Origin: Minisyncoccota bacterium | Lineage (GTDB): Bacteria > Patescibacteriota > Minisyncoccia > Phycocordibacterales > UBA9973 | Direction of reading: 5' to 3' | Assembly (NCBI GenBank): GCA_036517215.1 | Contig: DATDXF010000016.1 | Location: 3,175-67,174 of the forward strand | Length of the DNA stretch: 64,000 nucleotides | Shown here: one piece after another, positions 1-64,000 of the stretch | How the letters are laid out: each line of letters begins with the position of its first letter | Numbering within the stretch: the first letter of the stretch is position 1 | The notes under the pieces: model-generated | The model's database searches: none | The model's input: the letters and a program-made list of their open reading frames with translations, nothing else | What the model was told of the DNA's origin: nothing | Made by a program: the position numbers and the translations under genes

Positions 1-1306
1 GGGGTATCGCCCCTACGGCGCTATTGGTGTGCAAAGTAGAAAGCACCAAATGCCCGGTCAAGGCCGCCTGTATGGCAAGCTGAGCTGTTTCCTTGTCGCG
101 TATCTCTCCCACCATTATTATATCGGGATCCTGACGCAGAATAGATCGGAGCCCGGAAGCGAAAGTATAGCCGATTTCCGGCATCATCTGTGATTGGTTT
201 ATGTCGGGCATATGATACTCCACAGGGTCTTCCAGGGAAACAATGTTGCTCTTTTCCTTATCAAGAGCGTTCATCATTGAGTAAAGTGTCGTTGATTTTC
301 CGCTCCCCGTAGGTCCGGTAATGAGGATAAGCCCGTAGGGTCTTTTAATCGCTTCCTTCACTATTGCCAAGTTTGTTTCAGAAAGCCCGAGTTGGTCAAG
401 CGGCTTTACTCCTCTCTCCGAGTCAAGGATACGCATGACGACTTTTTCTCCGTAGTATGCGGGCATGGTTGAAACACGGAAGTCGATTTTATGCCCGTCA
501 ATATTCGCACTGAAACTGCCGTCCTGGGGTTTGCGTTTCTCGTCCAAGCGCAGCTTTGCGAGTATCTTTACGCGAGCCACTATCCCCCCGTACACATTCG
601 GAGGCAAGACAATGGTAGTATGGAGGACTCCGTCAATTCGGAAACGCACTTTGACCTTTTCACCGGTAAATTCGATATGTATATCCGAAGCATTGCCTTC
701 AAGGGCGTTCCTGAGTATGACCGCAACTATTTTTATAACTGGCGCGTCCTCCACAATCTTTGCTTCTTCCCCCGCCTTTATATTTTTTATTTCCTTGCTC
801 AGATTTTCCTCGCTTACTCCTTTATCGTCGGCCGCGTCGTCTTTTCCCAGCTCCGCCAGAGCCGACTCTACTTCGCTTCCGAGGCCCTTATATGTTTGCA
901 TTATTCCCTCGTAGTCGCTCTTGGAAATCAAGTACACCTTGAAAGGAATCCCGATTTTTGACGAGATGAACTGCAGGGCATCCATCGCCTGCATGTTTTC
1001 CGGGTCCATAACCCCCACTTCAAGTACTCCGTCTTTTAATTCAATCGGAGCGAAATGGTAGTGAGTAGCAGAGTCTTCGGAAATATACTTGAGGACATCA
1101 AAAGACATTTCTTCAACCTTTACGTTTTTTACGGGAATATTCAAATACTCTCCTTTCATTTCGAGTATTTTCTCTTCCGGTACGCCGGCTTCGATCAAAA
1201 CCGCATCAATATTACCATCGTATTCGGTTTTTGCCCTGTTTTTAATTTCGCCTATCTGGCTCTTATTGATTACCCCTTTTTTTGCTAGTTCTTCTAAAAA
1301 ACTCAT
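1..1306 (-). CDS. pilB: Type IV pilus assembly / secretion ATPase, GspE/PilB family (C-terminus cut by window edge)
   Basis: Own translation of minus strand from ATG at 1304-1306: GspE-N-like N-terminal region, Walker A GPTGSGKSTT, Asp box, His box TLHTNSA; absent from ORF track because it runs off position 1; + strand ORFs 465-961 are antisense artefacts. Confidence 0.85.
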   Translation of the reverse strand, partial: MSFLEELAKKGVINKSQIGEIKNRAKTEYDGNIDAVLIEAGVPEEKILEMKGEYLNIPVKNVKVEEMSFDVLKYISEDSATHYHFAPIELKDGVLEVGVMDPENMQAMDALQFISSKIGIPFKVYLISKSDYEGIMQTYKGLGSEVESALAELGKDDAADDKGVSEENLSKEIKNIKAGEEAKIVEDAPVIKIVAVILRNALEGNASDIHIEFTGEKVKVRFRIDGVLHTTIVLPPNVYGGIVARVKILAKLRLDEKRKPQDGSFSANIDGHKIDFRVSTMPAYYGEKVVMRILDSERGVKPLDQLGLSETNLAIVKEAIKRPYGLILITGPTGSGKSTTLYSMMNALDKEKSNIVSLEDPVEYHMPDINQSQMMPEIGYTFASGLRSILRQDPDIIMVGEIRDKETAQLAIQAALTGHLVLSTLHTNSAVGAIP

Positions 1307-1324
1307 GATTTATGATATTCCAGC

Positions 1325-2095
1325 CTAAGGAGTAGGAGTAACTGTGAACTGCCAGCTACTGGTGCTCTTGCCTTTGTTATTTGTTACAAAAAAACTATAT
1401 ATCCCCTGAACTACTGCCTGCGGCTGGGTAAGACCAAGTGGGGTTACCGAGGAAGGAATAGTAAAAACTATAGCTGTCCCATCGGACGAATTCAGATTTT
1501 GGATGGGAGACGATTTAAAACTTACCTTATTCCCGGATTTACTGAAACCAAATCCTTTTATGGTTACCACCGTGCCGACCGGTCCGGTCAAAGGTGTGAC
1601 AGAAGTTATTGAAAGAGCGTCGTCAAAATGGGTAGTCGCCTCGGCTGTATCTTCATCATTGTCCGTTAGATCCGGCAAATCTAGAATATCCGAAAGATCG
1701 GAAAGATCATCTTCGGGCACATCGAGACTTTCCGTAGGCTCTCCCGGTACATCATTCCCAAACTGGGCAAAAGGATTAGGTCTGCCTTCTGTGCCGTCCT
1801 GGGTAAGAGTAATACTGGAATCTCTGAGTCCCTTAAAAGCCGAGTCGGCTAAAATCGAATCGTCAAGTTTTATATTTCGTACGTTTAATAACAAAGCGAG
1901 AAAATCCTTGGCAACCAGAGAAGTTGCCCCCCCTCCTACTGCGCCCGGAACCGAGCCGTCTATGTTTGGAAGCGTAGTAGCGGATGAAGTTATCAGATTA
2001 GTCTGTTCGGCTGGCGGTTTTGTAAAGTACAGATAAGCCAAAAAGGCAACTACCGCAATTACTATTATTATGATGATGTTTCGGATTTTTAGCAT
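1325..2095 (-). CDS. Hypothetical membrane-anchored protein with C-terminal IPT/TIG-like domain (pilus operon member)
   Basis: 256 aa ORF, N-terminal TM helix, acidic linker, C-terminal VTPLTGPVGTVVTIKGFGF beta-sandwich-like motif; between pilO-like gene and pilB on same strand. Confidence 0.5.
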   Translation of the reverse strand: MLKIRNIIIIIVIAVVAFLAYLYFTKPPAEQTNLITSSATTLPNIDGSVPGAVGGGATSLVAKDFLALLLNVRNIKLDDSILADSAFKGLRDSSITLTQDGTEGRPNPFAQFGNDVPGEPTESLDVPEDDLSDLSDILDLPDLTDNDEDTAEATTHFDDALSITSVTPLTGPVGTVVTIKGFGFSKSGNKVSFKSSPIQNLNSSDGTAIVFTIPSSVTPLGLTQPQAVVQGIYSFFVTNNKGKSTSSWQFTVTPTP

Positions 2096-2099
2096 CGGT

Positions 2100-2702
2100 T
2101 TAATTTTTTAACCAATAAGTTCTGATTTTAAAATCATATTTGTAAACTTCCTCGAATCCTGTTTTCAGTAAAAGCCCCGTGCTCCCGGAGTCGGACGAAA
2201 ATGTAATTGAAGATATATCCACGATTCTCAAGTTGCTTTCAAGGTCTTTCGTAAATTTAATAAACTTATCATAGCTCGCGGAGGTGGAAAATTGTAATTC
2301 AAAAATTCCGTAATCTTTCGGGCCCTGGATGGGAGTATTCCCCCTTATCACCCCCGGGGTCGGCGCGGCGGCCTTGTCGGTAGCGGCATTATACCTGACA
2401 TCTCTTAAGACCAGGCCGTATGGCGTAACCATTTTTTCTATTTCAAGGATAAGGCGTATATTATCTACGTTCTCGGGTAAAAGTTTTTCCAGCTTGCTCA
2501 AGTTCTCTGGGTCAATGGTATTGAACTTTGCGGTCAATTTATCACGTTCGTTTTCAAGCGCTTTCGAATTGTTTAGCGCTTCGTCATAGGAGCTCACTTG
2601 TTCTTTGAGCGTGGCGATATCGTTATATCGCGGATTCGTGAACATGAAAAACAGAGCTACCGAGATTCCTATTAAAATAATTGGCATTATAAATCTAGTC
2701 AT
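2100..2702 (-). CDS. pilO: PilO-like type IV pilus inner-membrane assembly protein
   Basis: 200 aa, single N-terminal TM, coiled-coil region, position downstream of pilM-pilN in operon. Confidence 0.5.
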   Translation of the reverse strand: MTRFIMPIILIGISVALFFMFTNPRYNDIATLKEQVSSYDEALNNSKALENERDKLTAKFNTIDPENLSKLEKLLPENVDNIRLILEIEKMVTPYGLVLRDVRYNAATDKAAAPTPGVIRGNTPIQGPKDYGIFELQFSTSASYDKFIKFTKDLESNLRIVDISSITFSSDSGSTGLLLKTGFEEVYKYDFKIRTYWLKN

Positions 2703-2707
2703 AAAAT

Positions 2708-3337
2708 TTAATTTGGCACAGTGGTATTCTCGACACTATCAGCACTATCGGCGAGCAGGGTTTGCTTGTAGTTAATGAAAGATGGTTCGACCGAGAACTC
2801 TAAATCAAAAAGCACGTTCCCGCTATTGTCCAGCGTTAAATTTGAAAAAACAGGGTCAATCAGATTTTTATTTTTTGTAAACAAATCAGCTTGCAGGGCC
2901 ACGGAACGATAGCCGATAGCCTGACCCGACATTTTTATATCTACGGTGGACCCGTTGTCCGACGCCAGGTCGTAGCTGAATTTCGTATAGCGTACGGTTT
3001 TAAGTGTAATTTTTTCCAGCGCTTCAAAAACAGGGGTAATGGCCATGTGTTTGGATAAAATTTCATTCGAGGCGCGGAGGCGTTTGTCCAAAACCTGCAG
3101 CTCGGCTATCCTGGCAGGTTCAAAGCGGTATTTTGCCAAATTCAAGGTTTCCTCCATTCCGGAAATATTTTTTTGCAGGGCGCTTTTATAGAAATATAAG
3201 CTCCCTGTCGCCACAATCACGGCGAATAAAATCAGAAGGGATAGAACAAATAAAAGGCCTATCGGCCGCGACGATTGAGCACGCTCGGGGACCATCGGCT
3301 TTTTAGGTATAAATGATGTTTGAAAGTTTTGTTCCAT
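2708..3337 (-). CDS. pilN: PilN-like type IV pilus assembly protein
   Basis: 209 aa, single N-terminal TM helix, immediately downstream of pilM. Confidence 0.5.
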   Translation of the reverse strand: MEQNFQTSFIPKKPMVPERAQSSRPIGLLFVLSLLILFAVIVATGSLYFYKSALQKNISGMEETLNLAKYRFEPARIAELQVLDKRLRASNEILSKHMAITPVFEALEKITLKTVRYTKFSYDLASDNGSTVDIKMSGQAIGYRSVALQADLFTKNKNLIDPVFSNLTLDNSGNVLFDLEFSVEPSFINYKQTLLADSADSVENTTVPN

Positions 3338-3435
3338 TTATTGCTCTTATTATATAACAAAGGCTGTTTTTAACGAAGCAAATTGTGTATAACTTCCCCG
3401 ACAAGTACCTCACCCGAAATATATACACCCGATAA

Positions 3436-4563
3436 TTACTGCAACTTTCTGAGTGCCAAGCCGAGTGCCACGGCAAATTCCGGACCCATGTTGGTAAGTA
3501 CCTTATTTAAAAACGCCGGAGCCTCAACTTTTGAAAAGGGATGCCCTATTTCTATTTCCGCTTTAAAATTATTTGTGGCGACTTCGGGAAGTCCCTTTAG
3601 AAGCGAGCCGCCTCCGGTAAATATTACCTTACTGATGGTGCGACCATGCTTCTTCTCGTACCCCAAGAGCACGTTATTTGTTTCGGAAAAAATATAATCG
3701 ACATGCACCCTGATGATATCTGCCAAATTTTTATCCGCGGGATTCCCGAAAAGACCGAACTCTTTTTTCATCTTCTCCGCATCTGTGAACGGAATACTTA
3801 AGGATTTGGAAATAGAGTTTGTGATATCCGCTCCTCCGCGCTCTACCGTGTGGTAATTTTTCACCATCCCGAATTCTACTATCGTCAGCTTGGTCCGCGA
3901 AGCACCGAAGTCGATCAAGAGCACAGGGGAAAGCTCGTGCTCAAAATTAGCGCGAATGGAAGAAAAAACTTCAATTTCAAAAAAGGACGCGGAGAGACCG
4001 CAGCCGGATACAATGGAACGGTATTTTGCAACCGCATCGTTCTGCGTGGCAACCACCAGGACATTTACTTTTTCTGCCACACCCGGAGAAGCTTCGGCGC
4101 TGTTCATGTCTTCAAAGGAAGATTCTTTTTTGGGCAATATGAAATAATCTATGGAAACTTCGTTGACCGGAAGCGGTATGTATTTGCGCGCCTCAGTAGG
4201 GACTACGGAATCTATCTCGGCCACGGTTACCTGCGCAGGAAGCTCAATCGTAAAAATCAGGCTTGACTGCACAGGAATGGAAAGAGCGGGAGAACTCGCT
4301 GTCGCGCCGGACTGTTTTAGAATTTCCTTCAAAGCCAAAATAATTTTTTCAACCGGCGGATTTGTAACCCGTCCGGCTTCCATTTCGTTATAGGGCCCCA
4401 AGGCAATGGAGCCGTATGTTTCAAGGACCGCTTTACTGCCCTTCTTTTTTATCTCAACGATTTTAATCGCGGAAGACCCTATATCAATGCCGATAGCTGT
4501 GCTTTCCCCTCCGCGACCCACAGAGCCGAAGCCGGAAAAAAGATTTTTCAATAGATTGCTCAT
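3436..4563 (-). CDS. pilM: Type IV pilus assembly protein PilM (actin-like ATPase fold)
   Basis: 375 aa; IGIDIGSSAIKIVEI N-terminal motif and overall actin/FtsA-like pattern typical of PilM; first gene of operon. Confidence 0.8.
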   Translation of the reverse strand: MSNLLKNLFSGFGSVGRGGESTAIGIDIGSSAIKIVEIKKKGSKAVLETYGSIALGPYNEMEAGRVTNPPVEKIILALKEILKQSGATASSPALSIPVQSSLIFTIELPAQVTVAEIDSVVPTEARKYIPLPVNEVSIDYFILPKKESSFEDMNSAEASPGVAEKVNVLVVATQNDAVAKYRSIVSGCGLSASFFEIEVFSSIRANFEHELSPVLLIDFGASRTKLTIVEFGMVKNYHTVERGGADITNSISKSLSIPFTDAEKMKKEFGLFGNPADKNLADIIRVHVDYIFSETNNVLLGYEKKHGRTISKVIFTGGGSLLKGLPEVATNNFKAEIEIGHPFSKVEAPAFLNKVLTNMGPEFAVALGLALRKLQ

Positions 4564-4618
4564 CCCATATGAAATTAATTAATAAAGATTCGCTGTAATC
4601 CGTTATTCCCGCAAATTT

Positions 4619-4683
4619 CGTACGGGACACGTTTTTATTATGCTAAAATACCCTACAAGTATAGCATATACCTGTCCCGTTAG
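4619..4683. promoter_or_regulatory. Nested palindrome in divergent pilM/comF promoter region (CGTACGGGACACG ... TATGCTA-N16-TAGCATA ... CCTGTCCCGTTAG)
   Basis: Outer arms ACGGGACA / TGTCCCGT are reverse complements, inner TATGCTA/TAGCATA palindrome; same 9-mer arms recur in the rpmI and rpsZ leaders. Confidence 0.4.
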
Positions 4684-4739
4684 AAATACTCTATGATTAC
4701 AATAAACCACGAAATATTATCAATAAAATTTCTAATGGG

Positions 4740-5402
4740 ATGAGTTTTTTAGACACCATACTTGAGATAATTTTCCCGACAAAATGCGTATTTTGCGGCA
4801 AAAACGGGGACGACCTATGCCTTGAGTGCCTAAGCGGTGCGCCAGCGGCAGAGCGAGAAAGCGCAAAGTGGATATACCCAGTGTATGATTACCGTCATCC
4901 GGCCATTAAAAAATCACTATGGCTACTAAAGTATAAGGGCAAAAAAAGACTTGCCGGTGTTTTTGCGGAAACTCTTTATGAAAAAATTATAGAAGAGTTG
5001 TCCGAATTGTCGGTAATGGAAAATTTCAATCAGCCGATACTGGTTCCCATCCCTCTTGCCTCCGCGAGATACCGGGAAAGGGGGTTCAATCAGTCGGAAT
5101 TGATTTGCAAAGAGCTGATAAAAATAAATGGCGAGCGCCAGTCGGGCATAGAGTTAAAATTGGGGAATAATATCTTAACCAAGACTAAAGACACGGTACA
5201 CCAGGCTCGCATCAAGAACCGGATTGCCCGGCTTAAAAATATTGCCGGAAGTTTCGAGGTAAATAATCCGCTAGCGGTAAAAAGAAAAAACATAATTCTT
5301 ATAGACGATATCTTGACTACCGGAGCCACCCTCACGGAAGCGCGAAAAGTGCTGAAACGCTCCGGGGCGCGAAAAATAATAGCATTCACTTTGGCGCATT
5401 AG
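4740..5402 (+). CDS. comFC: ComF family protein (phosphoribosyltransferase-domain competence protein)
   Basis: N-terminal double CxxC zinc finger (CVFCGKNGDDLCLECL), C-terminal PRTase motif ILIDDILTTGATL. Confidence 0.8.
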   Translation: MSFLDTILEIIFPTKCVFCGKNGDDLCLECLSGAPAAERESAKWIYPVYDYRHPAIKKSLWLLKYKGKKRLAGVFAETLYEKIIEELSELSVMENFNQPILVPIPLASARYRERGFNQSELICKELIKINGERQSGIELKLGNNILTKTKDTVHQARIKNRIARLKNIAGSFEVNNPLAVKRKNIILIDDILTTGATLTEARKVLKRSGARKIIAFTLAH

Positions 5403-5453
5403 GGCACAGAAAAGATTACATAATGTCGTATTTAAGATGGTATAATATTTCGC

Positions 5454-6041
5454 ATGACCGGCTTTTTTGAAACAATACTACCATGGATTGATTCCTCCAA
5501 ATACATTCTGCTTTTTATCGGATGCATAGTCGAAGGACCGATCGTTATGATGGCAAGCGGCTTTCTGCTCCACCTTGGGAAATTCAGCCTACTCCCTATG
5601 TATTTGGTTTTGGTGCTGGGAGACTTTGCGGCCGATATAATATGGTATTGCCTAGGCCGGTTCGGAACCCGCCATACTATTTTCAAATACGGCCACCTGA
5701 TAAAACTTACCCCGGCGGTCCTGGAAAAGATAGAAAACCGCTTTATGAGATACCACCAAAAAATTCTCATCATTTCAAAATTAACAATGGGATTGGGTTT
5801 TGCCATGGTAGTATTAGTTGTGGCCGGAATATTTAAAGTTCCTTTCAAAAATTACGCTGTTTTGAATTTAATCGGCGGTTTTGTGTGGACGGCTTTCTTG
5901 GTTACAATAGGATATTTTTTTGGAAATGTTTACTCCGCCGTACCGGAATCGGCCAAGATTATTTTCGCTTTTGGCGTTCTTATCTTAATTATTTTCGGCA
6001 TACGTTTTGCAAATAATTATTTGACGAAAATAGAAATATAG
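5454..6041 (+). CDS. dedA: DedA/SNARE-associated family membrane protein
   Basis: 195 aa polytopic protein with DedA-type motifs (EGP...G, LGDFAADIIWYCLGRFG). Confidence 0.75.
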   Translation: MTGFFETILPWIDSSKYILLFIGCIVEGPIVMMASGFLLHLGKFSLLPMYLVLVLGDFAADIIWYCLGRFGTRHTIFKYGHLIKLTPAVLEKIENRFMRYHQKILIISKLTMGLGFAMVVLVVAGIFKVPFKNYAVLNLIGGFVWTAFLVTIGYFFGNVYSAVPESAKIIFAFGVLILIIFGIRFANNYLTKIEI

Positions 6042-6046
6042 AAATC

Positions 6047-6769
6047 ATGATATCAATCATCATTCCAACCTTAAATGAGGAAAAGGCAATAGGAAATACC
6101 ATAAACTCCCTGAGAGAGCTCCGTGATTATGATTACGAAATAATAATCTCCGACGGAAAAAGCAAAGACGGAACAGTCGATATAGCAAAATCTCTAGGCG
6201 CAAAAACAATAGTTTACGACGGAGCGGCGCGCCAGACCATCGGAGCCGGCAGAAACCTGGGCACAACCATGGCTTCCGGGGATTTTTTTGTCTTCCTAGA
6301 TGCCGACGTGGTAATCCCCGATATTAACGAATTTTTTAAAAAGACGCTCCGGCTTTTCGGCAAAGACGAACGGTTGGTAGGCCTGGTTGTCCGGCAAGAA
6401 GTGTCCCGGGAAGTTGAGACCCTGCCTGACAGGTTTTTCTTTACAATGGTAAATTATACTTATTTTATCTTGAATAACATTTTTAAATTCGGCGGCGCCG
6501 GAGGCGAATTCCAGATGATCAAAGCCGCGATTTTTAAAAAGCTGGGGGGTTATAATGAAAACTTGGCCGCCGGAGAAGACAACGATATGTTCCAAAGGCT
6601 GGCAAAAAAGGGCAGAACAAGAATAGACATGTCTTTGACAGTTTTACATCTAGGCAGAAGAGCGCATAAAACAGGCTGGCCGAAGTTAATTTTCAGCTGG
6701 ACAACAAATTGGTTCTCGGCACTAATTTTTAATAACTCAGCCAGTAAAGTTTGGGAGGAAATCCGGTAA
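6047..6769 (+). CDS. Glycosyltransferase family 2
   Basis: IIIPTLNEE N-terminus, DGKSKDGT and DAD motifs typical of GT2/GT-A. Confidence 0.8.
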   Translation: MISIIIPTLNEEKAIGNTINSLRELRDYDYEIIISDGKSKDGTVDIAKSLGAKTIVYDGAARQTIGAGRNLGTTMASGDFFVFLDADVVIPDINEFFKKTLRLFGKDERLVGLVVRQEVSREVETLPDRFFFTMVNYTYFILNNIFKFGGAGGEFQMIKAAIFKKLGGYNENLAAGEDNDMFQRLAKKGRTRIDMSLTVLHLGRRAHKTGWPKLIFSWTTNWFSALIFNNSASKVWEEIR

Positions 6770-6777
6770 TTTTTCTT

Positions 6778-7488
6778 ATGAAATTAAGTATAATTATACC
6801 TGCTTATAACGAAGAGGCATACATACAGAATTGCCTTGAAAGTATTCAGAAATACGGGGCGGCCGACTCATGTGAGGTAATCGTGGTAGACAACGGTAGC
6901 ACCGACCGGACCGGCAGCATCGCTTCACGCTTCCCTTTTGTGACAATAGTCTCGGAAAAGAAAAAAGGAAATAGCCACGCCAGGCAGAAAGGGCTTATTT
7001 GCGCGAAGGGCGAGCTTGTCGCGTTTTTGGATGCCGACAGCGCCATAAGCGAAAACTGGCTAAGAGCCGCGATAAAAGAATTCACTTCGGATAGCGACCT
7101 GGTTGCCTTAAGCGGACCGTGCGTTTTTTACGACATTGAAAACCGCTATTCCACGCTTGTCTGGATATATTTTAATATTATAGTTATTCCTTTTTCCAAG
7201 ATAAATTCCGTGGTTTTGCTCGGAAACTTGGTGGTTAAAAAAAGTGCTATAATGGAAATCGGCGGTTTTGACACGAACATAGCTTTTTACGGAGACGACA
7301 CGAACATAGCCAGACGCTTAAAAAAAGTCGGCAAGGTTATGTTAAAGAAGGATTTTATAATTTACACTTCCGCGAGAAGGCTGAAGAAAGAAGGGGTGGT
7401 AAAAACCGGGCTGACATATATAGCGAATTATTGCTCGGAGAAATTTTTTCACCGGCAAGTAACAAAAAAATACCTGGATATAAGATAA
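6778..7488 (+). CDS. Glycosyltransferase family 2
   Basis: LSIIIPAYNEE, VDNGSTD, LDADS motifs; track uses TTG at 6751, ATG at 6778 (MKLSIII) more likely; GGGAGG at 6753-6758. Confidence 0.75.
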   Translation: MKLSIIIPAYNEEAYIQNCLESIQKYGAADSCEVIVVDNGSTDRTGSIASRFPFVTIVSEKKKGNSHARQKGLICAKGELVAFLDADSAISENWLRAAIKEFTSDSDLVALSGPCVFYDIENRYSTLVWIYFNIIVIPFSKINSVVLLGNLVVKKSAIMEIGGFDTNIAFYGDDTNIARRLKKVGKVMLKKDFIIYTSARRLKKEGVVKTGLTYIANYCSEKFFHRQVTKKYLDIR

Positions 7489-7504
7489 TAAGAATTTACT
7501 AAAC

Positions 7505-8143
7505 ATGAAAGAGTATAAGAATTATTTTACCGACAAAAGTTTCCTGATAGCCTTTGTAAGCGCTGTGGCGCTCCTTATGATAAGCCTTGTTGTGCAATAT
7601 CATGCCAGTTTCTATGTCGACCGGTCAGTCAGCGAATCCGTCACCGACATAATTCTTTCCAACACCCGCGCATGGGAAGTGGACGGCATTTTCGTTTACG
7701 GAGCTCTGCTTCTGACTTTTGTGGCAATGGTAGTGGGTTTAAGGAAACCGAATTACTCGCCTTTTATAATGAAAAGTGTCGCGCTTTTTACAATTATCCG
7801 GTCTTGCTTTGTGAGCCTTACCCACATTAGCCCTTTCCCTACCCGCGTGGTCATTGACTCCACCTTCTTTACGCACCCATGGTTTAATGGCATTTTTACG
7901 GGTAATGACCTTTTCTTCTCCGGGCATACCGGAGTGCCGTTTCTTCTGGCTCTGATATTTTGGGAACACAAGATTTTGAGATACATTTTTCTTGGTTTTT
8001 CCATGGTATTCGCGGTAGTTGTTCTTTTGGGCCATTTACACTATTCTATAGATGTCGCTTCCGCTTACTTTATTACCTTCACTATTTTTCATATGTGTAA
8101 ATTTTTATTCAAGAAAGACTGGGAGTTATTTTTAAAAAAATAA
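7505..8143 (+). CDS. PAP2-superfamily-like integral membrane protein
   Basis: Multi-TM 212 aa; SGHT and HYSIDV motifs resemble PAP2 / sphingomyelin-synthase-like phosphatase signature. Confidence 0.4.
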   Translation: MKEYKNYFTDKSFLIAFVSAVALLMISLVVQYHASFYVDRSVSESVTDIILSNTRAWEVDGIFVYGALLLTFVAMVVGLRKPNYSPFIMKSVALFTIIRSCFVSLTHISPFPTRVVIDSTFFTHPWFNGIFTGNDLFFSGHTGVPFLLALIFWEHKILRYIFLGFSMVFAVVVLLGHLHYSIDVASAYFITFTIFHMCKFLFKKDWELFLKK

Positions 8144-8144
8144 A

Positions 8145-9332
8145 ATGAAACATTGTAAAGATTGCGAGCCGGCTCAAGAAATACACGCGATTGCTTATAT
8201 GTCGGTTGTTTTTGGGTGGCTGGACCAGCCGCTTTTCGACATAATGGAGCTCGTCTTCAAAAACACCGCGGAAAAAATTTCTAATAAAATAACCCTGCCA
8301 TTTTTTAAAACTATGGTTTTTTTAAAACTGGGATATTTTACCGATAAACCAGACAAAAATGACACCTGGCGCACAAAATGTTTTTGGGAAGAAGCGGAGC
8401 GCCGAGGCATAAAAATGCGGGAGTTTCACTTGGGGCCAGTGCGCGACGGCTTTATCGCCGAATATAAAGGTAAAACGATGATATTTGACGGACTGCCACG
8501 TCCCGGACTGGAAGAATCCCCCGCCCTTAAATGGATGGACAACAAAGGCACCATGAAAGAGAAATTTTTAAAAGAAGGCCTGCCGGTTGCCCGCGGCGGA
8601 GTCGCTTTTACCAAACGTACCGCTCTTGAAATTTTTAATAGCATAACTAAGCCAGTTATTACCAAACCCAACCTAGGGTCCCGGAGCAGGCACACTACGA
8701 TACACTTGAACACCCCGCAGGACTTGATTATGGGTTTTAAAAAAGCTAAAAAACTCTCCCCGTTAGTAGTCATTGAAGAAGAGCTCCGCGGATATCTTTT
8801 CCGCGGAACCTTGATAGACCGCAAGCTCGCGGGCGTGGTAAGGCGGGATCAACCTGAAGTTACCGGAGACGGAATACATACCTTGCGCGAACTTATGGAA
8901 AAAGAAAACGAGAGACCTGAGCGCATGGGTCCTATTTTCCATCAGATTGTGGTGGATAAAGAGACGGAAACCGAACTGCTAAGGGAAAAAATAACCATGA
9001 ATGATATCCCGGAAAAAGGACGGGTAGTTACTTTTTCCCAAAAAACCAGCCGCGGCTGCGGAGGCACCACCACGGAAGTTACGGATATAATACACCCGGA
9101 TAATGTGGAGATGCTGGAACACGTGGGGAAGTTCTTAAACGACCCCCTTGTCGGCGTGGATTTTATAATGGAAGATATAACCAAATCGTGGAAAGAAGAA
9201 CAACATTGTGGCATCATAGAGTGCAACAGCCTGCCTTTCATAGACCTGCACCACTATCCCCTTTTCGGAAAGCCAAATAACGTAGCCGGAAAACTTTGGG
9301 ACCTGGTGTTGTCGGAATCCAAAACTGATTAA
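8145..9332 (+). CDS. ATP-grasp fold ligase-like protein
   Basis: 395 aa; central region resembles ATP-grasp domain (RimK/cyanophycin-synthetase-like), assignment by pattern only. Confidence 0.4.
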   Translation: MKHCKDCEPAQEIHAIAYMSVVFGWLDQPLFDIMELVFKNTAEKISNKITLPFFKTMVFLKLGYFTDKPDKNDTWRTKCFWEEAERRGIKMREFHLGPVRDGFIAEYKGKTMIFDGLPRPGLEESPALKWMDNKGTMKEKFLKEGLPVARGGVAFTKRTALEIFNSITKPVITKPNLGSRSRHTTIHLNTPQDLIMGFKKAKKLSPLVVIEEELRGYLFRGTLIDRKLAGVVRRDQPEVTGDGIHTLRELMEKENERPERMGPIFHQIVVDKETETELLREKITMNDIPEKGRVVTFSQKTSRGCGGTTTEVTDIIHPDNVEMLEHVGKFLNDPLVGVDFIMEDITKSWKEEQHCGIIECNSLPFIDLHHYPLFGKPNNVAGKLWDLVLSESKTD

Positions 9333-9430
9333 AGTAAAATAATTTGGTCACAATATAATACTTGGTGATAAAAACGTCTGGGATAAAGTGACGGAGTGGA
9401 TAGATAAAATAAAAGAGTTAAAATAAGTTA

Positions 9431-10447
9431 CTAAAGTTTCTTCAGGAATTTGTCCCGAAACCTGGAAAGTATGAGCGGGCTACCGTGTTCATCAAGCGGC
9501 ACTTCGTCAACAATAAAACCATATACATCAATATTATCTACAATGTTGCGAAGTTTTGGGTCAGCGTTAATTTGTCTTTCTGCCGCAAAAAGCGCATCCA
9601 TGTCTTTCAACACTAAAATACCTTGCCCAAAAATTCCTTCATTTTTTTCGCGAGCTGTTAAACTAGTGCCTATATCTCCCCGCAAAGAATCTCCTACGAA
9701 TATCATTCTACCCTTAGGGGTTGAAACGCCTTTTGATTCCAGCACATCAAGCAAATGATGTATCGCGAGCTCCTTTCCTCCCCCGGTCATAGTTTCATCA
9801 GTAGCAATGTCTAAAAATATATCGGAGAGTTTTAAATATTTTGCCAGCTTATCCACAAAAACTTTTGCGTTGGCAGTGAAACCAAACATGGGAATTCCAA
9901 GTTTTGCGTATATATGAGCGAGTTTAAATATCGGAACTATGTTTGATTTTTTGAATTCTTCCGGAGAAATTTCGTAGATTTCATCGCATATCTTTGCAGC
10001 AAGTTCTCCATACTCTTTTAGAATACCCGCTGCTATATTATGCGCGGAATGTCCCGGCTCATCTATCTCTTCTTTGTGCGGCTCAAAACGTTCTTTAAAA
10101 TAAACTTCCGGGTCTCTCCATTCAGTACGACCGTCAATATAGATTCCCTTCATGCGGTCAAACTCACGAAATGAATTCCCAAGTTTGAAGCCTTTATAAT
10201 ATGTTTCTTCCAACTCCAAGGGTTCTTGTTCCGGAAAAAGCTTTGATATCGCTTTGCCATGAATTGTCGAAAGATGCGCGAGTGTTCCGTCAATATCAAA
10301 GAAGGCAATCGCCCGCGGTTTTCCGTCCGCCATTAATTCTATTTTTATTTCCTTTTTATCGCCATCCAAGCCTTCGAGTTCAGACTTAATAAATACCCAT
10401 TTTTTCTCAAATTCGGATGACTGGTAAAAATCTTCAAAAGGATCCAT
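9431..10447 (-). CDS. HAD-superfamily hydrolase
   Basis: FFDIDGTL motif I, VGDSLRGD motif IV. Confidence 0.65.
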   Translation of the reverse strand: MDPFEDFYQSSEFEKKWVFIKSELEGLDGDKKEIKIELMADGKPRAIAFFDIDGTLAHLSTIHGKAISKLFPEQEPLELEETYYKGFKLGNSFREFDRMKGIYIDGRTEWRDPEVYFKERFEPHKEEIDEPGHSAHNIAAGILKEYGELAAKICDEIYEISPEEFKKSNIVPIFKLAHIYAKLGIPMFGFTANAKVFVDKLAKYLKLSDIFLDIATDETMTGGGKELAIHHLLDVLESKGVSTPKGRMIFVGDSLRGDIGTSLTAREKNEGIFGQGILVLKDMDALFAAERQINADPKLRNIVDNIDVYGFIVDEVPLDEHGSPLILSRFRDKFLKKL

Positions 10448-10450
10448 GGT

Positions 10451-10951
10451 CTAGTACTTAAGCGTTTCCATAGAAACTTCCGACTTTGGGTCAAAAGCGT
10501 TGGGGTCTATCTCAAGGTGTGAAATATATTTTTCTTGAACCACAAACTCCCCCAGGAACTTTAAAAAGTCTTCGTTGGCTTCCTTTTCTCCTTTTTCTTC
10601 CATATGTTCCACCGGGTGAGCTTCCGGGGTAAATTCAAAATGTCCGCAGATTTCTCCGTCTTTATAAACCCTTAAATGATATTGGTCCTGAAAATCCGTT
10701 AATTTTCTCCAGCTTAAGACCTGGTCTTCGTCCACCCAGGCGATGAAATGATTTCCAAAACCCCACTTGCTATGCAGGTGCTGCTTGAGACCCTCAAGGC
10801 TCTTGCTTGGGGCAAGCCAGCCAATATGATACTGCTGTCTTCCTTTCTTGTGCCAAATCAGCCCGCTTTTAAGCATAGCTGTCCTTATTGGCAGGAAAAA
10901 ACTATATATAAAATCCCAAATTTTCTGTTTTATTTTATCGGTAAAAGACAT
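10451..10951 (-). CDS. Hypothetical protein
   Basis: 166 aa ORF immediately downstream of HAD gene, same strand. Confidence 0.4.
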   Translation of the reverse strand: MSFTDKIKQKIWDFIYSFFLPIRTAMLKSGLIWHKKGRQQYHIGWLAPSKSLEGLKQHLHSKWGFGNHFIAWVDEDQVLSWRKLTDFQDQYHLRVYKDGEICGHFEFTPEAHPVEHMEEKGEKEANEDFLKFLGEFVVQEKYISHLEIDPNAFDPKSEVSMETLKY

Positions 10952-10986
10952 ATTACTGAAGTATTATAACATAAAACACGCTACGC

Positions 10987-12123
10987 TCAAAAAAGCATGA
11001 AAAGCAGCGAAAAGAGAGCACCTGCCAATAGCCCCGCGACTAGGCTGCTTACGAATATCATCGCGCCATAGAAAATTGCCCGTGCGGCATTTATAATTAT
11101 TTCCCGGAACATAATATATTCCAGAACTCCCTCTTGGTTGGCTTTTTCGTAAGTCATCACATCGGCTGGAATATAAATCATCTTGGTAGACAAACCGCTT
11201 GCGACATTTACCGCAAAGGCATGCGAAACGGTTGTGGCAAAAACACGGCCGAGACCTATGACGGCGTTGGCCGCCGACCCCGCCCAAATTGTTTTCCTTT
11301 TGAATTTATCCGCAAACTTGCCTATTATCAAGTCGGTCGCAAGCGATATTCCACTAGCTATCGTAGCAATCAAACCAAGCATACCGTAGTCTCCCACTAT
11401 GCGCAGAAACACAAAGATGGACCATATTATTCCACTAGCTCCAGTTTCTATCCCGTAAGCAATAAAAGCAAGAGTGTCTCCTAAAGAACGGTTTTTGAAA
11501 ATTCTTTTCAGAGAAAACTCGGTATCCACTTCTTCTTCCCGCGACAAAAAGAGCGGAGCGGCTGAAACCAAAAGAAGCGCGGAAGCCAGTATAAATATAA
11601 ATTTGAAACCAAAACCAACTATAAGCAATCCGCCGATAAAAGGTCCCAGGGCATGGAAAGTCGCAGTGAAGAATTTAAGTTTGCCCACCTCCATCCCCCT
11701 TTCTCCTTTCTTGGTAATCTTAGACAAGTCTAGGTGTAGCGCTGTAAAGTACAAAGCTCGTTTTGCTCCGGCGGTAAAAAGCAGGAACCCAAAAACATAT
11801 AAGCTGCCATTAATCTGCAGTAAGTATAAAAGTAGGAAAAAACATATTTCAAAGACTTTGCTACCCAGAATGGTATGCTTGATGCCAAGTTTTTTTATTA
11901 CTTGTGTCGCCGGAATTACGAAAAGCGCATGAAGCGCATTTTCAACAGCGAAAAAGAGGAAAACTTGGGGCAAGGAATACCCTAGGTTGAAAAGATAAAT
12001 GGGAATAAAAACGCTCACGAGGGCGAGAGCGAGGGCCCGAATGGAAGAACTGGCATACATCTCCCGGAGCTCGTTGCCCCGTAAGATATGAAATTGCCCT
12101 ATATTCATGTGATGAGACTCCAT
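10987..12123 (-). CDS. MFS-type transporter
   Basis: 378 aa, ~12 predicted TM helices. Confidence 0.6.
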   Translation of the reverse strand: MESHHMNIGQFHILRGNELREMYASSSIRALALALVSVFIPIYLFNLGYSLPQVFLFFAVENALHALFVIPATQVIKKLGIKHTILGSKVFEICFFLLLYLLQINGSLYVFGFLLFTAGAKRALYFTALHLDLSKITKKGERGMEVGKLKFFTATFHALGPFIGGLLIVGFGFKFIFILASALLLVSAAPLFLSREEEVDTEFSLKRIFKNRSLGDTLAFIAYGIETGASGIIWSIFVFLRIVGDYGMLGLIATIASGISLATDLIIGKFADKFKRKTIWAGSAANAVIGLGRVFATTVSHAFAVNVASGLSTKMIYIPADVMTYEKANQEGVLEYIMFREIIINAARAIFYGAMIFVSSLVAGLLAGALFSLLFMLF

Positions 12124-12180
12124 GCGAGAATATTATAGCAAAAATCTCACGTTTTTGTAGTTCCCTTAAAATTTATCTTG

Positions 12181-13404
12181 TCATACAGTAACTTCGTAGG
12201 GTTGCGGCCTTTCCCATCTGTATAAAACAATCATTCCGATTATTATAAAAATAGTCATACTGCCTGCCGCGAACCTATAAGCCAGCCCGCCTGTTCCGAA
12301 AAAAGATATTATCCCTCCCCAGGTTAAAGGCCCTACCAGCGTCGCGAAACGCTCCATAATAGTATAGAAGGAGAAGCCGTATCCCATATTGCCTTTATTG
12401 AGCAGGGTGCTTAGGTAAGATCTGGAGATAGTCCAGGACGAGCCAATTAGGAGCCCAGTCAAGGGACTTATGATTGCCACGGTCAGGAAATTCGGGGCAA
12501 TTGCAAGAATAGGCACTGCGATCAGCCAGCCGCCTAAAATTATCTTTAAAGTCCGGAGAGCGCCTATCTTGTCACCCACGGAGCCCGCGACAATCCCGCC
12601 CACTGCCGACATGCCTAAAATCGCGATGAGCAAAATGGATTTTGCCGCATCGGGGGTGGCAAACACCCGGTCCAGATATATGGAATAGTTATTGGTAATA
12701 GTTAACAGCGCGTCGTTGAAAAAGAAAAAGGCGACGAGCATGGGAGTGGCCGCGGATACGGTGAGAAAAGATACCAAATTTTTTCTGGAAATTTTTGCCT
12801 CGTTTTTAAATGCCGCAATACTGATATCCCCGTTTTCTTTTTTGGGCTCCTTGAAGAAAATCATCATCGGGAGCGCAAGAAAGAAAAATAGCAGAACCGA
12901 TGGCAGAAGCGGGGCGACCCTGGAGCCGGCCAAAGGCAGCGTAATTAAGATGCCCGCCACTTGCCCCAAGGAATTGGCAAATTGCCCGATTCCGGAAACT
13001 CTGGATAAATGCTCCGAATCCGCGATGTCCATAAGCATGGGGTTGTAAAACACGAAAGAAAATTGATAGAAATATTGCCCGATTAAAAACAACAGGGCTA
13101 TCGGCATCATATACTGAGTGCCGAATCCGGCCAGCACTGCGGCTGCCCCATAGCTTAAAAATGTTCCCGTAGTTGAAATATTTAAAAATAATTTTCTTTT
13201 TCCGTACTTGTCAGTGAGAGCAGCCAAGGGAGGCGCGGTAAAAAGCAGGATGACCGTGGAAAGAGCAAAAATTGCGTTATACCAAAAGTCCGAAAGCCCG
13301 GCGTCAATCACTATCCACTGCGCGAAGTATAAAAGAAAATTCACGAATATGATGGAGTTCGCGAAATCGTACAGCGCCCAAAGGAATAACTTTTTTTTGT
13401 CCAT
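12181..13404 (-). CDS. MFS-type transporter
   Basis: 407 aa polytopic membrane protein, MFS-like topology. Confidence 0.6.
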   Translation of the reverse strand: MDKKKLFLWALYDFANSIIFVNFLLYFAQWIVIDAGLSDFWYNAIFALSTVILLFTAPPLAALTDKYGKRKLFLNISTTGTFLSYGAAAVLAGFGTQYMMPIALLFLIGQYFYQFSFVFYNPMLMDIADSEHLSRVSGIGQFANSLGQVAGILITLPLAGSRVAPLLPSVLLFFFLALPMMIFFKEPKKENGDISIAAFKNEAKISRKNLVSFLTVSAATPMLVAFFFFNDALLTITNNYSIYLDRVFATPDAAKSILLIAILGMSAVGGIVAGSVGDKIGALRTLKIILGGWLIAVPILAIAPNFLTVAIISPLTGLLIGSSWTISRSYLSTLLNKGNMGYGFSFYTIMERFATLVGPLTWGGIISFFGTGGLAYRFAAGSMTIFIIIGMIVLYRWERPQPYEVTV

Positions 13405-13575
13405 AGATATTAGTCGTTTTGGAGATAATAATATTTCAATATACGGCAGTTAATACAAAACAAAATGCTGGCGGGACAGTAGGGTTAAGTGCCCAGAGGG
13501 ACAAGCTGTGTAAGAATATTCTAGCATATTTGCATCAGTTAAATCAATCTAAGTACTCGGGTCGGGGTCTAGTTT

Positions 13576-13938
13576 TTGAAAAGTTATGCTATTATATTTA
13601 TTATAATGGATTGGATATTAATTGGGCTCCTTGGTCTTAATTTCGTTCTCTCAACTACTGCTGATAGCATTTCCAAATTATGGGCGATGCATCCGGGTTC
13701 AAAGTGGTCCTTTATAACTATTGGGCTTAGTATTCTTACGACTATCAGCTGGATGCTTGTTGTCAGGCGGGCAGGACTTACAGCAGGGAGCGCAATCATG
13801 CTACTTCTTACCATGATTTCTACCGTGCTCATAGGGTTATTTGTTTTCAAAGAGCAGCTTACCCGAGGACAAGGCGTAGGTGTTGCTCTCGGTTTTATCG
13901 CTGCATTATTTTTGCTGAATATTGTTCGGATTCCTTAA
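13576..13938 (+). CDS. Small multidrug resistance (SMR/EmrE-like) 4-TM transporter
   Basis: 120 aa, four hydrophobic helices. Confidence 0.55.
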   Translation: MKSYAIIFIIMDWILIGLLGLNFVLSTTADSISKLWAMHPGSKWSFITIGLSILTTISWMLVVRRAGLTAGSAIMLLLTMISTVLIGLFVFKEQLTRGQGVGVALGFIAALFLLNIVRIP

Positions 13939-13945
13939 AACCAGT

Positions 13946-15097
13946 TTAGGCACTCGGGTCGGCATACTTTCCGACAGCATATAAGGCCTTCGGTATAAGG
14001 GGCAGCCCGCCTATAACAAGAATCAGCTGGGGAAGATGGCCAAAAATAAGATAAGCGATAAGAAGAATACCTGATCCAAGAAGAATACCCGCTGCTCGCG
14101 CGAACTCAAACGCCATTGTACCGCCGAGCACGTTACCCCGAAGCTCGGTACCCATACGTGCTTCCCGACTAACATTTATTATCTCTGTTGCCAATACATG
14201 GAAAACAGTTATAAATAAAAATGCCACAGGCAGATGTACTAGACCGTACCCTACCCATGATAAAATACCTATGCAAAGCGCAAGCCATATAACCCAAGAG
14301 CGGTTATGATCTTTTACCCAACCCGCCAAGTACGCTGCTATCACACTCAGTATGGCAATGCCGGCAGTAATCCAAATCGAAATATCAAATGACCTAGAAA
14401 GTGTAAGAATGATTAGCGGAAGACCCACGATCTTAAGTGGATGACTTGGTTCAAAATTAGCCAGAAACATAGGCATGGAAATTGTTTTTAGATTTTTCCA
14501 GAAGGAAAGACGCGGCAACTCTGGCGTTGGAATCCCACTCAAGGGAATAGTGCTGCCAAGAAGAACTGCGCTCCCGATCAAAAATAGATATAGAAATGAA
14601 GCCTGGGTATGTAGAAATATCCCAGTAATAGCTGCCACAAGACCGCTTAGTGTGTGAAGCGAGGTGATTTGCGCCGAAGAATACCCTGGAGCGCTTGAAG
14701 CTCCTATCACAGTAATCATGATTGTATTCGCGCCGACAACATAAAGCGTATTGCCTATGTTTTCAATAACATGCAGGAAAAAAAGGATCGCGTAGAAATA
14801 GCTATGTTCTGGTAGGAGATAAAAAATACCCACCAAGGCAATAACTTTAAGTACGAGCCCGAAGGTCATGCTGGGAACGAGTCCCCATTTTTTAAATAAT
14901 GCAACCGAAGGTCCGAATCCGACACTTTTCATAAGAAGTGTTGCAGCATGACCTATAACTACGAACAGCAAAGTTCCCAAAATAGATCCCGTTTTTGCGT
15001 ATATAAGCAGTGCACCAAACGCGAAAAAGAGCTGCTCGGTAAATTTATGGAGCAGGGTGTGGAAAAAATATCGCTTGCGTATCTGGTCGTTAGGCAT
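13946..15097 (-). CDS. Polytopic membrane transporter (MFS-like)
   Basis: 383 aa, ~11-12 TM helices. Confidence 0.5.
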   Translation of the reverse strand: MPNDQIRKRYFFHTLLHKFTEQLFFAFGALLIYAKTGSILGTLLFVVIGHAATLLMKSVGFGPSVALFKKWGLVPSMTFGLVLKVIALVGIFYLLPEHSYFYAILFFLHVIENIGNTLYVVGANTIMITVIGASSAPGYSSAQITSLHTLSGLVAAITGIFLHTQASFLYLFLIGSAVLLGSTIPLSGIPTPELPRLSFWKNLKTISMPMFLANFEPSHPLKIVGLPLIILTLSRSFDISIWITAGIAILSVIAAYLAGWVKDHNRSWVIWLALCIGILSWVGYGLVHLPVAFLFITVFHVLATEIINVSREARMGTELRGNVLGGTMAFEFARAAGILLGSGILLIAYLIFGHLPQLILVIGGLPLIPKALYAVGKYADPSA

Positions 15098-15125
15098 GTG
15101 CAGAGAATTATAGCATCTAAGTTTA

Positions 15126-16268
15126 TTAAGGAGCTAAAGCTCTGTCAAGAATAGGTTTAACGACTATAATACTTAAAATTCCTACAAGCAAAACATATTG
15201 TATGTCGACCCCATAATGTACTAGTGCCGCACTTGAAAAGAAAACGATCATAGCTCCGAAATCGGCACCCGCTTCGCCGAAAAAATGAAACCAGAGAGTG
15301 CTCTTAGTGCGCTTGGCCAAATTATATAGAAGAGTGTCGAACGGCTCCTGATAAAATACAAGCACGAATGCCAGTATAAATTGCGCAACAACTATTCCTG
15401 TAACATCCGTAACGAAAAATGCTCTTGCAATGAGGGTAAAGATAAGGCCGATTGATCCGTAGAGGAAAATTTTCTTGCTGTGTCCACCATCAACTAGCTT
15501 TCCTAAGGTTAGATAAAGTATGGCGACAAAAAGTAATTTCAATGCGATCAACCAGCCGAATTGGCTTAGGCTTGTTGCCAAGAAAAATATGGTAACAACC
15601 CATACGAATGCTTCGGCCTGGACCTTGATGCCATCTCCGAGCATCAGCCAGAAACCGCGAAAATCAATAAATTTAAACGCTTCCTTGAATCCCATAACAG
15701 TGTTGGCGGTAAAGTCTGGGATATACAAAAGCGGTAAAACTCCTATAAGCATTACTATTGTGGCGACTACGTACAGAGATCCATATCCGAAAGTAATTAC
15801 TATAAAGCTTCCAACTATAGGAGCGGCAATGCCGAACGTGAGAGCGAATATTTCTCGAACGGCTATTTGACTGCCTCTGCTATCAATATCTCCTAATGCT
15901 GCATAGAGCGAATGAAAGGGCAGGTAATACGCGATATCGGAAATAGCTAGATAAAAAATCAGTATCCAGAACCATAGTCCGATAGTATGAACTTGAGCTA
16001 AAACCGGAAATATTCCTGCGTATACTATAACCCCTAAAATAAACGAGGGCTTAAGTCCAAGGCGCTGTGTCCACCAAAGCGAAAGTGGACGCAGAAAAAA
16101 ACGTAGCCCAAAGCTAGTACCCCAAACCATAGCAACGGCTGGAAGCGAGATACCTTGTTGTAAAAGGTAGATCGGGCCGAAAATAGAAACTATTTTATTA
16201 CAGAAATTCCATAACCCGATATGGATATGAATGAGATTGATGGGGTTTTTCAGAAAAGTTAATATCAT
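15126..16268 (-). CDS. MFS-type transporter
   Basis: 380 aa polytopic, paralogous in topology to neighbours. Confidence 0.55.
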   Translation of the reverse strand: MILTFLKNPINLIHIHIGLWNFCNKIVSIFGPIYLLQQGISLPAVAMVWGTSFGLRFFLRPLSLWWTQRLGLKPSFILGVIVYAGIFPVLAQVHTIGLWFWILIFYLAISDIAYYLPFHSLYAALGDIDSRGSQIAVREIFALTFGIAAPIVGSFIVITFGYGSLYVVATIVMLIGVLPLLYIPDFTANTVMGFKEAFKFIDFRGFWLMLGDGIKVQAEAFVWVVTIFFLATSLSQFGWLIALKLLFVAILYLTLGKLVDGGHSKKIFLYGSIGLIFTLIARAFFVTDVTGIVVAQFILAFVLVFYQEPFDTLLYNLAKRTKSTLWFHFFGEAGADFGAMIVFFSSAALVHYGVDIQYVLLVGILSIIVVKPILDRALAP

Positions 16269-16277
16269 TTCCGTTGT

Positions 16278-16369
16278 TGGCGGAGCCGGGCGGATTCGAA
16301 CCGCCGAGGGGTTTTAAAGCCCCTGCCTCTTTAGCAAAGAGGTACGTTAGACCACTCTGACACGGCTCC
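16278..16369 (-). tRNA. tRNA-Ser (anticodon GCU), type II, CCA encoded
   Basis: Minus-strand reading GGAGCCG...CCTCT-TTGCTAA-AGAGG...long variable arm...GGCGG-TTCGAAT-CCGCC-CGGCTCC-G-CCA; 7/7 acceptor pairs. Confidence 0.8.
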
Positions 16370-16414
16370 GTAAATAACCTAGTTACTCTAGCATATTTAT
16401 GATATTTTTCCATT

Positions 16415-16434
16415 CCTGCCTGCCGGCAGGCAGG
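16415..16434. repeat. 20-nt perfect GC palindrome CCTGCCTGCCGGCAGGCAGG followed by T-run
   Basis: Seen directly; same 9-nt arm recurs at 58797-58814. Confidence 0.6.
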
Positions 16435-16458
16435 TTTTCTGTTATACTCCCCTTATCG

Positions 16459-16544
16459 GGAGAGATGGGTGAGTGGTTTAAACCAACAGTTTACTAAACT
16501 GTCGTCCCCTAAAAGGACCGAGGGTTCGAATCCCTCTCTCACCG
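16459..16544 (+). tRNA. Type II tRNA with apparent anticodon ACU (Ser-like; G73 discriminator, 3-bp D-stem, 17-nt variable arm), CCA not encoded
   Basis: GGAGAGA-TG-GGT-GAGTGGTTTAA-ACC-A-ACAGT-TTACTAA-ACTGT-CGTCCCCTAAAAGGACC-GAGGG-TTCGAAT-CCCTC-TCTCACC-G; acceptor 6/7 (A3:A70 mismatch). Confidence 0.6.
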
Positions 16545-16589
16545 CATTGACAACTTAGTATCGGTGTGTCCTTGTTGCTTATGGCAACA

Positions 16590-16611
16590 GTGCGACCCGA
16601 GTATGTAAAAT
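16590..16611. repeat. Left copy of imperfect direct repeat GTGCGACCCGA-GTAT-GTAAAAT (attL-like)
   Basis: 11-mer GTGCGACCCGA plus GTAT..AAAAT shared with 21721-21761; abuts recQ stop codon. Confidence 0.45.
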
Positions 16612-18422
16612 CATTTAAGAAAAATTCTAGCTAAACGTAATTCTTCATATGAATAATCCTCCCCCAGAATTTCACGTACAGGAGCCAATAAAATACCACC
16701 AGTTTTTTTAAATGCTCCTGTGATTATTTCAAGTCTTTCATTTGAAGGTTTTAAATATGAAATATCTAATTGTGAATCAGTGGCAAAAATTTTTTCAATA
16801 TGACTCACGATGGTGCTGATAGACAATCCACGTCTTTTTGTTATTTCATCGATAGAAAACTTTTGCAGTACTAATTTTTTGGTTTCATCAAAAGTTGAAC
16901 CAGTATATGTGGATTTTGTTTTCGCTTCCGTTTTATAAGTTTCTACATATTGATTAATAACAGACATAAACTTTCCTCCGAACTGCAAAAGTTTCCTATC
17001 TCCGACTCCGCTGATTTCCAAAAACGCCTCTCTAGTCCGTGGAAAATGAGTTGCCATTTCGCGCAAAGCTTTATCTCCGAAAATCATATATGGCGGGAGT
17101 TTTAATTTAGACGCCTCTTGTGTTCTTATTTTCCTTAATTCTTCAAATAATATAGAGTCATATGCTTTATTTTCACTAGAGATATAGGTTCGTGGTCTAA
17201 CAACCTTAAGATTTACTCTATATGTTTCTAGCGGAGTTTGCGCTACGCATCTATCGCAATTTCCACAATTTGCCTCCTTGTATTCTTCATTGAAATAGCG
17301 AAGTAAAAATCTACGACGACACCCCTGGAGATTCCCATATCGTAAGACATATTCTAAATTTTCTTGTGTTTTTTTCTGTTCTGCCGCATCCGCTATATCC
17401 TGTATAAAATAATCATGCTTAAATTTATCGGCATACGAGAAAAATAAAACACACTGTGCAGGCAATCCATCGCGTCCCGCTCGACCAGTTTCTTGATAAT
17501 ACCCTTCAACTGACTTTGGTAAGCTGTGATGAATGACAAGTCGCACATCAGGCTTATCTATCCCCATACCAAACGCAATGGTCGCAACCATAATATTAAT
17601 TTCATCTCGGATAAATTTCTCTTGGTTATCTTTTCTCGTTTTTGAATCCAGACCAGCATGATAGGCGGCAGCTTTGAATCCACGATCGTTCAATTTATTT
17701 ACTAGTGTTTCCGTATCGTTGCGGGAAAAACAATATATAATTACACTCCCATCTCGATATTTGTTTAGTAACGCAAGAATTGACTTAAAAGAATCCTTTT
17801 TTGGCAAGACTTCATAACTCAGATTGGGACGATTAAAACTGGAAATAAAAATTTGAGGACTTTCTAGGCTCAGTTGTTTTACGATATCTTCACGCACTTT
17901 TTCTGTAGCAGTGGCAGTAAGTGCAATAATCGGAATTATAGGAAATTTCTTTCGCAATAATTTTAAATTCCGATAATCAGGCCTGAAATCATGTCCCCAT
18001 TCTGAAATGCAGTGAGCTTCATCAATAGCAATCAAACTTATTTTTAAAGTATGCAAGAAGTCTTCAAACCCCGGCACAGCTAATCGTTCAGGAGCTATAT
18101 ATAAAATTTTTAATTTCCCTGTTTTAGCTTTGTCCATAATACTGACAATTTCTACTGGAGAAAGTGTGCTGTTGATAAGGTCAGCCGTGATGCCGTTTGT
18201 ATGTAGGGCATCAACCTGATCTTTCATAAGGGAAATAAGCGGAGAAATAACAATGGCAATGCCTTCCATCATAAGTGCGGAAAGCTGGAAACAAAGAGAT
18301 TTTCCTCCGCCTGTCGGCATGAGCACGACGCAATCCTTGCTCTCCAATACTCGCTCAATAATTTCTTTCTGAAGCGGTCTGAATTCTTCGTATCCGAAAT
18401 ATTTTTTCAATATATCTTTCAT
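16611..18422 (-). CDS. recQ: ATP-dependent DNA helicase RecQ
   Basis: 603 aa; DEAH box, CISEWGHDFRPDY, zinc-binding CxxC...CxxC, RQC and HRDC-like C-terminus. Confidence 0.85.
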   Translation of the reverse strand: MKDILKKYFGYEEFRPLQKEIIERVLESKDCVVLMPTGGGKSLCFQLSALMMEGIAIVISPLISLMKDQVDALHTNGITADLINSTLSPVEIVSIMDKAKTGKLKILYIAPERLAVPGFEDFLHTLKISLIAIDEAHCISEWGHDFRPDYRNLKLLRKKFPIIPIIALTATATEKVREDIVKQLSLESPQIFISSFNRPNLSYEVLPKKDSFKSILALLNKYRDGSVIIYCFSRNDTETLVNKLNDRGFKAAAYHAGLDSKTRKDNQEKFIRDEINIMVATIAFGMGIDKPDVRLVIHHSLPKSVEGYYQETGRAGRDGLPAQCVLFFSYADKFKHDYFIQDIADAAEQKKTQENLEYVLRYGNLQGCRRRFLLRYFNEEYKEANCGNCDRCVAQTPLETYRVNLKVVRPRTYISSENKAYDSILFEELRKIRTQEASKLKLPPYMIFGDKALREMATHFPRTREAFLEISGVGDRKLLQFGGKFMSVINQYVETYKTEAKTKSTYTGSTFDETKKLVLQKFSIDEITKRRGLSISTIVSHIEKIFATDSQLDISYLKPSNERLEIITGAFKKTGGILLAPVREILGEDYSYEELRLARIFLK

Positions 18423-20542
18423 ATAAGTGAATTACTCTTTAATTTTTTATAAAATTTTTTTCGCTTTTTAAATTGATGATTGAGAAATTCTATCTTCTCG
18501 TCGTGAAAATCAATAATTTGTTTTATGCCTTCTCCGCGAAGTCTGCCGATATATTGTACCAGTTTTCCTTCAAACGAAAATGGAAATGCAAGCACTATCG
18601 TATCAACGCCGTGCACATCAAATCCCTCGCCGAGCAGTTGTCCGGTGGCAAGGAGCACTTGAAAGTTGCCTGCTTTAATTTGGTCAAATTTTATCTTTCT
18701 GGAACGCGCGCTATCGTCGCCAGAAACAGTAATGATTTCGGTTTCACCCCGCAGATATAAGTTGAGTATTTCAATATGTTCTTTGCGCTCGGTAAGCACC
18801 AGGACTTTTCTTTTTGATTTTATTTCCCTAAGAATTGCTTGTACCACCAATTCATTTCTCGCAGAGTCAAACGAAATCACTTTTGCAAGTGCTTCATAGT
18901 GATCTATTTTATAGCGAAACGGCAGAGTGATTTTTGTCGGATGAATGCTTACCTCAAATGTTTTGTTGTCTGACATATTAAAAGATTTTATTTCAGCAAT
19001 AACTGGTCCAATCATAAACTCAGTAATTTTTTCGCTTCCATATTTTCGTTCATGAGTTGCTGTAAGTCCAAAGCAATATCTGCTTTCCAGTAACATAATC
19101 AATTCCCTGTATGTTTTTGCGGGAATGTGATGACACTCGTCAATAATTATTACACCGAAGGAATTCTTAATTTCTTTTAAGTTTTTATATCTCATAAGAC
19201 TTTGTAGTGTAGCAATTGTGACTTGTTTTCCAATCTTTTTTCGTGTCCCCGAAATCGTCCCAATCTGCGTTTTTGGAATGCCTAAAAATTGTTCTGTGCG
19301 TTCAACCCACTGGGAAAGCAGTTGATTTCGATTTACAAGAATAAGTGCGGGTAATTCGAGGCGCGCTATGATTTCTAGGGCAATGACAGTCTTTCCAAAT
19401 CCGGGCGGCGAGACAATAATGCCATTTGTTTTATTTTTAATAATTTCAAGTATTTTTTCTTGTTCTTTTCGAAGTGTAATACTGCTCTTAAACTTTATAA
19501 CTTTATGTTTTTTATATTCTTCTATGACTTTATAAGTAATATTTTTCTCTTTAAGGTAATTTGTCAGTTTTTCAAGAAAACCTCTGGGAAGCGAGATCTC
19601 ATCCGTGCGATCTTGTATTAAGTTGAAATATTTTTCTATGCCAAATACGGATTTACCCAGTTTCTTTTTTGTAGCATATTCCTTGTTAAAAAGATTAAGC
19701 TCTTCTTTTATAAATGAACTAATTACTGATGAAATTTCCTGCTTCTTAATCCGTATCGAGCCATCCAAAACAATATGTACGCAAGAATTATTCAGTGGTT
19801 GTTCATCAGTACCACTGTGTGCAAATAAAAAATCATAAACAGAATCTAATTCTTGAGCCGTGTGTTTATGGCTTGTTTTTAAAAATTCCCATTGATTATG
19901 GTATGGGTTAAAGTTATCATAAAAATAAAATAAAGAAGCATTATGCTTTACGCATTCGCCCTGAAGCGGTAATGCGATTAAATTGCCAAACCCGCCTTCA
20001 GTTATAGTATCTTGGTTTGGAAATAACCGATCAAAACTAACTTCTTTTGCAAATTCAGAATAACCAAAAACCTTTCTTATGATTTCCAGCAAAATAGCTC
20101 GTGACTTCCAGCATGGATATTTTTCTTCAAAGAAAATCCACACGTGGGCGCCATTTCCTGAGCGGGAAATTTCTGTATATGCTTTTAGATTTAGGTTAAT
20201 GCATGCACTCATAAATTTCTGGCTGTCAGTTTTCCAGTCTGCCTCATCAAAATCAGCAACAATAAAATAAGAAGTATTGTCAGGAAGTATTGGATATATG
20301 CCAATAGTTTCTTTGCCTAAAAAATGATTTAGTAAAGTCTCGTCCGTAAGTGGAATTAATTTTTTATTTTCAAAATCTTTTATTGTTCCACCCCTTGCCC
20401 TGTGAGCATTGAACTCATTCCAATCAAAGGAGTACGCGGGAGACCAGCCGCTTTTATCATTTTTTTGCCACCGTCTGGCATAAACATCAGTACGAGCATT
20501 AAAAAGATTATGGTAAATGGTCAGCTTTTCTTGGTTCGTCAT
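18419..20542 (-). CDS. Fusion protein: N-terminal archaeo-eukaryotic Prim-Pol domain + C-terminal SF2 (ResIII/DEAH-type) helicase
   Basis: AEP motifs I (FIVADFDEADW), II (SGNGAHVWIFF), III (FDRLFPNQ...GNLIALP); then Walker A PPGFGKT, DECHH, LTAT, HELICc-like QYIGRLRGEG; stop overlaps recQ start (4-nt). Confidence 0.7.
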   Translation of the reverse strand: MTNQEKLTIYHNLFNARTDVYARRWQKNDKSGWSPAYSFDWNEFNAHRARGGTIKDFENKKLIPLTDETLLNHFLGKETIGIYPILPDNTSYFIVADFDEADWKTDSQKFMSACINLNLKAYTEISRSGNGAHVWIFFEEKYPCWKSRAILLEIIRKVFGYSEFAKEVSFDRLFPNQDTITEGGFGNLIALPLQGECVKHNASLFYFYDNFNPYHNQWEFLKTSHKHTAQELDSVYDFLFAHSGTDEQPLNNSCVHIVLDGSIRIKKQEISSVISSFIKEELNLFNKEYATKKKLGKSVFGIEKYFNLIQDRTDEISLPRGFLEKLTNYLKEKNITYKVIEEYKKHKVIKFKSSITLRKEQEKILEIIKNKTNGIIVSPPGFGKTVIALEIIARLELPALILVNRNQLLSQWVERTEQFLGIPKTQIGTISGTRKKIGKQVTIATLQSLMRYKNLKEIKNSFGVIIIDECHHIPAKTYRELIMLLESRYCFGLTATHERKYGSEKITEFMIGPVIAEIKSFNMSDNKTFEVSIHPTKITLPFRYKIDHYEALAKVISFDSARNELVVQAILREIKSKRKVLVLTERKEHIEILNLYLRGETEIITVSGDDSARSRKIKFDQIKAGNFQVLLATGQLLGEGFDVHGVDTIVLAFPFSFEGKLVQYIGRLRGEGIKQIIDFHDEKIEFLNHQFKKRKKFYKKLKSNSLI

Positions 20543-20550
20543 ACATAATT

Positions 20551-21600
20551 TTATTTCTTCTTATACCTCGTCGTTCGTCCCTGCCCGATGCGTTCCACTT
20601 TTTTCAGCCGTAGAAGAGTATTGAGTGCTTGCGATACAGTAGGGCGTGCAACTTTAGTGACTTTTGAAATTTCACCAGGCGTTGCCTCCGGCACTTTTAA
20701 GAGATATTGCCACACTAAAAGTTGTTTCGGAGAAAGAAGTTTCTCAATATTTTCTTTTGATAATAATTCAATTGCTTGCCTTGCTTGGGTAAGTAGAGCA
20801 GTGAAAAAGAATTCAAGCCATGGCATAATATTTGAGTTGTCAGTTTTTAAAGTTTTCTGGCTTTTACGAAGAGCTATGTAATATTCCGCTTTATTGTCTT
20901 CAACTAATTTCTCATGCGAAACATATGGCATATATGCATAGCCGGCCTTGAGCATCATTAAATTTGTCAGCACACGAGAAAGCCTGCCGTTACCATCTTG
21001 AAAAGGATGAATGTTTAAAAACTCTACGAGAAAGTTGCCGATAATAATGATTGGATGAATTTCTTTTATAACAACGGCTTCTCTTGTCCACTCTACCAAC
21101 TCAAGCATTTCTTTCGGCGTAAGCCACGCAGGTGTAGTATCAAATAATACGCCAATAGATTGACCAGCTTCATTCACCATTTCAACCCTGTTTTCACCTT
21201 TTTTATATTCACCTCGGTGAAGTTTATCTTTCTCAACATATTTTAAAAGTTCTTTATGAAGATGCTGAATACTGCTTTCTGAAAATGGTATCTTGTCATA
21301 AGAGTTGAATACGTTTTCAAGCAGTTCATAGTATCCTCGCACTTCCTGCTTGTCCCGATCGGTGAATTTTTGCATAGAAAGACCACGCATCATTTTTTCG
21401 ATGTCTTCATCGGAGAGCTTAGCTCCCTCGATACGAGTTGATGCACCAGTTGATGTAACTAAAACCGAACGCTTCAACCGTCCAAGTGCCTGTGGATTTA
21501 TTTCCGCTCCACCAATCCATCTGCCTTTTAATTCATCAATTTGATTGATGAATGCCCATAAATTTTGTGGTATATTTTCAATGCGTTTATTGTAGTTCAT
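20551..21600 (-). CDS. Fic/Doc family protein with C-terminal winged-HTH
   Basis: Canonical Fic motif HPFQDGNGRLSRVL; C-terminal wHTH-like segment; 8 nt upstream of Prim-Pol-helicase gene. Confidence 0.8.
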   Translation of the reverse strand: MNYNKRIENIPQNLWAFINQIDELKGRWIGGAEINPQALGRLKRSVLVTSTGASTRIEGAKLSDEDIEKMMRGLSMQKFTDRDKQEVRGYYELLENVFNSYDKIPFSESSIQHLHKELLKYVEKDKLHRGEYKKGENRVEMVNEAGQSIGVLFDTTPAWLTPKEMLELVEWTREAVVIKEIHPIIIIGNFLVEFLNIHPFQDGNGRLSRVLTNLMMLKAGYAYMPYVSHEKLVEDNKAEYYIALRKSQKTLKTDNSNIMPWLEFFFTALLTQARQAIELLSKENIEKLLSPKQLLVWQYLLKVPEATPGEISKVTKVARPTVSQALNTLLRLKKVERIGQGRTTRYKKK

Positions 21601-21713
21601 ATTTGTAATCTAATGTATTACCTATATGAGATTATATTAGATTAAGCAAACAAAAGCAAGGCTTTTTGTGGAATTTAAAATGTCTTTCAAAAAGGATATA
21701 TTTTACAATACAT

Positions 21714-22247
21714 CTAAGAGGTGCGACCCGACTGGTTCGAGTCCCAAGTATACCGCAAAATTTCGGGTAAAGAATTTCCGCCAAAAAATGCGCCCGCGCG
21801 AAGCGCGGGTGATGTGGCCGAATCCGCACCAAACCCAAACCCCGCCAGGATTTTCCACGCTCCGCGTGGCTCAAAAAGTATGGTTCGATTCAAAATTTTA
21901 AAGTTCGAACCGACTTTTTGGAACAAATGAAGATTTTCTTCATTTGTTTTTTCGTTTGCCAATTCTGCATTGGTAATATTGTCCTTTAGGAATTTTTCTG
22001 TAAGTTCGAACCGATTATGAGATTTTTTCTCAAAAGCTGATAATTTCTCTTTGAGAAGCTGTTTAGAGCTAACGAGCGCACTTTTTGCATCGCGATATTC
22101 CTCTAGTGAAAGTGCGTTCTCTAAATACGCCGACATTAGCTTCTCTATTTTAGAATCCAAAAGAGAAATTTCGGCTTTTGTGCTTTGAGAAAAAATCTCA
22201 CTCGATTGGACGGCCAACGATTGATCCTTTTTGTTTTCTTCAATCAT
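21714..22247 (-). CDS. Hypothetical coiled-coil protein (C-terminal third doubtful)
   Basis: Plausible start MIEENKK at 22245-22247; residues 1-125 look like a real coiled-coil protein; C-terminal part runs through a GC-rich hairpin/terminator region. Confidence 0.3.
   Translation of the reverse strand: MIEENKKDQSLAVQSSEIFSQSTKAEISLLDSKIEKLMSAYLENALSLEEYRDAKSALVSSKQLLKEKLSAFEKKSHNRFELTEKFLKDNITNAELANEKTNEENLHLFQKVGSNFKILNRTILFEPRGAWKILAGFGFGADSATSPALRAGAFFGGNSLPEILRYTWDSNQSGRTS
21721..21761. repeat. Right copy of imperfect direct repeat GTGCGACCCGA-[ctggttcgagtcccaa]-GTAT-accgc-AAAAT (attR-like), with T-loop-like GGTTCGAGTCC
   Basis: Direct comparison with 16590-16611; extra 16+5 nt relative to left copy. 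Confidence 0.45.
21789..21812 (-). terminator. Rho-independent terminator (CCCGCGC-TTC-GCGCGGG then ATTTTTT on minus strand)
   Basis: 7-bp GC stem, triloop, T-run; lies inside the 3' part of ORF 21714..22433. Confidence 0.5.
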
Positions 22248-22566
22248 CCATTGGCATCTAGGCACTCGTAGCCCTAGCGGAAATGCCCGAGGCGGATGCC
22301 GAGGGTGCACCTCAAAAAACTTTGCGTAATCACTAAAATATAAACATGGTATAATTTGCCCGAGACAATGTATTTTGAATTTGAATTTCTCCTGCGGGCA
22401 GAATTCTGAATCTCGCCGAATTTCAAAAAACATTCAGCCGAGGCAGGGCGAATCCATATCCCCCAAAATATTGTTTCGCCCTGCCGAATCCATTTTTAGT
22501 AATTTAATCATTTGGATTTAGCTCGAAGTAATTTCGAACTTTGTCCAGTAAACACCGCCAATTTTT

Positions 22567-23376
22567 ATGGAATTCAACTTTTTTTCAAAAAATGGAAAGA
22601 TTCTGCCTATCGCTGAAGCGACAGTATCGCTTGCGTCAATTGAGTACTCGTACGGCTTCGGAGTATACGAAACTATTCGTGTGAACAACAAGCGGCCTTC
22701 TTTTTTGGAAGATCATATTGAAAGGCTGCTTGCCTCAGCAGAGATAATTAAACTAGAGCATATTTTAACTTACGAAAACATAAAAAAATATATAGGAGAG
22801 GTAATAACACACACGAAAGAAAAAACATACAATATAAAGCTTGTGCTTATCGGGGCGCCCAAGCCCGAAGACGCCCATTTTTACATATTCGCGAGCGTGC
22901 CATTCTTCCCCGACAAGAAACTATATCGCGACGGAGTAAGCGTCATGACCACCCAATTTGAGAGAGCATACCCCCAGGCAAAAACTTTGAATATGCTCCA
23001 GAGTTATTTGGCTTACCGCGAGGCAAAAAAGAAAGGTTGCTATGACGCTATTTTGGTAAACCGGGATGGAAATATAACCGAAGGCACGCGGACAAATTTT
23101 CTGACGGTCAAAGGGAACACTATATACTCCCCCCTGGAAAAAGATATTCTCCTCGGGGTAATGAGAAAGCATGTACTCCTGGTAGCGAAAGAAAATGGTT
23201 TTTCCATCGAGGAAAGAAATATCCCGAAAAATAGCCTGAGAGAGTATGACGGGGCTTTTTTGACCAGCACCTCCGCAAAGATATTACCCGTTAGGAAAAT
23301 TGATGATTTCGAGTACGAGAAAATCCCCGAGTCTGTTTATAGACTGATTGGTTTATTCAATCAGGCAATACAATAA
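22567..23376 (+). CDS. Aminotransferase class IV (branched-chain amino acid / D-amino acid aminotransferase family)
   Basis: 269 aa; fold-type IV PLP enzyme pattern. Confidence 0.65.
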   Translation: MEFNFFSKNGKILPIAEATVSLASIEYSYGFGVYETIRVNNKRPSFLEDHIERLLASAEIIKLEHILTYENIKKYIGEVITHTKEKTYNIKLVLIGAPKPEDAHFYIFASVPFFPDKKLYRDGVSVMTTQFERAYPQAKTLNMLQSYLAYREAKKKGCYDAILVNRDGNITEGTRTNFLTVKGNTIYSPLEKDILLGVMRKHVLLVAKENGFSIEERNIPKNSLREYDGAFLTSTSAKILPVRKIDDFEYEKIPESVYRLIGLFNQAIQ

Positions 23377-23380
23377 ACTC

Positions 23381-23767
23381 CTATTTCTTAACGACTTTTT
23401 TTACGGCAGATTTTGATTTTTTTACGGTTTTAGCTGCTTGGTCAGAAACATCGCGCCATTCGTCTTTTAGCTTCTTCCCAAAAGCTTTTATGTCTTTTTC
23501 GTGCAGCTTGTACTGTTTCGCGTAATTCCTGGACACAACATCAACCGCTTTATGATACAGAGGAGGGGTCACTTCTTTTACTTTGTTGATTTCGCGTTTT
23601 ACTTCCTTCTTCATCTTATCAAAAAGGGCTTTCGCTTTCTTTTGGTGCACCTTCGCGTTCGGGCCCAAAAGGTAATAAGCTCCCGCTCCTATAGCTGCCG
23701 CCCCCGCTGCTGCGGCCATCATCCCCTTTCCCGAAATCCCGTCTTTTTTGTTTGTATTTTTGTTCAT
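23381..23767 (-). CDS. YtxH-like small protein (Gly/Ala-rich N-terminal helix, Lys-rich)
   Basis: 128 aa; MMAAAAGAAAIGAGAYYLLGP followed by lysine-rich coiled region. Confidence 0.4.
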   Translation of the reverse strand: MNKNTNKKDGISGKGMMAAAAGAAAIGAGAYYLLGPNAKVHQKKAKALFDKMKKEVKREINKVKEVTPPLYHKAVDVVSRNYAKQYKLHEKDIKAFGKKLKDEWRDVSDQAAKTVKKSKSAVKKVVKK

Positions 23768-23798
23768 AATATTAATGTGTTAATTCAAATTTTTAATC

Positions 23799-24056
23799 TT
23801 ATTTCTCTTCTTTCCTGCTTTTTCTTTTTTTCCGGAAAAAGAAATTAAAAAGCATACTGTCTCTTAAATCCGCAAGCATTTCTTTTGTCGTGTCCCCTAT
23901 CTTATCCACGCTATCCTCTATCTTATCCATAATGTCGGAAAATGTACGGGTAATGCGAATAAGATAAAAAAGTAATATTGCCGCGAGCGCCCACAGTAAA
24001 ACAAAGCCGACCGAAGATATGACAAAGAAAACTTGTGATGCTAATATGCCGTCCAT
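23799..24056 (-). CDS. Small membrane protein (DUF948-like)
   Basis: 85 aa, one N-terminal TM, charged C-terminus. Confidence 0.35.
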   Translation of the reverse strand: MDGILASQVFFVISSVGFVLLWALAAILLFYLIRITRTFSDIMDKIEDSVDKIGDTTKEMLADLRDSMLFNFFFRKKRKSRKEEK

Positions 24057-24092
24057 TATTATATTATATTACATTTAGTATATAATTCAAAC

Positions 24093-26300
24093 ATGCAATT
24101 AAGTGAAAGGCTGGAAGATAAATTCCGTTTGGATATAAACCAGAAAAAGGCGCTCCGCAAGCTGGGGCTTTTTTCTGTGGCAGACTTGTTATTCCATTTC
24201 CCTGTCAGGTATAGCGACATAAGTGAAGTAAAAAGCATAGCGGAACTACTGCCGGGCGACATGGCTACGGTTTCGGGCATTGTAACCAAACTAAAAACCA
24301 AAAAAGCTTTCCGCTCAAAGATTCCCATGGGCGAAGGCGAGATAGAAGACCTGTCCGGAAAAATAAAAATAATTTGGTTCCACCAGGCCTACCTCGCTAA
24401 AATGATAAAAAACGGCGAGAATGTAAAATTGACCGGAAAAGTCGCGGATGGTAAAAGTGGCCCGTACCTCACGAACCCGGAATTCGAAAAAATGCCCGGC
24501 ATGCCGATCGACTCGCACGACACTTTATTTAAAAGCCCCGCCCTGCCAAGGGAGGGGTTTGGGGAGGGTCTATCCTACGCAGTCTACGCGGAAACACGGG
24601 GCGTAACTTCCAAATGGTTTTATCATGCTATTGATAAAACACTAAAAGAAAAAACTCTTGATAATATTGAAGATTATATCCCGGCAGATATTCTAGCAAA
24701 ATACCACCTGCCGACTTTAAAGACCGCGCTTATATGGATACATAAGCCGAAAAACAAAAAGGACGCCGAGAGCGCGCGTAAAAGATTCGCTTTTGAAGAA
24801 GTATTTTGCATCCAGCTGGAACGCCAGCATGACAAGCATGAATACAGGAAAAATAAATCTTTCCAAATAAAACCTGCTGAAAAAGACGTGGAAGAATTCT
24901 TAAAACGCTTCCCTTTTGAGCCGACCAATTCCCAGGAAAAATCTATCGGTACCATACTCGCGGATATGTCAAAAAATTTCCCGATGTCGCGCCTGCTTGA
25001 AGGGGATGTGGGCTCCGGAAAGACAGCGGTGGCCGCAACAGCAAGCTATGTTACGGTGCGGGAACGGCCGAACGGCCAGAGCTTTGGCAATTTGCAGGTA
25101 GCGTACATGGCTCCCACGGAAATACTGGCGACCCAGCATTTTGAATCTTTTATCCAATACTTCAGTCCGCCGGCTAGCGGACTGCCCATAAACATAGGGC
25201 TTATCACTGGAAGCGGCTGCAGAAAATTTCCTTCGAAAGTAAACCCCGGCGGCTGGACCACGATTTCCCGCTCCCAGCTTTTAAAATGGGTAGCTAACGG
25301 TGAAATACCTATTTTAATAGGCACCCACGCTCTTATTCAAAAAACGGTTAAATTTAAAAATCTGGCGCTGGTGGTCATAGATGAGCAGCACCGTTTTGGA
25401 ACAGCCCAAAGACGAAAACTCGTACGCAAAGACAATATTGCCCCACACTTGCTTTCTATGACCGCCACTCCCATCCCGCGCACGCTCGCGCTTACTATCT
25501 ACGGAGACCTCGATTTATCGCTCTTGGAAGAAATGCCGGCCGGCCGGAAACCCATAATCACCGAGATAATAACTCCGCAAAAACGCGAGGAGACTTACGA
25601 AAAAATCCGCGGGGAATTAAAAGCCGGGCGTCAGCTTTACGTCATATGCCCGAGAATTTTCGAACCCGACCCGGAAAAAGAACTTGCTCTTAACGTAAAA
25701 TCCGCCGTCGCCGAAGCCAAGATATTAAAAGAAAAAGTATTTCGGGAATACGAGATAGGCGTGCTTCACAGCAAGATGAGCAAAGAAAAAAAAGAAGAAG
25801 TCATGCGGGAATTTACCGAGGGTTCCATACAGATACTGTGCGCGACTTCGGTCGTGGAGGTCGGCGTCAACGTCCCGAACGCGACTATTATCATCATAGA
25901 GGGAGCCGAGCGCTTTGGACTGGCTCAGCTACACCAACTGCGTGGACGGGTAATAAGAAGCTCGCATCAGGCGTTTTGTTATATTTTTGCCTCCCACTCC
26001 GCTAAAGCTACGAGGGACAAAGGAAGCAAAACTATACAAAGACTGCAGGCTTTAATGACTGCAAAAAACGGTTTTGAGCTTGCGGAGCTTGACCTTGCGC
26101 TCCGGGGCGCGGGTGAACTTTCCGGCACAAAGCAGTGGGGCATTACCGACCTCGGAATGGAAGCCATAAAAAACATAAAAATGGTAGAAGCTGCGCGGAC
26201 AGAAGCCGTCCGCTTGATAGAAGAAGACCCTGAGCTCGTCCGTTATCCCTTACTAAAACAAAAAACCCGCGAAAAGACGGGTGAGTTTCACTTCGAGTAA
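24093..26300 (+). CDS. recG: ATP-dependent DNA helicase RecG
   Basis: 735 aa; N-terminal wedge/OB region, Walker A GDVGSGKT, DEQHRFG, helicase C-terminal motifs. Confidence 0.85.
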   Translation: MQLSERLEDKFRLDINQKKALRKLGLFSVADLLFHFPVRYSDISEVKSIAELLPGDMATVSGIVTKLKTKKAFRSKIPMGEGEIEDLSGKIKIIWFHQAYLAKMIKNGENVKLTGKVADGKSGPYLTNPEFEKMPGMPIDSHDTLFKSPALPREGFGEGLSYAVYAETRGVTSKWFYHAIDKTLKEKTLDNIEDYIPADILAKYHLPTLKTALIWIHKPKNKKDAESARKRFAFEEVFCIQLERQHDKHEYRKNKSFQIKPAEKDVEEFLKRFPFEPTNSQEKSIGTILADMSKNFPMSRLLEGDVGSGKTAVAATASYVTVRERPNGQSFGNLQVAYMAPTEILATQHFESFIQYFSPPASGLPINIGLITGSGCRKFPSKVNPGGWTTISRSQLLKWVANGEIPILIGTHALIQKTVKFKNLALVVIDEQHRFGTAQRRKLVRKDNIAPHLLSMTATPIPRTLALTIYGDLDLSLLEEMPAGRKPIITEIITPQKREETYEKIRGELKAGRQLYVICPRIFEPDPEKELALNVKSAVAEAKILKEKVFREYEIGVLHSKMSKEKKEEVMREFTEGSIQILCATSVVEVGVNVPNATIIIIEGAERFGLAQLHQLRGRVIRSSHQAFCYIFASHSAKATRDKGSKTIQRLQALMTAKNGFELAELDLALRGAGELSGTKQWGITDLGMEAIKNIKMVEAARTEAVRLIEEDPELVRYPLLKQKTREKTGEFHFE

Positions 26301-26301
26301 A

Positions 26302-26859
26302 TTATTTATAATCCGGCTTTAGTTCTTCCTGGCCTTTCATGTGGCTGGATAGCCGCGCGAGAGCATATGCCAAGCTGGACAGACGGTTCAAGTATGCCAG
26401 AGTCGAATCGCTTATATTTATTTTTCCTTCTTCTTTGGCCGCAATCACCCTGCGCTCCGCGCGGCGAACCAAAGTGCGGCAGATATCAAGCACGGCGCTA
26501 TTTTTTGTGGCTCCGCTTATGAAAAAACTTTTTATCGGTGGCAAGATTTTTTCTATGCCGTCCACAACGCTCTCTACTCTATCAACCTTATCTTGTTCTA
26601 TTGTCATAGTGGCTCCGGCCACCTCAGCCTGCACGATGAATAAGTTTTGCTGTATTTCCAGGATAACATCGACAAAGTTAATTTTTTCCGCTCCCAGGGA
26701 AAAACTATCGCCTTCGGTTCTTGCCCGCGCGAGCCCTAGGAAAGAATTCGCTTCGTCGAGTGAGCCTAGCGCTTCAGCCACCAAGGAACTTTTGGAAATG
26801 CGCTGGTCGCATCCAAAAGTCTTGGTAGTGCCACCGTCCCCTTTTCTGGTGTAAAGCAT
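26302..26859 (-). CDS. ATP:cob(I)alamin adenosyltransferase, PduO/MMAB type
   Basis: MLYTRKGDGGTTKTFGCDQRISK...VEALGSLDEANSFLGLA matches PduO-type N-terminus. Confidence 0.75.
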   Translation of the reverse strand: MLYTRKGDGGTTKTFGCDQRISKSSLVAEALGSLDEANSFLGLARARTEGDSFSLGAEKINFVDVILEIQQNLFIVQAEVAGATMTIEQDKVDRVESVVDGIEKILPPIKSFFISGATKNSAVLDICRTLVRRAERRVIAAKEEGKINISDSTLAYLNRLSSLAYALARLSSHMKGQEELKPDYK

Positions 26860-27002
26860 GATATCTAATATTATTCTGATTCACTAAAATTGTAAATATA
26901 ACTTTTTGTAGGGGTTTTGCGAGTGGCGACGAGTAAACTTCAGGATTTTTTAAGCTTCAAAAAATCCGTACCGGAAAAAAGTTTATAGTTACAATTTTAT
27001 AG

Positions 27003-29309
27003 TTATATCTCACAGACTCCCGAAACACAAGCGAACTCTTTTGCGCCGGTAGTATTGTCCGCAGCTTCGTATTGGGAAAGCTTGGAAAAATCAATTTTAC
27101 CGATAGCCCGTGCGCGTCTTTCGTATTCCTCTTTGGTGATGGCCTCATATGGCGCGAGCTGATATACGTGCTCGGAACGTGGCAAGAACGAGAGTCCGCC
27201 AATCCAGTCCCAGTTTTCATATACGAAATTGCCCACCGCTATCCACTCATCCGGACCCACATATATAGTAGCGGAAGGGTTATGCTCCACGAAATGCTCC
27301 TTAAGCCTTTTCCATTCTTTCATCAGATCCAGAGCGGAAACTTCATCTTTGAAAATAGCTCCTTCCGGCGCTTTGACCGGGAATTCGAGAACGTAGGTCG
27401 TAGCGGTAGATTCTGCCTGGCCGACTTCCGGAAGACAAGGCACCCCTTGGTCGCGGGCCATTTGAAGCAATGTGTCGGTGTGGGAAATTCGCACGCGTCG
27501 TATAAAGTACGGCGCATACCACGGATGCATGCCGGAACCGACGCCGAGGAGCTGGCCCGAGTTGCCGTGAGGTTTTACGCAGGTAATAGCCGTAGAAGCA
27601 TTAATGCCGAAACGCTTGGCGTATTTTTTATTTGTTTCCACGGAGTCCGCCTTCAGCATGTCGAGAACTTTGTCGTCGCGGATGATAGGGTTATCGTAGT
27701 AGCCGGTAAGAGATACGCCGAGCAATCTTTCCGCCTCGCAGTTCTCTTTCCATTTTTTTGAAAGGTAGCCGAAGTTGGTAAGCGTCGACTGATAGGTACC
27801 GAGAAGTGTGGCAAGTTCCATTTTTCTTTTTAGTGTCGCTACGGTATCTTTCGGACGGATTACAATGCTGGTTAAATTACAAAATTGCTTGGAGCGCAAA
27901 TAAATTTCTCCGCAAGGATTGAGTCCCATCTGCCTTTCATCTTTGATGGCCGCCCATCTGCGCGCGGGAACCTGTTTCTCCAGCCCGGCGCGGTTGAAAA
28001 TCCCGCGTTCTCCGGATTTTGATTTTACCAAAGAGGTCCACTCATCCAAAAATTCTTCCGCGCCGGGTTTTGCATTGTAAACCGCGGAGTTGTTTGCCAT
28101 TGAGCGCTGTCCTTCAGTCAGATAAAATTGGCCTTTCTTTGCGTCACGCAATTCCGTATCTTCAAGTTCTGATAGGGAGATGAGCGCGCTCCTCCTCACT
28201 CCACCCGCTACCACTATCATCCCGATCTGGCAGATGATGTCATGCATATCCAAATTGGACAAACGGCGTCCCTGCTTGGCTAAAATTTTGCGTCGCGCAA
28301 AATCCATCAAATCCATGAGTGGTTGTGGTCCGGAAGCGCGTCCTCCTGCTGTTTCCAGCCTCGCCCCTGCCGGACGTATCATAGAGTAATCGAATTTTAC
28401 ATCCTTGCCGTCAAACCAGGACTTAAGACCTAAAACAAAAGCATCAGCCCAGCCTTCTTTGCTGTCTATTACCACGTGTGTAGTGGGCTTTTCTTTGCCC
28501 TGCTTCTTTATTTGCGGAAATTGCTGCACATTTTCCCATTCCACCGCGAAACCAAGCCCGGCGCCGCACATTGATATATACATAATTTCTCCTAGGTCCT
28601 GAGGGCAAGTAGGAGCTATATAAGAACAGTTGTATGCCCAGACATTTGACTGGCGGCAGGCCTTACCTGCGGACCACAGAAGGCGCATGGAGGGACAGAT
28701 ATCTTGGTTCAAAATAGCCTCGCGGACATCGTTGTACTCTTTTGCAGTCAGCTTGTCGCTTATATTTTCTTTCATGTAAGCCATATACCTGTCAACGGAT
28801 TCTATCCACGTCTCGCGGCGGCCAAGCTCCGGAATCCAGCGGGAATAAAATTGGTAGAAAATATATTCGGAATAAGGACTGGAAAAATATTTACTGGACT
28901 CTTCCACCGCCTGCCTGACGGACTCGGAAACAGGGCCGAATGCAGCGCGAAGTTCGGAACGCTTGTTTCGGTAAAGAATGTATTTTTTTGCCGTCTCGGT
29001 AAAACCGTTTTTCATCAATTCTTTCTCCACGAAATCCTGCACTAACTCCACCGTAGGCAAGAACTTTGCCGATTTGTTTTTGCTGACCAGGTCATTCCTG
29101 AGGTCGAGCAAGGTTTTGAAAACACTATTAGCGACAACCTCGGACTTTGCCTCATCCCCTTCCCCTGAAACTTCAAACGCCTTAAAGATTGCGCGGGCAA
29201 CTCTTTCAAGTTCAAAGGGAACAACTTCTCCCGTTCTCCTCCTAATGTATTTTATTTTTGCCAGCTCGCTTTTGGAAATTTTTTCGGTTGTTTTTGTTTT
29301 TGTTGTCAT
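27003..29309 (-). CDS. nrdJ: Adenosylcobalamin-dependent ribonucleoside-triphosphate reductase (class II RNR, monomeric NrdJ type)
   Basis: 768 aa; ATP-cone-like N-terminus, RNR core pattern, C-terminal CVSGVCEI redox pair; adjacent to B12 adenosyltransferase. Confidence 0.7.
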   Translation of the reverse strand: MTTKTKTTEKISKSELAKIKYIRRRTGEVVPFELERVARAIFKAFEVSGEGDEAKSEVVANSVFKTLLDLRNDLVSKNKSAKFLPTVELVQDFVEKELMKNGFTETAKKYILYRNKRSELRAAFGPVSESVRQAVEESSKYFSSPYSEYIFYQFYSRWIPELGRRETWIESVDRYMAYMKENISDKLTAKEYNDVREAILNQDICPSMRLLWSAGKACRQSNVWAYNCSYIAPTCPQDLGEIMYISMCGAGLGFAVEWENVQQFPQIKKQGKEKPTTHVVIDSKEGWADAFVLGLKSWFDGKDVKFDYSMIRPAGARLETAGGRASGPQPLMDLMDFARRKILAKQGRRLSNLDMHDIICQIGMIVVAGGVRRSALISLSELEDTELRDAKKGQFYLTEGQRSMANNSAVYNAKPGAEEFLDEWTSLVKSKSGERGIFNRAGLEKQVPARRWAAIKDERQMGLNPCGEIYLRSKQFCNLTSIVIRPKDTVATLKRKMELATLLGTYQSTLTNFGYLSKKWKENCEAERLLGVSLTGYYDNPIIRDDKVLDMLKADSVETNKKYAKRFGINASTAITCVKPHGNSGQLLGVGSGMHPWYAPYFIRRVRISHTDTLLQMARDQGVPCLPEVGQAESTATTYVLEFPVKAPEGAIFKDEVSALDLMKEWKRLKEHFVEHNPSATIYVGPDEWIAVGNFVYENWDWIGGLSFLPRSEHVYQLAPYEAITKEEYERRARAIGKIDFSKLSQYEAADNTTGAKEFACVSGVCEI

Positions 29310-29314
29310 TTGAT

Positions 29315-29977
29315 TTAATTTATTTTGGGATTAAGGATGTTAATAAGTTCGGCGGATTCTTTTTTTCTCTTCTTTACCAAAAAATTATAAATCCCGGGAG
29401 ACAGCACCAGTGCAAAAGTCACGTTACCCAGGAGATGGAGAGCGGTAAAAGGAATTTGCCCAATCATAGAAGCAAAAAATGACTGATTAAAAAAAATAGG
29501 CCCGACGGTAAGGCCTGTGACTGCGTCAAAGGCAAGCGTACCCATGATTGCAAACTTAACATAATCGCGTACTCCAATATTCTTACCCTTTCCGCCGGAG
29601 GCGGATCCGCCTTTGGCGGAAAAGTAAACCGCGGACCACAAGCCGACGGCTCCGTAGGCTCCGGCCGTGAACAACGTTTGCACACCCACGGTCTGTGTTA
29701 TAAGATCGTAAAGAAAAATAGATAAAACCGCAAAAGAAAATCCCATAAATGCCCCGAAGGCGCGCGAGATCGGCATCGTCGAGGCCATTATCGGTTCTAT
29801 GTTTGGAGCGCGCAGAGGAATCAATCTGATGAGTAAGCACACGACGAGCGCGATGAAAAATTTAAGAGGATATTTAGAATAATTTTTGTTTTCCTGCATC
29901 GGACTATAATAATAATCCATTTCATCCACCAGTAGCAAGTGGATAACCGCCATTTTTACGGCGATTTCGCAGAACAA
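29315..29977 (-). CDS. Polytopic membrane protein, possibly ECF-transporter S component (start uncertain; ATG at 29920 or 29953 plausible)
   Basis: 5-6 TM helices, ~190 aa core; first gene of membrane protein-nrdJ-pduO operon. Confidence 0.4.
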   Translation of the reverse strand: MFCEIAVKMAVIHLLLVDEMDYYYSPMQENKNYSKYPLKFFIALVVCLLIRLIPLRAPNIEPIMASTMPISRAFGAFMGFSFAVLSIFLYDLITQTVGVQTLFTAGAYGAVGLWSAVYFSAKGGSASGGKGKNIGVRDYVKFAIMGTLAFDAVTGLTVGPIFFNQSFFASMIGQIPFTALHLLGNVTFALVLSPGIYNFLVKKRKKESAELINILNPKIN

Positions 29978-30064
29978 TACAAAGATAAACGGAGCACAAG
30001 AGAGACTTCCAAAAACCGAGCATCTATAAGAGGTTTAGAGGGTAAATTTTCGGGTAATTTATTG

Positions 30065-30138
30065 TCCGTCCTCTTGGATTCGAACCAAGGACCCCAGAGG
30101 TATAAGCTCTGTGCTCTAACCAACTGAGCTAAGGACGG
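30065..30138 (-). tRNA. tRNA-Ile (anticodon UAU), CCA not encoded
   Basis: Minus-strand reading CCGTCCT-TA-GCTC-AGTTGGTTA-GAGC-A-CAGAG-CTTATAC-CTCTG-GGGTC-CTTGG-TTCGAAT-CCAAG-AGGACGG-A; all stems pair. Confidence 0.8.
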
Positions 30139-30193
30139 AAAAGAGCTGGCATAAGGATAGGATATATTATTTCCGAACCAAAAACAATATATC

Positions 30194-32116
30194 TTATTCC
30201 GGCTTCGGAGGAGCTATGACTTCTTTCTTCTTCAGAAGAATTCCATGCGCCACGAGTATTTTCTCGTATTCTTCCTGCTCCAGAGTTTCCACTTCTATCA
30301 GCCTGGTAGCTATGGCTGTAAATGCTTTTGTATTTTCCCTGAGGACTCTTTCCGCTGTTTTTAACCCGTCGTTTATTATTCTGGATATTTCCGCATCAAC
30401 TTTGGTGGAAACTGTTTCGGAAAATTCTTTTTCCGGCATCTCGCCGTATTGAGGCCTGCCCGGAGATTCCGCCAAAGCTATCGGGCCGATGACATCGGAC
30501 ATCCCCCATCTCGTAACCATAGCACGGGCGATGTTGGTGGCAACCGTTAGATCACTCGATGGCCCCGTGGTTATGTCTCCGAAAATCATCTGCTCCGCCA
30601 CATATCCCCCGAGCGACATGGCGATGTCGTCAATAAATTCTTTTTTGGACTGAAGGCGTCTTTCTTCGAGCGGAAGCTTGAGCGTGTATCCGCCGGCATT
30701 CCCGCGGGAGATTATGGAAACTTTATGCACCGGGTCGGCATGCGGAAGAACAGAAGCGACTATCGCGTGGCCGGCTTCGTGATAAGCGGTAATTTCTTTT
30801 TCCTTTTTGGAAAGCAAGTGACTTTTTCTTTCGGGGCCGAGCATGACTTTTTCTATGGCGCGAATGAGGTCAAACTGAAAAACTTTCTTGCGGTTCTCTC
30901 TGGCGGCCAGTATCGCGCCTTCGTTCATGAGAGAATACAAATCCGCACCGGAAAATCCCGGAGTTCGTTCCGCAATCAATTTCAAATTTATGTCTTCGGC
31001 AAGAGGTTTTTTTACCGCGTGAATTTTCAGTATTTCTTCTCGGTCAGCGCGGTCCGGCAAGTCGAGGATAACTTTTCTGTCAAAACGTCCCGGTCGGATA
31101 AGCGCAGGGTCGAGAACATCCGGCCTGTTTGTAGCCGCCATCACGATGACCTTGTCGTTCGGCTCAAAGCCGTCCATTTCCACCAATATTTGGTTCAAGG
31201 TTTGCTCGCGCTCATCGTTGCCTCCGCCGAACCCTCCTCCCCTAGTGCGCCCTATCGCGTCTATTTCATCCACGAAGATGATTGCCGGAGCTGCGCGCTT
31301 GGCCATTTTGAAAAGGTCTCGCACACGACTGGCTCCAACCCCGACGAACATTTCCACGAACTCGCTTCCCGAAAGGTGAAAAAACGGCACTCCGGCTTCG
31401 CCGGCTACCGCTCTCGCAAGCAGGGTCTTCCCCGTTCCCGGAGCGCCAGTCAATATTACTCCTTTTGGAATTCTGGCTCCTATATCCAGGAACTTCTTCG
31501 GGCTTTTAAGGAAATCCACTATTTCTTTTAGCTCTTCTTTTGCTTCCTTCGCCCCGGCCACGTCCTTGAAGGTTACTTTATTATTTTTATCGTTGGGGTC
31601 GGTAATACGCGCCTTGGACTGACCGAAGGTAAAAGCCTGCATACCGGCGCCCTTTACCTGGCGGGACAGATACCAAAAGAAAAGCAGGATAAAGATTATC
31701 GGCAAAAGAAACGGCAAGATATTCACGAGCCAAAACATAAAACCGCTTTCGTCTTTTATCTGAATTCCGGTGTTGGACAAGGCCTCGGTCGTCACGCCGT
31801 AATTAAACAGCGTTTGCGAAAGAGCTGAGCCGACTTCCTTCTTCGTTATTTTTACATCATCGTTTTGGTAGGTAATCGTCAGCTTGTCTCCTTCAACCAA
31901 AATATTTTTAACTTCGCCAGCCTGAACACTTTTCGCCAAGTCGGATATCGCGACTTCGGGCACCACCTTTGCATCTCCGGAGACCACCAGGTATAGCGCG
32001 GTAATGAGCATGAAGAAAAATATCGCTCCGGCCAAATTTGTCCCGAAGTTTGTTTTCTTGGGTGTTTTTTTACCTTTACTATTTGGTTCTTTTTGGTTTA
32101 AAAAATTAAAATCCAT
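30194..32116 (-). CDS. ftsH: ATP-dependent zinc metalloprotease FtsH
   Basis: 640 aa; two N-terminal TMs, AAA Walker [18 protein letters not shown] zinc motif. Confidence 0.9.
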
Positions 32117-32394
32117 CCCGTTAGAGATAGGAAGCGCCTAATCTGTTTTTAAGATAACGCTTGCCCATTCCCGATTTTAAGAATAATTCTCTCGACTTCG
32201 CTTTACTTTCTAATAAACACGCTTCGTAGTATATCAAAATAAATGGGCCTCGTCCGTTCGTATATGTAGATAAACCTTTGTTGTGCTGATTCAGGCGCTT
32301 CCGTAGGTCTTGCGTATATCCAGTGTAAATTTTGCCGTCTTTCTTACTTTTTAAGATATATGTGTAATAAAACATAGGTAATCTCTAACGGGAT
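32115..32394. repeat. Perfect 14-bp inverted repeats ATCCCGTTAGAGAT (32115-32128) / ATCTCTAACGGGAT (32381-32394) bracketing the GIY-YIG ORF
   Basis: Seen directly; left arm contains the GIY-YIG stop codon and overlaps the ftsH ATG by 2 nt; right arm starts 5 nt after the GIY-YIG ATG. Confidence 0.6.
32121..32375 (-). CDS. GIY-YIG nuclease-family small protein (UPF0213/YhbQ-like)
   Basis: 84 aa; MFYYTYILKSKKDGKIYTGYT...RLNQHN GIY-YIG core. Confidence 0.7.
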   Translation of the reverse strand: MFYYTYILKSKKDGKIYTGYTQDLRKRLNQHNKGLSTYTNGRGPFILIYYEACLLESKAKSRELFLKSGMGKRYLKNRLGASYL

Positions 32395-32529
32395 CCATAT
32401 TAAAGAGATTAGCACAAAATACTTACAAAGAAAAGTTACCGTTATGCGATTCTGCAAGTATAATGACGCTTTCCGTAATATAAAATTACCGCGCAGAAAA
32501 GTGGAACTTTACCAACAAAAAGATTTACT

Positions 32530-34008
32530 TTACTCTTCTTCTGTTACCGCAGAAGTCTTTGGAAATGCAGCCCCTTGTGACATTGTTAAGTATGGTCTAA
32601 ATATAAAGGGTACCCAATAGGACATTTGAGCTCCTTTTCTTTCTTGTAAAAACCCTATATCAATTAGCTGTCTAACTATATTTATAAAATCATTTAATTC
32701 ATTTCTTTTAAAAAGAGCTTTGATTGACTCGGATGTCTGTTCTGTTTTTTCTCCTCTGAAAACTTCAATATATTTTCTTAATGAAGGATACTCTGACCAC
32801 AAGGTTTCTACGCGTGCTTTTGAAACCTCATCTAATGCTAAGGTCAAAGCGTTTGCACTTATTAAGTGCCCAGATGGGTTGCTCCCCGTTCCACCAATTT
32901 CCCCCAATCTAACTTGTTGCTCTCGGGCAAATTTTATGAGATTTATTACCTCTCTAGGCGCAGGATTTTGTTTTCCATCCTGGGCACGTCTTAATATCCA
33001 ATCAAAAGTTTTTGATTTTTTTGGTCCAGGTTCAACTTGGTCAGGGAAAATTGTATAAAAAGCCCCATCTTGTATCTTCGGATTACCTAATGTATCACGA
33101 CTAAGTTTTGTATATTCCTCTACCGCTCGATTGTTAAAAAAACGACTTAAAATTAAATGCCTTAGGGAATCGGGTGTCCACTTAATGTGATAAAAACGAG
33201 TAATATGACTTTGTTCTCTAAACCCTTGCTCGTGAGTTATTCTTTCCCAAATATCATCTCTTAAAAATATTTTAAGCTTAATATTATTAAAAGAAGCAAA
33301 ATCTAAATATACTCTAAACAAAGACCTTAGAGCAGGTATTTCTACTGATGGTTTAGTAAAAGCAACATCTAATCTATCAAACATAATCCACAACTCAATC
33401 CCAGATTTTTCTAGAATTTCGTCAATTTCTTTTAAAAGACTACGAACTGACACTTTTCCAGCCTTTTCTTCTTCTTGGGTGGGTTCACCAAGAACCACCG
33501 AATAAGTTGACCCATCTGGCAATCCTACTGTAGGCTGTAATCTTGAAATATATTCTAGAGCACCTCTAAAAATTTTTTGTAGACCTTCAAGTGGAATAAG
33601 CCCTTCTTCTTTAAGACGTTCCAAAATTGGCTTGAATTTATCTTTGTTCTTTTCATCTCTGTTTATAGAGTTTCCAATTAACGATAAGATATAAATCTTC
33701 CAAAGACTTCTAAACTCGTCTTCACTCAATCCTTTCTCGTTTACAGACTGAAATACAGGATCGCCTGAAATTTCTTCACCTGGAATTAAATAGATATTTC
33801 TTTTAAATAAATTTGGTGCATTTTTTTGGAGAAGAAGGTAAAGAGCGCTTTTTCCTGTTCCTTTTCCGCCATAAATTATATCAAAACGACCCTGGTTTAA
33901 CATTTCCCAAGCTTCTGTTTTAATAAAGTAATTTTCAAGCTCTTTTTGTTCTCTTTCTGCAACACTTTCGCCTAAATCTATTCTTTTTAGTATCTCTAAA
34001 TTATTCAT
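32530..34008 (-). CDS. P-loop NTPase (AAA-like ATPase with long Walker A to Walker B spacing)
   Basis: 492 aa; Walker A IIYGGKGTGKSALYLL near N-terminus, Walker B-like LWIMFDRLD ~160 aa later; ~280 aa C-terminal domain of unknown function. Confidence 0.55.
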   Translation of the reverse strand: MNNLEILKRIDLGESVAEREQKELENYFIKTEAWEMLNQGRFDIIYGGKGTGKSALYLLLQKNAPNLFKRNIYLIPGEEISGDPVFQSVNEKGLSEDEFRSLWKIYILSLIGNSINRDEKNKDKFKPILERLKEEGLIPLEGLQKIFRGALEYISRLQPTVGLPDGSTYSVVLGEPTQEEEKAGKVSVRSLLKEIDEILEKSGIELWIMFDRLDVAFTKPSVEIPALRSLFRVYLDFASFNNIKLKIFLRDDIWERITHEQGFREQSHITRFYHIKWTPDSLRHLILSRFFNNRAVEEYTKLSRDTLGNPKIQDGAFYTIFPDQVEPGPKKSKTFDWILRRAQDGKQNPAPREVINLIKFAREQQVRLGEIGGTGSNPSGHLISANALTLALDEVSKARVETLWSEYPSLRKYIEVFRGEKTEQTSESIKALFKRNELNDFINIVRQLIDIGFLQERKGAQMSYWVPFIFRPYLTMSQGAAFPKTSAVTEEE

Positions 34009-34134
34009 TTTTCCAAATATTAAATGCTATTAACACACAATACTCTTTTTTATCCTCTATGTAAATAACTCCTAGCATTCCTTGAAAAACCTGTAAAGTA
34101 AGTTTGAGATGTACAGAAATTTGGCACAGGTAAT

Positions 34135-34419
34135 TTACTCGCCGTCAGTTCTGGAAAGCTTTGTTGGTATGCCCTTTCTGTATAAATCTACCAGTTTTTC
34201 TTTTTTATCCCTGCGCCATTTTTTAATTTGAATTTCCCTTGAACGAGCTTCTTTTAGAGAATTTTGATTTTCGAGAAAAACTATTTCAAACTTGTCACGA
34301 TTCTTAGTGAAACCTGCGCCCTGATTAGTATTATGTTCTTTTAATCTTCTTTGTGGGTTATCTGTAACACCTATGTATAAATTCCCATATGAATTTTTTA
34401 TCATATATACGAAATACAT
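34135..34419 (-). CDS. GIY-YIG nuclease-family small protein (UPF0213/YhbQ-like), second copy
   Basis: 94 aa; MYFVYMIKNSYGNLYIGVTDNPQRRLKEHN. Confidence 0.7.
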   Translation of the reverse strand: MYFVYMIKNSYGNLYIGVTDNPQRRLKEHNTNQGAGFTKNRDKFEIVFLENQNSLKEARSREIQIKKWRRDKKEKLVDLYRKGIPTKLSRTDGE

Positions 34420-34565
34420 AATTTAATTATATGCCCGTTCGACATGCCCTTCAACTTCGTTCAGGGCAAGCTCAGGGCACTCGCCTCAAAATACCCTTAG
34501 AGTTCCTTGGGTGTTTTTGCTGTGGCTTGCCACGAGCGAATTTTGTCACTACAAAATGAGTCGAG

Positions 34566-34963
34566 TGGAGATGACGGGAATCGAACCCGTGTGCAAAAGG
34601 TTTTTGCAAAGAAGTCTACATGCTTAGCGAGCTTTTTTGTTTAGATTAAAAAATTCTTAAGCGGGCCAAATATTTTTTAACCGAGTTCTAAGTTTTCGAA
34701 AAATGTTCGAACGGGCATTTCCTTATCCCGATAATATTACACCTCTACTCATATATCGGAAGTCTATGAGAGAGACGCCGGCACTCGCTTACGCGAAAGC
34801 TGGAACGAAAGCAAAGTCCTTCATACCGAAGTAATCAGAAACAATTGCTTTAGTTTTGGTAGTCAATTTTGCAATTAACATTTGAACGAATTTTCACGAG
34901 ATTACGTTCATGCTCGACATGCATCAATAGCAAAGCGACCTTCTGTCTATGCCTTGCATCCCC
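34566..34963 (-). ncRNA. ssrA: tmRNA (transfer-messenger RNA)
   Basis: 5' GGGGAUG pairs 7/7 with 3' CAUCUCC-A including G3:U70 alanine identity pair; T-arm ACGGG-UUCGAUU-CCCGU; in-frame GCA resume codon at nt 92 then 27 sense codons ending GCU-UUC-GCG-UAA (..PAFA); smpB immediately upstream on same strand. Confidence 0.8.
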
Positions 34964-34970
34964 CTGAATT

Positions 34971-35042
34971 AGCTTCTAGTAGCTAGTGGCTAGTTTCTAG
35001 TATTTTTCTAGAACCTAGAACCTAACCCCTAAAACCTAACCT
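34971..35042. repeat. CTAG-rich ~70-nt intergenic repeat between smpB and ssrA
   Basis: Multiple CTAG, TAGCTTCTAG and AACCTAG units; homologous in inverted orientation to 53078-53137. Confidence 0.6.
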
Positions 35043-35045
35043 TTG

Positions 35046-35492
35046 TCAACGTTCCTTGAAATCTCTCCGTAGCTCGCGGTCAGTTTCGCGTTTTTTGATG
35101 GTTTCCCGTTTATCGAATTTTTTCTTGCCTTTAACGAGAGCGATCGCTACTTTGATCTTCCTGTTTTTATTATACACCGAAATTGGCACAATTGTCAAAC
35201 TCTTATTCTTTTCGCTTCCCGCCAGCTCCGCAATCTCTTTTTTTGTGAGCAATATCTTCCGGTTGCGGAGCGGGTCGTAGTCTTTCGGAGCGTTTTTAGG
35301 CTGAAACGGTGGTATATTAGCATTGATTAAAAACGCCTCCCCGCCTCTTATTATGACGAAAGCCCCCTCCAGGGACATGTGTCCTCCCCTGACGGACTTT
35401 ACCTCCGTGCCAAAAAGCTCAATACCACTTTCGTATTTTTCCACGGTTTCGTAGTTAAAGCGGGCTTTTCTATTTTCCGCATAATTCGCCAT
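35046..35492 (-). CDS. smpB: SsrA-binding protein SmpB
   Basis: 148 aa; KARFNYET..E.YE.GIEL.GTEVKS.R SmpB signature. Confidence 0.85.
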   Translation of the reverse strand: MANYAENRKARFNYETVEKYESGIELFGTEVKSVRGGHMSLEGAFVIIRGGEAFLINANIPPFQPKNAPKDYDPLRNRKILLTKKEIAELAGSEKNKSLTIVPISVYNKNRKIKVAIALVKGKKKFDKRETIKKRETDRELRRDFKER

Positions 35493-35557
35493 AAATTAAT
35501 CTTAACATAAGTAGCTAAGACTAGTGCTCTAATTTGAAAATAATATATTAAGACAGT

Positions 35558-36583
35558 TTATTCCCTAACAATCCCGTCTCCGGGAGGCACCACCAGGTAG
35601 GTCATGAGGCATCCGGTTATCCCGGAGATAACAATCATCCCTGCCCATGTGTGTACTGCCCACGGAGTCGTGTCTGTCAGTAAAATTGTCACAACATAAG
35701 TTGTAAATAAAATAACCGGCGCGAATATTCCGAAAATCCTTATGTGATGCTCTTTCAAAGAAAGTGAGTAAACTTTTCTATACAGAAAATCAATCAAAAT
35801 ACCCGCAAGGAGAGCGGTCAATATGAATATGTAATATTCTCCGTGCATTAAAGTTATGGCAACGGCATTAAGGGTTAAGATTACCGCAAAACTTCCAAAG
35901 GGAAAAGCCCAATACCTGATGCTTGCCAGGATTAATCCCATGAAAATACTGGTAAACACTATCGCGCCGGCGACTCCGAGCGCCGCCCCGTAATTAATAT
36001 TGATAGGATTTTCATTCAAAAAACTTTGCGCCATCCATGGAAAATTAAACGGGTGTAAAAACTGAAGCATGAATCCAAGGGTCATTAAGAGATAAGAGAA
36101 AGATAGTATTACCGGAATTTTATGTATCTTTTGGGTTGACCTGTTTCTGTACCATATGGCGTGAATCGGTGCGCTTACTACAACGGCGCCGCCGAAAGCA
36201 AGAAGTATATGGGTAGGGCTAAGGAGCGCTTCTATCCCGACTTCTATTCCAAATAACTGATGCCACATTAAATCTCCCGGACCGCCGATAAAAACCAGCA
36301 ATACCCCCCAGAGGGCAAACATATATTCTCGTGGCAACGCACGCCTCCACGCGTAACCTATTTTGTGATTTCTCCACATCTGAGTTAAAAGTAAGAAAGT
36401 AGTCGTAAGTATCCCTAAATAGAAAATCGCATGCCACGGCGTAAGCACTGTTTCTAGAGCAGAATCCAGGTGAGTATGAGCCCAGCCGTCCACAAAACCT
36501 CCGGCTGTCCACCAGCCGGAAAACAATACAAATAACCAGTCAAATAAATTGCTTGAAGGGGCATATCCGATTTTCTTTTCCAT
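35558..36583 (-). CDS. Polytopic membrane protein (hypothetical)
   Basis: 341 aa, ~9 TM helices, Trp/His-rich loops. Confidence 0.5.
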   Translation of the reverse strand: MEKKIGYAPSSNLFDWLFVLFSGWWTAGGFVDGWAHTHLDSALETVLTPWHAIFYLGILTTTFLLLTQMWRNHKIGYAWRRALPREYMFALWGVLLVFIGGPGDLMWHQLFGIEVGIEALLSPTHILLAFGGAVVVSAPIHAIWYRNRSTQKIHKIPVILSFSYLLMTLGFMLQFLHPFNFPWMAQSFLNENPININYGAALGVAGAIVFTSIFMGLILASIRYWAFPFGSFAVILTLNAVAITLMHGEYYIFILTALLAGILIDFLYRKVYSLSLKEHHIRIFGIFAPVILFTTYVVTILLTDTTPWAVHTWAGMIVISGITGCLMTYLVVPPGDGIVRE

Positions 36584-36680
36584 ATGGCGCTATTATATCA
36601 TAGTCTTAGTTGACTTTAAGCCTGAAATACGCTACTATCCTGTAGTAGTCAAAGGCCTTATCGGCCTTACTTTATATCAA

Positions 36681-37184
36681 TTGCGTGAACGAATAAACAA
36701 CCAAATACGGGCGAAGGAGGTTAGGGTTTTAGATAGTGAAAATAAAAATCTCGGTGTTTTAAGCATAAGAGATGCTCTGGAACTCGCACAGAGTAAGGAT
36801 TTGGATTTAATCGAAATATCCCCTAACAGCAACCCTCCGATCGCCAAGATAATGGATTTCGGAAAGTACCAGTACGAAGCCGCAAAGAAACTTAAAAAAG
36901 CCAAGGCCGGCTCCAATAAAACGGAAACGAAATCAATTCAGATAAAGATAGGCACCGGAGACCACGACCTGGAATTAAAAGCGAAAACTGCATCCAAGTG
37001 GATAAAGGAAGGGCACAGGATAAAAGTTGAACTTTTCTTGGCCGGCAGGGCGAAGTATATGGATGAAAAGTTTTTACGGGAAAGGTTGGATAGAGTTTTG
37101 CATTTGATTACCGAAAACTATAAAGTATCAGATACATATAAAAAAGGTCCGAAAGGTTTAACCATAACAATAGAGAAAAAATAA
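36681..37184 (+). CDS. infC: Translation initiation factor IF-3 (non-ATG start; TTG at 36681 or unusual start upstream)
   Basis: INNQIRAKEVRVLD...LDLIEISPNSNPPIAKIMDFGKYQYE IF-3 N- and C-domains; track ORF from 36549 overlaps the upstream gene. Confidence 0.75.
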   Translation: MRERINNQIRAKEVRVLDSENKNLGVLSIRDALELAQSKDLDLIEISPNSNPPIAKIMDFGKYQYEAAKKLKKAKAGSNKTETKSIQIKIGTGDHDLELKAKTASKWIKEGHRIKVELFLAGRAKYMDEKFLRERLDRVLHLITENYKVSDTYKKGPKGLTITIEKK

Positions 37185-37187
37185 AAC

Positions 37188-37257
37188 CTGTCCCGTACTA
37201 AATTTTTGATTACGGGACATAATGATAAAGATTATTAATTAAAATTTTAGTACTGGG
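37188..37257 (+). promoter_or_regulatory. Conserved ~70-nt leader upstream of rpmI: hairpin TGTCCCGTA-N13-TACGGGACA plus pre-start segment complementary to the 5' arm
   Basis: 70/74 nt identical to the minus-strand leader of rpsZ at 55262-55335. Confidence 0.55.
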
Positions 37258-37452
37258 ATGAAAGGAATGAAAACAAATAAATCGTTTAGCAAGAGACTGA
37301 AGCTTACAAAGAGCGGAAAGATTCTTTCCCGCAAGGCTGGCTTCAACCACTTCAACGCGAAACAATCAAGGAGCTCGCAGCTTGCCGGACGCAAGGGAGT
37401 CAGCTTTACCATCAAGAACAAGCCTAAGAGCCATCTATTACCCTTCAACTAA
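37258..37452 (+). CDS. rpmI: 50S ribosomal protein L35
   Basis: 64 aa, MKGMKTNKSFSKRLKLTKSGK. Confidence 0.85.
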   Translation: MKGMKTNKSFSKRLKLTKSGKILSRKAGFNHFNAKQSRSSQLAGRKGVSFTIKNKPKSHLLPFN

Positions 37453-37513
37453 AAGCTTTACTTTTAGTTCGGGCGAAAATTTATAAATTTTTTAGCCATT
37501 TAATTAAAACAAC

Positions 37514-37858
37514 ATGACAAGAGTAAAAAAGGGAGTACACGCGTTAAAAAGAAGGAGAAGCGTATTAAAACAAACGAAGGGCATGCGCCACGGCAGGAGC
37601 ACAAAGGAGCGCCAGGCAAAGGAAGCTCTCTTGCACGCCGGCAATTATTCTTTCGCCCACAGGAAGGATAAGAAATCACACAACCGCAAACTTTGGAATA
37701 TCAAGATAAACGCCGGAGCCCGCGAGCTTGGAATGTCTTACTCAAAGCTCATCGGAGCGCTGAAAAAGAAAAATATAGAGCTGGACCGAAAAATCCTTTC
37801 CGGCCTGGCCGAGCACAACCCTAAAACTTTCGCCAAAATACTGGAAACTGTAAAATAA
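37514..37858 (+). CDS. rplT: 50S ribosomal protein L20
   Basis: 114 aa, MTRVKKGVHALKRRR... L20 pattern. Confidence 0.9.
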   Translation: MTRVKKGVHALKRRRSVLKQTKGMRHGRSTKERQAKEALLHAGNYSFAHRKDKKSHNRKLWNIKINAGARELGMSYSKLIGALKKKNIELDRKILSGLAEHNPKTFAKILETVK

Positions 37859-37866
37859 TAAAAAAA

Positions 37867-37893
37867 CCCCGAGACAACCTCGGGGGTTTTTTT
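37867..37893. terminator. Rho-independent terminator CCCCGAG-ACAAC-CTCGGGG + T7 (A-run on other side; bidirectional)
   Basis: Seen directly after rplT stop and after the convergent minus-strand gene. Confidence 0.8.
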
Positions 37894-38512
37894 ATTGAGA
37901 GTCTGAGACAGACGGCTGGGTGATTTTATACTCAACTTTGTCTTTCCTGACGAGAGCTATTACCCCTTCTACCAGTTTTTTAGGATCGGGATCAATGACT
38001 ATTTTTGGATTTTCCCTGTGCCCTTTTTGCATGATATCTTTAAGTTCTCCGTCCATATCCCAAGGGCCTTCAAAAATACCTATGGGCTTTTTGTCTTCAA
38101 ATGCGACGGTAAACTCATGGATAGTGCCTATGCGGCCGCAGCCGCAGATAACGGCATCTGCGCTCCTGGTTAACAGCAAATCACGGCCGGGGTAGCCAAA
38201 GCCGGTGTATATAACCAAATCCATATAATCCAGCGGGAGTTTGTATACTTCCACGTGCTCGCGTTCGCTTGCGGCCGGAGAAATGCCTATGGAAATTCCG
38301 CCGGCTTCTTTCGCGCCCATGGCCGCCCAAAGAGGAAATCCGGTCGTGGCGCCGGTGACAAGCACCGCGCCCTGCTTTGCTATTTCCCGGCCGAGCTCTT
38401 TGGCGAGGTCTAGCGCCCCTAGGCCGCAATGTCCGGTTTCAGCGGCTCCAGATACACATATTTTTATTTGGTTGTGCCCGTGCTTGGGAGGAAAATTAAA
38501 TTCAGAATTCAT
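37892..38512 (-). CDS. LOG/TIGR00725-family Rossmann-fold protein (DprA/Smf-related family)
   Basis: Start corrected to MNSEFNFPP (ATG 38510-38512); KICVSGAAE...LVTGATTGFP...VICGCGRIGT; track extension to 38770 overlaps upstream gene. Confidence 0.6.
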   Translation of the reverse strand: MNSEFNFPPKHGHNQIKICVSGAAETGHCGLGALDLAKELGREIAKQGAVLVTGATTGFPLWAAMGAKEAGGISIGISPAASEREHVEVYKLPLDYMDLVIYTGFGYPGRDLLLTRSADAVICGCGRIGTIHEFTVAFEDKKPIGIFEGPWDMDGELKDIMQKGHRENPKIVIDPDPKKLVEGVIALVRKDKVEYKITQPSVSDSQ

Positions 38513-38543
38513 GAACCCTATTGTAGCATATCTTTCATCCAAA

Positions 38544-39908
38544 CTAAAAATCCAGCGTGACACTGCTTCCCTGTTCCGGAACATACGCTTCAATGCCCAG
38601 GTTGTCCCGAAGCTTTTGAGCCAAAAACATTTCTGATTTTGGTTCACCCATAACAACAAAAACTTTTTTAACCGTATCCTGCATATCTTCCACGAAGCCA
38701 AGCAATCCGTCGGAATCTTTGTGTCCGGAATATCCGAAAATCGTAACGATGTGGGCCCGAATTGGAACATCTTCCCCGGTTATTCGCACTGTTTTAAGCC
38801 CCTCTTGAATCAGGCGCCCCGGGGTGCCTACGGATTGATATCCCATAAGAAGCAGGGTGTTATTCGGATCCGGCAGGTAGTGCCTTTCGTGGTGCACAAT
38901 GCGCCCGCCCGTAGACATTCCGCTCCCGGCTATGACTATCTTTGGGTTAGGCACGCCAGCGATAAGCTTTGATTCTTCGGACTTAAGAGTATTGTGCATC
39001 CCGGGGAAATCAAAAAGATACTTGCCCGGAGATATGGCTTTTTGGGCGGTATCGTTAAAGTACTCTTTGTATTCCTTGAATACTTCCGTCAAACGTATGG
39101 CAAGTGGCGAATCAAAGAATATCGGCATTATGGGAATGCGATTTTCTTCCAAGAGCGAATCAAGCTCAAATAAAAGTTCCTGCGACCGTTCCAGAGAGAA
39201 AGTCGGGATTATCAGCGTGCCTTGCCTTTTATGGTTATCCTGAATAATCTCCGCCAGTATCTGCCTGCGGTCATCCCTGGATTCGTGGTTCCTGTCTCCA
39301 TACACGGACTCCATTACTAGGTAGTCCACATCCGTGATTTTTTCGGTGTCCGGCAAAAGAGGCGAAGGGCTATTTCCTAGGCCGCCGGTAAAAAGTATTT
39401 TCTTGCCGTTATAAACAAACTCGGTCATTGCCGAGCCGAGGATATGCCCGGCGTTAAAAAAAACAGCTTCTAGATTGTTCGTGATTTTTATATTTTGCTT
39501 GTACGGAAAACCTTTCCAGAGAGCCAGTGACAATTTTATATTTTCCAGGCTGTAAATTTCATCCAAGCCTAGCTCGGTATTTTTGCCAAGGATGCTCGCG
39601 GTATCCTCGAGCATGGGAAGAGCAAGCCCCTTTGTAGGTTCCGTGGAATAAATTTTACCGCGGAACCCTTCAGAGATTAATTTCGGCACTCTGCCCAAGT
39701 GATCCACGTGCGCATGGGATATAAAAAGAAAATCTATCTCCTTTGGGTCATACACAAACGGATTCCAGTTAACGTCATCAGCAAGTTTTTCCCCTTGTGT
39801 GAGCCCGCAGTCTATAAGTATTTTCTTCCCGTCAATTTCCAGAAGAAAATTCGCGCCCGTCACCGAGCCGGTTCCTCCGTAAAATGTTACTTTGGCAGTT
39901 TTTTCCAT
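38544..39908 (-). CDS. MBL-fold / beta-CASP ribonuclease (RNase J / CPSF-like)
   Basis: 454 aa; FISHAHVDHLGRVP metallo-beta-lactamase motif, beta-CASP region. Confidence 0.7.
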   Translation of the reverse strand: MEKTAKVTFYGGTGSVTGANFLLEIDGKKILIDCGLTQGEKLADDVNWNPFVYDPKEIDFLFISHAHVDHLGRVPKLISEGFRGKIYSTEPTKGLALPMLEDTASILGKNTELGLDEIYSLENIKLSLALWKGFPYKQNIKITNNLEAVFFNAGHILGSAMTEFVYNGKKILFTGGLGNSPSPLLPDTEKITDVDYLVMESVYGDRNHESRDDRRQILAEIIQDNHKRQGTLIIPTFSLERSQELLFELDSLLEENRIPIMPIFFDSPLAIRLTEVFKEYKEYFNDTAQKAISPGKYLFDFPGMHNTLKSEESKLIAGVPNPKIVIAGSGMSTGGRIVHHERHYLPDPNNTLLLMGYQSVGTPGRLIQEGLKTVRITGEDVPIRAHIVTIFGYSGHKDSDGLLGFVEDMQDTVKKVFVVMGEPKSEMFLAQKLRDNLGIEAYVPEQGSSVTLDF

Positions 39909-39911
39909 TAT

Positions 39912-40322
39912 CTAATTGGTTACTTGTTTATCCTCCGGCTTTCTTCCCTTAAAAAAATACAGCATCGAGCAAACCCCTCCGGCTAACCCAAGAAAAACAT
40001 CCGAAGTTGTATCTGAAACGCTGAAAGGAAAGCGCCCGATCATATTATTTACATAAAACTCGAAAGCTTCCCAGGAAAGAGCGATGAACAGCACGCATAA
40101 TATAACGTTAACGATAACTCTAGAAGACGGATTAAGCAGAGAAACCCTGCGGGCAAAAAGGTATATAAAAAAGCAGCCGACCCAAAATCCTCCCAAAAAG
40201 TGCAGAACCATGTCAAACCACCAGGTCGTATAGTCTAAGTACAGGCTGATGCCTACAAGGTATAGTACAAAAATAAAAAACATCAGGAATACTAGATGTT
40301 TTAAAAGCCTTTTACTGGTCAT
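39912..40322 (-). CDS. Small membrane protein (hypothetical, VanZ-like topology)
   Basis: 136 aa, 4 TM helices. Confidence 0.4.
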   Translation of the reverse strand: MTSKRLLKHLVFLMFFIFVLYLVGISLYLDYTTWWFDMVLHFLGGFWVGCFFIYLFARRVSLLNPSSRVIVNVILCVLFIALSWEAFEFYVNNMIGRFPFSVSDTTSDVFLGLAGGVCSMLYFFKGRKPEDKQVTN

Positions 40323-40588
40323 AATTATATTTTAGCACCAAAATGATCTTTTGTTAAGAAAAAATCCGCCACCTGAACATTTGGTGCGGAGTTCTTCTTA
40401 GGACTATCTCTGATGTATTACCGTAGCTTTTACGCTTAAGTGGGTGTTAGACGTGCGTAACCAAGGTTACACCCGATCGAAACTCCCATAAATTAGTGTT
40501 CTAGGTAATAATCGGAAATAACCCTATCTAAACTATACTCTCTTATAAAATTCCCGCAACATGGACAAAAAAAATTAGTGTTTCCGAA

Positions 40589-41188
40589 TTAGTTTGCGTT
40601 TAAAAGTGAAATTTTCTTCTTCAGGCTGGTAAGGGAAGAGTAATATTCCGTATGTATGCCGAAATTTTCCGCCCCGGTGATATTCTCCGCGTCATCATCC
40701 ACAAAAAGTATTTCGCTTTTTTTAAAACCGGGCAATTCGTCCCATATTTTGGAAAAAAAATTCTGGCTTGGTTTCTGGTGCCCCAAATGAGCGGAAGCAT
40801 ATGTCTTATCAAAGCTTTCCGCAAAACCCAGCTTGCCTAACATGTACTCAAAACGGTATTTTTCGTTGTTGGTTGCGAGGAAGCATAGAACGCCTTCTTG
40901 TCTTAATTCTTGAATATATCGAATCAATTCGGCGTCCAATTCGCTCTCAAGACCAAACCAGTAATCAAGAAGGGTGTCTACCCCTTTGTCCCAACCCCAC
41001 TCTTCTAAATACGGAGCAATGGTTTCTTTAAGATCTTTTTTGCCAATCAAGCATTCCTGGAAAGGACCCGTAAAAAATGGCAATGTTTTTTGGAGAGAAA
41101 TGTCGTGTTGTTCGGCGAGTGTTTTGCTGAATTTCCTCTTGGTCGGGATAAGCACTCCATCCGCGTCAAAAATAATTACCTTTAGCAT
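40589..41188 (-). CDS. HAD-superfamily hydrolase
   Basis: MLKVIIFDADGVLI motif I. Confidence 0.65.
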   Translation of the reverse strand: MLKVIIFDADGVLIPTKRKFSKTLAEQHDISLQKTLPFFTGPFQECLIGKKDLKETIAPYLEEWGWDKGVDTLLDYWFGLESELDAELIRYIQELRQEGVLCFLATNNEKYRFEYMLGKLGFAESFDKTYASAHLGHQKPSQNFFSKIWDELPGFKKSEILFVDDDAENITGAENFGIHTEYYSSLTSLKKKISLLNAN

Positions 41189-41191
41189 ATA

Positions 41192-41752
41192 TTATTTCAC
41201 TCCAAACTTTTTATAAACATCGTTTAGCATAATGTCGTATTTTTGGTTTACCAGCAAGTCTTCTTTTGCCACCCCGAGTGTTTCCAGCAGCCCGCACAAT
41301 TCGCTCTGTATCTTTTTTCTTTCTTCCGGATTTTCATTGGATACGATTTTTTCAGCCTCAATAAAATCTCCCAGGTCTTTTACATCGTCGAGAACTATTT
41401 CAACATCTCCAAGTTTTGTTTTTATTCTTCTCTTGTCGACAACTATTGTTTCTTTATATTTCAAAAGTTTTAAAATTTCCATCATTGTCTCTCCGTCCCC
41501 AACCTCAAGTTCTCTTTCTATGGAATCTTGCCTGCCGGACTGGGAGATTTTTAAAGTAAAAATAAAAATCCCGTTTTGGTTTCGTACCCGCAGCACAGGA
41601 GTAGTAATCGGAGGCGGAAAAGATACTCTGTCTGGAATAAAAATGTGGTCCACCTGATGGAGCTCTTCGCCAAAGAAACAGCCGAGACTTTGGAGTTTTT
41701 TTATTACCTCCTCCCTGTTCTTTAGGTACGCCTTGATTTCGACTTCATACAT
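41192..41752 (-). CDS. CYTH-domain protein (triphosphate tunnel metalloenzyme / CyaB-like)
   Basis: MYEVEIKAYL - ExExK signature at N-terminus, 186 aa. Confidence 0.6.
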   Translation of the reverse strand: MYEVEIKAYLKNREEVIKKLQSLGCFFGEELHQVDHIFIPDRVSFPPPITTPVLRVRNQNGIFIFTLKISQSGRQDSIERELEVGDGETMMEILKLLKYKETIVVDKRRIKTKLGDVEIVLDDVKDLGDFIEAEKIVSNENPEERKKIQSELCGLLETLGVAKEDLLVNQKYDIMLNDVYKKFGVK

Positions 41753-41765
41753 ATATTTTGGTTAA

Positions 41766-42860
41766 TTAAAGCCCCAGGGCTTTAACAAGTTGTTTTATAA
41801 GGCCAACTACTACGGGCGGAGCAAGCAAGCTATAAGAATCAGCTCCAGCATCGTCTTTGACCACCCAGGCTTCTTCGTCGATAGTTACTTTGCCTGTTGT
41901 TTCATCGTGCTTAAATAAGTATTTGGGAGTTATTTCGTAATCATCCACAATACCATCTTTTATGCTATTAACTGGTATTGCGTTTCTAAGCAGTATCTTG
42001 GGAATCCCATGCAAAGACATGACTTTCTTTATTAATTTGTCGTCCAATTCCAGGCGTTCGCGGATGCTTTCAATTCCCGCGCTGTCTCCTTCTTTGCCTA
42101 CCATGCGCGCGCCCTTGCAGTCGGCGTTGTCGCACTTAAGGAAAAATTGTTTTGTTTTTTCGTCATAACCCGCTTCTTTTGTCGGAAATGTAGTGAGATT
42201 TCTTGGAGACTGGCAGATAGGGCACACGACACGGTTGCGCATGCGTTCATCGAGAACTGATTCTGGAATATTTATTGCAACGAAAATATCCGGGTCCTCA
42301 CGATAATTTATCAAATCCCTAAAGTAAAGCGCGTATTGCACTTGGTCCAAGTCGCGAGGAAAGCCATCCAGGAAAACTGCCTTCTTCCCCATCTGGTCAA
42401 TAGCCCTTTTTACCAGCGCCATAATAAATTCCGTTGGAAGCAACGCTTTCTGGCTCTTTCCTATCAGAGCATCAATTGCTTCATCAATGGAAATATATCC
42501 TCTATAATTTTTTTCCATATATTCTACAATCTTCTGTCTCTCCGAAGGATCTTCAATAATTTTATGCGTTTCCCGGACCAAATCCCCCACCGATATATGC
42601 CCGATTTTATCCGCTCCGAAAATCTCTGCCATTAGTTTAGTGTATGTTCCTTTTCCAGAATTTTTCTTGCCCAGGAGGTAAGCTACAAACGTATTATTCT
42701 CAAAATATTTTTTAAGTTTAGCTATCTCGGCGCCGGCTTTTGCCTCAAAATATTCTTTGCGCTCGGCTTTATCGTTAAGGTCAAACTTAGCGGTAAGATT
42801 ATCTACTGTGGTTTTTATAACTGAGAATTCGGTTAATGGTCCTTTCATATTAAAATTCAA
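41766..42860 (-). CDS. Adenylate-kinase-family nucleoside monophosphate kinase with zinc LID (extended 364 aa form)
   Basis: P-loop LLGKKNSGKGTY, LID region with CPICQ...CDNADC. Confidence 0.5.
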   Translation of the reverse strand: MNFNMKGPLTEFSVIKTTVDNLTAKFDLNDKAERKEYFEAKAGAEIAKLKKYFENNTFVAYLLGKKNSGKGTYTKLMAEIFGADKIGHISVGDLVRETHKIIEDPSERQKIVEYMEKNYRGYISIDEAIDALIGKSQKALLPTEFIMALVKRAIDQMGKKAVFLDGFPRDLDQVQYALYFRDLINYREDPDIFVAINIPESVLDERMRNRVVCPICQSPRNLTTFPTKEAGYDEKTKQFFLKCDNADCKGARMVGKEGDSAGIESIRERLELDDKLIKKVMSLHGIPKILLRNAIPVNSIKDGIVDDYEITPKYLFKHDETTGKVTIDEEAWVVKDDAGADSYSLLAPPVVVGLIKQLVKALGL

Positions 42861-43118
42861 ATAAAAATGAGAGCTTGCGCTCTATTATTGTAATACTTGC
42901 ATTCTAGCAGAAAAATATCTCTTTGCAAAATTCACAATAACCCCCTTGAATAATTGCGAAAAAGAGTTATAATGATTTTCATTATGATGTGGGTAGTGGT
43001 TATTCTAATACTTTTGTTTGCGGGATGGATTTGGGGAGCCACCGGGATAATCTGGACCCTAGTGCTTTTTGTGGTGGTATTCTTTTTGTCTATTTTATAG
43101 ACTGTAAGAATAATTTTT

Positions 43119-45884
43119 TTATTCCATAGAGGTATATCGCGCCATGATTTCGGATTCTACTTCGGCGCGGTCGCGCCCGTATTTCGAATACGAAAGCTCC
43201 TTTAGAGTATCTACTATTTCAGGACTCCCTTTCTCGGGAGGCAAGGTTGTTAAATTAAACGGCTTGGTCGGTTGGCCGCGTACCAGCATATTCACATACG
43301 CATTGTAGTTATCCAGCTTGGTAATATCCTGAGCTGTAAATTGGGGTTTGAATTTGGGTTCTAAGAATGCGGCATCGTCGGTCCCGACCCGGAACACAGC
43401 CATAGAACCTACGTTTCCAAACACGGCATTTTTAATGTTTTCTTCCAGCTGAGTAATATACTGGTGCGCTATATTAAGGGACAAACGGTATTTACGCGCC
43501 TCGGATAAAATAGAGGCAATGGAATCCGTCGTAACGTTCTGGAACTCGTCAATATAAAGGTAAAAGTCATTCATAGGCTTGCCAAACATGTCCACCCGGG
43601 ACAGAGCTGCCATCTGTATCTTGCCCACCAGCACCAAGCCTATCAAATTCGCGTTTATGTCTCCCAGCCGTCCCTTGGAAAGGTTGACCAAAAGAATTTT
43701 TTTCTCATCCATAATTTTTCGGAAGTTGAAAACGGAATTTTGCTGCAGAACCACCGGACGCATTATGTCGTTTGAAATAAAATTATCGAATTTTGACGAA
43801 ATATAAGGCACAAAGTTGGCAAGCGACTGGTCCCCCGTCGTCTGCTCGGCTGAAACCCAAAACTGTTTTATGATTGGGTTCTTACAGCGGGCAAGTTTCA
43901 TATCTCTGAATTCTTTATCTCCTAGGACACGCGTAATCTCAAGTAGAGTGGAGCCTGACTCCGGGTCTTCCATCACCAGAAAAGCGCTGTTCCTGAAATA
44001 CTGCTCAAACATCGCTCCTCCACCTACCTTCATATCGAAAAGCTTATTAAATATGCCCATCATTTCGTTTACCACGAAAGTTTTCTGCTCCGGATATTTC
44101 GGGTCGTATTCAAGCATGTTGAGACCCATGGGGCGCGCGGTATAAGCGGGGTCAAAATATATTACATCATCTATGCGCTCTTTCGGAATGCGGGACAGAA
44201 TGGTCTGGATGTCTGTCCCGTGCGGGTCAATATAACAGCACCCGTCGCCGTTTTTAATATCTTGCGTTATCATGTTGAGCATGATGTTGGTTTTACCGGT
44301 GCCTGTCTGCCCTATCGCGTAAAAATGCCGCATGCGGTCTTCGCGGGCTATGCGTATTTCCGTATCCCGCCCGCGGTAACTGTTTATTCCGAGAAGCACG
44401 CCTTCGGTGCCCATCTCTATCGGCGCGGGAGCTATGCCCGCTTTTGCCTCCCTTAGCTGTGGCTGGCTGCCAATGCCGACAGGAAAATGAAAAACCGAAG
44501 CGAGCTCCTTTAGGTTAAGGGGTAGTATTTTTTCGGGAGAAAATGTTCGGTATGAAAAATCGTGAAAAAGTTTCTTCAGGTCCGCTCCGTGCGCTTGTTC
44601 AAAACGAAACGAGTTGCTGGCCGCTTCCGAAAACTGGTTGAACGAAGATTCTATTTCCCGTAATATTGCTTCGGCGCGTTCCTTGGTGCCGCCGGACGCG
44701 ATGACCCGTATATTAGCCTTCATAATGGTGCTTTTTATTTTATTGCCAATTTTTTCCGCCGCGCCTTCGTCCACCGCGCGCCTGCCCTTCATGTACTTTT
44801 CTTTTTTTTCTTCCTCTTTTTCCTTGTATCCGAAGATCAGCTCTTTCCCCGCCTTCAAAAAGGCTTTGTTGAACTTGTAAAAGTTATCCGCCGCGTGTTT
44901 TACGGAGATGCCGTCTTTGACGTCGTCCAATATCATGTGAAATTCGTTGATGAACTTTTCCCCGGCCGGAGCCACCACGATTTGTATTGCCGCGCCTTCG
45001 CCCGATGTCTGAAGTTTGGAAAAAACGTTCAATATAGGATTCATCGGGTCGTGTTCGATATTGTCGTAAGTCTTGATGGGCATCACCGAACGCTCGGTGA
45101 ACGCCGCGTAGGCTCCGACGGATCCGCCATTCTCGTTGAAGATGTTGTAGTCGTCCCTAACTTCACGGACTTTCGCATTATGGTAAAAAGCCAGGATTTG
45201 TTTTTCAAAAAGGGACAAATGTTTGTTCGGGATGGCCGCGTAAACCACGACTTCGTCGCTTTGGTTGCCGAGCGCCACTTCTAGGACAAAATAACTTTCG
45301 TTTTCGTTGTATTTTCCTTCCCCGATAGACTGCATCCCCGCGTAGAATTGCTCCATCGCTCCTATGAATTCCTTGAACCCTTTTGACTTATCCGCTTCGT
45401 CCGATGGCGGGGGCAGGGTAATTTCAAAAAGCGTCATATTAAAGGCTCTATATAAAGGTGTTCCCTCTTTTACGTCAGCTGTTGCCTGCCCTGTTTTCAG
45501 GTATTGAATGAGGATGCGGTGGAAATCATCTTCGACGTGCGGATTACCCATTGTCTCCACCACGGAAAGCGCGTTTCGGACGCCTTTGGTGATGACTATG
45601 CCAAGGAGTTCTTCCATTACTGTATCGTGCGGTTCGGGCTTCAGGGCGAGAACAATTCCTTCCGCTTCTTTTTGCCCGACAATGTTGTCTTTATGCACGA
45701 CATTTTCAGCTGGTATTTTCTTGTATTCGCCTATCACATCCCGCGTTGCGTTATCTTTCGCGTGCTCTATGTGGCCAATGCTGACCAGTTGCTCTTCCCT
45801 GGCTTTGACATGCGCGCGTAAATAATCAAGCTCATCTTCCGGGCTCTTGAACTTCGGCATCTTCTCAAAAAAGGTCGGTTCCAT
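43119..45884 (-). CDS. VirB4/TraC/HerA-like (DUF87) ATPase
   Basis: 921 aa; Walker A FYAIGQTGTGKT, Walker B YLYIDEFQ, arginine-finger region EARKYRLSLNIAHQ typical of DUF87/VirB4-family. Confidence 0.5.
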   Translation of the reverse strand: MEPTFFEKMPKFKSPEDELDYLRAHVKAREEQLVSIGHIEHAKDNATRDVIGEYKKIPAENVVHKDNIVGQKEAEGIVLALKPEPHDTVMEELLGIVITKGVRNALSVVETMGNPHVEDDFHRILIQYLKTGQATADVKEGTPLYRAFNMTLFEITLPPPSDEADKSKGFKEFIGAMEQFYAGMQSIGEGKYNENESYFVLEVALGNQSDEVVVYAAIPNKHLSLFEKQILAFYHNAKVREVRDDYNIFNENGGSVGAYAAFTERSVMPIKTYDNIEHDPMNPILNVFSKLQTSGEGAAIQIVVAPAGEKFINEFHMILDDVKDGISVKHAADNFYKFNKAFLKAGKELIFGYKEKEEEKKEKYMKGRRAVDEGAAEKIGNKIKSTIMKANIRVIASGGTKERAEAILREIESSFNQFSEAASNSFRFEQAHGADLKKLFHDFSYRTFSPEKILPLNLKELASVFHFPVGIGSQPQLREAKAGIAPAPIEMGTEGVLLGINSYRGRDTEIRIAREDRMRHFYAIGQTGTGKTNIMLNMITQDIKNGDGCCYIDPHGTDIQTILSRIPKERIDDVIYFDPAYTARPMGLNMLEYDPKYPEQKTFVVNEMMGIFNKLFDMKVGGGAMFEQYFRNSAFLVMEDPESGSTLLEITRVLGDKEFRDMKLARCKNPIIKQFWVSAEQTTGDQSLANFVPYISSKFDNFISNDIMRPVVLQQNSVFNFRKIMDEKKILLVNLSKGRLGDINANLIGLVLVGKIQMAALSRVDMFGKPMNDFYLYIDEFQNVTTDSIASILSEARKYRLSLNIAHQYITQLEENIKNAVFGNVGSMAVFRVGTDDAAFLEPKFKPQFTAQDITKLDNYNAYVNMLVRGQPTKPFNLTTLPPEKGSPEIVDTLKELSYSKYGRDRAEVESEIMARYTSME

Positions 45885-45909
45885 TCCCTTAATTATACAG
45901 CAAAATCTT

Positions 45910-46007
45910 AATTTGGGTAAATTACTTTTTTGAACGGTCTGGCCGAGCCCCTCGAGTTTGGGGCGAGGAAAACCGAGGACCTGAGAAAAAGTAATTTACC
46001 TAAATTT
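45910..46007. repeat. ~98-nt element: 21-nt imperfect inverted-repeat arms AATTT(G/A)GGTAAATTACTTTTT flanking a 56-nt GC-rich core; right arm overlaps map stop codon
   Basis: Seen directly; forms a long stem-loop between map and the DUF87 gene. Confidence 0.5.
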
Positions 46008-46775
46008 GGTCAAAATTTCGGGTTCGCCGTCGGTAATCAGAATGCTATGTTCAAAATGGGCGCTCTTTTTTCCATCAGCGGTGCGTATGGTATACCCGTC
46101 TTCGTCGATGGTTACGTTTTTTGTCCCTAGGTTCAACATCGGCTCTATGGCAATAATCATGCCGGGGACAAGCTTTGCGCCTCGGCCTTTTTTCCCAAAG
46201 TTCGGGATGTAAGGGTCTTCGTGTATTTCTCTGCCCACGCCATGCCCAGATAAAACTTCCACTATGCCATATTTTTCTTTTTGCGCGCGGACAAAACTCT
46301 CTACGGCGTAGCCTATGTCACCTACTGTATTCCCGCCTACTGAAGCCTTTATGCCCTCCCCGAGCGCCGCTTCGGTAATTTGCATCAGCTTCAAATCCCT
46401 TTCACTTACGGCTCCAGCCGGCACGCTCATAGCCATGTCTGTAAAAAGACCTTTGTGTTTGACTCCGAGGTCAATAGATACAATATCTCCCTCTTTTAAA
46501 ATTCTGTCTTTTCTGGGTATCCCGTGCACAACTTCGTCGTTGACAGACACACACAGGGTTGCCGGAAAAGGCTTATCTGCTCCGTCAGGACGATAATTAA
46601 AAAAGGCCGGTTGGTCACCCATATCACGGATGAGTTTCTCGGCATACGTGTCGAGCTCTTTCGTGGAAACCCCCGGCGCCACTTTTTCTTTTACCGCATT
46701 GAGCACCGTGGCCAAGCGTTTACCGCATTCGCGTATTATTTCTATTTCTTCCGGTGTTTTAATAATTATAGCCAT
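45996..46775 (-). CDS. map: Methionine aminopeptidase, type I
   Basis: 259 aa; metal-binding D/D/H/E/E pattern. Confidence 0.9.
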   Translation of the reverse strand: MAIIIKTPEEIEIIRECGKRLATVLNAVKEKVAPGVSTKELDTYAEKLIRDMGDQPAFFNYRPDGADKPFPATLCVSVNDEVVHGIPRKDRILKEGDIVSIDLGVKHKGLFTDMAMSVPAGAVSERDLKLMQITEAALGEGIKASVGGNTVGDIGYAVESFVRAQKEKYGIVEVLSGHGVGREIHEDPYIPNFGKKGRGAKLVPGMIIAIEPMLNLGTKNVTIDEDGYTIRTADGKKSAHFEHSILITDGEPEILTKFR

Positions 46776-46784
46776 ATTAAAATT

Positions 46785-47468
46785 CTAAGAAATTACAGTC
46801 CCCGCGAACTTCTCTCCGTTCAAGCATTTTGCCAAGTTACCTATGGGTTTGCCGTTCATAATAGACACTTCTATCCCCGCTTCTTCCGCGGCCTTGGAAG
46901 CTATCGGGTCAAACGGAGTGCTCAAGCCTGCTGAAGTCCACTCTTTCGGAATAAAGTTCCGGTAGTCCGCCCAGGAAATCGTCTCAAGTTTTTTGGCATT
47001 AGGATTTATTTTTGGGTCAGAGTCATACACGTGGTCTATGTTGGATAAGTTTATTATTTTTTTTGCGCCCACGGTTTCCGCCGCTAAAACGGCGTCAAAA
47101 TCGGAGCTGTGCCCCGGTTCATATGCTCCGCCGATTACGATTGGCTTATCCAGAGAAAAAGGTTTGGAAAGGTCGATAATTACTTTATTTAATGCTTGTT
47201 CGTTAAAAATCACCCGCAACAGCTCGGCATTTAAGTTGTTTGTGGCAATTCCTATCCAGTCCAGATTTTCCTTGGAAGCGGGGGTAATCTCATTGGCCGT
47301 GTTTTGATAATTTCTGCAGGTTTTTCCTCCCCCAGTAATGATCACAAACTTTTTGCCTTTTTCGACATGCTCAAGTATTAAGCTCTTAAATTCTCTCAAA
47401 AAATGAGTGTCGAGGGTGTCGGGAACAATCATCGAGCCACCAAGTGAAATAATTATTGTTTCTTCCAT
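46785..47468 (-). CDS. pyrH: Amino-acid-kinase-family protein (UMP kinase-like)
   Basis: 227 aa; IIISLGGSMIVP N-terminal motif and amino acid kinase fold pattern; assignment to UMP kinase tentative. Confidence 0.5.
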   Translation of the reverse strand: MEETIIISLGGSMIVPDTLDTHFLREFKSLILEHVEKGKKFVIITGGGKTCRNYQNTANEITPASKENLDWIGIATNNLNAELLRVIFNEQALNKVIIDLSKPFSLDKPIVIGGAYEPGHSSDFDAVLAAETVGAKKIINLSNIDHVYDSDPKINPNAKKLETISWADYRNFIPKEWTSAGLSTPFDPIASKAAEEAGIEVSIMNGKPIGNLAKCLNGEKFAGTVIS

Positions 47469-47469
47469 A

Positions 47470-48072
47470 TTAAAATTCCAATGCCTTAATAATATCTTTG
47501 TGCACGTCTTCCACCGACTGCTCGCCGTTTATAGTATATATGGTATAACCGGTTTTATCTTTGAAATAATTCATCGCAGGCACAACCTTGTTCACGTATT
47601 CGTCGAACCTTTTGGCGAGGCCTTCTTCCGTGTCGTCATGCCTGCCTCGAAGTAAGTTCCTCTTCATCGCTTCAGTTTCCGTCAGTTCAATATAAATAAT
47701 TTTCACGTTCTCTCTTCCGTGCTCTTGCACCATTTTTTCAAAAACTTTTGACTGAACAACGGTTCTCGGATAACCATCGAAAATTCCATGTTTATCTGAC
47801 GATAATTCCGCTTTTACTTTTTCTAAAACTAATTTATTTGTCATCTCATCAGGTATTAACCTGCCGGAATCAAGCAATTCTTTTACAGTCTTGGTAGTAT
47901 CGTCAACCGCGGAAGACGCGATAATTTGCCGAAAAATCTCGCCTGTACCTATGTACACGCATTCTCCCCCGTCGTTCTTTAGATAGTCCATAAGCAATTT
48001 GACCTGCGTTCCCTTGCCTGAACCCACTATCCCAAAAAATACAAAAGTCTGCGCTGAAGTTTTATCTTCCAT
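47470..48072 (-). CDS. adk: Adenylate kinase
   Basis: 200 aa; P-loop GIVGSGKGTQ, short LID. Confidence 0.8.
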   Translation of the reverse strand: MEDKTSAQTFVFFGIVGSGKGTQVKLLMDYLKNDGGECVYIGTGEIFRQIIASSAVDDTTKTVKELLDSGRLIPDEMTNKLVLEKVKAELSSDKHGIFDGYPRTVVQSKVFEKMVQEHGRENVKIIYIELTETEAMKRNLLRGRHDDTEEGLAKRFDEYVNKVVPAMNYFKDKTGYTIYTINGEQSVEDVHKDIIKALEF

Positions 48073-48154
48073 AAGCTAACAATACAAAATTTAGCCCAAA
48101 AAATCAATAGAAATAAAGGTTTTCTTTTGTAATAGAATATGCTTTACTTAAATT

Positions 48155-48757
48155 ATGAAAAAACTTGGGTTTAACATAGTGCTCCTCGGGATGATAGCGT
48201 CCGGCAAAGAAACCCAGGCCAATGTGCTCAAAAAGAAATATGCCCTGAAATTTGTGGAGTCCGGCGTTTTTTCACGCAAACTCCTAAAAGAAAAGAGCAA
48301 AGACGGAGACTGGGCGCGGCGCACTACAGGCAAAGGCAAGCCTTTGCCCACGGTTCTACTGCAAAATTTTTTGAAAAGGGAGATAAGCAACAAGCCTAAA
48401 AATAAAGACTTGCTTTTTCTCGGCACCCCCCGGCTAAAACCCGAAGCCCAGCTGGTAAAAAAAATCCTTGCCGAAAAAGGGCAGGATTTCCTGGCTTTCT
48501 ACATCAGCCTGCCGGACAAGGAAGTATACAAGCGCTCGTTAAAAAGAAAAGAAAGCAATGTAAAAGAAATTTACAAAGCTTTTGACACCCACAAGCTCAT
48601 TAAAACCCGCATCGCCTGGCACAAAGACCAAGTCGGCAAGAGCGTAAAATATTTTAAAAGCCTAAAAAAACTGAGAGTCATCAACGGCAACCAGCCTGTG
48701 GCGAAAGTTACTAAAGATATTTTGAAAGCTATTGAAAATTATAAACAAGAATCGTAA
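48155..48757 (+). CDS. Adenylate-kinase-family P-loop kinase (paralog)
   Basis: 200 aa; P-loop LLGMIASGKETQ. Confidence 0.55.
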   Translation: MKKLGFNIVLLGMIASGKETQANVLKKKYALKFVESGVFSRKLLKEKSKDGDWARRTTGKGKPLPTVLLQNFLKREISNKPKNKDLLFLGTPRLKPEAQLVKKILAEKGQDFLAFYISLPDKEVYKRSLKRKESNVKEIYKAFDTHKLIKTRIAWHKDQVGKSVKYFKSLKKLRVINGNQPVAKVTKDILKAIENYKQES

Positions 48758-48775
48758 TTCATTTTTGCAATTGTC

Positions 48776-48813
48776 ATGTGGTGAAATTTCGCATATGCGA
48801 AATTTCACCACAT
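48776..48813. terminator. 38-nt perfect palindrome ATGTGGTGAAATTTCGCATATGCGAAATTTCACCACAT between convergent genes
   Basis: Seen directly. Confidence 0.6.
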
Positions 48814-48826
48814 GTTTACATATCAA

Positions 48827-49357
48827 TCAAAGCCCGAAATGCGACCTTAACTTCTTATCGTCTAGAACTTTACTAATTTCTAGAATTTCTACATATTTCC
48901 TGACCCCGAAAAAGTCAGCCACAAACAACAGCTCCCCTTCGCATGGATAAGGATAAATCCAGGCACTTTTCTGAAACTGGTAAAAACCCATATCTTTCAA
49001 TTTCCACCTAAAGGCGTTGCGAGCATTTTTGAATCGAATAGGCAAATCATACATGACCAAACGCCATTTGCCGTCCCATTTCTTGGGCGTTTTAATTACG
49101 ACCTCGTCAATTAAAATGTACTGGAGCTTCTTTTCGCCTTTACCCGTAAGCTCATACTTACCATCTTCTTTCACATATCTGACGAATTTATAACGGCGAA
49201 AGCCACGGAAGATTTGTTTGGCTTCCGGGCTATTGTAAAATCCGGATGCTAAATTTTCTCCAAACGCCACTGCGCACAGCATCCTTTGCGCCAAACTGAT
49301 TCCCTCCCCGCCTATGTTTACAACTTTTTTAATTTTCACCAAATGTTCCCGTTTCAT
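48827..49357 (-). CDS. Hypothetical protein with C-terminal Cas2-like / VapD-like domain
   Basis: 176 aa; WRLVMYDLPIRFKNARNAFRWKLKDMGFYQFQKSAWIYP resembles Cas2 core (LVxYDx...R...L...G.R.Q.SV). Confidence 0.4.
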   Translation of the reverse strand: MKREHLVKIKKVVNIGGEGISLAQRMLCAVAFGENLASGFYNSPEAKQIFRGFRRYKFVRYVKEDGKYELTGKGEKKLQYILIDEVVIKTPKKWDGKWRLVMYDLPIRFKNARNAFRWKLKDMGFYQFQKSAWIYPYPCEGELLFVADFFGVRKYVEILEISKVLDDKKLRSHFGL

Positions 49358-49562
49358 ATTACATGGTTAATTTTAGTATATGCATAAATTCACCACAAGG
49401 CACCGGCGGCCAACAGAATGCAAAACGGGGCAGGTTGTCGACCTCGTGGTCTCGGAATACAAAAAGTGGCTGGAAAAATAATTGAGTAGAAATGAGAAGA
49501 CCGCCTGCGAGGTATGGCCGACGGCCTCCTCGTTCAAGCGGTCTTGATTATCAACCCTCTTC

Positions 49563-49877
49563 CTACTCTATACCCTCAACGGACTCGATCTGCTCGCCCA
49601 GAAGGAGGCGAATCTTCTGGACGTCATCCTCGGTGAGTTCCGTCGGAAATTGCTCGATCGGTTCATCCAGAAGAAGGCGAATCATTTCGGCTTCTTCTGC
49701 AGAAAACCCTGTCGCGGGCTTTTCGGAACATCCCGTGAAGACCAGTACACGGGATACTACGATTTCCTCGCGGATGAGGGTTTTCCCTACGACCCTCACG
49801 ACGTCTTCTTCGAGGCTTCCGATGCCCACGAAGCAAACCCCCTCTTTCGCAATCACCTTGATATGCTTGAACGCCAT
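49563..49877 (-). CDS. Small hypothetical protein with tandem C-terminal peptide repeats
   Basis: 104 aa; repeats EAEMIRLLLDEPIEQF / DVQKIRLLLGEQIESV; GC-richer codon usage than genome. Confidence 0.4.
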   Translation of the reverse strand: MAFKHIKVIAKEGVCFVGIGSLEEDVVRVVGKTLIREEIVVSRVLVFTGCSEKPATGFSAEEAEMIRLLLDEPIEQFPTELTEDDVQKIRLLLGEQIESVEGIE

Positions 49878-49894
49878 CTAGGCCTCCTCCGCGC

Positions 49895-50530
49895 TCAACG
49901 AGCGCTGTTATGGTGACGATTTTGAATCACCTCACGCACCAGCAAGCTGGTCAAGGGTTGCGACAGTCGAGTCTGGATTTCCGAAAGAAAATCCAGGTCT
50001 TCTGGAGACACGGAAGTTTCTCCGCTATCCACGATGGCCTGGAGGAACGGTAGGATGTTCGACAGATCCCCCGAATCTGTCGCCTGCAACAACTCGAGTA
50101 TTAGCTCTGGGGAAACAGGATACAACAACCCGTGCCTCAAAGACTTGAGGGTGGCAAACTGCTGTGACGATACTGAAGCTACACCACTTCTGATGACAGC
50201 TTCAATTAGAAGCATCATGTCGGTAATGTTTCTTTTCTTTTGCTCCGCCTTTGCCACGACGAGCAGTAATCCCTCGGAAACCTCGTCTGTTACCATACGG
50301 ACAAGTTCCTCGGCCGACACCCCCATCGCAACGGCGAAGCCGGCAATCACACGAGGCTTTAGTTGTATGTTCTTGAAGATGATGAGGTTCGAAATGGTTC
50401 CCTGGGCCACTCCAACCTCCCTCGCAAACTCCTTTTGGGTCTTGTGGGAACTCGCAAGATACTCCTTCACCTTAACGCTGAACGCTACATTACTTCTCAA
50501 TAGGTTGACCCTACTGTTTTTTGTTTTCAT
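49895..50530 (-). CDS. XRE-family (Cro/C1-type HTH) transcriptional regulator with ~140-aa C-terminal helical domain
   Basis: 211 aa; KTQKEFAREVGVAQGTISNLI HTH; local GC ~52%. Confidence 0.6.
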   Translation of the reverse strand: MKTKNSRVNLLRSNVAFSVKVKEYLASSHKTQKEFAREVGVAQGTISNLIIFKNIQLKPRVIAGFAVAMGVSAEELVRMVTDEVSEGLLLVVAKAEQKKRNITDMMLLIEAVIRSGVASVSSQQFATLKSLRHGLLYPVSPELILELLQATDSGDLSNILPFLQAIVDSGETSVSPEDLDFLSEIQTRLSQPLTSLLVREVIQNRHHNSAR

Positions 50531-50693
50531 GGAACTCTCCTTTTACTTTATATTACATATTTTAATCAAATTGTCAAGATATTTTACCAATTTAATTTAT
50601 TTTAATCCATATAAAACAAGGTTAGAAAGATTTCCTCAGAATTTTGTTATATTTTATTGACACAAAACCAGTATTGGTATATAATGGCTAAAT

Positions 50694-51482
50694 ATGAAAG
50701 AGCAAATATTAAAAATAGAGCAATTACTCAAGGATAGCGGTTTTTTGGACAAGGAAATATCCATATATTTGACTATATTGGAGCTCGGCAGAGGCACAGT
50801 AGCAGAGATTTCCCGCAAAGCGGGTATAAACCGTTCGACGGGGTATGTAATTTTGGACAGCCTAGCCGGGAAAAACCTGGTAAGCATATCCGGCAAAGAA
50901 CCAAAACAGGAATACGTAGCCCTATCCCCCGCCAACCTGGTGGAGTACCTTAGCGCTCAGGCTGAAAAACAAAAAAAGCTCGCGGAGTCCGCGAGAGAAG
51001 TTCTGCCCGAGCTTACCTCCCTCTACAATGTGGGCGACAGGCCGAGAGTATTTTTTTACGAAGGCCTCGCCGGGCTGGAACACGTGTATGAAGATTCCCT
51101 ATCTTCAAAAGGAGATATCTACTCCACTTCCACCTACGAAGAAATGCATGAGACCCTCCCAAAATATTTTTCTACGTATTATGAACGACGAGCAAAGAAA
51201 AAAGTTTTCGTGCATACGTTCGTAGCTGACACTCCCCTTGCTCGAGAAAGAAAAGCCAACGATGAAATCGAATACCGAGACACTTCACTCATTCCGCAAG
51301 ATAAATTCCCTGTACCAACGGACATAGAAATATATAACAACAAAGTTATGATTGCTTCCTGGAAAGAAAAACTGGGAATCATTATTGAATCGGAAGAAAT
51401 AGCCACCACGCTCCGAAGTGTATTCAAACTTGCCCTGACAGAAGCAAAAAAACACGATAAAATTTTAAGCGAAGAAAATTAG
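50694..51482 (+). CDS. TrmB-family transcriptional regulator
   Basis: 262 aa; N-terminal wHTH LTILELGRGTVAEISRKAGINRSTGYVILDSL. Confidence 0.6.
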   Translation: MKEQILKIEQLLKDSGFLDKEISIYLTILELGRGTVAEISRKAGINRSTGYVILDSLAGKNLVSISGKEPKQEYVALSPANLVEYLSAQAEKQKKLAESAREVLPELTSLYNVGDRPRVFFYEGLAGLEHVYEDSLSSKGDIYSTSTYEEMHETLPKYFSTYYERRAKKKVFVHTFVADTPLARERKANDEIEYRDTSLIPQDKFPVPTDIEIYNNKVMIASWKEKLGIIIESEEIATTLRSVFKLALTEAKKHDKILSEEN

Positions 51483-52747
51483 TACTCCCGCATTGAGATT
51501 TGCGCGTCTACTTTTTTCATGAGGTCTAGAACTACCGAGACGACGATGAGGATGGATGTACCTCCAATGGCTAGAGAAGATATGCCGGTAATACGCTGCA
51601 TGACAAGCGGTAGCACCGCTATGAAACCGAGGAAAGTGGCTCCGAGCAAAGTAATGCGGGTTAACACTTTTGATATATACTGCGAAGTAGAGGGTCCCGG
51701 ACGGATGCCTGGAATAAATGCGCCGTTTTTCTGCAGATTTGTAGAAAGAGATTCGGGGTCAAAAGTGACAGCTGTGTAAAAGTAGGTAAACAAAAATACA
51801 AATACGAAGTACAGGATAGCGTAAATCACGCTGGTCTGCGAGAACGCAAGAAGTACCTCTGAAATCTTGGCAATTATTGGATTAGCAAAACGAGTCAAAA
51901 ATGTGCCAATCATTTGCGGGAAAAGAAGTATGGAGAGAGCAAATATTATAGGAATAACTCCGGCTTGGTTCACGCGCAAAGGCAGGTAGGTAGAGCCCCC
52001 GCCATACATTTTCATCCCTCTCACCCGCTTAGCGTAAGTGACGGGTATAGGTCTCTCTGCCTCGGTAACAAGCACTATCCCCGCTATAATCAGAATTCCG
52101 GCAACCAGAAATATCAGGAAAAGAGGAATCTGCGCAGGGGTAAAGTTAAATACAAGCTGGCTTACGGTGGCAGGAAGCTGGGAAACTATCCCGGCGAAGA
52201 TTATGAGTGAAACTCCATTGCCTATGCCGAATTCGGACACAAGTTCCCCTACCCACATGAGAAGGACCGAACCCGCGACCACTATAAACAAGTTCGTAAT
52301 GCGGTCAAAAGATGTCAGGTTTACCAAAATATTCTGCTGTTCCAGGATATATAAAAGCCCGAACCCCTGGATAACCGCAAGAGGCACGGAGAGGAGCCTG
52401 CTGTATTGGGCGAATCTTTTTCTGCCGGCCTCGCCTTCTTCGCTGTAAATTTTCTTGAGAGCGGGCACCATTATGGTAAGAAGCTGCATTATGATCGAAC
52501 CGGTAATGTACGGACCAACTCCGAGCATTATGACCGATAATGTTGTCAGCCCTCCTCCGGAAAATATATTTAAAATTCCGAAAAACTGGTTATTGGAGAG
52601 AAATCTTGAAAGCTGTATGGCATCAACTCCCGGGATGGGAATAGCGGCAAGCAAGCGGAAAATTATCAAGGCAAAAAGCACGAAGAGAACCTTTCTCCTC
52701 AAGGTACCGTCTGTCCAAACCAGTTTTAATTTATCCCAAAAATTCAT
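51479..52747 (-). CDS. secY: Preprotein translocase subunit SecY
   Basis: 422 aa, 10 TM SecY pattern, position after rplO. Confidence 0.9.
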   Translation of the reverse strand: MNFWDKLKLVWTDGTLRRKVLFVLFALIIFRLLAAIPIPGVDAIQLSRFLSNNQFFGILNIFSGGGLTTLSVIMLGVGPYITGSIIMQLLTIMVPALKKIYSEEGEAGRKRFAQYSRLLSVPLAVIQGFGLLYILEQQNILVNLTSFDRITNLFIVVAGSVLLMWVGELVSEFGIGNGVSLIIFAGIVSQLPATVSQLVFNFTPAQIPLFLIFLVAGILIIAGIVLVTEAERPIPVTYAKRVRGMKMYGGGSTYLPLRVNQAGVIPIIFALSILLFPQMIGTFLTRFANPIIAKISEVLLAFSQTSVIYAILYFVFVFLFTYFYTAVTFDPESLSTNLQKNGAFIPGIRPGPSTSQYISKVLTRITLLGATFLGFIAVLPLVMQRITGISSLAIGGTSILIVVSVVLDLMKKVDAQISMREY

Positions 52748-52767
52748 AATCTTATTTTATATCCGTA

Positions 52768-53070
52768 TTACTTTAGACGTATCTTCTTGCCTTTGATTCC
52801 GAGGCGCTTGCGGATTTCTGAGAATTTTTCATCTTTACTGGCCAGTTTATCCTTTTCTATCATCAAAACTTTTTGAATAGACTTAAACTGGTATCCGCGG
52901 TTCTTTGGCAGCTTCTTAATGATATCACGAAGCTCTGGTCGGCGCTTATTTCCGGCGCGAGCCGTCTGACCTTTGCCTCCCCTGCCGGACGTCTTCGCGT
53001 GCTTGCCGCCACGTCCCACCAACCTGTCTTTTTTATTCTTATGTACTCTTTTTAGGTTATGTATTTGCAT
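52768..53070 (-). CDS. rplO: 50S ribosomal protein L15 (short form)
   Basis: 100 aa; Gly/Arg/Lys-rich GRGGKHAKTSGRGGKGQTARAG. Confidence 0.8.
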   Translation of the reverse strand: MQIHNLKRVHKNKKDRLVGRGGKHAKTSGRGGKGQTARAGNKRRPELRDIIKKLPKNRGYQFKSIQKVLMIEKDKLASKDEKFSEIRKRLGIKGKKIRLK

Positions 53071-53077
53071 TTGATTA

Positions 53078-53137
53078 GGTTCTAGGTCTTAGCTTCTAGG
53101 TTCTAGTGTTTGACTAGCCCCTAGCAACTAGAAACTA
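53078..53137. repeat. CTAG-rich ~60-nt intergenic repeat filling the rpsE-rplO spacer
   Basis: TTAGGTTCTAGGTCTTAGCTTCTAGGTTCTAG...GACTAGCCCCTAGCAACTAGAAACTAG; homologous to 34971-35042. Confidence 0.6.
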
Positions 53138-53728
53138 GTCACTTTCTTTTAATGGTACTTCTTTATTAGCGATGACAACGGTCTCCGGAGTTATTTTTGT
53201 GTATTTTGAAGAAATTTGAGACAGGGCGGCTATGACGGCTTTCGCGTTGTTCAGCTTGTTCTTACTTTTGGATAAAATCTTTCCGGTGACATCCTTCATC
53301 CCGGAGAGCTTCACGATATCGCGCACAACCGAACCGGCCACAAGTCCGCGCCCTTTGTTTGGAAACAGAACCACCTGATTCCCGGAAAATTTAGCGGAAA
53401 GTTCGTGTGGAATAGACATTGTCTTGGTCAGGTTCAAGCGAATCATGTTTTTCTTTGCATTCCGGAGAGCTTTATTGATGGCAAGCGCGGTGTCCCCGGC
53501 CTTACCCAATCCCAAGCCTACGCTTCCTTTTTTATCTCCCGCGACCAGAGCCACGGAGAAAGAGAACCGGCGGCCTCCGGCTACGACACGGGTTACCCGA
53601 CGGATATTCAATATCTTTTGGTCGAATTCTGGCTTGACCCTGTTGAAAGAAGACCTACCGCGTCCGCCGGTATTTCTTTTTTCTCTCATTCCTGTTCCTG
53701 TATTTTCTTTTGGTTTTGGTTTATCCAT
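53135..53728 (-). CDS. rpsE: 30S ribosomal protein S5
   Basis: 197 aa S5 pattern. Confidence 0.9.
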   Translation of the reverse strand: MDKPKPKENTGTGMREKRNTGGRGRSSFNRVKPEFDQKILNIRRVTRVVAGGRRFSFSVALVAGDKKGSVGLGLGKAGDTALAINKALRNAKKNMIRLNLTKTMSIPHELSAKFSGNQVVLFPNKGRGLVAGSVVRDIVKLSGMKDVTGKILSKSKNKLNNAKAVIAALSQISSKYTKITPETVVIANKEVPLKESD

Positions 53729-53739
53729 ACTGATGTTTT

Positions 53740-54081
53740 TTAGAATTCTAATCCCGAGGCGCGCGCCTCATCCGCTACTAATTTTATGCGTCCGGTATAT
53801 TTGAATCCGTTCCGGTCAAAAACGACTTTTTTTATTTTACCGCCTATTGCCGCCGCCGCTATCATCTTGCCTACTTCCTTGGCTCTTTCTGTTTTTGTTC
53901 CCTTGGTTACTTTAACATCGCTAGCCTGCGCCAGGGTCTTGCCGGTCTCGTCATTGATAACCTGCGCGTAAATAAATTTATTTGAACGAAAAACAGTCAG
54001 GCGCGGACGGGCTTCGGTCCCTTTTATCTTTGTTCGAATCTTTTTCTTTAGCCTTATTCTTTTGTCGGTTTTATTTTGCAT
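53740..54081 (-). CDS. rplR: 50S ribosomal protein L18
   Basis: 113 aa. Confidence 0.9.
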   Translation of the reverse strand: MQNKTDKRIRLKKKIRTKIKGTEARPRLTVFRSNKFIYAQVINDETGKTLAQASDVKVTKGTKTERAKEVGKMIAAAAIGGKIKKVVFDRNGFKYTGRIKLVADEARASGLEF

Positions 54082-54098
54082 ATGTTTTACTGTCTATA

Positions 54099-54656
54099 TT
54101 ATACGGTCTTCTTGCCCTGCTTGCGTCTTATAACCTCGCCTTCGTAACGCATTCCTTTTCCTTTATATGGCTCGGGCTTTTTTAGGGCGCGAACTGCGGC
54201 AGTAAAACTTCCGACTAGTTCTTTGTCGATTCCGGTAATCGTAATATTATTTTTCTCGGCAGTGGCGGTAATGGTGTCGGGAATAGGTACGATGACAGGG
54301 TGAGAAAATCCTAAAGCAAAATGCAATTCTTTCCGCTGACCATTAACTTTGACCTCGGACTTGAATCCCACTCCTTCTAAAATCAATTTCTTTTGGTACG
54401 GAGTCTGTACTCCGGCAATCATGTTTTTTATATGCGAAGCGTATGTGCCCCAAAGAGATTTGGAGAATTTATCGTTGCGCTTTATATTCAGGGCTACCGC
54501 CTTTTCCGTAATGTCTATGGTTATGTCATCGCGAAAAATCTTTGAAAGAGAGCCTTTTGGGCCTGTCACCGTAACAACCACGCCATTCTGACCTGCATCT
54601 TTGGTGACTTTCACGCCGCTCGGTATTAAAATTTCCTGTTTGCCTATTCTGCTCAT
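54099..54656 (-). CDS. rplF: 50S ribosomal protein L6
   Basis: Start corrected to MSRIGKQ (ATG 54654-54656); track start at 54698 would overlap rpsH. Confidence 0.85.
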   Translation of the reverse strand: MSRIGKQEILIPSGVKVTKDAGQNGVVVTVTGPKGSLSKIFRDDITIDITEKAVALNIKRNDKFSKSLWGTYASHIKNMIAGVQTPYQKKLILEGVGFKSEVKVNGQRKELHFALGFSHPVIVPIPDTITATAEKNNITITGIDKELVGSFTAAVRALKKPEPYKGKGMRYEGEVIRRKQGKKTV

Positions 54657-54672
54657 AATATTTATGTAATGA

Positions 54673-55059
54673 TTACCAAATTCTAAATAGCGCTTCACCC
54701 CCTACTTGTTCTTTGCGCGCTTCTTTGCCTGATAAAATTCCCTTTGGGGTCGAAAGCACAAGGAGTCCTGTACCGTTCCTGACAGAATGTATGTCTTTCA
54801 TCCCGAAATACACTCTCCTTGATTGTTTTGAAATTCGCTCAACTTCCGCTATTTTCGGCTTTTTGTCCACATACACCAGCCCGACCTCGAGCACGGGCTG
54901 TCCTTTTTTAACTTTCTTGGATACTTCGGACACATAGCCGGCCTTTTTCAGACATTCGCCTATGGCGTTTTTCATGTTGGAGTACGGAATTAAAACAGAC
55001 TCCTTTCCGGCCAGGCTTCCGTTCTTCATTATTATTATCATGTTTGAAATTGAATCCAT
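54673..55059 (-). CDS. rpsH: 30S ribosomal protein S8
   Basis: 128 aa. Confidence 0.9.
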   Translation of the reverse strand: MDSISNMIIIMKNGSLAGKESVLIPYSNMKNAIGECLKKAGYVSEVSKKVKKGQPVLEVGLVYVDKKPKIAEVERISKQSRRVYFGMKDIHSVRNGTGLLVLSTPKGILSGKEARKEQVGGEALFRIW

Positions 55060-55078
55060 ATAAATTTATTTTAAACTA

Positions 55079-55264
55079 CTACCAGCTTGATTTACGAACA
55101 CCCGGAAGCATTCCTTCGTTTGCTAATTCCCTGAAACATATTCGGCAAATACCGAAGTCGCGCATAAAAGCATTTCCCCTGCCACAACGAAAACACCTGT
55201 TTTTCTGCCTGGTGGAAAATTTTTGTTTCTTTTTGCTTCTTGCTATAACTGATGTTTTTGCCAT
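55079..55264 (-). CDS. rpsZ: 30S ribosomal protein S14 type Z (zinc-binding)
   Basis: 61 aa; CFRCGRGNAFMRDFGICRIC. Confidence 0.9.
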   Translation of the reverse strand: MAKTSVIARSKKKQKFSTRQKNRCFRCGRGNAFMRDFGICRICFRELANEGMLPGVRKSSW

Positions 55265-55335
55265 CCCAGTACTAAAATTTTAATTAATAAACTTTGTCTT
55301 TATGCCCCGTAATCAAAAATTTAGTACGGGACAGG
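55265..55335 (-). promoter_or_regulatory. Conserved ~70-nt leader upstream of rpsZ (near-identical copy of rpmI leader)
   Basis: Minus-strand reading CCTGTCCCGTACTAAATTTTTGATTACGGGGCATAAAGACAAAGTTTATTAATTAAAATTTTAGTACTGGG-ATG; 4 mismatches vs 37188-37257. Confidence 0.55.
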
Positions 55336-55488
55336 TAAATAATAAATCGGGAGTGCTCCGCTAATATCTCACTTTTTTTCTCCGAACCTCTAATTATTAG
55401 AGCGTCGGAGGAGAAAAATGGATTAAGCGGAAACTGCTTCCCTTGTTGAGAATATTAGCAGATTAACCCTAAAGAGTCAACCTTGGAG

Positions 55489-55926
55489 CTACTTACAGTT
55501 GGGTACAGAATTCCAGCCGGCGTACCCAAGGCTTCCAACCACTATTTTGCACCAGCCGGGAACTGCATCTGTTTCGAGCTGCACAAGCATGGTATATCCT
55601 TTTGTTCTATCGGTATACCAATATCGATATCTATCACTTCTGGTGCGCGTCGGGTCTTCCGGAAGAGTTGCGATATACTTTGGCGTTAATCCGACTACTG
55701 CGTATACAAAAGAAGTAGTCGCAGAAGGGTACGTATTGTTGTCATTATAAAAGATTTCTGTTGCAGTGACGATTTGGCGCAATTCTACTAACCTTTTAGC
55801 ATCTCTAGCTTTTGCCCGCGCGGTATTTAAGCTTGCCATAACAACGCTAGCCAAAATGCCGATGATGGCAACGACTACCAAAAGTTCTATTAAGGTGAAT
55901 GCTCGGTTTGTTGATTTAATATCCAT
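55489..55926 (-). CDS. Type IV pilin (prepilin-type N-terminal cleavage/methylation domain)
   Basis: MDIKSTNRAFTLIELLVVVAIIGILASVV class III signal peptide; 145 aa. Confidence 0.8.
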   Translation of the reverse strand: MDIKSTNRAFTLIELLVVVAIIGILASVVMASLNTARAKARDAKRLVELRQIVTATEIFYNDNNTYPSATTSFVYAVVGLTPKYIATLPEDPTRTRSDRYRYWYTDRTKGYTMLVQLETDAVPGWCKIVVGSLGYAGWNSVPNCK

Positions 55927-55942
55927 TTATTATGATGGGATC

Positions 55943-56335
55943 TTAATTTATTTTATCAATTTCTAGTTCTGGCGGCGATTCGGTGCTGGGTCCGCTTTTT
56001 AAAAATATAAAAAGAGATACAACAATAGCCAGCACCACAAATCCCAAGAGCACATATTCCGCCTGCCTCTCTTCCTTGATCGCTCCACCGGACCATTTCG
56101 TAACTAATTGCACCATTTTCGGAGTAGCCGTTTCTTTATAATATTTTACCGCTCCATAACTTGGGGTTTCAAACTTCACGCCTTCCACTGCATGCTTTGG
56201 CTCAATAATATTACTTTGCTGAATGACTTTCCCGGGCTGCCCATTTGCCGAAGTATTCCCAAACTCTTCTAGCGCTTTCTTTATCTCTTCGTTTCCCTCT
56301 AGATTCAGATCGTCCATGGTAGTATTATACAACAT
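55943..56335 (-). CDS. Hypothetical protein with C-terminal TM anchor (start uncertain: ATG 56335 or 56317)
   Basis: Track start at 56350 is TTG abutting a terminator; TGtTATAAT-like -10 just upstream of ATG 56317. Confidence 0.4.
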   Translation of the reverse strand: MLYNTTMDDLNLEGNEEIKKALEEFGNTSANGQPGKVIQQSNIIEPKHAVEGVKFETPSYGAVKYYKETATPKMVQLVTKWSGGAIKEERQAEYVLLGFVVLAIVVSLFIFLKSGPSTESPPELEIDKIN

Positions 56336-56350
56336 TTTAAAATATATCAA

Positions 56351-56380
56351 AAAAACAAAAAATCCCCCGCCAGAGGCGGG
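56351..56380 (-). terminator. Rho-independent terminator (CCCGCC-TCTG-GCGGG + T-run on minus strand)
   Basis: Downstream of AbrB-like gene. Confidence 0.6.
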
Positions 56381-56413
56381 CAGGCCTCTACGGGGAACTT
56401 TGGGAGGAATTTT

Positions 56414-56596
56414 TTACTTCTTCTTTTTAGTCTTCGCGTCAATAATAGAGACACCGCGAGCAACACGCTTTACCAGAACTCTTTGCTTCTCCCGCCAGCC
56501 GAGAGAGCGCATGATTTCAGCCGGAATTACTATTGAAAAAGATTTTGCTCTGCCGACTCTTGTTATTTTTCTAATTGAATTTATTGGTCTTGCCAT
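56414..56596 (-). CDS. SpoVT/AbrB/MazE-like swapped-hairpin DNA-binding protein
   Basis: 60 aa; ITRVGRAKSFSIVIPAEIMRSLGWREKQRVLVKRV. Confidence 0.55.
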   Translation of the reverse strand: MARPINSIRKITRVGRAKSFSIVIPAEIMRSLGWREKQRVLVKRVARGVSIIDAKTKKKK

Positions 56597-56623
56597 ACTT
56601 TAACTGATGAGTTAACTCAGTAA

Positions 56624-57022
56624 TTAATTTCTTGTTTTTAATTCTATTTCCTCTTTTTGTAAATCAAATTTAACAATAAAATTTTCAAAAAATCCTTTTT
56701 GCCCGACGAGGCCATATGGCATTACTCTGCCGGCAACATCAGGCATAAAACCTACTTCAGCTTTATGCGTCCACCCTCCTACTTCAATTTCAATACTATG
56801 CAAATAGTATAAAGAGACTTTTCCTCCAACTCCAAATACCTCACGGGGTTTACCTTTAGAAATATCAAGACCGAGCGCTTCACCAACTTCTGAATGAAAA
56901 AGACAAATATCGGCCCCTGAATCAACCAGGGCCTCATAAAGAAGAGATCTGTGATTTGATTTTAATTTAATCTCTATAACAGGTCGTAGCGCTAAACCGT
57001 ATTTCTGATAGTTGAATTTCAT
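56624..57022 (-). CDS. Retropepsin-like aspartic peptidase (clan AA)
   Basis: 132 aa; LVDSGAD catalytic motif (D-S-G-A). Confidence 0.6.
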   Translation of the reverse strand: MKFNYQKYGLALRPVIEIKLKSNHRSLLYEALVDSGADICLFHSEVGEALGLDISKGKPREVFGVGGKVSLYYLHSIEIEVGGWTHKAEVGFMPDVAGRVMPYGLVGQKGFFENFIVKFDLQKEEIELKTRN

Positions 57023-57213
57023 AGAGCCCCAACATAAGCATCTAAGGTTTTTGGCATTCGGCTAAAAATAGGGGAATTATACCCTTTTTTAAAAGCTTGG
57101 TTCATGGCTTCTTTGAGAGTTTTTCCACTTCCCACCACAGTATCTCTGTCATCAGCAAGTGCTACCCAAAGACCTTTATATTTATTGAACATTTTCGTTC
57201 GATCTTTCACCAT
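57019..57213 (-). CDS. Small hypothetical protein (DUF5678-like pattern), translationally coupled to the protease
   Basis: 64 aa; KYKGLWVAL...GKTLKEAMNQAFKKGY; ATGA overlap with downstream ORF. Confidence 0.45.
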   Translation of the reverse strand: MVKDRTKMFNKYKGLWVALADDRDTVVGSGKTLKEAMNQAFKKGYNSPIFSRMPKTLDAYVGAL

Positions 57214-57250
57214 ATTTTAATTATAGCAAACAAATAGTAGAAAGCAAAAA

Positions 57251-57832
57251 CTACTTCTTCTTACTGTCTTCTTCTGTCTTGAAAGGCACCCCTAAGAGCT
57301 CAAAAAATGCTGTTCCTTCTTTGATATTTTTGGCGGTAGAAACCAGAGTAACAGACATCCCGAAAATATCTCGGATATCTTCATCGGCTGTTTCAGGAAA
57401 AATGGTGTGCTCTTTTATGCCTATCGTCAGGTTTCCTATGTTGTCCACCGCCTTGCGGGAAATTCCACGGAAGTCTTTGGTGCGGGGTAAAGCGACATTT
57501 ATAAGTTTTTCAAGGAAGGCGAACATTCTTTTCCCTCGGAGTGTTACGGAAACTCCCACCGGGTCGCCTTGACGAATCTTGAAAGAAGAAATTGACTGCT
57601 TGGCTCCGCGCAGAGTCGTCTTTTGCCCGGTTATTTTTGCGAGCCTGTCGGCAACAGCGTCATTTTTATTTTTGTCTTTCTTTATCATTGTGCCGGTGCC
57701 GACATTGATAACAACCTTTACCATCTTGGGCGCTGCCATTTTGTTCTTATACCCGAAGACACTTTTTAATCTCTCAAAAGCTTCTCCTTCTTTTTCTCTG
57801 ACTGTTAAATTTTCCGTTAAATGTTTTGTCAT
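57251..57832 (-). CDS. rplE: 50S ribosomal protein L5
   Basis: 193 aa. Confidence 0.9.
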   Translation of the reverse strand: MTKHLTENLTVREKEGEAFERLKSVFGYKNKMAAPKMVKVVINVGTGTMIKKDKNKNDAVADRLAKITGQKTTLRGAKQSISSFKIRQGDPVGVSVTLRGKRMFAFLEKLINVALPRTKDFRGISRKAVDNIGNLTIGIKEHTIFPETADEDIRDIFGMSVTLVSTAKNIKEGTAFFELLGVPFKTEEDSKKK

Positions 57833-57842
57833 ATGTTTTTAT

Positions 57843-58064
57843 TTACTTATCTGCTTTTTTGGCGTTTGAAGCGTTTATAGGCATGGCAATACTTATCATG
57901 GAGCCCTTTTCCCCGGACTTTCTAGGCCTCTGGTGCTTCTTCATCATGTTCAAGCCTTCCACGACAATTTTGTTTTCTTTGGGTAAAACACGGATAATTT
58001 TACCTTTTTTACCCTTATCTTTGCCTGCTATCAATATTACGTTGTCATTTTTTTTTAATTTCAT
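57843..58064 (-). CDS. rplX: 50S ribosomal protein L24
   Basis: 73 aa KOW motif. Confidence 0.85.
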   Translation of the reverse strand: MKLKKNDNVILIAGKDKGKKGKIIRVLPKENKIVVEGLNMMKKHQRPRKSGEKGSMISIAMPINASNAKKADK

Positions 58065-58077
58065 AACTTTATACTAA

Positions 58078-58449
58078 TTAAATCACCTCCTGTGCCAAGG
58101 AAATTATCTTTTGAAATCCCTTCTCGGCTAATTCCCTTGGTATTGGCCCGAATACACGGCCAGCCTTCGGGTCTTTTTTGCCTTTTTCCAGGATAACCAC
58201 GGCGTTATCGTCAAAACGAATATATGAACCGTCTTTTCGTCTGTAGGCGCCTCTCGTGCGCACGACGACAGCCTGATGTACGTCTTTCTTCTTGACTCCT
58301 TTGCGGGGGCTTGCAACTTTAACCGAAATAATAACCAGTTCGCCTAAGGTCGCATATCTCTTTTTGGAAGAGCCTAAAATCTTGAACACCTTTCCTACGG
58401 TGCCTCCGGCGTTGTCTGTTATTTTTACCAATGTTTCGTTTTGTATCAT
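58078..58449 (-). CDS. rplN: 50S ribosomal protein L14
   Basis: 123 aa. Confidence 0.9.
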   Translation of the reverse strand: MIQNETLVKITDNAGGTVGKVFKILGSSKKRYATLGELVIISVKVASPRKGVKKKDVHQAVVVRTRGAYRRKDGSYIRFDDNAVVILEKGKKDPKAGRVFGPIPRELAEKGFQKIISLAQEVI

Positions 58450-58540
58450 GATTAATTTTACTGAGCGAAGCGATTATAAAATAATCACCCTGTTAAATCC
58501 GCTTCGCGGCGCCCTTTGGGCGATTTAACAGGGTCGGGTC

Positions 58541-58837
58541 TCAGACGACCCGAAACCTTTTGTCTTTGGAAATCGGCCTGGTTTCCACTATTTCTACTTG
58601 GTCGCCAACTTTATATTTATTTTCCTCGTCGTGCACCTTGTATTTTTTGCTGACTTTGTAAAATTTTCCATATAGAGGATGTTTGATGAAACGGGAAACC
58701 GATACCACAATAGTCTTGTCCATCTTATCGGAAACAACCACGCCCTTTAAAACGTTCCCTTGCCTACCGGTAGGCAGGCCTTTGTTTTCCTTATTTCCTG
58801 CCTGCGCAGGCAGGTCTTGTGCCTTTTTTGTTGTCAT
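58541..58837 (-). CDS. rpsQ: 30S ribosomal protein S17 (with ~27-aa N-terminal extension encoded by two GC palindromes)
   Basis: Core [14 protein letters not shown]...; extension LPAQAGN / LPTGRQGN encoded by CCTGCCTGCGCAGGCAGG and TGCCTACCGGTAGGCAGG. Confidence 0.85.
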
Positions 58838-58846
58838 ATATTTATC

Positions 58847-59038
58847 TTACTTAGATTTCATTTGGGTTAAAACTCTTGCAATCTGTTTCTTTAGGCTGCC
58901 CAGTTCTTTTACGTTCTTGGACCTGGACCCCTCGGCTTTAAAATTAATCAAGCGTACTTCTTCGCGTAAAGCCGTGAGCTTCTTTACAAGCTCCCCTTCT
59001 TTCATATCTTTTAAATGATCTTTCTTTGTTTTAGCCAT
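58847..59038 (-). CDS. rpmC: 50S ribosomal protein L29
   Basis: 63 aa. Confidence 0.85.
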   Translation of the reverse strand: MAKTKKDHLKDMKEGELVKKLTALREEVRLINFKAEGSRSKNVKELGSLKKQIARVLTQMKSK

Positions 59039-59043
59039 AAATT

Positions 59044-59472
59044 TTACTGCTTATGCGCGCGACTGACAATTCTGGTTTTAATTGGCAGCTTGCTGCCGGC
59101 TTTTCGAAGCGCTTCGTGCGCCACTTTCTCTTCGGCTCCGTCCACTTCAAAAATAATGCGTCCGGGCAAGACATCAAAACAATATCCCTGCGGGTCTCCT
59201 TTTCCCTTTCCCATGCCCACCTCCGCGGCTTTTGCGGTAAAAGGCCTGTCGGGGAAAATACGCACCCAATACTTTCCTGTCTTTGTAAGCGTTCGGGAAA
59301 TTACTTTTCGGGCTGACTCGATTTGGGTAGACTTTACCCTTGCTTGTGTTTCGGACTTGAGACCGAAAGAGCCGAAGGCTAGCTTTATGCCGCGCGTGTC
59401 CGCAGAGCGGGATTTCGGGTTGCTCCTACCTGTCTGCCATTTTCTAAATTTTACTTTTTTTGGTATCAACAT
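59044..59472 (-). CDS. rplP: 50S ribosomal protein L16
   Basis: 142 aa. Confidence 0.9.
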   Translation of the reverse strand: MLIPKKVKFRKWQTGRSNPKSRSADTRGIKLAFGSFGLKSETQARVKSTQIESARKVISRTLTKTGKYWVRIFPDRPFTAKAAEVGMGKGKGDPQGYCFDVLPGRIIFEVDGAEEKVAHEALRKAGSKLPIKTRIVSRAHKQ

Positions 59473-59478
59473 AAAAAT

Positions 59479-60204
59479 TTAATCTGTTTTCAGGTTATTT
59501 TCTTTCTCGCTTTTTGGAGAAGTGGAATAGGCAGTTTTGGCAGACTTCTTGTCCGCAAAAATTTTGCCCCGGTATATCCAGACCTTGATGCCGATGGTTC
59601 CGTAAGACAGAATAGCGCGCTCTCGCTTAAAATCTACGTCCGCGCGGAAAGTCTGAAGCGGTATACTTCCTCTCTTTAGCTCTTCCGTACGGGCAATTTC
59701 AGCTCCGCCAAGGCGCCCTCCGAGCACGACTCTCGCTCCTTCTACGCCATGAGCCTGCATTACCTTTTCAATGATTTGCTTGATAACCCTTCGGTACGGC
59801 ATCCTTTTTTCCAGGCCTTCGGCTATCATGTAAGCCACAATGGCCGCGTCCGCTTCCGGGTTCGTAACTTCCATAATTTCCAGTTTGAAATCTTCCGGGC
59901 GCGGAAGCTTCAGACTATCCATCTTTTTCAAAATGTCTTCTTTTAGCTTGGTAGCTCCTTCTCCGGACCTCCCTATTATCAGACCCGGACGGGAAGTTTT
60001 TATAATAAAGCGGGTAGCTTTCCGGCTACGCTCGATTTCAATCGTTGAAACATACATACCCCGTAGCTTTTTTTCCAAATATTGTCGTATCAAAACATCC
60101 CCTTTCAGGTAGGTTACATACTTTTTAGGGTCGGCAAACCAGCGGGACTTCCAGTCTCTTAGTATTATCAATCTATGCGCATATGGGTGTACGATTTTAC
60201 TCAT
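59479..60204 (-). CDS. rpsC: 30S ribosomal protein S3
   Basis: 241 aa, KH domain. Confidence 0.9.
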   Translation of the reverse strand: MSKIVHPYAHRLIILRDWKSRWFADPKKYVTYLKGDVLIRQYLEKKLRGMYVSTIEIERSRKATRFIIKTSRPGLIIGRSGEGATKLKEDILKKMDSLKLPRPEDFKLEIMEVTNPEADAAIVAYMIAEGLEKRMPYRRVIKQIIEKVMQAHGVEGARVVLGGRLGGAEIARTEELKRGSIPLQTFRADVDFKRERAILSYGTIGIKVWIYRGKIFADKKSAKTAYSTSPKSEKENNLKTD

Positions 60205-60205
60205 T

Positions 60206-60604
60206 TTATTTCTTTGGTGATTTTGTTTTTGGTAAAGTTGCTACCTTTGACTTTCTACCTCTTCGGCGGATCGCCGGCGAGGCGATTTCCGCTAAAAGTA
60301 TATTAATGTGGCTGGTGCGCTTGTTTATCCTGTGCCCTGTGCCCATGGCAGCCGGCATCATTCTTTTCATTACTATCCCTTTGTCCACGCGCAATTCCTT
60401 GATCATCAGATTTTCCGCATCTATCCCCATTTGTTTTGCATTCGCAACAGCGGACAAAAGAAGCTTCTTTAAAGGCAGCCCGGCGCGCTTTGCCAGGAAA
60501 TCAAGTTCCGCTATAGCTTCCGCCACGCTCTTCCCTTTTATCAATCCCGCAACCAGGCGGACTTTTCTCGGCGATTGTCTGTAATTTTTTAAAAATGCTT
60601 TCAT
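60206..60604 (-). CDS. rplV: 50S ribosomal protein L22
   Basis: 132 aa. Confidence 0.9.
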   Translation of the reverse strand: MKAFLKNYRQSPRKVRLVAGLIKGKSVAEAIAELDFLAKRAGLPLKKLLLSAVANAKQMGIDAENLMIKELRVDKGIVMKRMMPAAMGTGHRINKRTSHINILLAEIASPAIRRRGRKSKVATLPKTKSPKK

Positions 60605-60632
60605 AATAATTATTTATAGTGAGCTTGTCGAA

Positions 60633-60980
60633 CTATTTCTTTTTCGCGTCATCGGCAGCCGCGGTCGCGGACTTAGCCTGGGCTATTTCGGCTTCTTTCT
60701 TCTTCATTTCAAGCTCTTTCTGCATCTTTCCTCCGTGCTTCATAAATTTCTTCGTTGGAGAAAATTCGCCAAGTCTGTGACCTACCATGTCTTCGGTAAC
60801 CAGAACCTCTACGTGCGTCTTGCCGTTATAAACTCCAAAAGTAAAACCGAGCATCTCCGGGGATATCATGCAGGCCCTTTTCCATGTTTTGACCATCGGG
60901 GTCTGGAGCGGGTTAAGGCCCTCAATCTTTTTTAAGAGCCTTTCGTCAATATTCAGTCCTTTTTTGATACTTCTAGTCAT
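60633..60980 (-). CDS. rpsS: 30S ribosomal protein S19 (Lys/Ala-rich C-terminal extension)
   Basis: Start at MTRSIKKG; track start at 61016 adds 12 non-conserved residues. Confidence 0.85.
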   Translation of the reverse strand: MTRSIKKGLNIDERLLKKIEGLNPLQTPMVKTWKRACMISPEMLGFTFGVYNGKTHVEVLVTEDMVGHRLGEFSPTKKFMKHGGKMQKELEMKKKEAEIAQAKSATAAADDAKKK

Positions 60981-61077
60981 GGTTATTTTCTCTCGTATAA
61001 ACAAAACGGCTCTCATTTGAGCCTTAAATCATACTAACAAATTCAGGAAATAAGTCAAATAAAAGAAATAAAAGGAG

Positions 61078-61442
61078 AACGGAGGGCCGTCGCGTCGCGA
61101 AGGCCCTCCATTGGGGACTGGTTCATAGAACCGGTCCGGGGATGATTGGGCGTAGAAGCCCAGTGGGATGGGTGGAGAATCACTTACTGCGCCGTCCTTG
61201 CGCTATTCGGTGTCCTCCGGCGGGAAGGGTTCAACGGATGTTCTCGGACCCCGACGTCCAGGTCAGTAACTGATCCAACTGCCCGTCGAATGTAGGAACC
61301 CCCACCGACAGTTGTACGTCTTCTTTCGAATGTACAACCGAATTCTCTCTTCGTGGCGGGCGTTCCGGTTCCCTCTAGTGCTCATTGTGCATGGCTCCTT
61401 CTTTGGCGAGCTATCGCTATAGTCCTTCGCCTTCGTTAGGGA
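61078..61442. other. ~360-nt GC-rich (~57-68% GC), ORF-free, stem-loop-dense block between rpsS and rplB; candidate structured RNA
   Basis: Perfect hairpins GGAGGGCC-N13-GGCCCTCC, GACTGGTTC-ATA-GAACCGGTC, GGGC-GTAGAA-GCCC, GTTGTAC-N13-GTACAAC; no ORF >=60 aa in any frame. Confidence 0.4.
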
Positions 61443-61572
61443 TTATATCATACATATTAAAAAAGTCAATGTCAAGATGTTGATAAATCTTGTAAAAATA
61501 AAAAAAATCCCTCCGTGGGAACTTGTGAATCCTGTGTATTAAAAATTAATTTTTAGGACTACAAAGTGAAAA

Positions 61573-61588
61573 GGCGTCGATTGACGCC
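61573..61588 (-). terminator. Rho-independent terminator GGCGTC-AATC-GACGCC + TTTTCACTTT (minus strand)
   Basis: 26 nt after stop of the 39-aa ORF. Confidence 0.6.
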
Positions 61589-61614
61589 TTCGGTGGATGG
61601 AGAGAAAAGCTATG

Positions 61615-61734
61615 CTACTTCTTGAAAACCCGGCCGTTGTACGACTTGCGTGGCGGCGGAGCCTTTACCTTGACGGCGTTGGCGACGTTTTTCGAGTTAG
61701 CTTTCTGCTCCCGAATCAGTTCTCGAAGTGCCAT
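61615..61734 (-). CDS. Candidate small protein (39 aa: MALRELIREQKANSKNVANAVKVKAPPPRKSYNGRVFKK)
   Basis: GGAGAATGTACATC-ATG Shine-Dalgarno, followed by terminator; below the ORF-track length cutoff; inside the rplB-rpsS spacer. Confidence 0.4.
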   Translation of the reverse strand: MALRELIREQKANSKNVANAVKVKAPPPRKSYNGRVFKK

Positions 61735-61803
61735 GATGTACATTCTCCTCACAAATATTATAACATTTTTAAAGAAAAAAGCAACAAAAAATCCCTGTAA
61801 CGA

Positions 61804-61843
61804 GAAAGGCCCGGCCTTCGTAAATACGAAGGCCGGGCCTTTC
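61804..61843. terminator. Perfect 17-bp GC hairpin GAAAGGCCCGGCCTTCG-TAAATA-CGAAGGCCGGGCCTTTC with flanking A/T runs (bidirectional)
   Basis: 10 nt after rplB stop. Confidence 0.7.
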
Positions 61844-61852
61844 TTTATTTTC

Positions 61853-62692
61853 TTATTTATTCTTTCCGGTCTTTCGGCGGGAAACTATAAAGACGTTTGA
61901 GTATTTCTTCGGCCCGCGGGTCTTCCTGCCTCCGGTAACTTTACCCCACATGGTTTTTGGCCTCTTGGTTCCTCGTCCTTGTCTGCCTTCACCTCCTCCG
62001 TATGGATGGTCTACCGGGTTCATCGCCGTTCCGCGGACAGTAGGTCGTATCCCCTTCCACCTGGAGCGTCCCGCTTTTCCGTAATTTTCCAAATGATGTT
62101 CTTCGTTAGAAACAGTACCCACGCACGCGTAACACTCTTCGTTTATTTTTCGAACTTCTGTGGAAGGCATTTTTATGTTTGTGTACCCATCCGCGTTTGC
62201 CACGACTTGCGCGAATATTCCCGCGCTGCGGCCTATCTTTGCTCCGCCCATGGGCTTTATCTCAATGTTGTAAACAAAAGTTCCTACCGGAATGTTTTTA
62301 AGAGGGAGTCTGTTGCCTGCGGTCAAGGGAGCTTTCGGGGAAACAATAAAAGAATCACCGGCCTTTACGGATTTGGGCAAAACAACGTATCTCTTTTCTC
62401 CGTCGCGGTAAACAGCAAGCCCGATAAAAGCCGAGCGGTTCGGGTCGTATTCAATAGATTTTATTTTTGCGGGAATTTCTTTTTTGTCATACAGGAAATC
62501 AACATCCCGGTACAAGCGCTTGTGTCCTGCCCCTTTGTGGCGCATGGTAATGCGTCCCTGGCTGTTTCGTCCTACCGAACGCCTGAATCCATAAGTGAGA
62601 GACTTGGTCGGAGTGGATGTGGTTAAAACTCCCCTGTAGCTCACATTGGTCATTTGTCTCCTTGATTTACTTGTAGGTTTATATGTTTTCAT
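61853..62692 (-). CDS. rplB: 50S ribosomal protein L2
   Basis: Start at MKTYKPTSKSRR; track GTG extension adds MGATCLTCEKQF; 1-nt discrepancy between track frame and displayed coordinates noted. Confidence 0.85.
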   Translation of the reverse strand: MKTYKPTSKSRRQMTNVSYRGVLTTSTPTKSLTYGFRRSVGRNSQGRITMRHKGAGHKRLYRDVDFLYDKKEIPAKIKSIEYDPNRSAFIGLAVYRDGEKRYVVLPKSVKAGDSFIVSPKAPLTAGNRLPLKNIPVGTFVYNIEIKPMGGAKIGRSAGIFAQVVANADGYTNIKMPSTEVRKINEECYACVGTVSNEEHHLENYGKAGRSRWKGIRPTVRGTAMNPVDHPYGGGEGRQGRGTKRPKTMWGKVTGGRKTRGPKKYSNVFIVSRRKTGKNK

Positions 62693-62744
62693 AAATTGCT
62701 TTTCACAAGTCAGACATGTGGCTCCCACATGTCTGACTTGTGAG

Positions 62745-63020
62745 TTAAACGAATTCTATCTTATCTCCTTTTTTTAGATATACTAATGCTTTTCTGCCGC
62801 CTCCCCGCACTCCTTCTTTGCTTCTGCTTTTCATGACTGTTTTCTTTGGAATAGGGAGGACATTTACTTTTACCGGTTTGACTTTATAAAGCGCAAATAT
62901 AGCCTTCTTTATTTCTGTTTTATTGGCGGATTGTGAAATATCAAAAGTATAAACGTTTTTTTCCGCTGAAAAAGAAGCTTTTTCGGTGACCCTCGGATTT
63001 TTAATAATTTGCGTGTTCAT
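62745..63020 (-). CDS. rplW: 50S ribosomal protein L23
   Basis: 91 aa. Confidence 0.85.
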   Translation of the reverse strand: MNTQIIKNPRVTEKASFSAEKNVYTFDISQSANKTEIKKAIFALYKVKPVKVNVLPIPKKTVMKSRSKEGVRGGGRKALVYLKKGDKIEFV

Positions 63021-63039
63021 AAAATAAAATTAGGCTCAA

Positions 63040-63720
63040 CTAGACTCTAGATTCTAAAAACTTAACTGCTTCAATGGGATTCTCTATCAAAAGATATTTA
63101 TGGTTCAGGACGTCCATCGGGTTCAGATTTTTGACGAATACGATTTGGAGCGTTGAAATATTCCTGAAGCTTTTTTCTGTTTTTTCGCTACGGTCGGAGA
63201 GAGCCATAAGGATTTTGGGGTTCTTGGTTTTTATGTTTTTGAAATTTCCGACTTTAACGAGGTTGTCCACGACTTCTGCAGCTTTCTTTGTTTTTATTTC
63301 TGCAGCAGTAAGACTATCGACAAAAAGTATCTCCTTGTCTTTAAGTTTTTTGGAGAGCACGGAAAACAAAGCCTGCGCTCGCATTTTCTTTGAAATTTTC
63401 CTTTTATAGTTCTTCTCTGCGAGCGGACCGTGGGTAACTCCTCCGCCAACCCAGATAGGCGAACGTGAAGACCCGTGACGGGCGCGGCCGGTTCCTTTTT
63501 GCTTCCATGGCTTCTTCCCTCCCCCGCGAACTTCTCCGCGTCCTTTCGTGTCGGCGGTTCCGGCGCGCTTGTTTGAGCGCATGGATTCTACAACCTGGTG
63601 CACCAAGTCTGCGCGCCATTTGGCGGCAAAAACTTTCGCCGGAAGATCAATACTCCCAGCTTCAGCCCCTTTTTGGCTGTATATTTTTGCCTGTATTTTA
63701 TTTTCGGTTTTTGCTTCCAT
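63040..63720 (-). CDS. rplD: 50S ribosomal protein L4
   Basis: 226 aa. Confidence 0.9.
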   Translation of the reverse strand: MEAKTENKIQAKIYSQKGAEAGSIDLPAKVFAAKWRADLVHQVVESMRSNKRAGTADTKGRGEVRGGGKKPWKQKGTGRARHGSSRSPIWVGGGVTHGPLAEKNYKRKISKKMRAQALFSVLSKKLKDKEILFVDSLTAAEIKTKKAAEVVDNLVKVGNFKNIKTKNPKILMALSDRSEKTEKSFRNISTLQIVFVKNLNPMDVLNHKYLLIENPIEAVKFLESRV

Positions 63721-63734
63721 ATATTTATCTCAAA

Positions 63735-64000
63735 TTACCTGCTGACTACTTCCACCAAAGTGCCTCTTCGTCCGGCGATTGCGCCTTTGATAAGCATCAG
63801 ATTGTTTTCCTTATCCACAAACACAACTTGCCGATTCTTCTCCGTAATACGATCAGAGCCCATTCTTCCCGCCATACGCATGCCTTTAGGCACGTGCGTG
63901 CGGAGTCCTCCCCCGATGCTACCAGGCTCACGCTCGGAATGTTTCTGTCCGTGTGTTCTCGGGCCTCCGGCAAAACCGTGCCTTTTGACCACGCCCTGGA
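63735..64000 (-). CDS. rplC: 50S ribosomal protein L3 (C-terminal part; N-terminus beyond window end)
   Basis: GFAGGPRTHGQKHSEREPGSIGG L3 C-terminal pattern. Confidence 0.85.
   Translation of the reverse strand, partial: QGVVKRHGFAGGPRTHGQKHSEREPGSIGGGLRTHVPKGMRMAGRMGSDRITEKNRQVVFVDKENNLMLIKGAIAGRRGTLVEVVSR

Follow-up and report, generated by a model that had tools for sequence, protein, structure and literature searches.

A variable secY-adk junction in a Nomurabacteria genome with an apparently foreign two-gene cassette beside a TrmB-family gene

The window analysed here is a stretch of 64,000 nucleotides (64 kb) from a genome of the Nomurabacteria (candidate phyla radiation, CPR), in which secY and adk are separated by five genes spanning 3.4 kb. 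An interrupted secY-adk junction had been proposed in a preliminary description of this DNA, and the open reading frames (ORFs) and Pfam matches agree with the genes described there. The flanks and the features between them are as follows, with strands where a feature has one.

47470..48072, minus strand: adk1 (PF00406, 96 bits), conserved flank
48155..48757, plus strand: adk2, divergent short-form NMP kinase (PF00406, 62.5 bits, above the cut-off), divergent from adk1
48775..48814: perfect 40-nt palindrome (20+20) in the gap where adk2 and the PaaX-like gene converge
48827..49357, minus strand: truncated PaaX-type regulator of 176 aa (PF20803, E 1.1e-19), winged helix plus Cas2-like domain
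49364..49402: imperfect palindrome, proposed operator, 7-45 nt upstream of the PaaX-like start codon and overlapping that gene's own -10 box
49431..49481, plus strand: relic of a cmk-like P-loop kinase, last 16 codons (QVVDLVVSEYKKWLEK) plus stop
49487..49548: GC-rich hairpin, likely bidirectional terminator, separating the cassette from the cmk relic, whose 3' ends both face it
~49549..50552, minus strand: variable cassette, a two-gene operon (XRE and 104-aa genes) of about 1.0 kb corresponding to the high-GC core
49563..49877, minus strand: 104-aa acidic protein, orphan, with two 23-aa repeats
49895..50530, minus strand: XRE-type helix-turn-helix (HTH) regulator of 211 aa (HTH_3, PHROG repressor families, PADLOC PDC-M69A)
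50531..50693: back-to-back promoter region (promoter scan and conservation)
50577-50550, minus strand: predicted cassette promoter, TTGACA-16-TAATAT (promoter scan)
50657-50685, plus strand: predicted trmB promoter, TTGACA-17-TATAAT (promoter scan)
50694..51482, plus strand: TrmB-family regulator (PF01978, 49 bits, cut-off 25.6 bits), convergent with secY
51479..52747, minus strand: secY (PF00344, E 1.6e-100), last gene of the ribosomal-protein operon, conserved flank

SecY is 76-85% identical across 80 Nomurabacteria loci, and the backbone on the other side, where adk1 is followed by an archaeal-type pyrH, map and then a gene for a 921-aa DUF8128 ATPase, is kept in 74 of 80 loci. Since an identical gene order was found on contigs of at least 9 independent assemblies, the arrangement is not an assembly artefact. 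No recombinase or integrase was present among the window ORFs (ORF list and Pfam), the nearest tRNA was more than 14 kb away from the segment and no meaningful direct repeats were found around it. Given that a recombinase, a tRNA/att target and flanking direct repeats are all lacking, a classical genomic island or integrative element was rejected.

The junction was compared in about 170 related loci, among them 80 species-level Nomurabacteria relatives and 80 TrmB-anchored metagenome loci, and gap counts were based on the 74 relatives that have both flanks (individual loci are cited by L numbers). It had been assumed that secY is normally followed directly by adk, but in this clade this is true for only 13 of the 74 relatives. 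The length of the gap varied from 42 to 3100 bp; it contained a reverse cmk-like gene in 39/74 relatives, a reverse adk2 in 18/74, and in about 15 relatives extras such as HicAB, MNT/HEPN, PemK, small asparaginase-like genes and orphans. Both trmB (3/80 species representatives) and the PaaX-like gene (2-3/80) were rare at the junction, and these two genes and adk2 each recurred at the same junction in other lineages in differing combinations. The content of the interval is not conserved in relatives, as the idea of an accessory segment had implied, and the junction varies throughout the lineage, forming a patchwork of modules that can be exchanged separately. Judging from the sequence comparison, three putative modules with separate functions are resolved: adk2, the PaaX-like gene with its palindromes, and TrmB with a promoter and a swappable cassette.

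Chromosomal integration hotspots between conserved core genes are a general concept. The present junction resembles such hotspots in that syntenic core flanks (secY; adk-pyrH-map) enclose varying content including toxin-antitoxin genes and orphans, but it lies within the ribosomal-protein/secY/adk/map superoperon, which is normally invariant; its size is small (0-3 kb), and it has no integrases or tRNA genes.

Homology to L022, L054 and L057 ends at about position 50552, right after the -10 box of the cassette promoter, and restarts at 49548, the base of the terminator. The XRE and 104-aa genes between these points were absent in the 80 species-level Nomurabacteria relatives and in the 80 TrmB-anchored metagenome loci, and other lineages hold unrelated cassettes of one to three genes in the slot (145+187 aa; 138+87 aa; 326 aa; two XRE genes plus a 50-aa gene). 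The ends of the cassette are not marked by any recombinase, attachment site or direct repeat.

The first gene of the cassette encodes a protein with a Cro/C1-type helix-turn-helix. The HTH_3 match (E 8.5e-5, 22.9 bits) was just below the 23-bit cut-off, several PHROG repressor families also matched and relatives are annotated as HTH_3/19/31. Behind the HTH, a rare C-terminal module of about 50 aa occurs twice in tandem, as detected with the module HMM at residues 105-149 (23.8 bits) and 158-208 (58.7 bits). This C-terminal domain was initially called novel; the module is rare, yet a search of 1.8 billion representatives gave four small relatives. The XRE relatives are 34-43% identical and all in CPR genomes: L176 contributes two of the four, both from the corresponding TrmB slot, and a different CPR genome has one that is flanked by tuf and rpsJ. 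The 104-aa gene starts 18 nt downstream of the end of the XRE gene (17 nt after its stop codon). The repeats reported earlier for its product were recovered as two 23-aa copies, the protein repeat beating 5000/5000 shuffles; in DNA the repeat covers 45 nt with 76% identity and 69-nt spacing, and TRF reported nothing for it. A search of 5.8 billion proteins returned no homolog except the protein itself, and no Pfam, PHROG, PADLOC, NCBIfam or toxin family was matched. Sharing of the C-terminal module of XRE by the 104-aa protein was rejected (profile score -0.3 bits, equalled by 618 of 2000 shuffles), and by the same profile test the pair is not of the SinR/SinI type in which the partner is homologous to the oligomerisation module of the repressor.

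XRE is most likely a regulator that binds DNA, and the 104-aa protein its small acidic partner with a modulating role. As in SinR/SinI and in systems with the XRE-type antitoxins HipB/HigA, an N-terminal XRE HTH is combined with a short helical C-terminal module, and a small protein, predicted to be co-transcribed, is encoded immediately downstream. In contrast to these systems, the C-terminal module belongs to a rare CPR-only family and is duplicated, and the partner has no significant similarity to the module, to any toxin or to the SinI family. A selfish or defensive cassette (toxin-antitoxin or abortive infection, with XRE as the antitoxin) that persists by addiction or phage defence is a less probable explanation, although it would fit the compact two-gene operon with XRE in first position, the HicAB, MNT/HEPN and PemK-type modules at the junction of relatives and the fact that strain-variable orphan cassettes are typical of defence islands. 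XRE also weakly matches HipB and the PADLOC candidate PDC-M69A (E 3e-6), which points the same way, but these matches cover the generic HTH only. Furthermore, searches of the 104-aa protein (Pfam, NCBIfam, PADLOC, PHROGs) detected neither a toxin nor an effector domain, and the protein is strongly acidic, unlike most type II toxins, and in L176 two XRE paralogs are accompanied by a 50-aa acidic ORF and no recognisable toxin.

GC content is not uniform along the window. The core at 49400-50540 has 51.7% GC compared with 43.1% for the window, which agrees with the approximately 52% given previously, and only 0.2% of sliding windows of 1140 nt reach this value. GC alone is weak evidence because a second peak of similar height is found near 31 kb (~30.4-31.6 kb), inside an ordinary long ORF. 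The GC3 values of the 104-aa ORF (0.638, z 2.4) and the XRE gene (0.590, z 1.7) are the two highest of 62 ORFs, and the different codon usage suggested at the outset was confirmed in that the XRE gene has the worst synonymous-codon likelihood and is the least typical gene in the window. Among the 62 ORFs only the two cassette genes have strong Shine-Dalgarno (SD) sites, AAGGAGAG for XRE and GGAGGAGG for the 104-aa gene, with energies of -12.1 (104-aa gene) and -9.3 kcal/mol compared with an ORF mean of -1.5 (sd 2.7). SD sites also precede the first cassette genes of L022/L096, L054, L057, L099, L106 and L176, and the cassettes of L022, L054 and L176 are likewise GC-rich, whereas that of L057 is not.

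As no donor sequence was found for the cassette, its transfer was inferred from composition and distribution. The foreign part of the 3.4-kb segment is reduced by these data to the approximately 1.0 kb between promoter and terminator (~49549-50552): horizontal acquisition is supported for the cassette only, because of its composition, SD sites and breakpoints and because other cassettes fill the same slot, whereas GC3 is native, and SD sites are absent, in trmB, the PaaX-like gene and adk2. Only the two-gene cassette thus looks recently foreign. The alternative that the GC-rich core is native, composed of fast-evolving or new orphan genes with a composition set by amino-acid content or local mutation bias, is very unlikely given that the GC excess is greatest at third codon positions, that both genes have strong SD sites in a genome otherwise without them, that the sharp homology breakpoints coincide with the shift in composition and that in the closest relative 94%-identical and conserved flanks enclose a cassette unrelated to this one. 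What speaks for a native core is the missing donor, the restriction of XRE relatives to CPR genomes and the GC peak in the ordinary gene near 31 kb.

The regulator next to secY has a TrmB-type winged helix at its N-terminus, and its match to the TrmB structure 3qph (E 3.7e-4) spans residues 8-165. The 3' ends of trmB and secY overlap by 4 nt, and trmB orthologs with 74-92% identity adjoin secY in L022/L096, L054, L057, L099, L102, L103 and L106; the ortholog in L176 is on a 1.8-kb contig that ends inside trmB and does not cover the secY side. Like the archaeal sugar-sensing TrmB (3qph), the protein has an N-terminal TrmB winged helix (PF01978) and is encoded divergently from its presumed target promoter. 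It differs in having no recognisable TrmB sugar-binding C-terminal domain and in that the presumed targets are changing orphan cassettes instead of sugar-metabolism genes. The promoter region contains long invariant blocks over four genomes (e.g. AATAAATTAAATTGGTAAAAT) and its homology stops just past the cassette -10 box, and the predicted cassette promoter is kept in 8 lineages ahead of different genes. TrmB and the conserved divergent promoter region may therefore constitute an expression slot, in which whatever sits between the cassette -10 box and the conserved terminator would be transcribed. Recent replacement would have brought in the present cassette from a source, probably another CPR bacterium, whose GC is higher and whose genes use SD sites, and the exchange may have occurred via recombination in the conserved flanks.

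In having a resident promoter beside a resident gene that would drive unrelated, apparently foreign cassettes at a fixed site, the locus resembles an integron platform. However, an integrase, attI/attC and a cassette array are all missing, the gene resident here encodes a TrmB regulator, the cassettes are small operons of one to three genes with their own SD sites (that of L176 also has its own terminator) and exchange is probably by homologous recombination in the flanks. An integron was rejected given the lack of an integrase and the finding that cassette ends across lineages share only the host promoter and terminator.

The terminator hairpin (-35.7 kcal/mol, z -4.7) is followed by CUCAUUUCU and, together with the adjoining cmk relic, is 94% identical to L022/L096 despite the differing cassettes. 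The relic was found by tblastn with the kinases of six relatives, and an intact cmk-like gene occupies its position in 39/74 relatives and in L096. The cmk homology breaks at about 49427, and a weak similarity is lost by about 49403, where the upstream palindrome has its edge. The ancestor of the window would have carried a cmk-like gene, of which the recombination event introducing the PaaX-like module and adk2 would have left just 16 codons.

adk2 also matched the UMP-CMP kinase family, and all NCBIfam adk equivalogs were below their cut-offs. It is present in the same place and orientation in 18 relatives, with 69-81% identity in 17 of these and 48% in L079, and is native in composition. 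The finding that adk2 and the cmk-like gene never co-occur suggests a CMP/UMP-type kinase role for adk2, which is a resident NMP kinase in the slot beside adk1 where most relatives have the cmk-like kinase.

For the PaaX-like protein, the AF2 model (pLDDT 78) gave E. coli PaaX (8a39, 166 columns) and Rv0674 (3kfw) followed by Cas2 chains as top Foldseek matches, and with the PF20803 match this groups it with PaaX and Cas2. It ends at residue 176, just past the Cas2-like domain, and is therefore a truncated relative (mini-PaaX) and not a full PaaX; the C-terminal helical effector (phenylacetyl-CoA) domain is absent, with no PaaX_C match. Homologs form more than 367 CPR clusters, and the family is CPR-specific with the secY-adk junction as its usual site, although it also occurs outside. 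Within the Cas2-like strand (YDLP) the conserved Asp is invariant. Cas2 models matched weakly, there were no cas genes among the neighbours and no short-period direct-repeat array in the 64-kb window; with no adjacent cas1 and no CRISPR array, a CRISPR Cas2 of an adaptation module was rejected.

The downstream palindrome can form a hairpin of -30 kcal/mol on either strand and has perfect counterparts with compensated changes in L057, L079, L182 and L185. It is perfect, as originally stated, but 40 nt long and not 38. Equivalents of the upstream palindrome were found in L057, L079, L182, L183 and L185, and as RNA it gave no fold (z +1.1). Flanking palindromes accompany 6/6 Nomurabacteria-type PaaX-like genes and have a different sequence in distant homologs, and the motif is almost confined, over 2.3 Mb of loci, to the vicinity of PaaX-like genes. 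The palindrome proposed as a boundary is hence no island boundary: it belongs to a pair of cognate sites of about 38 nt that enclose the PaaX-like gene, as they also do in relatives. An orphan palindrome was seen in L088.

The cognate palindromes (36-40 nt) overlap the -10 box/start codon and co-vary with the protein across lineages. From these sequence patterns, mini-PaaX most likely binds the two flanking palindromes. Binding to the upstream site would silence its own, probably leaderless, transcript because this site overlaps the -10 box and the start codon, and the perfect downstream site would serve as a second operator and/or as a hairpin stop between the convergent genes. The downstream palindromes are perfectly symmetric and variable in position, which an RNA/DNA hairpin would explain at least as well as a protein operator. 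In E. coli, the PaaX operator is an inverted repeat of about 39 bp (TGATTC-N27-GAATCA) and PaaX represses its own promoter by blocking RNA polymerase (PMC9493321). Mini-PaaX shares with PaaX of E. coli W (phenylacetate catabolon, 8a39) the N-terminal winged helix followed by a Cas2-like middle domain, and palindromes of 36-40 bp that overlap its own -10 box. It differs in length (176 aa vs ~305-316 aa) and lacks the C-terminal ligand-binding domain, no paa genes are nearby, and the two cognate sites bracket its own gene, the downstream one being a perfect hairpin.

It is very unlikely that the palindrome-bounded unit is a small mobile element with a Cas2-like domain acting on the hairpin ends, which has reshaped the junction. 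Such an element would account for the compact 630 bp between hairpin-forming palindromes, the position relative to the neighbouring kinases that varies by genome, the presence outside the junction, the cmk deletion junction near the palindrome edge, the orphan palindrome in L088 and the invariant Asp. However, the unit is single copy per locus, and the rest of the 64-kb window yielded no second copy. Target-site duplications were not seen, nor were viral or plasmid copies found; the upstream palindrome overlaps the -10 box and start codon like an autoregulatory operator, and in structure the protein is closest to an established repressor whose operator has a comparable span.

The reading that we favour, with moderate confidence, is that the variable junction arose from several separate events, involving adk2, mini-PaaX and a TrmB expression slot with a recently acquired XRE/104-aa cassette. 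A single acquired island of 3.4 kb from trmB to adk2 with the palindrome as one end has the least to recommend it: although all five genes are missing from the canonical bacterial secY-adk-map order, TrmB and the PaaX-like gene are rare at the site and identity between lineages is higher for TrmB (85-92%) than for SecY (80-84%), a possible sign that TrmB moves, acquisition as one unit is contradicted by homology breakpoints at the cassette and not at the 3.4-kb ends, by the native GC3 and lack of SD sites of trmB, the PaaX-like gene and adk2, by the separate occurrence of these three genes in varied combinations at the junction of relatives, by the relic of a displaced resident cmk-like gene inside the segment and by the pairing of the palindrome with a second copy around one gene.

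The 3.4 kb between secY and adk1 is a mosaic of three parts: a resident kinase polymorphism in which adk2 replaces a cmk-like gene, a self-contained PaaX-like gene (mini-PaaX) with two palindromes, and a TrmB-linked slot with a recently replaced cassette. Few gene orders in bacteria are as conserved as the ribosomal-protein/secY/adk/map block, which is also the backbone of CPR phylogenomics. In the window S5, L15 and SecY are the last genes of the ribosomal-protein operon, which is on the minus strand, and five ORFs separate SecY from adk1, just as described in a preliminary description made from the sequence alone. The features, with the evidence for the ORFs in parentheses, are:

51479-52747, minus strand: SecY, final gene of the ribosomal-protein operon
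50694-51482, plus strand: TrmB-type regulator (ORF and Pfam)
49895-50530, minus strand: XRE-type HTH protein, 211 aa (ORF and Pfam)
49563-49877, minus strand: 104-aa ORF without Pfam domain (ORF)
49364-49402: degenerate twin palindrome, 7-45 nt upstream of the PaaX-like start codon
48827-49357, minus strand: PaaX_M/Cas2-like protein, 176 aa (ORF and Pfam)
48775-48814: perfect palindrome, 40 nt, downstream of the PaaX-like gene
48155-48757, plus strand: adk2, second ADK-family kinase (ORF and Pfam)
47470-48072: adk1, in the downstream backbone, followed by an archaeal-type UMP kinase, map and a 921-aa DUF8128 ATPase

An assembly chimera was ruled out since many independent contigs show the same gene arrangement. 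The window is from a Nomurabacteria (Patescibacteria/CPR) genome; identical-sequence contigs came from Rifle-aquifer and other groundwater assemblies, and the SecY protein was 76-85% identical to that of 80 species-level MAGs named Nomurabacteria or Paceibacterota. No tRNA was found near the segment and a permissive Rfam scan of 47900-51600 gave chance-level matches only. The L15 protein is short (100 aa) and its gene follows S5 directly, with no L30 gene in between (52768-53728), which is a known CPR trait.

Both flanks were found in 74 of the 80 relatives. The backbone SecY-adk1-(pyrH)-map-DUF8128 was kept in these, and the SecY-adk gap varied between 42 and 3100 bp. In 13 relatives secY and adk were directly adjacent, and this adk had only about 35% identity to adk1; in 39 the gap held a reverse-strand cmk-like P-loop kinase of about 190 aa (Cytidylate_kin2) and in 18 a reverse-strand adk2 (69-81% identical, 48% in one locus, L079). 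The two kinases, both reverse-strand neighbours of adk1 (18 versus 39 of 74), did not co-occur in any relative, which suggests non-orthologous displacement of a CMP/UMP-type kinase. Extra genes were present in about 15 loci (HicAB-, MNT/HEPN- and PemK-like pairs, small asparaginase-like proteins and orphans). At the junction TrmB was found in 3 and the PaaX-like gene in 2-3 of the 80 relatives, and the XRE and 104-aa genes in none of these or of 80 further TrmB-anchored metagenome loci, including when every ORF of all loci was searched with profiles. The secY-adk joint is thus a site of routine gene turnover in one CPR class, and offers a defined and comparable locus for studying gene uptake and expression in genome-reduced symbionts. 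The DUF8128 protein (43119-45884, minus strand) resembles a TraG/TrwB coupling protein; it follows map in essentially all 74 relatives at 76-90% identity, a conservation equal to that of SecY.

The high-GC core with deviant codon usage was borne out by measurement. The GC content of 49400-50540 is 51.7% compared to 43.1% for the window, a value reached by 0.2% of equally long windows, and a second peak of similar height lies within a long ORF at about 30.4-31.6 kb. Among 62 ORFs the 104-aa ORF and XRE had the highest GC3 (0.638 and 0.590) and XRE departed furthest from typical synonymous-codon usage; the composition of TrmB, the PaaX-like gene and adk2 was ordinary. The anti-SD pairing energy upstream of the 62 starts averaged -1.5 ± 2.7 kcal/mol, indicating that Shine-Dalgarno (SD) sites are essentially unused in this genome, and the only two outliers were the 104-aa ORF (GGAGGAGG, -12.1 kcal/mol) and XRE (AAGGAGAG, -9.3 kcal/mol). 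Strong SD sites were confined to accessory genes, in the window to these two. In another CPR locus (L178, 6001-11788) genes inserted among tuf, rpsJ, rplC and their neighbours have SD sites and most ribosomal-protein genes lack them. SD sites in otherwise SD-less CPR genomes provide a practical marker for foreign genes. Several long ORFs at 16611-21600 and 32530-34008 have very low GC3 (0.23-0.33, z -1.8 to -3.3), and are possibly AT-rich foreign or fast-evolving regions.

The limits of the apparently foreign DNA were obtained by comparison with the TrmB-bearing loci L022/L096, L054 and L057. DNA homology with these spans L15, SecY, TrmB and the intergenic region upstream of trmB, ends at about 50552 and restarts at 49548, leaving a 1.0-kb cassette with the XRE and 104-aa genes. 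A promoter scan of the intergenic region predicted back-to-back promoters with long invariant blocks between them: a perfect TTGACA-17-TATAAT whose end lies 8 nt upstream of the trmB start, and a TTGACA-16-TAATAT directed into the cassette. The left breakpoint lies just past the -10 box of the cassette promoter, and the right one at the foot of a hairpin (-35.7 kcal/mol, z -4.7) that is GC-rich and leads into a U-rich tail. The same cassette promoter heads unrelated genes in eight lineages, and the occupants include 145+187 aa in L022/L096 (diverged copies in L099, L105 and L121), 138+87 aa in L057/L097/L109, 326 aa in L054, and two XRE paralogs with a 50-aa ORF in L176. None of the occupants in other lineages belonged to a Pfam, PADLOC or PHROG family; their first genes carry strong SD sites and 3 of 4 measured were GC-rich relative to their hosts. 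Taken together, the breakpoints and the shared promoter and terminator indicate that the high-GC core currently fills a conserved slot beside trmB that runs from promoter to terminator. Since no recombinase, attachment site or donor was found for the cassette, the most economical, if unproven, explanation is that it was exchanged through homologous recombination within the conserved flanks.

Word-index searches with either cassette protein returned self matches only, and an exhaustive HMMER search of 1.8 billion representatives yielded four small relatives of XRE (128-141 aa, 34-43% identity), two of which are the tandem genes in the TrmB slot of L176, another Nomurabacteria contig, and one of which is flanked by tuf and rpsJ in a different CPR genome. 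XRE and these relatives have in common the HTH and, at the C-terminus, a module of about 50 aa, which is duplicated in the window protein (residues 105-149 and 158-208); a single-sequence AF2 model (pLDDT 47) was unusable. The 104-aa ORF starts 18 nt after the end of XRE, preceded by the strongest SD site in the window, and encodes a strongly acidic protein for which no homolog or domain was found. The tandem repeat noted earlier in this protein is present as two significant 23-aa repeats, but there are only two diverged copies and TRF found nothing. In permissive Pfam scans, neither the 104-aa protein nor the C-terminal regions of XRE and TrmB had a match. A SinR/SinI-like relationship, in which the repeats would be akin to the XRE module, was negative in a profile and shuffle test. 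We can only infer that the 104-aa protein might modulate XRE, or else be half of a toxin-antitoxin-like or defence pair.

Beyond the right breakpoint, the window and L022/L096 share 94% identity over 119 bp (49430-49548), compared to about 76% for the coding DNA of the same pair. The stretch was rejected as an RNA gene and consists of the terminator hairpin and a gene relic, in which the cmk-like kinase is reduced to its final 16 codons plus stop (QVVDLVVSEYKKWLEK, 49431-49481, plus strand). The cmk homology is clear until about 49427 and weak to about 49403, where the palindrome upstream of the PaaX-like gene starts. As L096 has an intact cmk-like gene at the position of the relic, the ancestor was L096-like, with the order SecY-TrmB-cassette-terminator-cmk-adk1. 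A later recombination would then have exchanged the cmk body for palindrome-PaaX-like-palindrome-adk2, an arrangement found intact in L185. The relic shows a second event, separate from the cassette replacement. The horizontal acquisition proposed in the preliminary description has good support in the case of the 1.0-kb cassette but lacks it for the whole 3.4 kb taken as one unit, and genes within such a gap need not all form one island.

The palindrome had been taken to mark a boundary of the segment. It is indeed perfect, but rather than delimiting the segment the site at 48775-48814 pairs with its twin at 49364-49402 around the PaaX-like gene. The same layout, with an imperfect palindrome a few nt before the ATG and a near-perfect one 5-60 nt past the stop, was found in L057, L079, L182, L183 and L185, and the Nomurabacteria consensus has the arms TGTnGTGAAwTnnwGCAT and ATGCwnnAwTTCACnACA. 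In 2.3 Mb of loci this motif occurs almost exclusively beside PaaX-like genes. The exceptions are L088, which has a degenerate orphan palindrome (11339-11366) and no PaaX-like gene, and L057, in which a third perfect palindrome of this type (11291-11325) lies between the 3' ends of secY and trmB, so that the palindromes bracket the whole accessory unit there. Distant homologs in other CPR lineages (31-42% identity) have the same layout with other palindromes, e.g. with the arms TGTAACACTT-N6-CGG and CCG-N6-AAGTGTTACA. The right arm of the upstream site is usually TGCTAAAAT, an extended -10 box, with the ATG within about 10 nt, which in our reading of the sequences suggests that the transcript is leaderless and could be blocked by a bound protein. 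The upstream site does not fold as RNA and the downstream site forms a -30 kcal/mol hairpin on either strand.

The PaaX-like protein family comprises >367 clusters, all from CPR, and in 3 of 4 sampled long contigs the gene lies in the secY-adk junction after one or two orphan ORFs. A sequence search of the PDB gave nothing significant and relatives surfaced only by fold search: with a model built from 104 homologs (pLDDT 78), the best matches were E. coli PaaX and Rv0674 over both domains, followed by Cas2 proteins. A CRISPR-associated role of the Cas2-like protein was rejected since neither a CRISPR array nor cas1 was found near the gene. The E. coli PaaX protein binds the sequence TGATTC-N27-GAATCA and, by keeping RNA polymerase out, represses the promoter of its own gene (PMC9493321); the PaaX-like protein differs in lacking the PaaX C-terminal domain. 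The simplest reading is that it is a truncated PaaX-type autorepressor with two candidate cognate operators. Scans of viral contigs for the PaaX-like, XRE and 104-aa proteins were empty, as were a plasmid DNA search and a phage protein search. In five loci of other CPR lineages (L128, L134, L144, L157 and L172, at about 6000-7500) a TrmB paralog (about 50% identity) and a mini-PaaX homolog are arranged convergently, the latter again flanked by palindromes of its own, and the pair adjoins a ComM/Mg-chelatase-like gene; the pairing thus recurs away from secY.

The locus provides two testable regulatory modules, mini-PaaX with its cognate palindromes and the TrmB-linked promoter driving variable cassettes. 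It resembles known integration hotspots and autoregulated repressors, here inside a normally invariant superoperon of genome-reduced symbionts. A far-reaching and rather unlikely interpretation is that Nomurabacteria keep, where the ribosomal-protein operon ends, an integrase-free 'plug-in' site for gene expression, consisting of TrmB and an ultra-conserved divergent promoter, into which foreign SD-bearing cassettes from other CPR bacteria would be swapped by recombination and expressed under the control of the host, with the palindromes of the adjoining self-bracketing mini-PaaX/Cas2-like repressor insulating or delimiting the accessory unit. If true, this would be a previously undescribed route for ultra-small symbionts to sample accessory genes.

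Elsewhere in the window, a predicted tmRNA (34565-34963, minus strand) has an atypical tag peptide, ARSNIFRKLRTRLKNIWPA, a call that may be wrong, and ARAGORN predicted a tRNA-Ser with the unusual anticodon ACT (16459-16545, plus strand), divergent from a tRNA-Ser GCT (16278-16369, minus strand). The ribosomal-protein operon is broken a second time at 55489-57213 (minus strand), where five genes lie between rplE (57251-57832) and rpsN (55079-55264): a DUF5678 protein (64 aa), a retropepsin-like Asp_protease_2 (132 aa, GC3 0.24), a MazE/AbrB-like 60-aa ORF, a 135-aa orphan and an N_methyl pilin-like protein (145 aa).

Follow-up and report, generated by a model that had tools for sequence, protein, structure and literature searches.

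The locus raises a simple question: why do five genes sit between rplE and rpsZ, inside a ribosomal protein cluster of the kind that is treated as the benchmark for conserved synteny and supplies phylogenomic markers for uncultivated bacteria? The window, i.e., the whole stretch of 64,000 nucleotides analyzed here, belongs to a member of Candidatus Nomurabacteria, a groundwater bacterium with a tiny genome. ORF calls combined with a profile search (Pfam and NCBIfam) placed five ORFs, all on the minus strand like the ribosomal genes, between rplE (L5; 57251..57832; Pfam and NCBIfam L5, 6e-59) and rpsZ (zinc-type S14; 55079..55264; NCBIfam type Z S14, 7.8e-30). They code for a DUF5678 small protein of 64 aa (57019..57213; Pfam PF18929, 1.5e-8, over its cutoff), a retropepsin-like aspartic protease of 132 aa with a DSGAD motif (56624..57022; Asp_protease_2, 4e-8), a putative AbrB/MazE-type DNA-binding protein of 60 aa (56414..56596; Pfam MazE_antitoxin, 4.5e-6, over cutoff; 3.7e-4 against TIGR01439, under the TIGR01439 cutoff), a single-pass membrane protein of 124 aa without Pfam family (55943..56317), and a type IV pilin or pseudopilin of 145 aa (55489..55926; N_methyl, 2.4e-8, with GspG and PilA N-terminal matches). 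At least six metagenome assemblies, independent of one another, have the same five-gene order. The arrangement and the gene families predicted by the first-pass annotation are thus confirmed.

That annotation had started from rplE-rpsZ as a conserved adjacency, which fails in this clade. Out of 16 junctions compared across 51 to 79 related species, only two ever exceed 324 nt, rplB-rpsS (more than 300 nt in 38 of 51 species) and rplE-rpsZ (more than 300 nt in 38 of 68), and the gap from rplE to rpsZ ranges from 139 to 4258 nt over 80 related species. The cargo found there in relatives comprises guanylate and cytidylate kinases, TruB, AlaRS, RsmE, and MgtC, as well as PemK plus MazE, SocA/Panacea, RVT_1 plus bAvd, and pilins, the commonest being a pair formed by a membrane protein and a pilin. 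Filled and empty states are intermixed on the neighbor-joining tree. The insert is accessory and variable and not universal housekeeping, as had been proposed.

Our main reading, to which we assign a probability of roughly 0.7, is that the rplE-rpsZ junction is a transcription-unit boundary that collects unrelated genes in about half of the related species. The S10-spc cluster of Nomurabacteria and related Paceibacteria would be divided into three blocks, one ending with rplB, a middle one from rpsS to rplE, and a distal one from rpsZ to secY. The boundary itself would consist, in order, of the rplE stop codon, in many cases a terminator, and a strong TTGACT-17-TAnnAT promoter, to which Nomurabacteria add a structured leader of ca. 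110 nt. DNA placed between the rplE stop and the rpsZ promoter would harm neither unit, so that about half of the related species hold one to six unrelated genes there, and the 2-kb segment would be cargo at this boundary and not a functional extension of the ribosomal operon. Two junctions of the Nomurabacteria cluster are then open, promoter bearing, and cargo collecting, with consequences for contig binning, marker extraction, and operon prediction in these lineages.

As in the hotspots described between core genes, the position of the junction is fixed while the cargo varies by species, and toxin-antitoxin modules, a diversity-generating retroelement, and pilins are part of it. Unlike the known hotspots of accessory and defense genes, this one lies within the S10-spc ribosomal cluster, also takes up housekeeping genes (kinases, TruB, and AlaRS), and has no recombinase. 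A mobile element or genomic island that a transposase or site-specific recombinase integrated recently, or a chimeric assembly, would also make close relatives differ in content, as they do. However, no integrase, transposase, or tRNA was found within or beside the segment, the flanking direct and inverted repeats are short and at chance level, and the composition is like that of the flanks (G+C of 0.37 to 0.44 in the insert, with flanks not distinct), so that none of the marks of genomic islands (recombinase, flanking repeats, tRNA target, or atypical composition) was detected at the segment. A scan of viral contigs with the protease profile gave no phage relatives. An arrangement common to six assemblies is not that of a chimeric contig either, and the membrane-protein/pilin pair is found at the same junction in other lineages with 38 to 40% identity, indicating an old resident of the site. 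We consider such a recent or artifactual origin hardly credible.

The segment was first described as a single five-gene insertion, but the evidence indicates a mosaic of two independent modules, separately promoted, whose mRNAs both appear to be leaderless. The starts and ends of transcription given here, with their promoters, are predicted from consensus. A promoter-like site, P1 (TTGCTT-16-TATAAT with a TG extension; 57220..57247, minus strand), precedes the DUF5678 gene, with the end of its -10 box 6 nt upstream of the ATG, and the same -10-to-ATG geometry recurs in five unrelated contexts of the DUF5678/protease pair. A second one, P2 (TATAAT; 56324..56350, minus strand), ends 6 nt upstream of the membrane-protein ATG, and the -10 box mostly lies 6 to 7 nt upstream of the ATG in most of the ca. 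17 homologues examined. With a -10 box this close to the start codon in both modules, leaderless mRNAs are predicted. Between the modules, the unit formed by DUF5678, protease, and AbrB is closed by an intrinsic terminator (56349..56395, minus strand), a hairpin of -27.7 kcal/mol (z = -4.2) followed by a U-run, UUUUUUGUUUU, which upholds the terminator originally annotated there. The rpsZ gene has in turn its own candidate promoter, P3 (TTGACT-17-TAATAT with a TG extension; 55452..55480, minus strand), whose TGnTAnnAT element does not vary among 31 aligned relatives. Unfilled junctions carry a full -35/-10 rpsZ promoter directly after the rplE stop, and a promoter upstream of rpsN/Z was found in distant lineages too.

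These signals bear directly on the proposal that the pilin is coregulated with growth rate, i.e., that the five genes were inserted as one functional unit and share a transcript with the ribosomal operon, tying pilin and protease to growth. All five genes are oriented like the ribosomal ones, and no terminator was found in the window between rplE and P1 or between the pilin gene and P3, which would allow transcripts of the ribosomal genes to read through; across the related loci, a perfect-stem terminator follows rplE in 30 of 78. However, the strong terminator between AbrB and the membrane-protein gene, the conserved -10 boxes in each module, the occurrence of the modules apart from each other in relatives and at nonribosomal sites, and the leader and the separate, universally present promoter of rpsZ all speak against it, and co-transcription as one functional insertion is quite improbable.

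The first module is built around the DUF5678 and protease genes, which overlap by 4 nt (ATGA), in agreement with the translational coupling first annotated. The expected co-occurrence of the two families was also borne out, since DUF5678 adjoins the protease in 75 of 75 loci. Gene neighborhoods show them to be an obligate and, by their overlap, translationally coupled pair that is mobile between genomic contexts and widespread in Paceibacterota/Patescibacteria. Their 237 neighboring ORFs fall into 157 clusters. The pair sits at the rplE-rpsZ/N junction in 14 of the 75 loci and, among the 80 closest species, at rplE-rpsZ in only one; elsewhere, PNPase, adenylate kinase, RNase III, RNase Y/HU, and ComM recur as neighbors. 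It is present in a single copy in the window. The DUF5678 profile was run against 1.84 billion representatives; two giant matches were cadherin-repeat proteins and look spurious, and a protein with PIN_3 and DUF5678 looks like a fused call of two adjacent genes and was dropped as toxin-antitoxin evidence.

The protease is the better characterized partner. It scores 34.3 bits against a Pfam Asp_protease_2 cutoff of 24.3, and the DSGAD motif, invariant in 43 homologues, holds the catalytic Asp in the D-[ST]-G-A motif typical of MEROPS clan AA and of Asp_protease_2. Its length is fixed at 131 to 136 aa. The AF2 model (pLDDT of 90) has the single-lobe beta fold of retropepsins, and the top Foldseek matches in the PDB were the proteases of HIV-1, FIV, and EIAV (probability of 1.0 and TM scores of 0.5 to 0.68). 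Retropepsins act as homodimers, and this protease would act in the same way. It shares with them (HIV-1 protease, the RVP domain of Ddi1, and bacterial Asp_protease_2 proteins) the DSGA motif, the hydrophobic-hydrophobic-Gly motif (LVG), the single-lobe beta fold, and a size of ca. 130 aa. It differs in being free-standing and cytoplasmic, with no polyprotein, ubiquitin-like, or membrane domain, and in having an obligate 64-aa partner gene.

We favor a module of a protease plus its cognate inhibitor, resembling a toxin-antitoxin or defense system, in which DUF5678 would be the inhibitor or partner of the protease. As in toxin-antitoxin systems, there are two small genes that are adjacent (75 of 75 loci) and, with a 4-nt overlap, presumably co-transcribed and, as in MazEF or AbrB-type VapBC, these are small, overlapping, self-promoted, and found in variable contexts. 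The pair departs from type II systems in its putative effector, a retropepsin-like protease, in the lack of an antitoxin-like fold in DUF5678, and in a conservation far above what is usual. To our knowledge, retropepsin-like proteases are not among the known toxin types. No DNA-binding or antitoxin fold was recognizable in DUF5678, which has a conserved C-terminal tail (P54...YVG), and PHROGs gave only weak antitoxin-like and pilin matches. Compared with the patchy and mobile pattern of toxin-antitoxin genes, the contexts are variable, but conservation is very high, phage copies are absent from the viral contigs scanned, and the window has one copy. It should be noted that both proteins of the pair are unusually conserved, which runs counter to a toxin-antitoxin or defense role. 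Among candidate defense systems, PADLOC PDC-M08 and PDC-M52 are similar in their B components: all 43 proteases match PDC-M08B (best, 1.2e-9) and 15 match PDC-M52B. However, DUF5678 matches neither A component, and PDC-M08A gave no match with DUF5678 or its 56 homologues, so the pair has the B but not the A part of PDC-M08. A literature search returned no paper mentioning PDC-M08, nothing on PDC-M52, and nothing relevant on DUF5678 or on retropepsin-like proteins in toxin-antitoxin systems.

The pair might instead be a housekeeping, translation-linked one, whose position after rplE is selected and not just tolerated. The protease could then mature, or check the quality of, a protein of the ribosome or of RNA processing, and DUF5678 could be its substrate or an adaptor. 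A parallel exists in Firmicutes, where the gene for the Prp protease lies between rplU and rpmA. The 14 copies at the same ribosomal junction, some of them in distant lineages with only 51 to 55% L5 identity, could mean a functional link and not a permissive site. The protease is 60 to 68% identical in these lineages and, among the junction-located copies, its identity drops roughly in step with that of L5. The high conservation, the nearly constant length, and the recurrence of neighbors such as PNPase and RNase III fit this possibility as well. However, in genomes made up largely of information-processing genes, chance would be expected to give such neighbors; only 1 of the 80 closest species keeps the pair at this junction, its neighbors elsewhere are very diverse (157 clusters), it has its own predicted promoter in every context, and no protein with an N-terminal extension turned up as a candidate substrate. 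We regard a housekeeping role as rather unlikely and keep the protease-inhibitor module as the preferred interpretation.

The AbrB gene was originally grouped with the pair into a trio resembling a toxin-antitoxin or protease-regulated module. The DUF5678/protease association in 75 of 75 loci supports part of this, but AbrB lies beside the pair only in the window and in the related loci L028 and L098. It was deleted in the closest relative, with a deletion remnant left in L096, and the other contexts of the pair that were examined do not have it. Judged by gene content, AbrB is a lineage-specific third gene of the module. Just upstream of its start there is an operator-like motif, ACTGAGTTAACTCATCAGTTA (56601..56621, minus strand), made of overlapping palindromes, present as a single copy in the window and kept at the same place in L028, L098, and L096, with a second copy upstream of the pair promoter in L098. 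Through this TGAGTTAACTCA-type operator, AbrB would regulate transcription in the sub-lineage of the window. The putative target sequence of AbrB is ACTGAGTTAACTCATGAGTTA. An AbrB/MazE-fold protein beside a palindromic operator-like motif recalls MazEF and AbrB-type VapBC, and the same junction in relatives holds PemK plus MazE and Panacea modules. In contrast to MazEF and AbrB-type VapBC, the AbrB gene comes last instead of first and is missing from most copies of the pair. The DNA-binding protein with palindromic operator that is typical of antitoxins is thus found in the window sub-lineage only, as AbrB and its motif, and DUF5678 has no known DNA-binding fold.

The second module starts with the membrane protein, for which gene callers and the conserved promoter geometry both point to the ATG at 56317, giving 124 aa and not 135. 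The protein has an N-terminal cytoplasmic part and a C-terminal transmembrane helix. None of its 97 homologues matched Pfam, and those with an organism name belong to Paceibacterota/Patescibacteria. The pilin gene follows directly in four of four contexts checked and in ca. 12 genome loci. Its product carries a class III signal peptide (Glu at +5 and then a hydrophobic helix; TIGR02532, 32 bits against a cutoff of 16) and two C-terminal Cys. The N terminus reads ...NRA up to position -1 and continues with FTLIELLVVVAIIGILA, so position -1 is Ala instead of the Gly found in 16 related prepilin ORFs at this junction (17 prepilin-motif ORFs in all, 16 of them in 11 related loci plus that of the window). 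No pilus machinery gene was detected among the 10 large window ORFs scanned. By family and synteny, the two genes are a conserved two-gene pilus accessory module. Both modules of the insert are compact, conserved, and uncharacterized, in hosts that rely on pili and on few genes.

The boundary also contains a structured RNA. In E. coli, the spc operator for ribosomal protein S8 is a mimic of 16S rRNA helix 21 located at the start of rplE. Here, a structured rpsZ leader (55338..55462, minus strand; covariance model, 93 bits and E = 7e-18) has a core, with 55421-55424 paired with 55363-55368, that resembles the S8 site of that helix. A single copy of the leader precedes rpsZ, without exception, in 68 related genome loci and six further ones; the covariance model gave 71 matches, one forward match in each locus and every one before rpsZ. 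Leaders were extracted with this model, anchor-based extraction being unreliable. Compensatory changes occur at 17 of the 20 leader pairs, and 95.6% of the leader cells are paired, against 42 to 57% in a slid register. When 31 sequences are aligned, 96.6% of cells are paired in the S8-like register; its column pairs 48:111 (AU 17, GC 12, CG 2) and 49:110 (AU 28, GC 3) have no unpaired cell. The A49:U108 register of RNAalifold was dropped, since the S8-like one pairs every sequence.

Measured against the S8 binding determinants listed for helix 21 (PMC4176348), the leader equivalents are close to invariant: U598 (69 of 69), C599 (69 of 69), G639 (67 of 68), A640 (67 of 68), U641 (63 of 68), and A642 (67 of 68; A55365 in the window). 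The leader has the U598-A640 and C599-G639 pairs, the bulged U641, the invariant A642, and Watson-Crick pairs at 597-643 and 596-644. The purine at 595, which forms a base triple with 596-644 in the S8 site, is absent from most of the 69 leaders (U in 49, C in 11, A in 8, and G in 1), the 597:643 equivalent is A-U instead of G-C in 65 of 69, and an extra base is bulged between the 638 and 639 equivalents. On this pattern of conservation, the leader core is a mimic of the S8 binding site.

Both the E. coli spc operator and the leader are mRNA helices with S8 determinants inside the spc cluster. Each has one U-A pair, one C-G pair, the invariant A within a bulged U-A dinucleotide, and two covarying flanking pairs, and both have the S8 gene downstream in the same transcription unit. 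They differ in location, as the leader comes before rpsZ, directly after a dedicated promoter, and the E. coli operator is at rplE, and in the 595 equivalent (mostly U), the 597:643 equivalent (mostly A-U), and the one additional bulged base. The leader always lies between a promoter and rpsZ-rpsH and is, hence, part of the S8 mRNA. The S8 protein, whose gene (54673..55059 in the window) comes directly after rpsZ, would bind it and feed back on the translation of rpsZ, rpsH, and the following genes, by analogy with the E. coli operator, shifted one gene further downstream. A 2024 review stated that spc regulation in Bacillus subtilis and other species remains unknown (PMC10931766). The leader, undescribed until now, is a concrete candidate answer concerning feedback on the distal spc genes outside Gammaproteobacteria.

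A tentative possibility, which we would not yet back as a whole, is that both novelties hold jointly, i.e., that DUF5678 and the free-standing retropepsin form a new two-component proteolytic class and that the rpsZ leader is the first S8-type operator described outside Gammaproteobacteria. If so, the pair would be either a protease toxin that a small partner with a new fold keeps in check or a processing protease associated with the ribosomal cluster, and the S10-spc supercluster of these reduced genomes would be split into three separately promoted units whose two boundaries are the only insertion hotspots of the cluster.

A permissive Rfam 15 search of 54000-59000 gave no match at all, for the leader or otherwise, and at the gathering threshold the whole window contained only tmRNA and tRNAs. 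Next to the leader, an extra hairpin specific to the lineage of the window (55265..55334, minus strand) pairs the rpsZ start region, and the minimum free energy fold of 55250-55450 is -63.3 kcal/mol (z = -5.9). A comparable extra hairpin is present in locus L058.

The window comes from a Candidate Phyla Radiation bacterium, the L5 protein of which is 66-87% identical to L5 in 80 species that bear the label Candidatus Nomurabacteria, Paceibacterota or Patescibacteria. The adjacency of rplE and rpsN/Z is among the most conserved in bacteria generally. This premise of the first-pass annotation stands as established knowledge for bacteria at large, but it fails for the present clade, where the distance is variable and the cargo mixed. 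Across the 80 related species, the rplE-to-rpsZ distance ranges from 139 to 4258 nt. As a control, all 16 junctions from rplB through secY were measured in the same loci; 14 never exceed 324 nt, and the only two variable ones are rplE|rpsZ (>300 nt in 38/68, maximum 4230 in this control) and rplB|rpsS (>300 nt in 38/51, maximum 2805). In a neighbour-joining tree built from five ribosomal proteins encoded on the flanks, loci with empty and with filled rplE|rpsZ junctions are interleaved. The cargo found there in relatives includes guanylate kinase, cytidylate kinase, TruB, alanyl-tRNA synthetase, RsmE, MgtC, dCTP deaminase, NUDIX, PemK with MazE, a SocA/Panacea antitoxin and a reverse transcriptase with bAvd, i.e., a diversity-generating retroelement, together with the membrane-protein family of the window's insert in about 14 loci and 17 prepilin-motif ORFs, of which one is that of the window and the other 16 are spread over 11 related loci. 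The insertion is real and exemplifies a clade-wide, boundary-specific hotspot within the ribosomal supercluster, a pattern of more interest than the single case.

In the window, rplE (57251-57832, minus strand) and rpsZ (55079-55264, minus) are separated by 1986 nt (55265-57250) holding five ORFs, exactly those listed by the first-pass annotation, all on the minus strand. They code for a DUF5678 protein (Pfam 1.5e-8), a retropepsin-like protease (Asp_protease_2, 4e-8) with a DSGA motif and an ATGA overlap with the DUF5678 gene, an AbrB/MazE-like protein (4.5e-6), a protein without family match that has a membrane helix at its C-terminus, and a prepilin (N_methyl, 2.4e-8). A strong intrinsic terminator lies 3' of the AbrB gene, with -27.7 kcal/mol (z = -4.2) and a U-run after it. 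The five-gene order is identical in at least six independent assemblies and the base composition is that of the flanks; no recombinase, tRNA or flanking repeats were found associated with the segment. The insert is a mosaic of two modules, each built on a conserved, uncharacterised gene pair.

The hotspot is explained by the promoter and the probable S8-mimic leader found before rpsZ. In unfilled loci, a canonical promoter (TTGACT and a TG-extended TAGTAT, 17 nt apart) appears a few bases past the rplE stop, and about one-third of them have a terminator hairpin between the two; by a strict perfect-stem criterion, a terminator lies within 130 nt of rplE in 30/78 loci. Downstream of the rpsZ promoter there is a conserved leader (55338-55462, minus, in the window; 93 bits), for which a covariance model was built from 31 sequences. 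The model gives one forward-strand match per locus, always directly upstream of rpsZ, in 68 genome loci and six further loci. Compensatory changes affect 17 of the 20 pairs, 95.6% of the cells are paired versus 42-57% with slid partners, and none of 500 shuffles reached these structure values; Rfam 15 had no match to the leader. The helix core, 5'-N R U C-3' pairing with 5'-G A [U A] Y N'-3', was counted column by column in 69 leaders and mapped to E. coli 16S positions. The equivalents of U598 and C599 are present in 69/69, those of G639, A640 and A642 in 67/68 each, and that of U641 in 63/68, while the 597:643 equivalent is A-U or G-C and the 596:644 equivalent A-U, G-C or C-G. The S8 site, both in helix 21 and in the E. 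coli spc operator, has determinants among which A642 is invariant, and its 596:644 pair is known to vary between A-U and C-G (PMC4176348). The leader core shares these determinants, A642 included; in contrast to the E. coli site, U predominates at the 595 equivalent and A-U at the 597:643 pair, and there is one extra bulged base. This likeness suggests that S8 could exert feedback on the rpsZ-rpsH... unit through the leader; regulation of spc in Bacillus subtilis and other species was called unknown in a 2024 review (PMC10931766). A lineage-specific 70-nt hairpin (55265-55334) lies between the S8-like leader and rpsZ in the window and pairs the start-codon region, and one relative (L058) has a similar insertion.

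More distant lineages, with L5 ca. 52% identical, lack the S8-like leader, yet their rpsN/Z is still preceded by a promoter and a short hairpin, so the rplE|rpsZ boundary is older than the leader. Since a conserved promoter and a leader with a small hairpin also mark rplB|rpsS, the cluster consists of three units, and extra DNA is tolerated within it at these two boundaries only. In most relatives, rpsS is preceded by a TTGACT-16-TAGTAT promoter, which is conserved, and by a small hairpin that covaries and has a U-run (AAGGCTCAAATGAGAGCCGTTTTGTTT). In the window, this junction spans 836 nt (61017-61852), with the promoter at 61031-61058 and the hairpin at 60999-61025; the true start of the listed rpsS ORF is probably the second ATG (M13). 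Neither a convincing ORF nor an Rfam family above threshold was found in 61017-61852, and the remaining ca. 740 nt may be decayed cargo. Elsewhere in the cluster, rplO (L15, 52768-53070) codes for only 100 aa, without Pfam match in public gene calls, and there is no rpmD (L30) between rpsE and rplO. Reduced ribosomes have been reported for this radiation, and both features are in line with that.

The first module begins 4 nt past the rplE stop codon with its own promoter (TTGCTT-16-TATAAT, with TG before TATAAT) and extends through the DUF5678, protease and AbrB genes up to the terminator. The -10 box ends 6 nt upstream of the DUF5678 ATG, and because the same geometry is repeated in five unrelated genomic contexts, a leaderless transcript is predicted. 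For the protease, 336 homologues were detected. All of the 120 matches listed measure 131-136 aa, with identities of 63% or more, and those with names belong to Paceibacterota/Patescibacteria. The DUF5678 homologues detected are mostly 62-72 aa. On the proposed co-occurrence of the two families, among 80 metagenomic loci fetched by protease profile, all 75 with sufficient upstream sequence have DUF5678 directly upstream of the protease. Genomic contexts of the pair vary widely: ComM, RNase III, RNase Y/HU, PNPase and adenylate kinase are among the neighbours, and the 237 neighbouring ORFs fall into 157 clusters. Nevertheless, rplE and rpsZ/N flank 14 of the 75 copies, some of them in lineages with L5 only 51-55% identical. 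The predicted protease structure (pLDDT 90) matches retroviral proteases; that of DUF5678 (pLDDT 86), an apparent alpha-beta-beta-alpha-beta fold with a conserved C-terminal tail, found no counterpart in the PDB. In a comparison with the PADLOC candidate defence systems PDC-M08 and PDC-M52, each of the 43 proteases tested matches the B component of one or the other, DUF5678 did not match their A components, and no phage copy of the pair was found in viral contigs scanned with the protease profile. We favour, only weakly, a putative protease/cognate-inhibitor module; a housekeeping role stays alive as a rival since sequence conservation is high and the ribosomal location recurrent.

The AbrB gene directly follows the pair only in the window and in two related loci (L028 and L098). 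The closest relative (L096, 3385-3450, versus window 56596-56626) keeps the upstream motif and the last AbrB codons without the gene body, so the gene was lost by a clean internal deletion. In this motif, ACTGAGTTAACTCAT(C/G)AGTTA, two 12-nt palindromes overlap. All four loci have it where AbrB starts; it occurs once within the window, and L098 has a second copy upstream of the pair's promoter. It would fit a putative operator for AbrB. At the same junction, a further related locus (L051, 6620-8369) has a Panacea-domain gene followed by a 126-aa ORF and then by an AbrB gene, 75% identical, that overlaps a 218-aa ORF; the junction thus also holds AbrB genes in settings that resemble other toxin-antitoxin modules. 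The proposed toxin-antitoxin-like reading of the DUF5678/protease/AbrB trio is plausible, if unproven; the three genes do not form an obligate set.

The second module, membrane protein plus pilin, starts with a TATAAT 6 nt upstream of the ATG at 56317, which is also the gene callers' choice and gives 124 aa. Most of the ca. 17 homologues examined have a -10 box similarly close to the ATG, mostly 6-7 nt. At the other end, the pilin stop is 8 nt upstream of the -35 box of the rpsZ promoter. The suggested coupling of the pilin to ribosomal expression found no support. The -10 hexamer ending ca. 6 nt before the ATG, seen in the window at 57220-57213 and 56329-56315 and in homologues of both modules elsewhere, suggests from sequence that operon-first genes are commonly leaderless in these genomes. 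The membrane-protein family (85-150 aa, without Pfam model; homologues with organism names are Paceibacterota/Patescibacteria) conserves an N-terminal N-x-E-I-x-x-A-L-K-E-F motif and a juxtamembrane segment plus helix. A pilin gene directly follows in 4/4 contexts looked up, two of them at rplE|rpsZ with the membrane protein only 38-40% identical to that of the window, so the two genes are old, frequent residents of the junction and the insert's most ordinary part for this clade. The other two contexts lie elsewhere, one being a tandem duplicate in a Minisyncoccia genome, flanked by smpB and ftsH (L175, 3087-4805). Position -1 of the cleavage site is Ala in the window pilin instead of Gly. Among those window ORFs that were scanned, neither a second pilin nor any pilus machinery was seen.

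Away from the ribosomal genes, 16611-21600 (minus) is a probable defence island, with a RecQ-like helicase, an AEP-TOTE primase-helicase (TOTE conflict system, 1.6e-78) and an adjoining Fic/DOC protein. At 16459-16545 (plus), ARAGORN called a tRNA-Ser with the unusual anticodon ACT, which adjoins a tRNA-Ser(GCT) on the opposite strand; Rfam also matched a tRNA there (54 bits).

Follow-up and report, generated by a model that had tools for sequence, protein, structure and literature searches.

A GC-rich block between rplB and rpsS in one Nomurabacteria population: a probable transient accessory mini-gene rather than a conserved structured RNA

The rplB-rpsS spacer and its predicted transcription units

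The window analyzed here is a 64,000-nt stretch of a genome of Candidatus Nomurabacteria, a lineage of Paceibacterota in the candidate phyla radiation (CPR). It carries the S10/spc ribosomal-protein cluster on its minus strand and encodes an L2 protein with 84-92% identity to its counterparts in Nomurabacteria MAGs. The S10 ribosomal operon is usually unbroken. Here, rplB (61853..62692) and rpsS (60633..60980), both on the minus strand, are separated by 872 nt, in agreement with the spacing of ~870 nt given in a preliminary description of this DNA. The block under study (61078-61442) lies in the rpsS-proximal half of this spacer. As also described previously, the block is GC rich, at 57.5% versus 43.1% for the window (standard deviation of 6 points in 200-nt windows). 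Its 100-nt GC peak of 0.64 is the highest among the 18 intergenic gaps of the window and exceeds the tRNA and tmRNA regions. The genuine tmRNA of the window was located with Rfam at 34563-34963.

We found the whole spacer to be 100% identical (99.8% in one case) in contigs of at least eight independent samples, which demonstrates that it is not an assembly artifact. These contigs derive from the ANAN16-1 samples, from JGI 3300002502 and 3300025317, and from several ERZ assemblies. The only variant copy carried two SNPs, at 61601 and 61603, both outside the block. Exact-protein lookups with L22, S19, and L2 retrieved the same population alone, again with identical spacers. In the collections searched, the block is found in one groundwater Nomurabacteria population only.

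The features of the spacer and its flanking genes are listed below in the direction of minus-strand transcription; L numbers denote individual loci.

61853..62692, minus strand: rplB, core gene on the upstream side of the spacer, encoding ribosomal protein L2; ORF, with Pfam Ribosomal_L2_N and L2_C on identical products
61803..61844, no strand assigned: 20-bp perfect palindrome, a bidirectional terminator-like hairpin just after rplB; 100% complementary inverted repeat, -39 kcal/mol, z = -10.4
61757..61784, minus strand: cassette 1 promoter, putative and of the extended -10 type (TTGCTT, 16 nt, TGtTATAAT); homologous by local alignment to the post-rplB promoter of L004 (GGGATTTTTTGTTGC...TATAAT)
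61615..61734, minus strand: small ORF of cassette 1, 39 aa (42 aa from an upstream ATG), MALRELIREQKANSKNVANAVKVKAPPPRKSYNGRVFKK, pI 11.2; preceded by GAGGAG
61570..61591, minus strand: hairpin predicted to terminate cassette 1; -14 kcal/mol, z = -5.5, with UUUUCACUUU next to it on the 3' side
61500..61520, minus strand: remnant of an rplB-type terminator (TCCCACGGAGGGATTTTTTTT), from comparison with the post-rplB terminators of L004, L006, and L016
61442..61475, minus strand: two overlapping putative promoters of the block, TTGACA-17-TATGAT and TTGACT-16-TGnTATAAT; each matches 11 of 12 consensus positions
61405..61431, minus strand: 5'-proximal hairpin of the predicted transcript; weak, at -8.7 kcal/mol, z = -1.7
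61395..61400, minus strand: Shine-Dalgarno (SD) motif AAGGAG, 9 nt 5' of an ATG at 61385
61263..61385, minus strand: ORF40, a 40-codon ORF, MSTRGNRNARHEERIRLYIRKKTYNCRWGFLHSTGSWISY, pI 10.9, GRAVY -1.13; GC by codon position 0.34/0.54/0.68
61113..61262, minus strand: GC-rich 3' region, ~61% GC; no codon periodicity (GC by phase 0.58/0.58/0.68); folding z = -0.6 on the minus and -1.5 on the plus strand
61115-61137, minus strand: local hairpin in the 3' region; -11.9 kcal/mol on the minus and -16.4 kcal/mol on the plus strand
61064..61112, minus strand: intrinsic-terminator-like hairpin (61078-61112) with U-rich tail GUUCUCCUUUUAUUUCU, predicted 3' end of the block transcript; inverted repeat, -26.5 kcal/mol, z = -5.7
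61031..61058, minus strand: putative promoter of rpsS itself, TTGACT-16-TGnTAGTAT; conserved in relatives
61008..61023, minus strand: rpsS leader hairpin GGCUC-AAAUGA-GAGCC with U-run, a terminator-like site; conserved in relatives
60633..60980, minus strand: rpsS, core gene on the downstream side of the spacer, encoding ribosomal protein S19; ORF, with Pfam Ribosomal_S19 on the identical product

Sequence signals on both sides of the block predict a separate minus-strand transcript of ~365 nt. Sigma-70-type promoters lie on its 5' side and an intrinsic terminator on its 3' side, on the same strand, all as consensus matches, and the position of the -10 box places the inferred transcription start at ~61434-61437. 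The paired promoters, each at 11/12 positions, and the -26.5-kcal/mol hairpin with its U-rich tail are thus in line with the independent transcription proposed in the preliminary description, and of the strong terminators that it placed on either side of rplB, the one after the gene corresponds to the 20-bp perfect palindrome. The U-tract of the block terminator is interrupted. On the plus strand, a consensus scan revealed no promoter or terminator in a matching position and none facing the block. A plus-strand transcript was rejected, since no promoter or terminator is so oriented and the A/T run precedes rather than follows the 61078-61112 hairpin on that strand.

Every ORF in the block, whatever its frame, is shorter than 60 aa, and the longest reach 40-49 aa. 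Its earlier description as ORF free therefore holds at that length but overlooks ORF40, which sits behind a canonical SD motif near the 5' end of the predicted minus-strand transcript: AAGGAG is followed after 9 nt by an ATG and 40 open codons. Among dinucleotide shuffles of the block, 1.7% had an SD motif, an ATG, and an ORF of at least 30 codons in their first 100 nt. In addition, a 3-base GC periodicity was restricted to the ORF40 region and was absent from the 3' 150 nt (chi-square of ~9.6 and p of ~0.008 over 41 codons, for a region chosen post hoc and with GC1 atypically below GC3). GC1 below GC3 is unusual in genuine genes. Taken together, the SD-preceded small ORF and the codon periodicity favor an mRNA. 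ORF40 is very basic, but random ORFs in GC-rich DNA also appear basic owing to Arg codons. Against a coding role, ORF40 was left uncalled by gene callers in every contig bearing the block, and it spans just one-third of the predicted transcript. Its predicted tryptic peptides include LYIR, TYNCR, and WGFLHSTGSWISY.

Start sites elsewhere in the window bear on how the SD motif should be read. An SD-like 4-mer precedes 3 of 66 starts of host genes, with at least one of these ORFs probably spurious, and many host genes are leaderless, with TATAAT 6-10 nt 5' of the ATG. Should SD-led initiation be rare in this organism, AAGGAG might not function as a ribosome-binding site. The two cassettes of the rplB-rpsS spacer are the sole intergenic units in the 64-kb window that combine an SD motif with a small ORF. 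An SD motif also precedes one longer gene (49895-50530, 211 aa), whose product resembles a helix-turn-helix regulator.

The second of these units, cassette 1, occupies the upstream half of the spacer and has a design like that of the block, with a putative extended -10 promoter, GAGGAG, a 39-aa ORF, and a terminator. Its promoter was read from the sequence and was not flagged by the consensus scan, the -35 box matching at 3 of 6 positions. The cassette 1 ORF was called by gene callers in L091, L094, L095, and L097, and its 42-aa form matched only itself in searches. The terminator-promoter module of cassette 1 matches the module directly after rplB in L004. Between the two cassettes lies the rplB-type terminator remnant, within which AGGGATTTTTT is an 11-nt direct repeat of 61786-61796.

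Predicted structure and searches for relatives of the block

The preliminary description considered the block to be hairpin dense, with at least six perfect hairpins, and a candidate structured noncoding RNA, ribozyme, or intron remnant. Defining a perfect hairpin as a Watson-Crick stem of at least 6 bp with a loop of at most 20 nt, we found two, at 61081-61109 (the terminator) and 61311-61338, compared with 1.4 ± 1.2 in dinucleotide shuffles. Hairpin counts that permitted G-U pairs likewise showed no excess over shuffles on either strand. Folding of the whole block yielded z-scores of -4.2 (minus strand) and -3.3 (plus strand), mostly because of the terminator hairpin; without it, the core (61115-61436) scored -1.8 and -2.0, respectively. 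Hence, the predicted structure of the core is not reliable (z = -1.8 on the minus strand). Two local hairpins exceeded shuffles, at 61115-61137 (z = -3.2) and 61303-61346 (z = -2.3). The strongest local hairpin folds more stably on the plus strand, where it has G-U pairs that become C-A mismatches on the minus strand. The block is therefore GC rich, but its structure does not clearly exceed what its composition predicts.

Comparison with Rfam, as had been proposed, assigned the block to no family. At gathering score, Rfam 15, whose families include group I and II introns, riboswitches, and ribosomal-protein leaders, gave no match in 61000-61900 and nothing relevant at 16 related loci, which agrees with the earlier failure to find RNase P, SRP, 5S, or 6S RNA. 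With permissive filters and E <= 10, the spacer returned only unrelated, subthreshold noise on its terminators. Within the block, this noise comprised 6C (21 bits; gathering score, 47), frnS, and CC2171. None of these came near its threshold, and each owed its score to the terminator hairpin. Our literature search on CPR noncoding RNAs or insertions between rplB and rpsS retrieved nothing relevant.

We then considered relatives of the block, for which we assembled the rplB loci of 80 related GTDB species by L2 synteny. Neither blastn (word size of 7) nor nhmmer, the latter being the collection route suggested previously, matched the block at any of these loci. The pieces of the spacer shared with relatives are the block promoter (L006 and L022) and the rpsS promoter and leader only. 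Nor did the block match viral contigs, phage genomes, or plasmids (the last two in blastn distant mode). A pseudo-protein scan with the longest open frame detected nothing in viral contigs and nothing among the metagenome matches listed, the latter carrying little weight since that collection evidently does not contain this strain. Scanning metagenomes with the conserved promoter pattern retrieved two contigs, both of the L006 species. Global alignment of the block with the cassettes of seven relatives, scored relative to shuffles, peaked at z = 3.4 for L004, followed by 2.3 for L005. Kinship with L004 was rejected, as whole-spacer local alignment matched only the shared terminator-promoter module outside the block. 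These searches yielded no diverged homologue of the block to align for covariation.

Searches at the protein level gave a similar picture. ORF40 had no match in a word-index search of 5.8 billion clusters and no Pfam or PADLOC assignment. An exhaustive phmmer search against 1.84 billion representatives returned only multirepeat WG-repeat proteins, each aligned over 3-25 short stretches. We rejected this kinship (RWGFLHSTGSWI versus KWGFIDKTGKWVI) as a chance similarity amplified by many repeats matching the same ~15 residues. A type I toxin-antitoxin locus was also rejected, given that ORF40 is hydrophilic and basic and that no plus-strand promoter faces the block. A pseudogene, frameshifted gene, or decayed copy of a known gene was rejected as well, after nine long stop-free six-frame segments were concatenated and 8,000 candidates were scored without any reaching E <= 1. 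The preliminary description had named a frameshift-corrected protein-coding gene, the lack of homologues, and unique low-complexity DNA as outcomes that would speak against its proposal. No six-frame segment resembles a known protein at E <= 1, whereas the second of these outcomes holds, homologues being absent from every collection searched. The sequence of the block is, however, not of low complexity.

With no Rfam family, a chance-level number of hairpins, a marginal z-score for the core, and no homologue in the collections searched, there is no evidence for the block as a conserved structured RNA, ribozyme, or intron remnant. A narrower proposal is a lineage-specific noncoding or dual-function small RNA, in which the 365-nt RNA would be the product (for example, a trans-acting regulator or protein sponge) and ORF40 incidental or secondary. 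GC-rich segments in AT-rich genomes are a signature used for finding structured RNAs, and the block is the most GC-rich intergenic segment of the window. This proposal would also account for the strong predicted promoter and terminator of its own, the low whole-transcript z-score, the two local hairpins above shuffles, the two-thirds of the predicted transcript that lie outside ORF40, and the very strong structure of some relatives' cassettes (z = -8.7 in L002). However, the core is only marginally above shuffles once the terminator is removed, the best local hairpin is stronger on the plus strand, and Rfam offers no family even at E <= 10. Moreover, no homologue is present in the searched collections to provide covariation, and we detected no extended complementarity of the block to elsewhere in the 64-kb window. 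We consider such a small RNA possible but rather doubtful.

A variable site between rplB and rpsS in related species

The view that rplB and rpsS are normally adjacent does not apply to this clade. Among 64 related species with both genes on one locus, the gap ranged from 23 to 3,726 nt with a median of 531 nt and was at least 200 nt in 45 species and at least 1 kb in 21. Another 16 species showed no detected rpsS in the 4 kb that follow rplB, or in a shorter stretch where the contig ended sooner. Several assemblies break exactly at this variable spacer.

The minimal state of the site, observed in L007, L014, and L017, consists of the rplB terminator, the rpsS promoter, and the leader hairpin, and some relatives have spacers of only 130-170 nt. 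Relatives with 90% identical L2 lack the block or carry unrelated inserts. The unrelated inserts of other species (e.g., L001, L002, L004, L005, L006, L009, L016, and L022) are mostly GC-rich units of 0.3-0.5 kb, that of L022 being an exception. Each combines a promoter with a strong SD motif and a small ORF, many of these ORFs being basic; a 5' hairpin is frequent, and most of the units visibly end in a terminator. The SD-preceded small ORFs are mutually unrelated, as are the spacers except for promoter, terminator, and leader. Nine loci had a block at least 15 GC points above their own background, and the folding z-scores of the relatives' cassettes ranged from 0 to -8.7, with L002 the most structured. 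Reading translations by eye, we recognized RelE-like and HicAB-like pairs in L003 and L012 and a RayT/IS200-like transposase with flanking palindromes in L008.

The promoter of the block can be followed independently of its cargo. Over 43-47 nt, it is 88% and 81% identical to the post-rplB promoters of L006 and L022, respectively, but behind it L006 has another GC-rich unit and L022 an AT-rich ORF of 49 aa. In the L006 cassette, two adjacent substitutions toggle the ORF between 48 and 85 aa in near-identical strains. Thus, close relatives hold unrelated content between the same core genes, including toxin-antitoxin-like and transposase-like ORFs. Together with the range of gap lengths, these unrelated cassettes, toxin-antitoxin-like pairs, and transposase-like ORF identify the rplB-rpsS gap, as read from these sequences, as an insertion hotspot flanked by core genes.

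The conserved flank of this site helps to judge whether the block could act as an extended leader or attenuator that regulates the rpsS-rplV-rpsC... suboperon, with transcripts reading through into rpsS unless stopped at 61112..61078. The block lies directly 5' of rpsS on the same strand, and the interrupted U-tract of its terminator makes read-through plausible. In contrast, rpsS has a conserved putative promoter and leader hairpin of its own downstream of the block, and a core regulatory leader would be expected to be conserved rather than missing or replaced by unrelated inserts in relatives with 90% identical L2. A leader function of the block is accordingly very unlikely. For the rpsS leader itself, our search picked a hairpin and U-run in 54 of 63 sequences, some picks being spurious or far from rpsS; in 41 hand-selected sequences, all 5 pairs vary compensatorily.

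The same comparisons bear on whether the block is nonfunctional debris, either a decaying foreign GC-rich fragment or a dead cassette between duplicated terminator-promoter modules, perhaps transcribed but with no selected product. Its restriction to one population, without a DNA or protein homologue in any frame, is what such debris would show. Its flanks bear signs of module duplication in the 11-nt direct repeat and the remnant rplB-type terminator, and the switch between 48 and 85 aa in L006 by two substitutions resembles weak constraint. Against decay, the promoter, SD motif, start codon, and terminator of the block are all intact and near consensus. The block is also invariant across at least eight samples, a weak argument since these represent one population, and the lack of six-frame likeness to any known protein leaves a recognizable pseudogene origin unsupported. 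On balance, we regard debris as unlikely.

Interpretation and comparison with known systems

We favor the reading that the block is an orphan, independently transcribed, strain- or population-specific accessory cassette with a small ORF, located in a hotspot, and we assign this reading a probability of about 0.5. Its presence in a single population and the unrelated inserts at the same site in related species make a transient accessory mini-gene the probable identity of the block, as opposed to a conserved structured RNA.

From the observed composition, signals, ORF, absence of homologues, and variability of the site, we infer a possible course of transcription and translation, a recombination route, and any function of the peptide. 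The near-consensus sigma-70-type promoter at 61475..61442 would fire at ~61435, and the resulting transcript of ~365 nt would open with a small 5' hairpin. Ribosomes would then meet AAGGAG and, 9 nt on, the ATG of ORF40, producing a very basic, hydrophilic peptide, with a GC-rich 3' untranslated region of ~150 nt following the ORF. The hairpin and U-rich tail at 61112..61064 would stop the transcript and insulate rpsS, which has its own predicted promoter and leader. Cassettes are probably swapped by homologous recombination that uses the highly conserved rplB and rpsS genes on either side, together with the recurring terminator-promoter modules. In its high GC content, long leader, and apparently SD-dependent start, the block differs from the AT-rich, SD-less, and often leaderless genes of the host, which suggests a foreign or recent origin.

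A broader formulation of this accessory cassette reading would be an undescribed class of element, namely, a dedicated cassette site at the rplB|rpsS break in Nomurabacteria and related Paceibacteria with rapid turnover of small, GC-rich, SD-dependent units with long leaders. Such a unit would be made up of four parts (promoter, 5' hairpin, tiny basic ORF, and terminator) and would have its place of expression beside ribosomal genes, with SD-dependent initiation inside a genome that is otherwise SD-less and often leaderless. The basic peptides or structured RNAs might target either the ribosome or the cell on which the episymbiont lives. We find this formulation improbable as it stands and offer it as speculation.

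The accessory cassette reading is of modest interest for CPR genome biology in that the split of the S10 operon in Nomurabacteria would be a hotspot for tiny accessory cassettes. These differ from their host in being GC rich and in having apparently SD-dependent starts in an SD-less genome with many leaderless genes. Provided that they are expressed, such cassettes would supply organisms that have very small genomes with orphan small basic peptides or small RNAs. There is also a practical side to the variable spacer, as ribosomal-protein blocks are used in CPR phylogeny and binning.

Among known systems, OLE, GOLLD, HEARO, ROOL, raiA, RNase P RNA, SRP RNA, 6S RNA, and tmRNA resemble the block in that it is a GC-rich intergenic segment of a few hundred nucleotides in a 43% GC genome. 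Whereas these are Rfam families defined by conservation and covariation, the block matches none of them at E <= 10, and it should not be proposed as a new RNA family. Ribosomal-protein leaders and attenuators, such as the L4-regulated S10 leader, share with the block a position 5' of ribosomal-protein genes and a hairpin with a U-run, but their description fits the conserved hairpin at 61008-61023 rather than the unconserved 365-nt block. The dual-function RNAs SgrS/SgrT, RNAIII/delta-hemolysin, and SR1/SR1P are similar in having a promoter and intrinsic terminator of their own, a length of a few hundred nucleotides, an SD-preceded short ORF close to the 5' end, and a larger part that is not translated. 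In contrast to the block, for which neither a homologue nor complementarity was detected, each of these RNAs is conserved across its genus and pairs with defined targets.

We identified no integrase, att site, or target-site duplication for the block. Compared with strain-variable hotspot cassettes, which include orphan small ORFs, toxin-antitoxin modules, and IS200/RayT-type elements, the block differs in its site within the S10 operon and in the size of its cargo, only 0.3-0.4 kb with its own predicted promoter and terminator. It resembles these cassettes in its host-atypical composition and in the toxin-antitoxin-like pairs and transposase found at the same site in its neighbors. Likewise, the content of the site differs fully between species whose flanking proteins are ~90% identical.

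The rpsS promoter and candidate leader hairpin

On the rpsS side of the 872-nt rplB-rpsS spacer, we observed a promoter and hairpin belonging to rpsS itself, with a counterpart upstream of rpsS in the loci of related species numbered L001-L068:

61008-61058, minus strand: rpsS promoter and candidate leader hairpin

Here, a hairpin of 5-7 bp lies at about +1 of the promoter and is followed by a U-run. A search demanding both features returned a hairpin with U-run upstream of rpsS in 54 of 63 sequences, some of these picks being spurious or far from rpsS. Across 41 hand-selected sequences, compensatory changes were found at all five of the stem's pairs (5/5), with the variants AGCUC:GAGCU, GGCUC:GAGCC, CCCGC:GCGGG, CGCGC:GCGCG, and ACGCC:GGCGU; the 100% pairing of the stem arises partly by construction because pairing was a requirement of the search. 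The hairpin had no Rfam match in the window or in 16 related loci. We regard it as a candidate for a conserved leader of the rpsS-rplV-rpsC sub-operon, or for an attenuator of that unit.

Repeats and cassettes in the rplB-rpsS spacer

Cassette 1, the small-ORF unit in the upstream half of the spacer, lies between two direct copies of an 11-nt sequence (minus-strand AGGGATTTTTT), one at 61786-61796 and one at 61502-61512. The second copy falls within one of two further features around this cassette:

61500-61520: remnant rplB-type terminator, including the second repeat copy and resembling the terminators directly after rplB in related loci L004, L006, and L016
61803-61844: 20-bp perfect palindrome directly after rplB

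The repeat and the remnant terminator suggest that terminator-promoter modules were duplicated or recombined. Several independent short-read assemblies were also broken at the palindrome, with contigs L099, L100, and L101 ending and contigs L081 and L083 beginning there. These breaks could result from the palindrome itself or from population heterogeneity at the insertion hotspot.

The cassettes of four related species have in common a 5' leader hairpin, CCUGYUCUUU...GRRCAGG, directly before the Shine-Dalgarno (SD) sequence:

L005, 4965-5010
L011, 4950-4995
L016, 3850-3915
L002, 4860-4905

The ORFs downstream of this hairpin are mutually unrelated in the four loci, and the hairpin in L005 carries a compensatory U-A to C-G change. 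The hairpin may be a conserved leader element. The complete L002 cassette gave a folding z of -8.7. Comparison of L006 with the near-identical strains L088 and L089 revealed just two differing positions over 1300 nt, 2 nt apart and both inside the GC-rich cassette (L006 2907-2909; CTAGCTG versus CTTGATG). Conversion of the TAG stop to TTG extends the SD-preceded ORF of this cassette from 48 to 85 aa.

Translation starts and other features of the window

Over the whole window, SD sequences were almost wholly absent, with an SD-like 4-mer at 3 of 66 gene starts. Many genes have TATAAT just 6-10 nt 5' of the ATG, and such proximity suggests that leaderless mRNAs are widespread in this genome (example starts from the survey: 3337, 5454, 10951, 12123, 15097, 36583, 45884, and 50694). 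Other features in the window were as follows:

34563-34963, minus strand: tmRNA scoring 133 bits, whose tag region carries an insertion of about 48 nt
16459-16545, plus strand: tRNA-Ser with the unusual anticodon ACU, adjoining tRNA-Ser(GCU) on the opposite strand (16278-16369)
49895-50530, minus strand: gene preceded by a strong SD sequence (AAGGAG), unlike every other long gene in the window

For the tmRNA, the tag peptide assigned by ARAGORN, ARSNIFRKLRTRLKNIWPA, looks misplaced, and our by-eye reading of the Rfam alignment suggests a long tag ending in ...PAFA*. The predicted product of the SD-bearing gene, likewise read by eye, looks like an XRE-type helix-turn-helix regulator. This gene adjoins a very AT-rich gap of 23% GC (50531-50693) and may represent another foreign insert.
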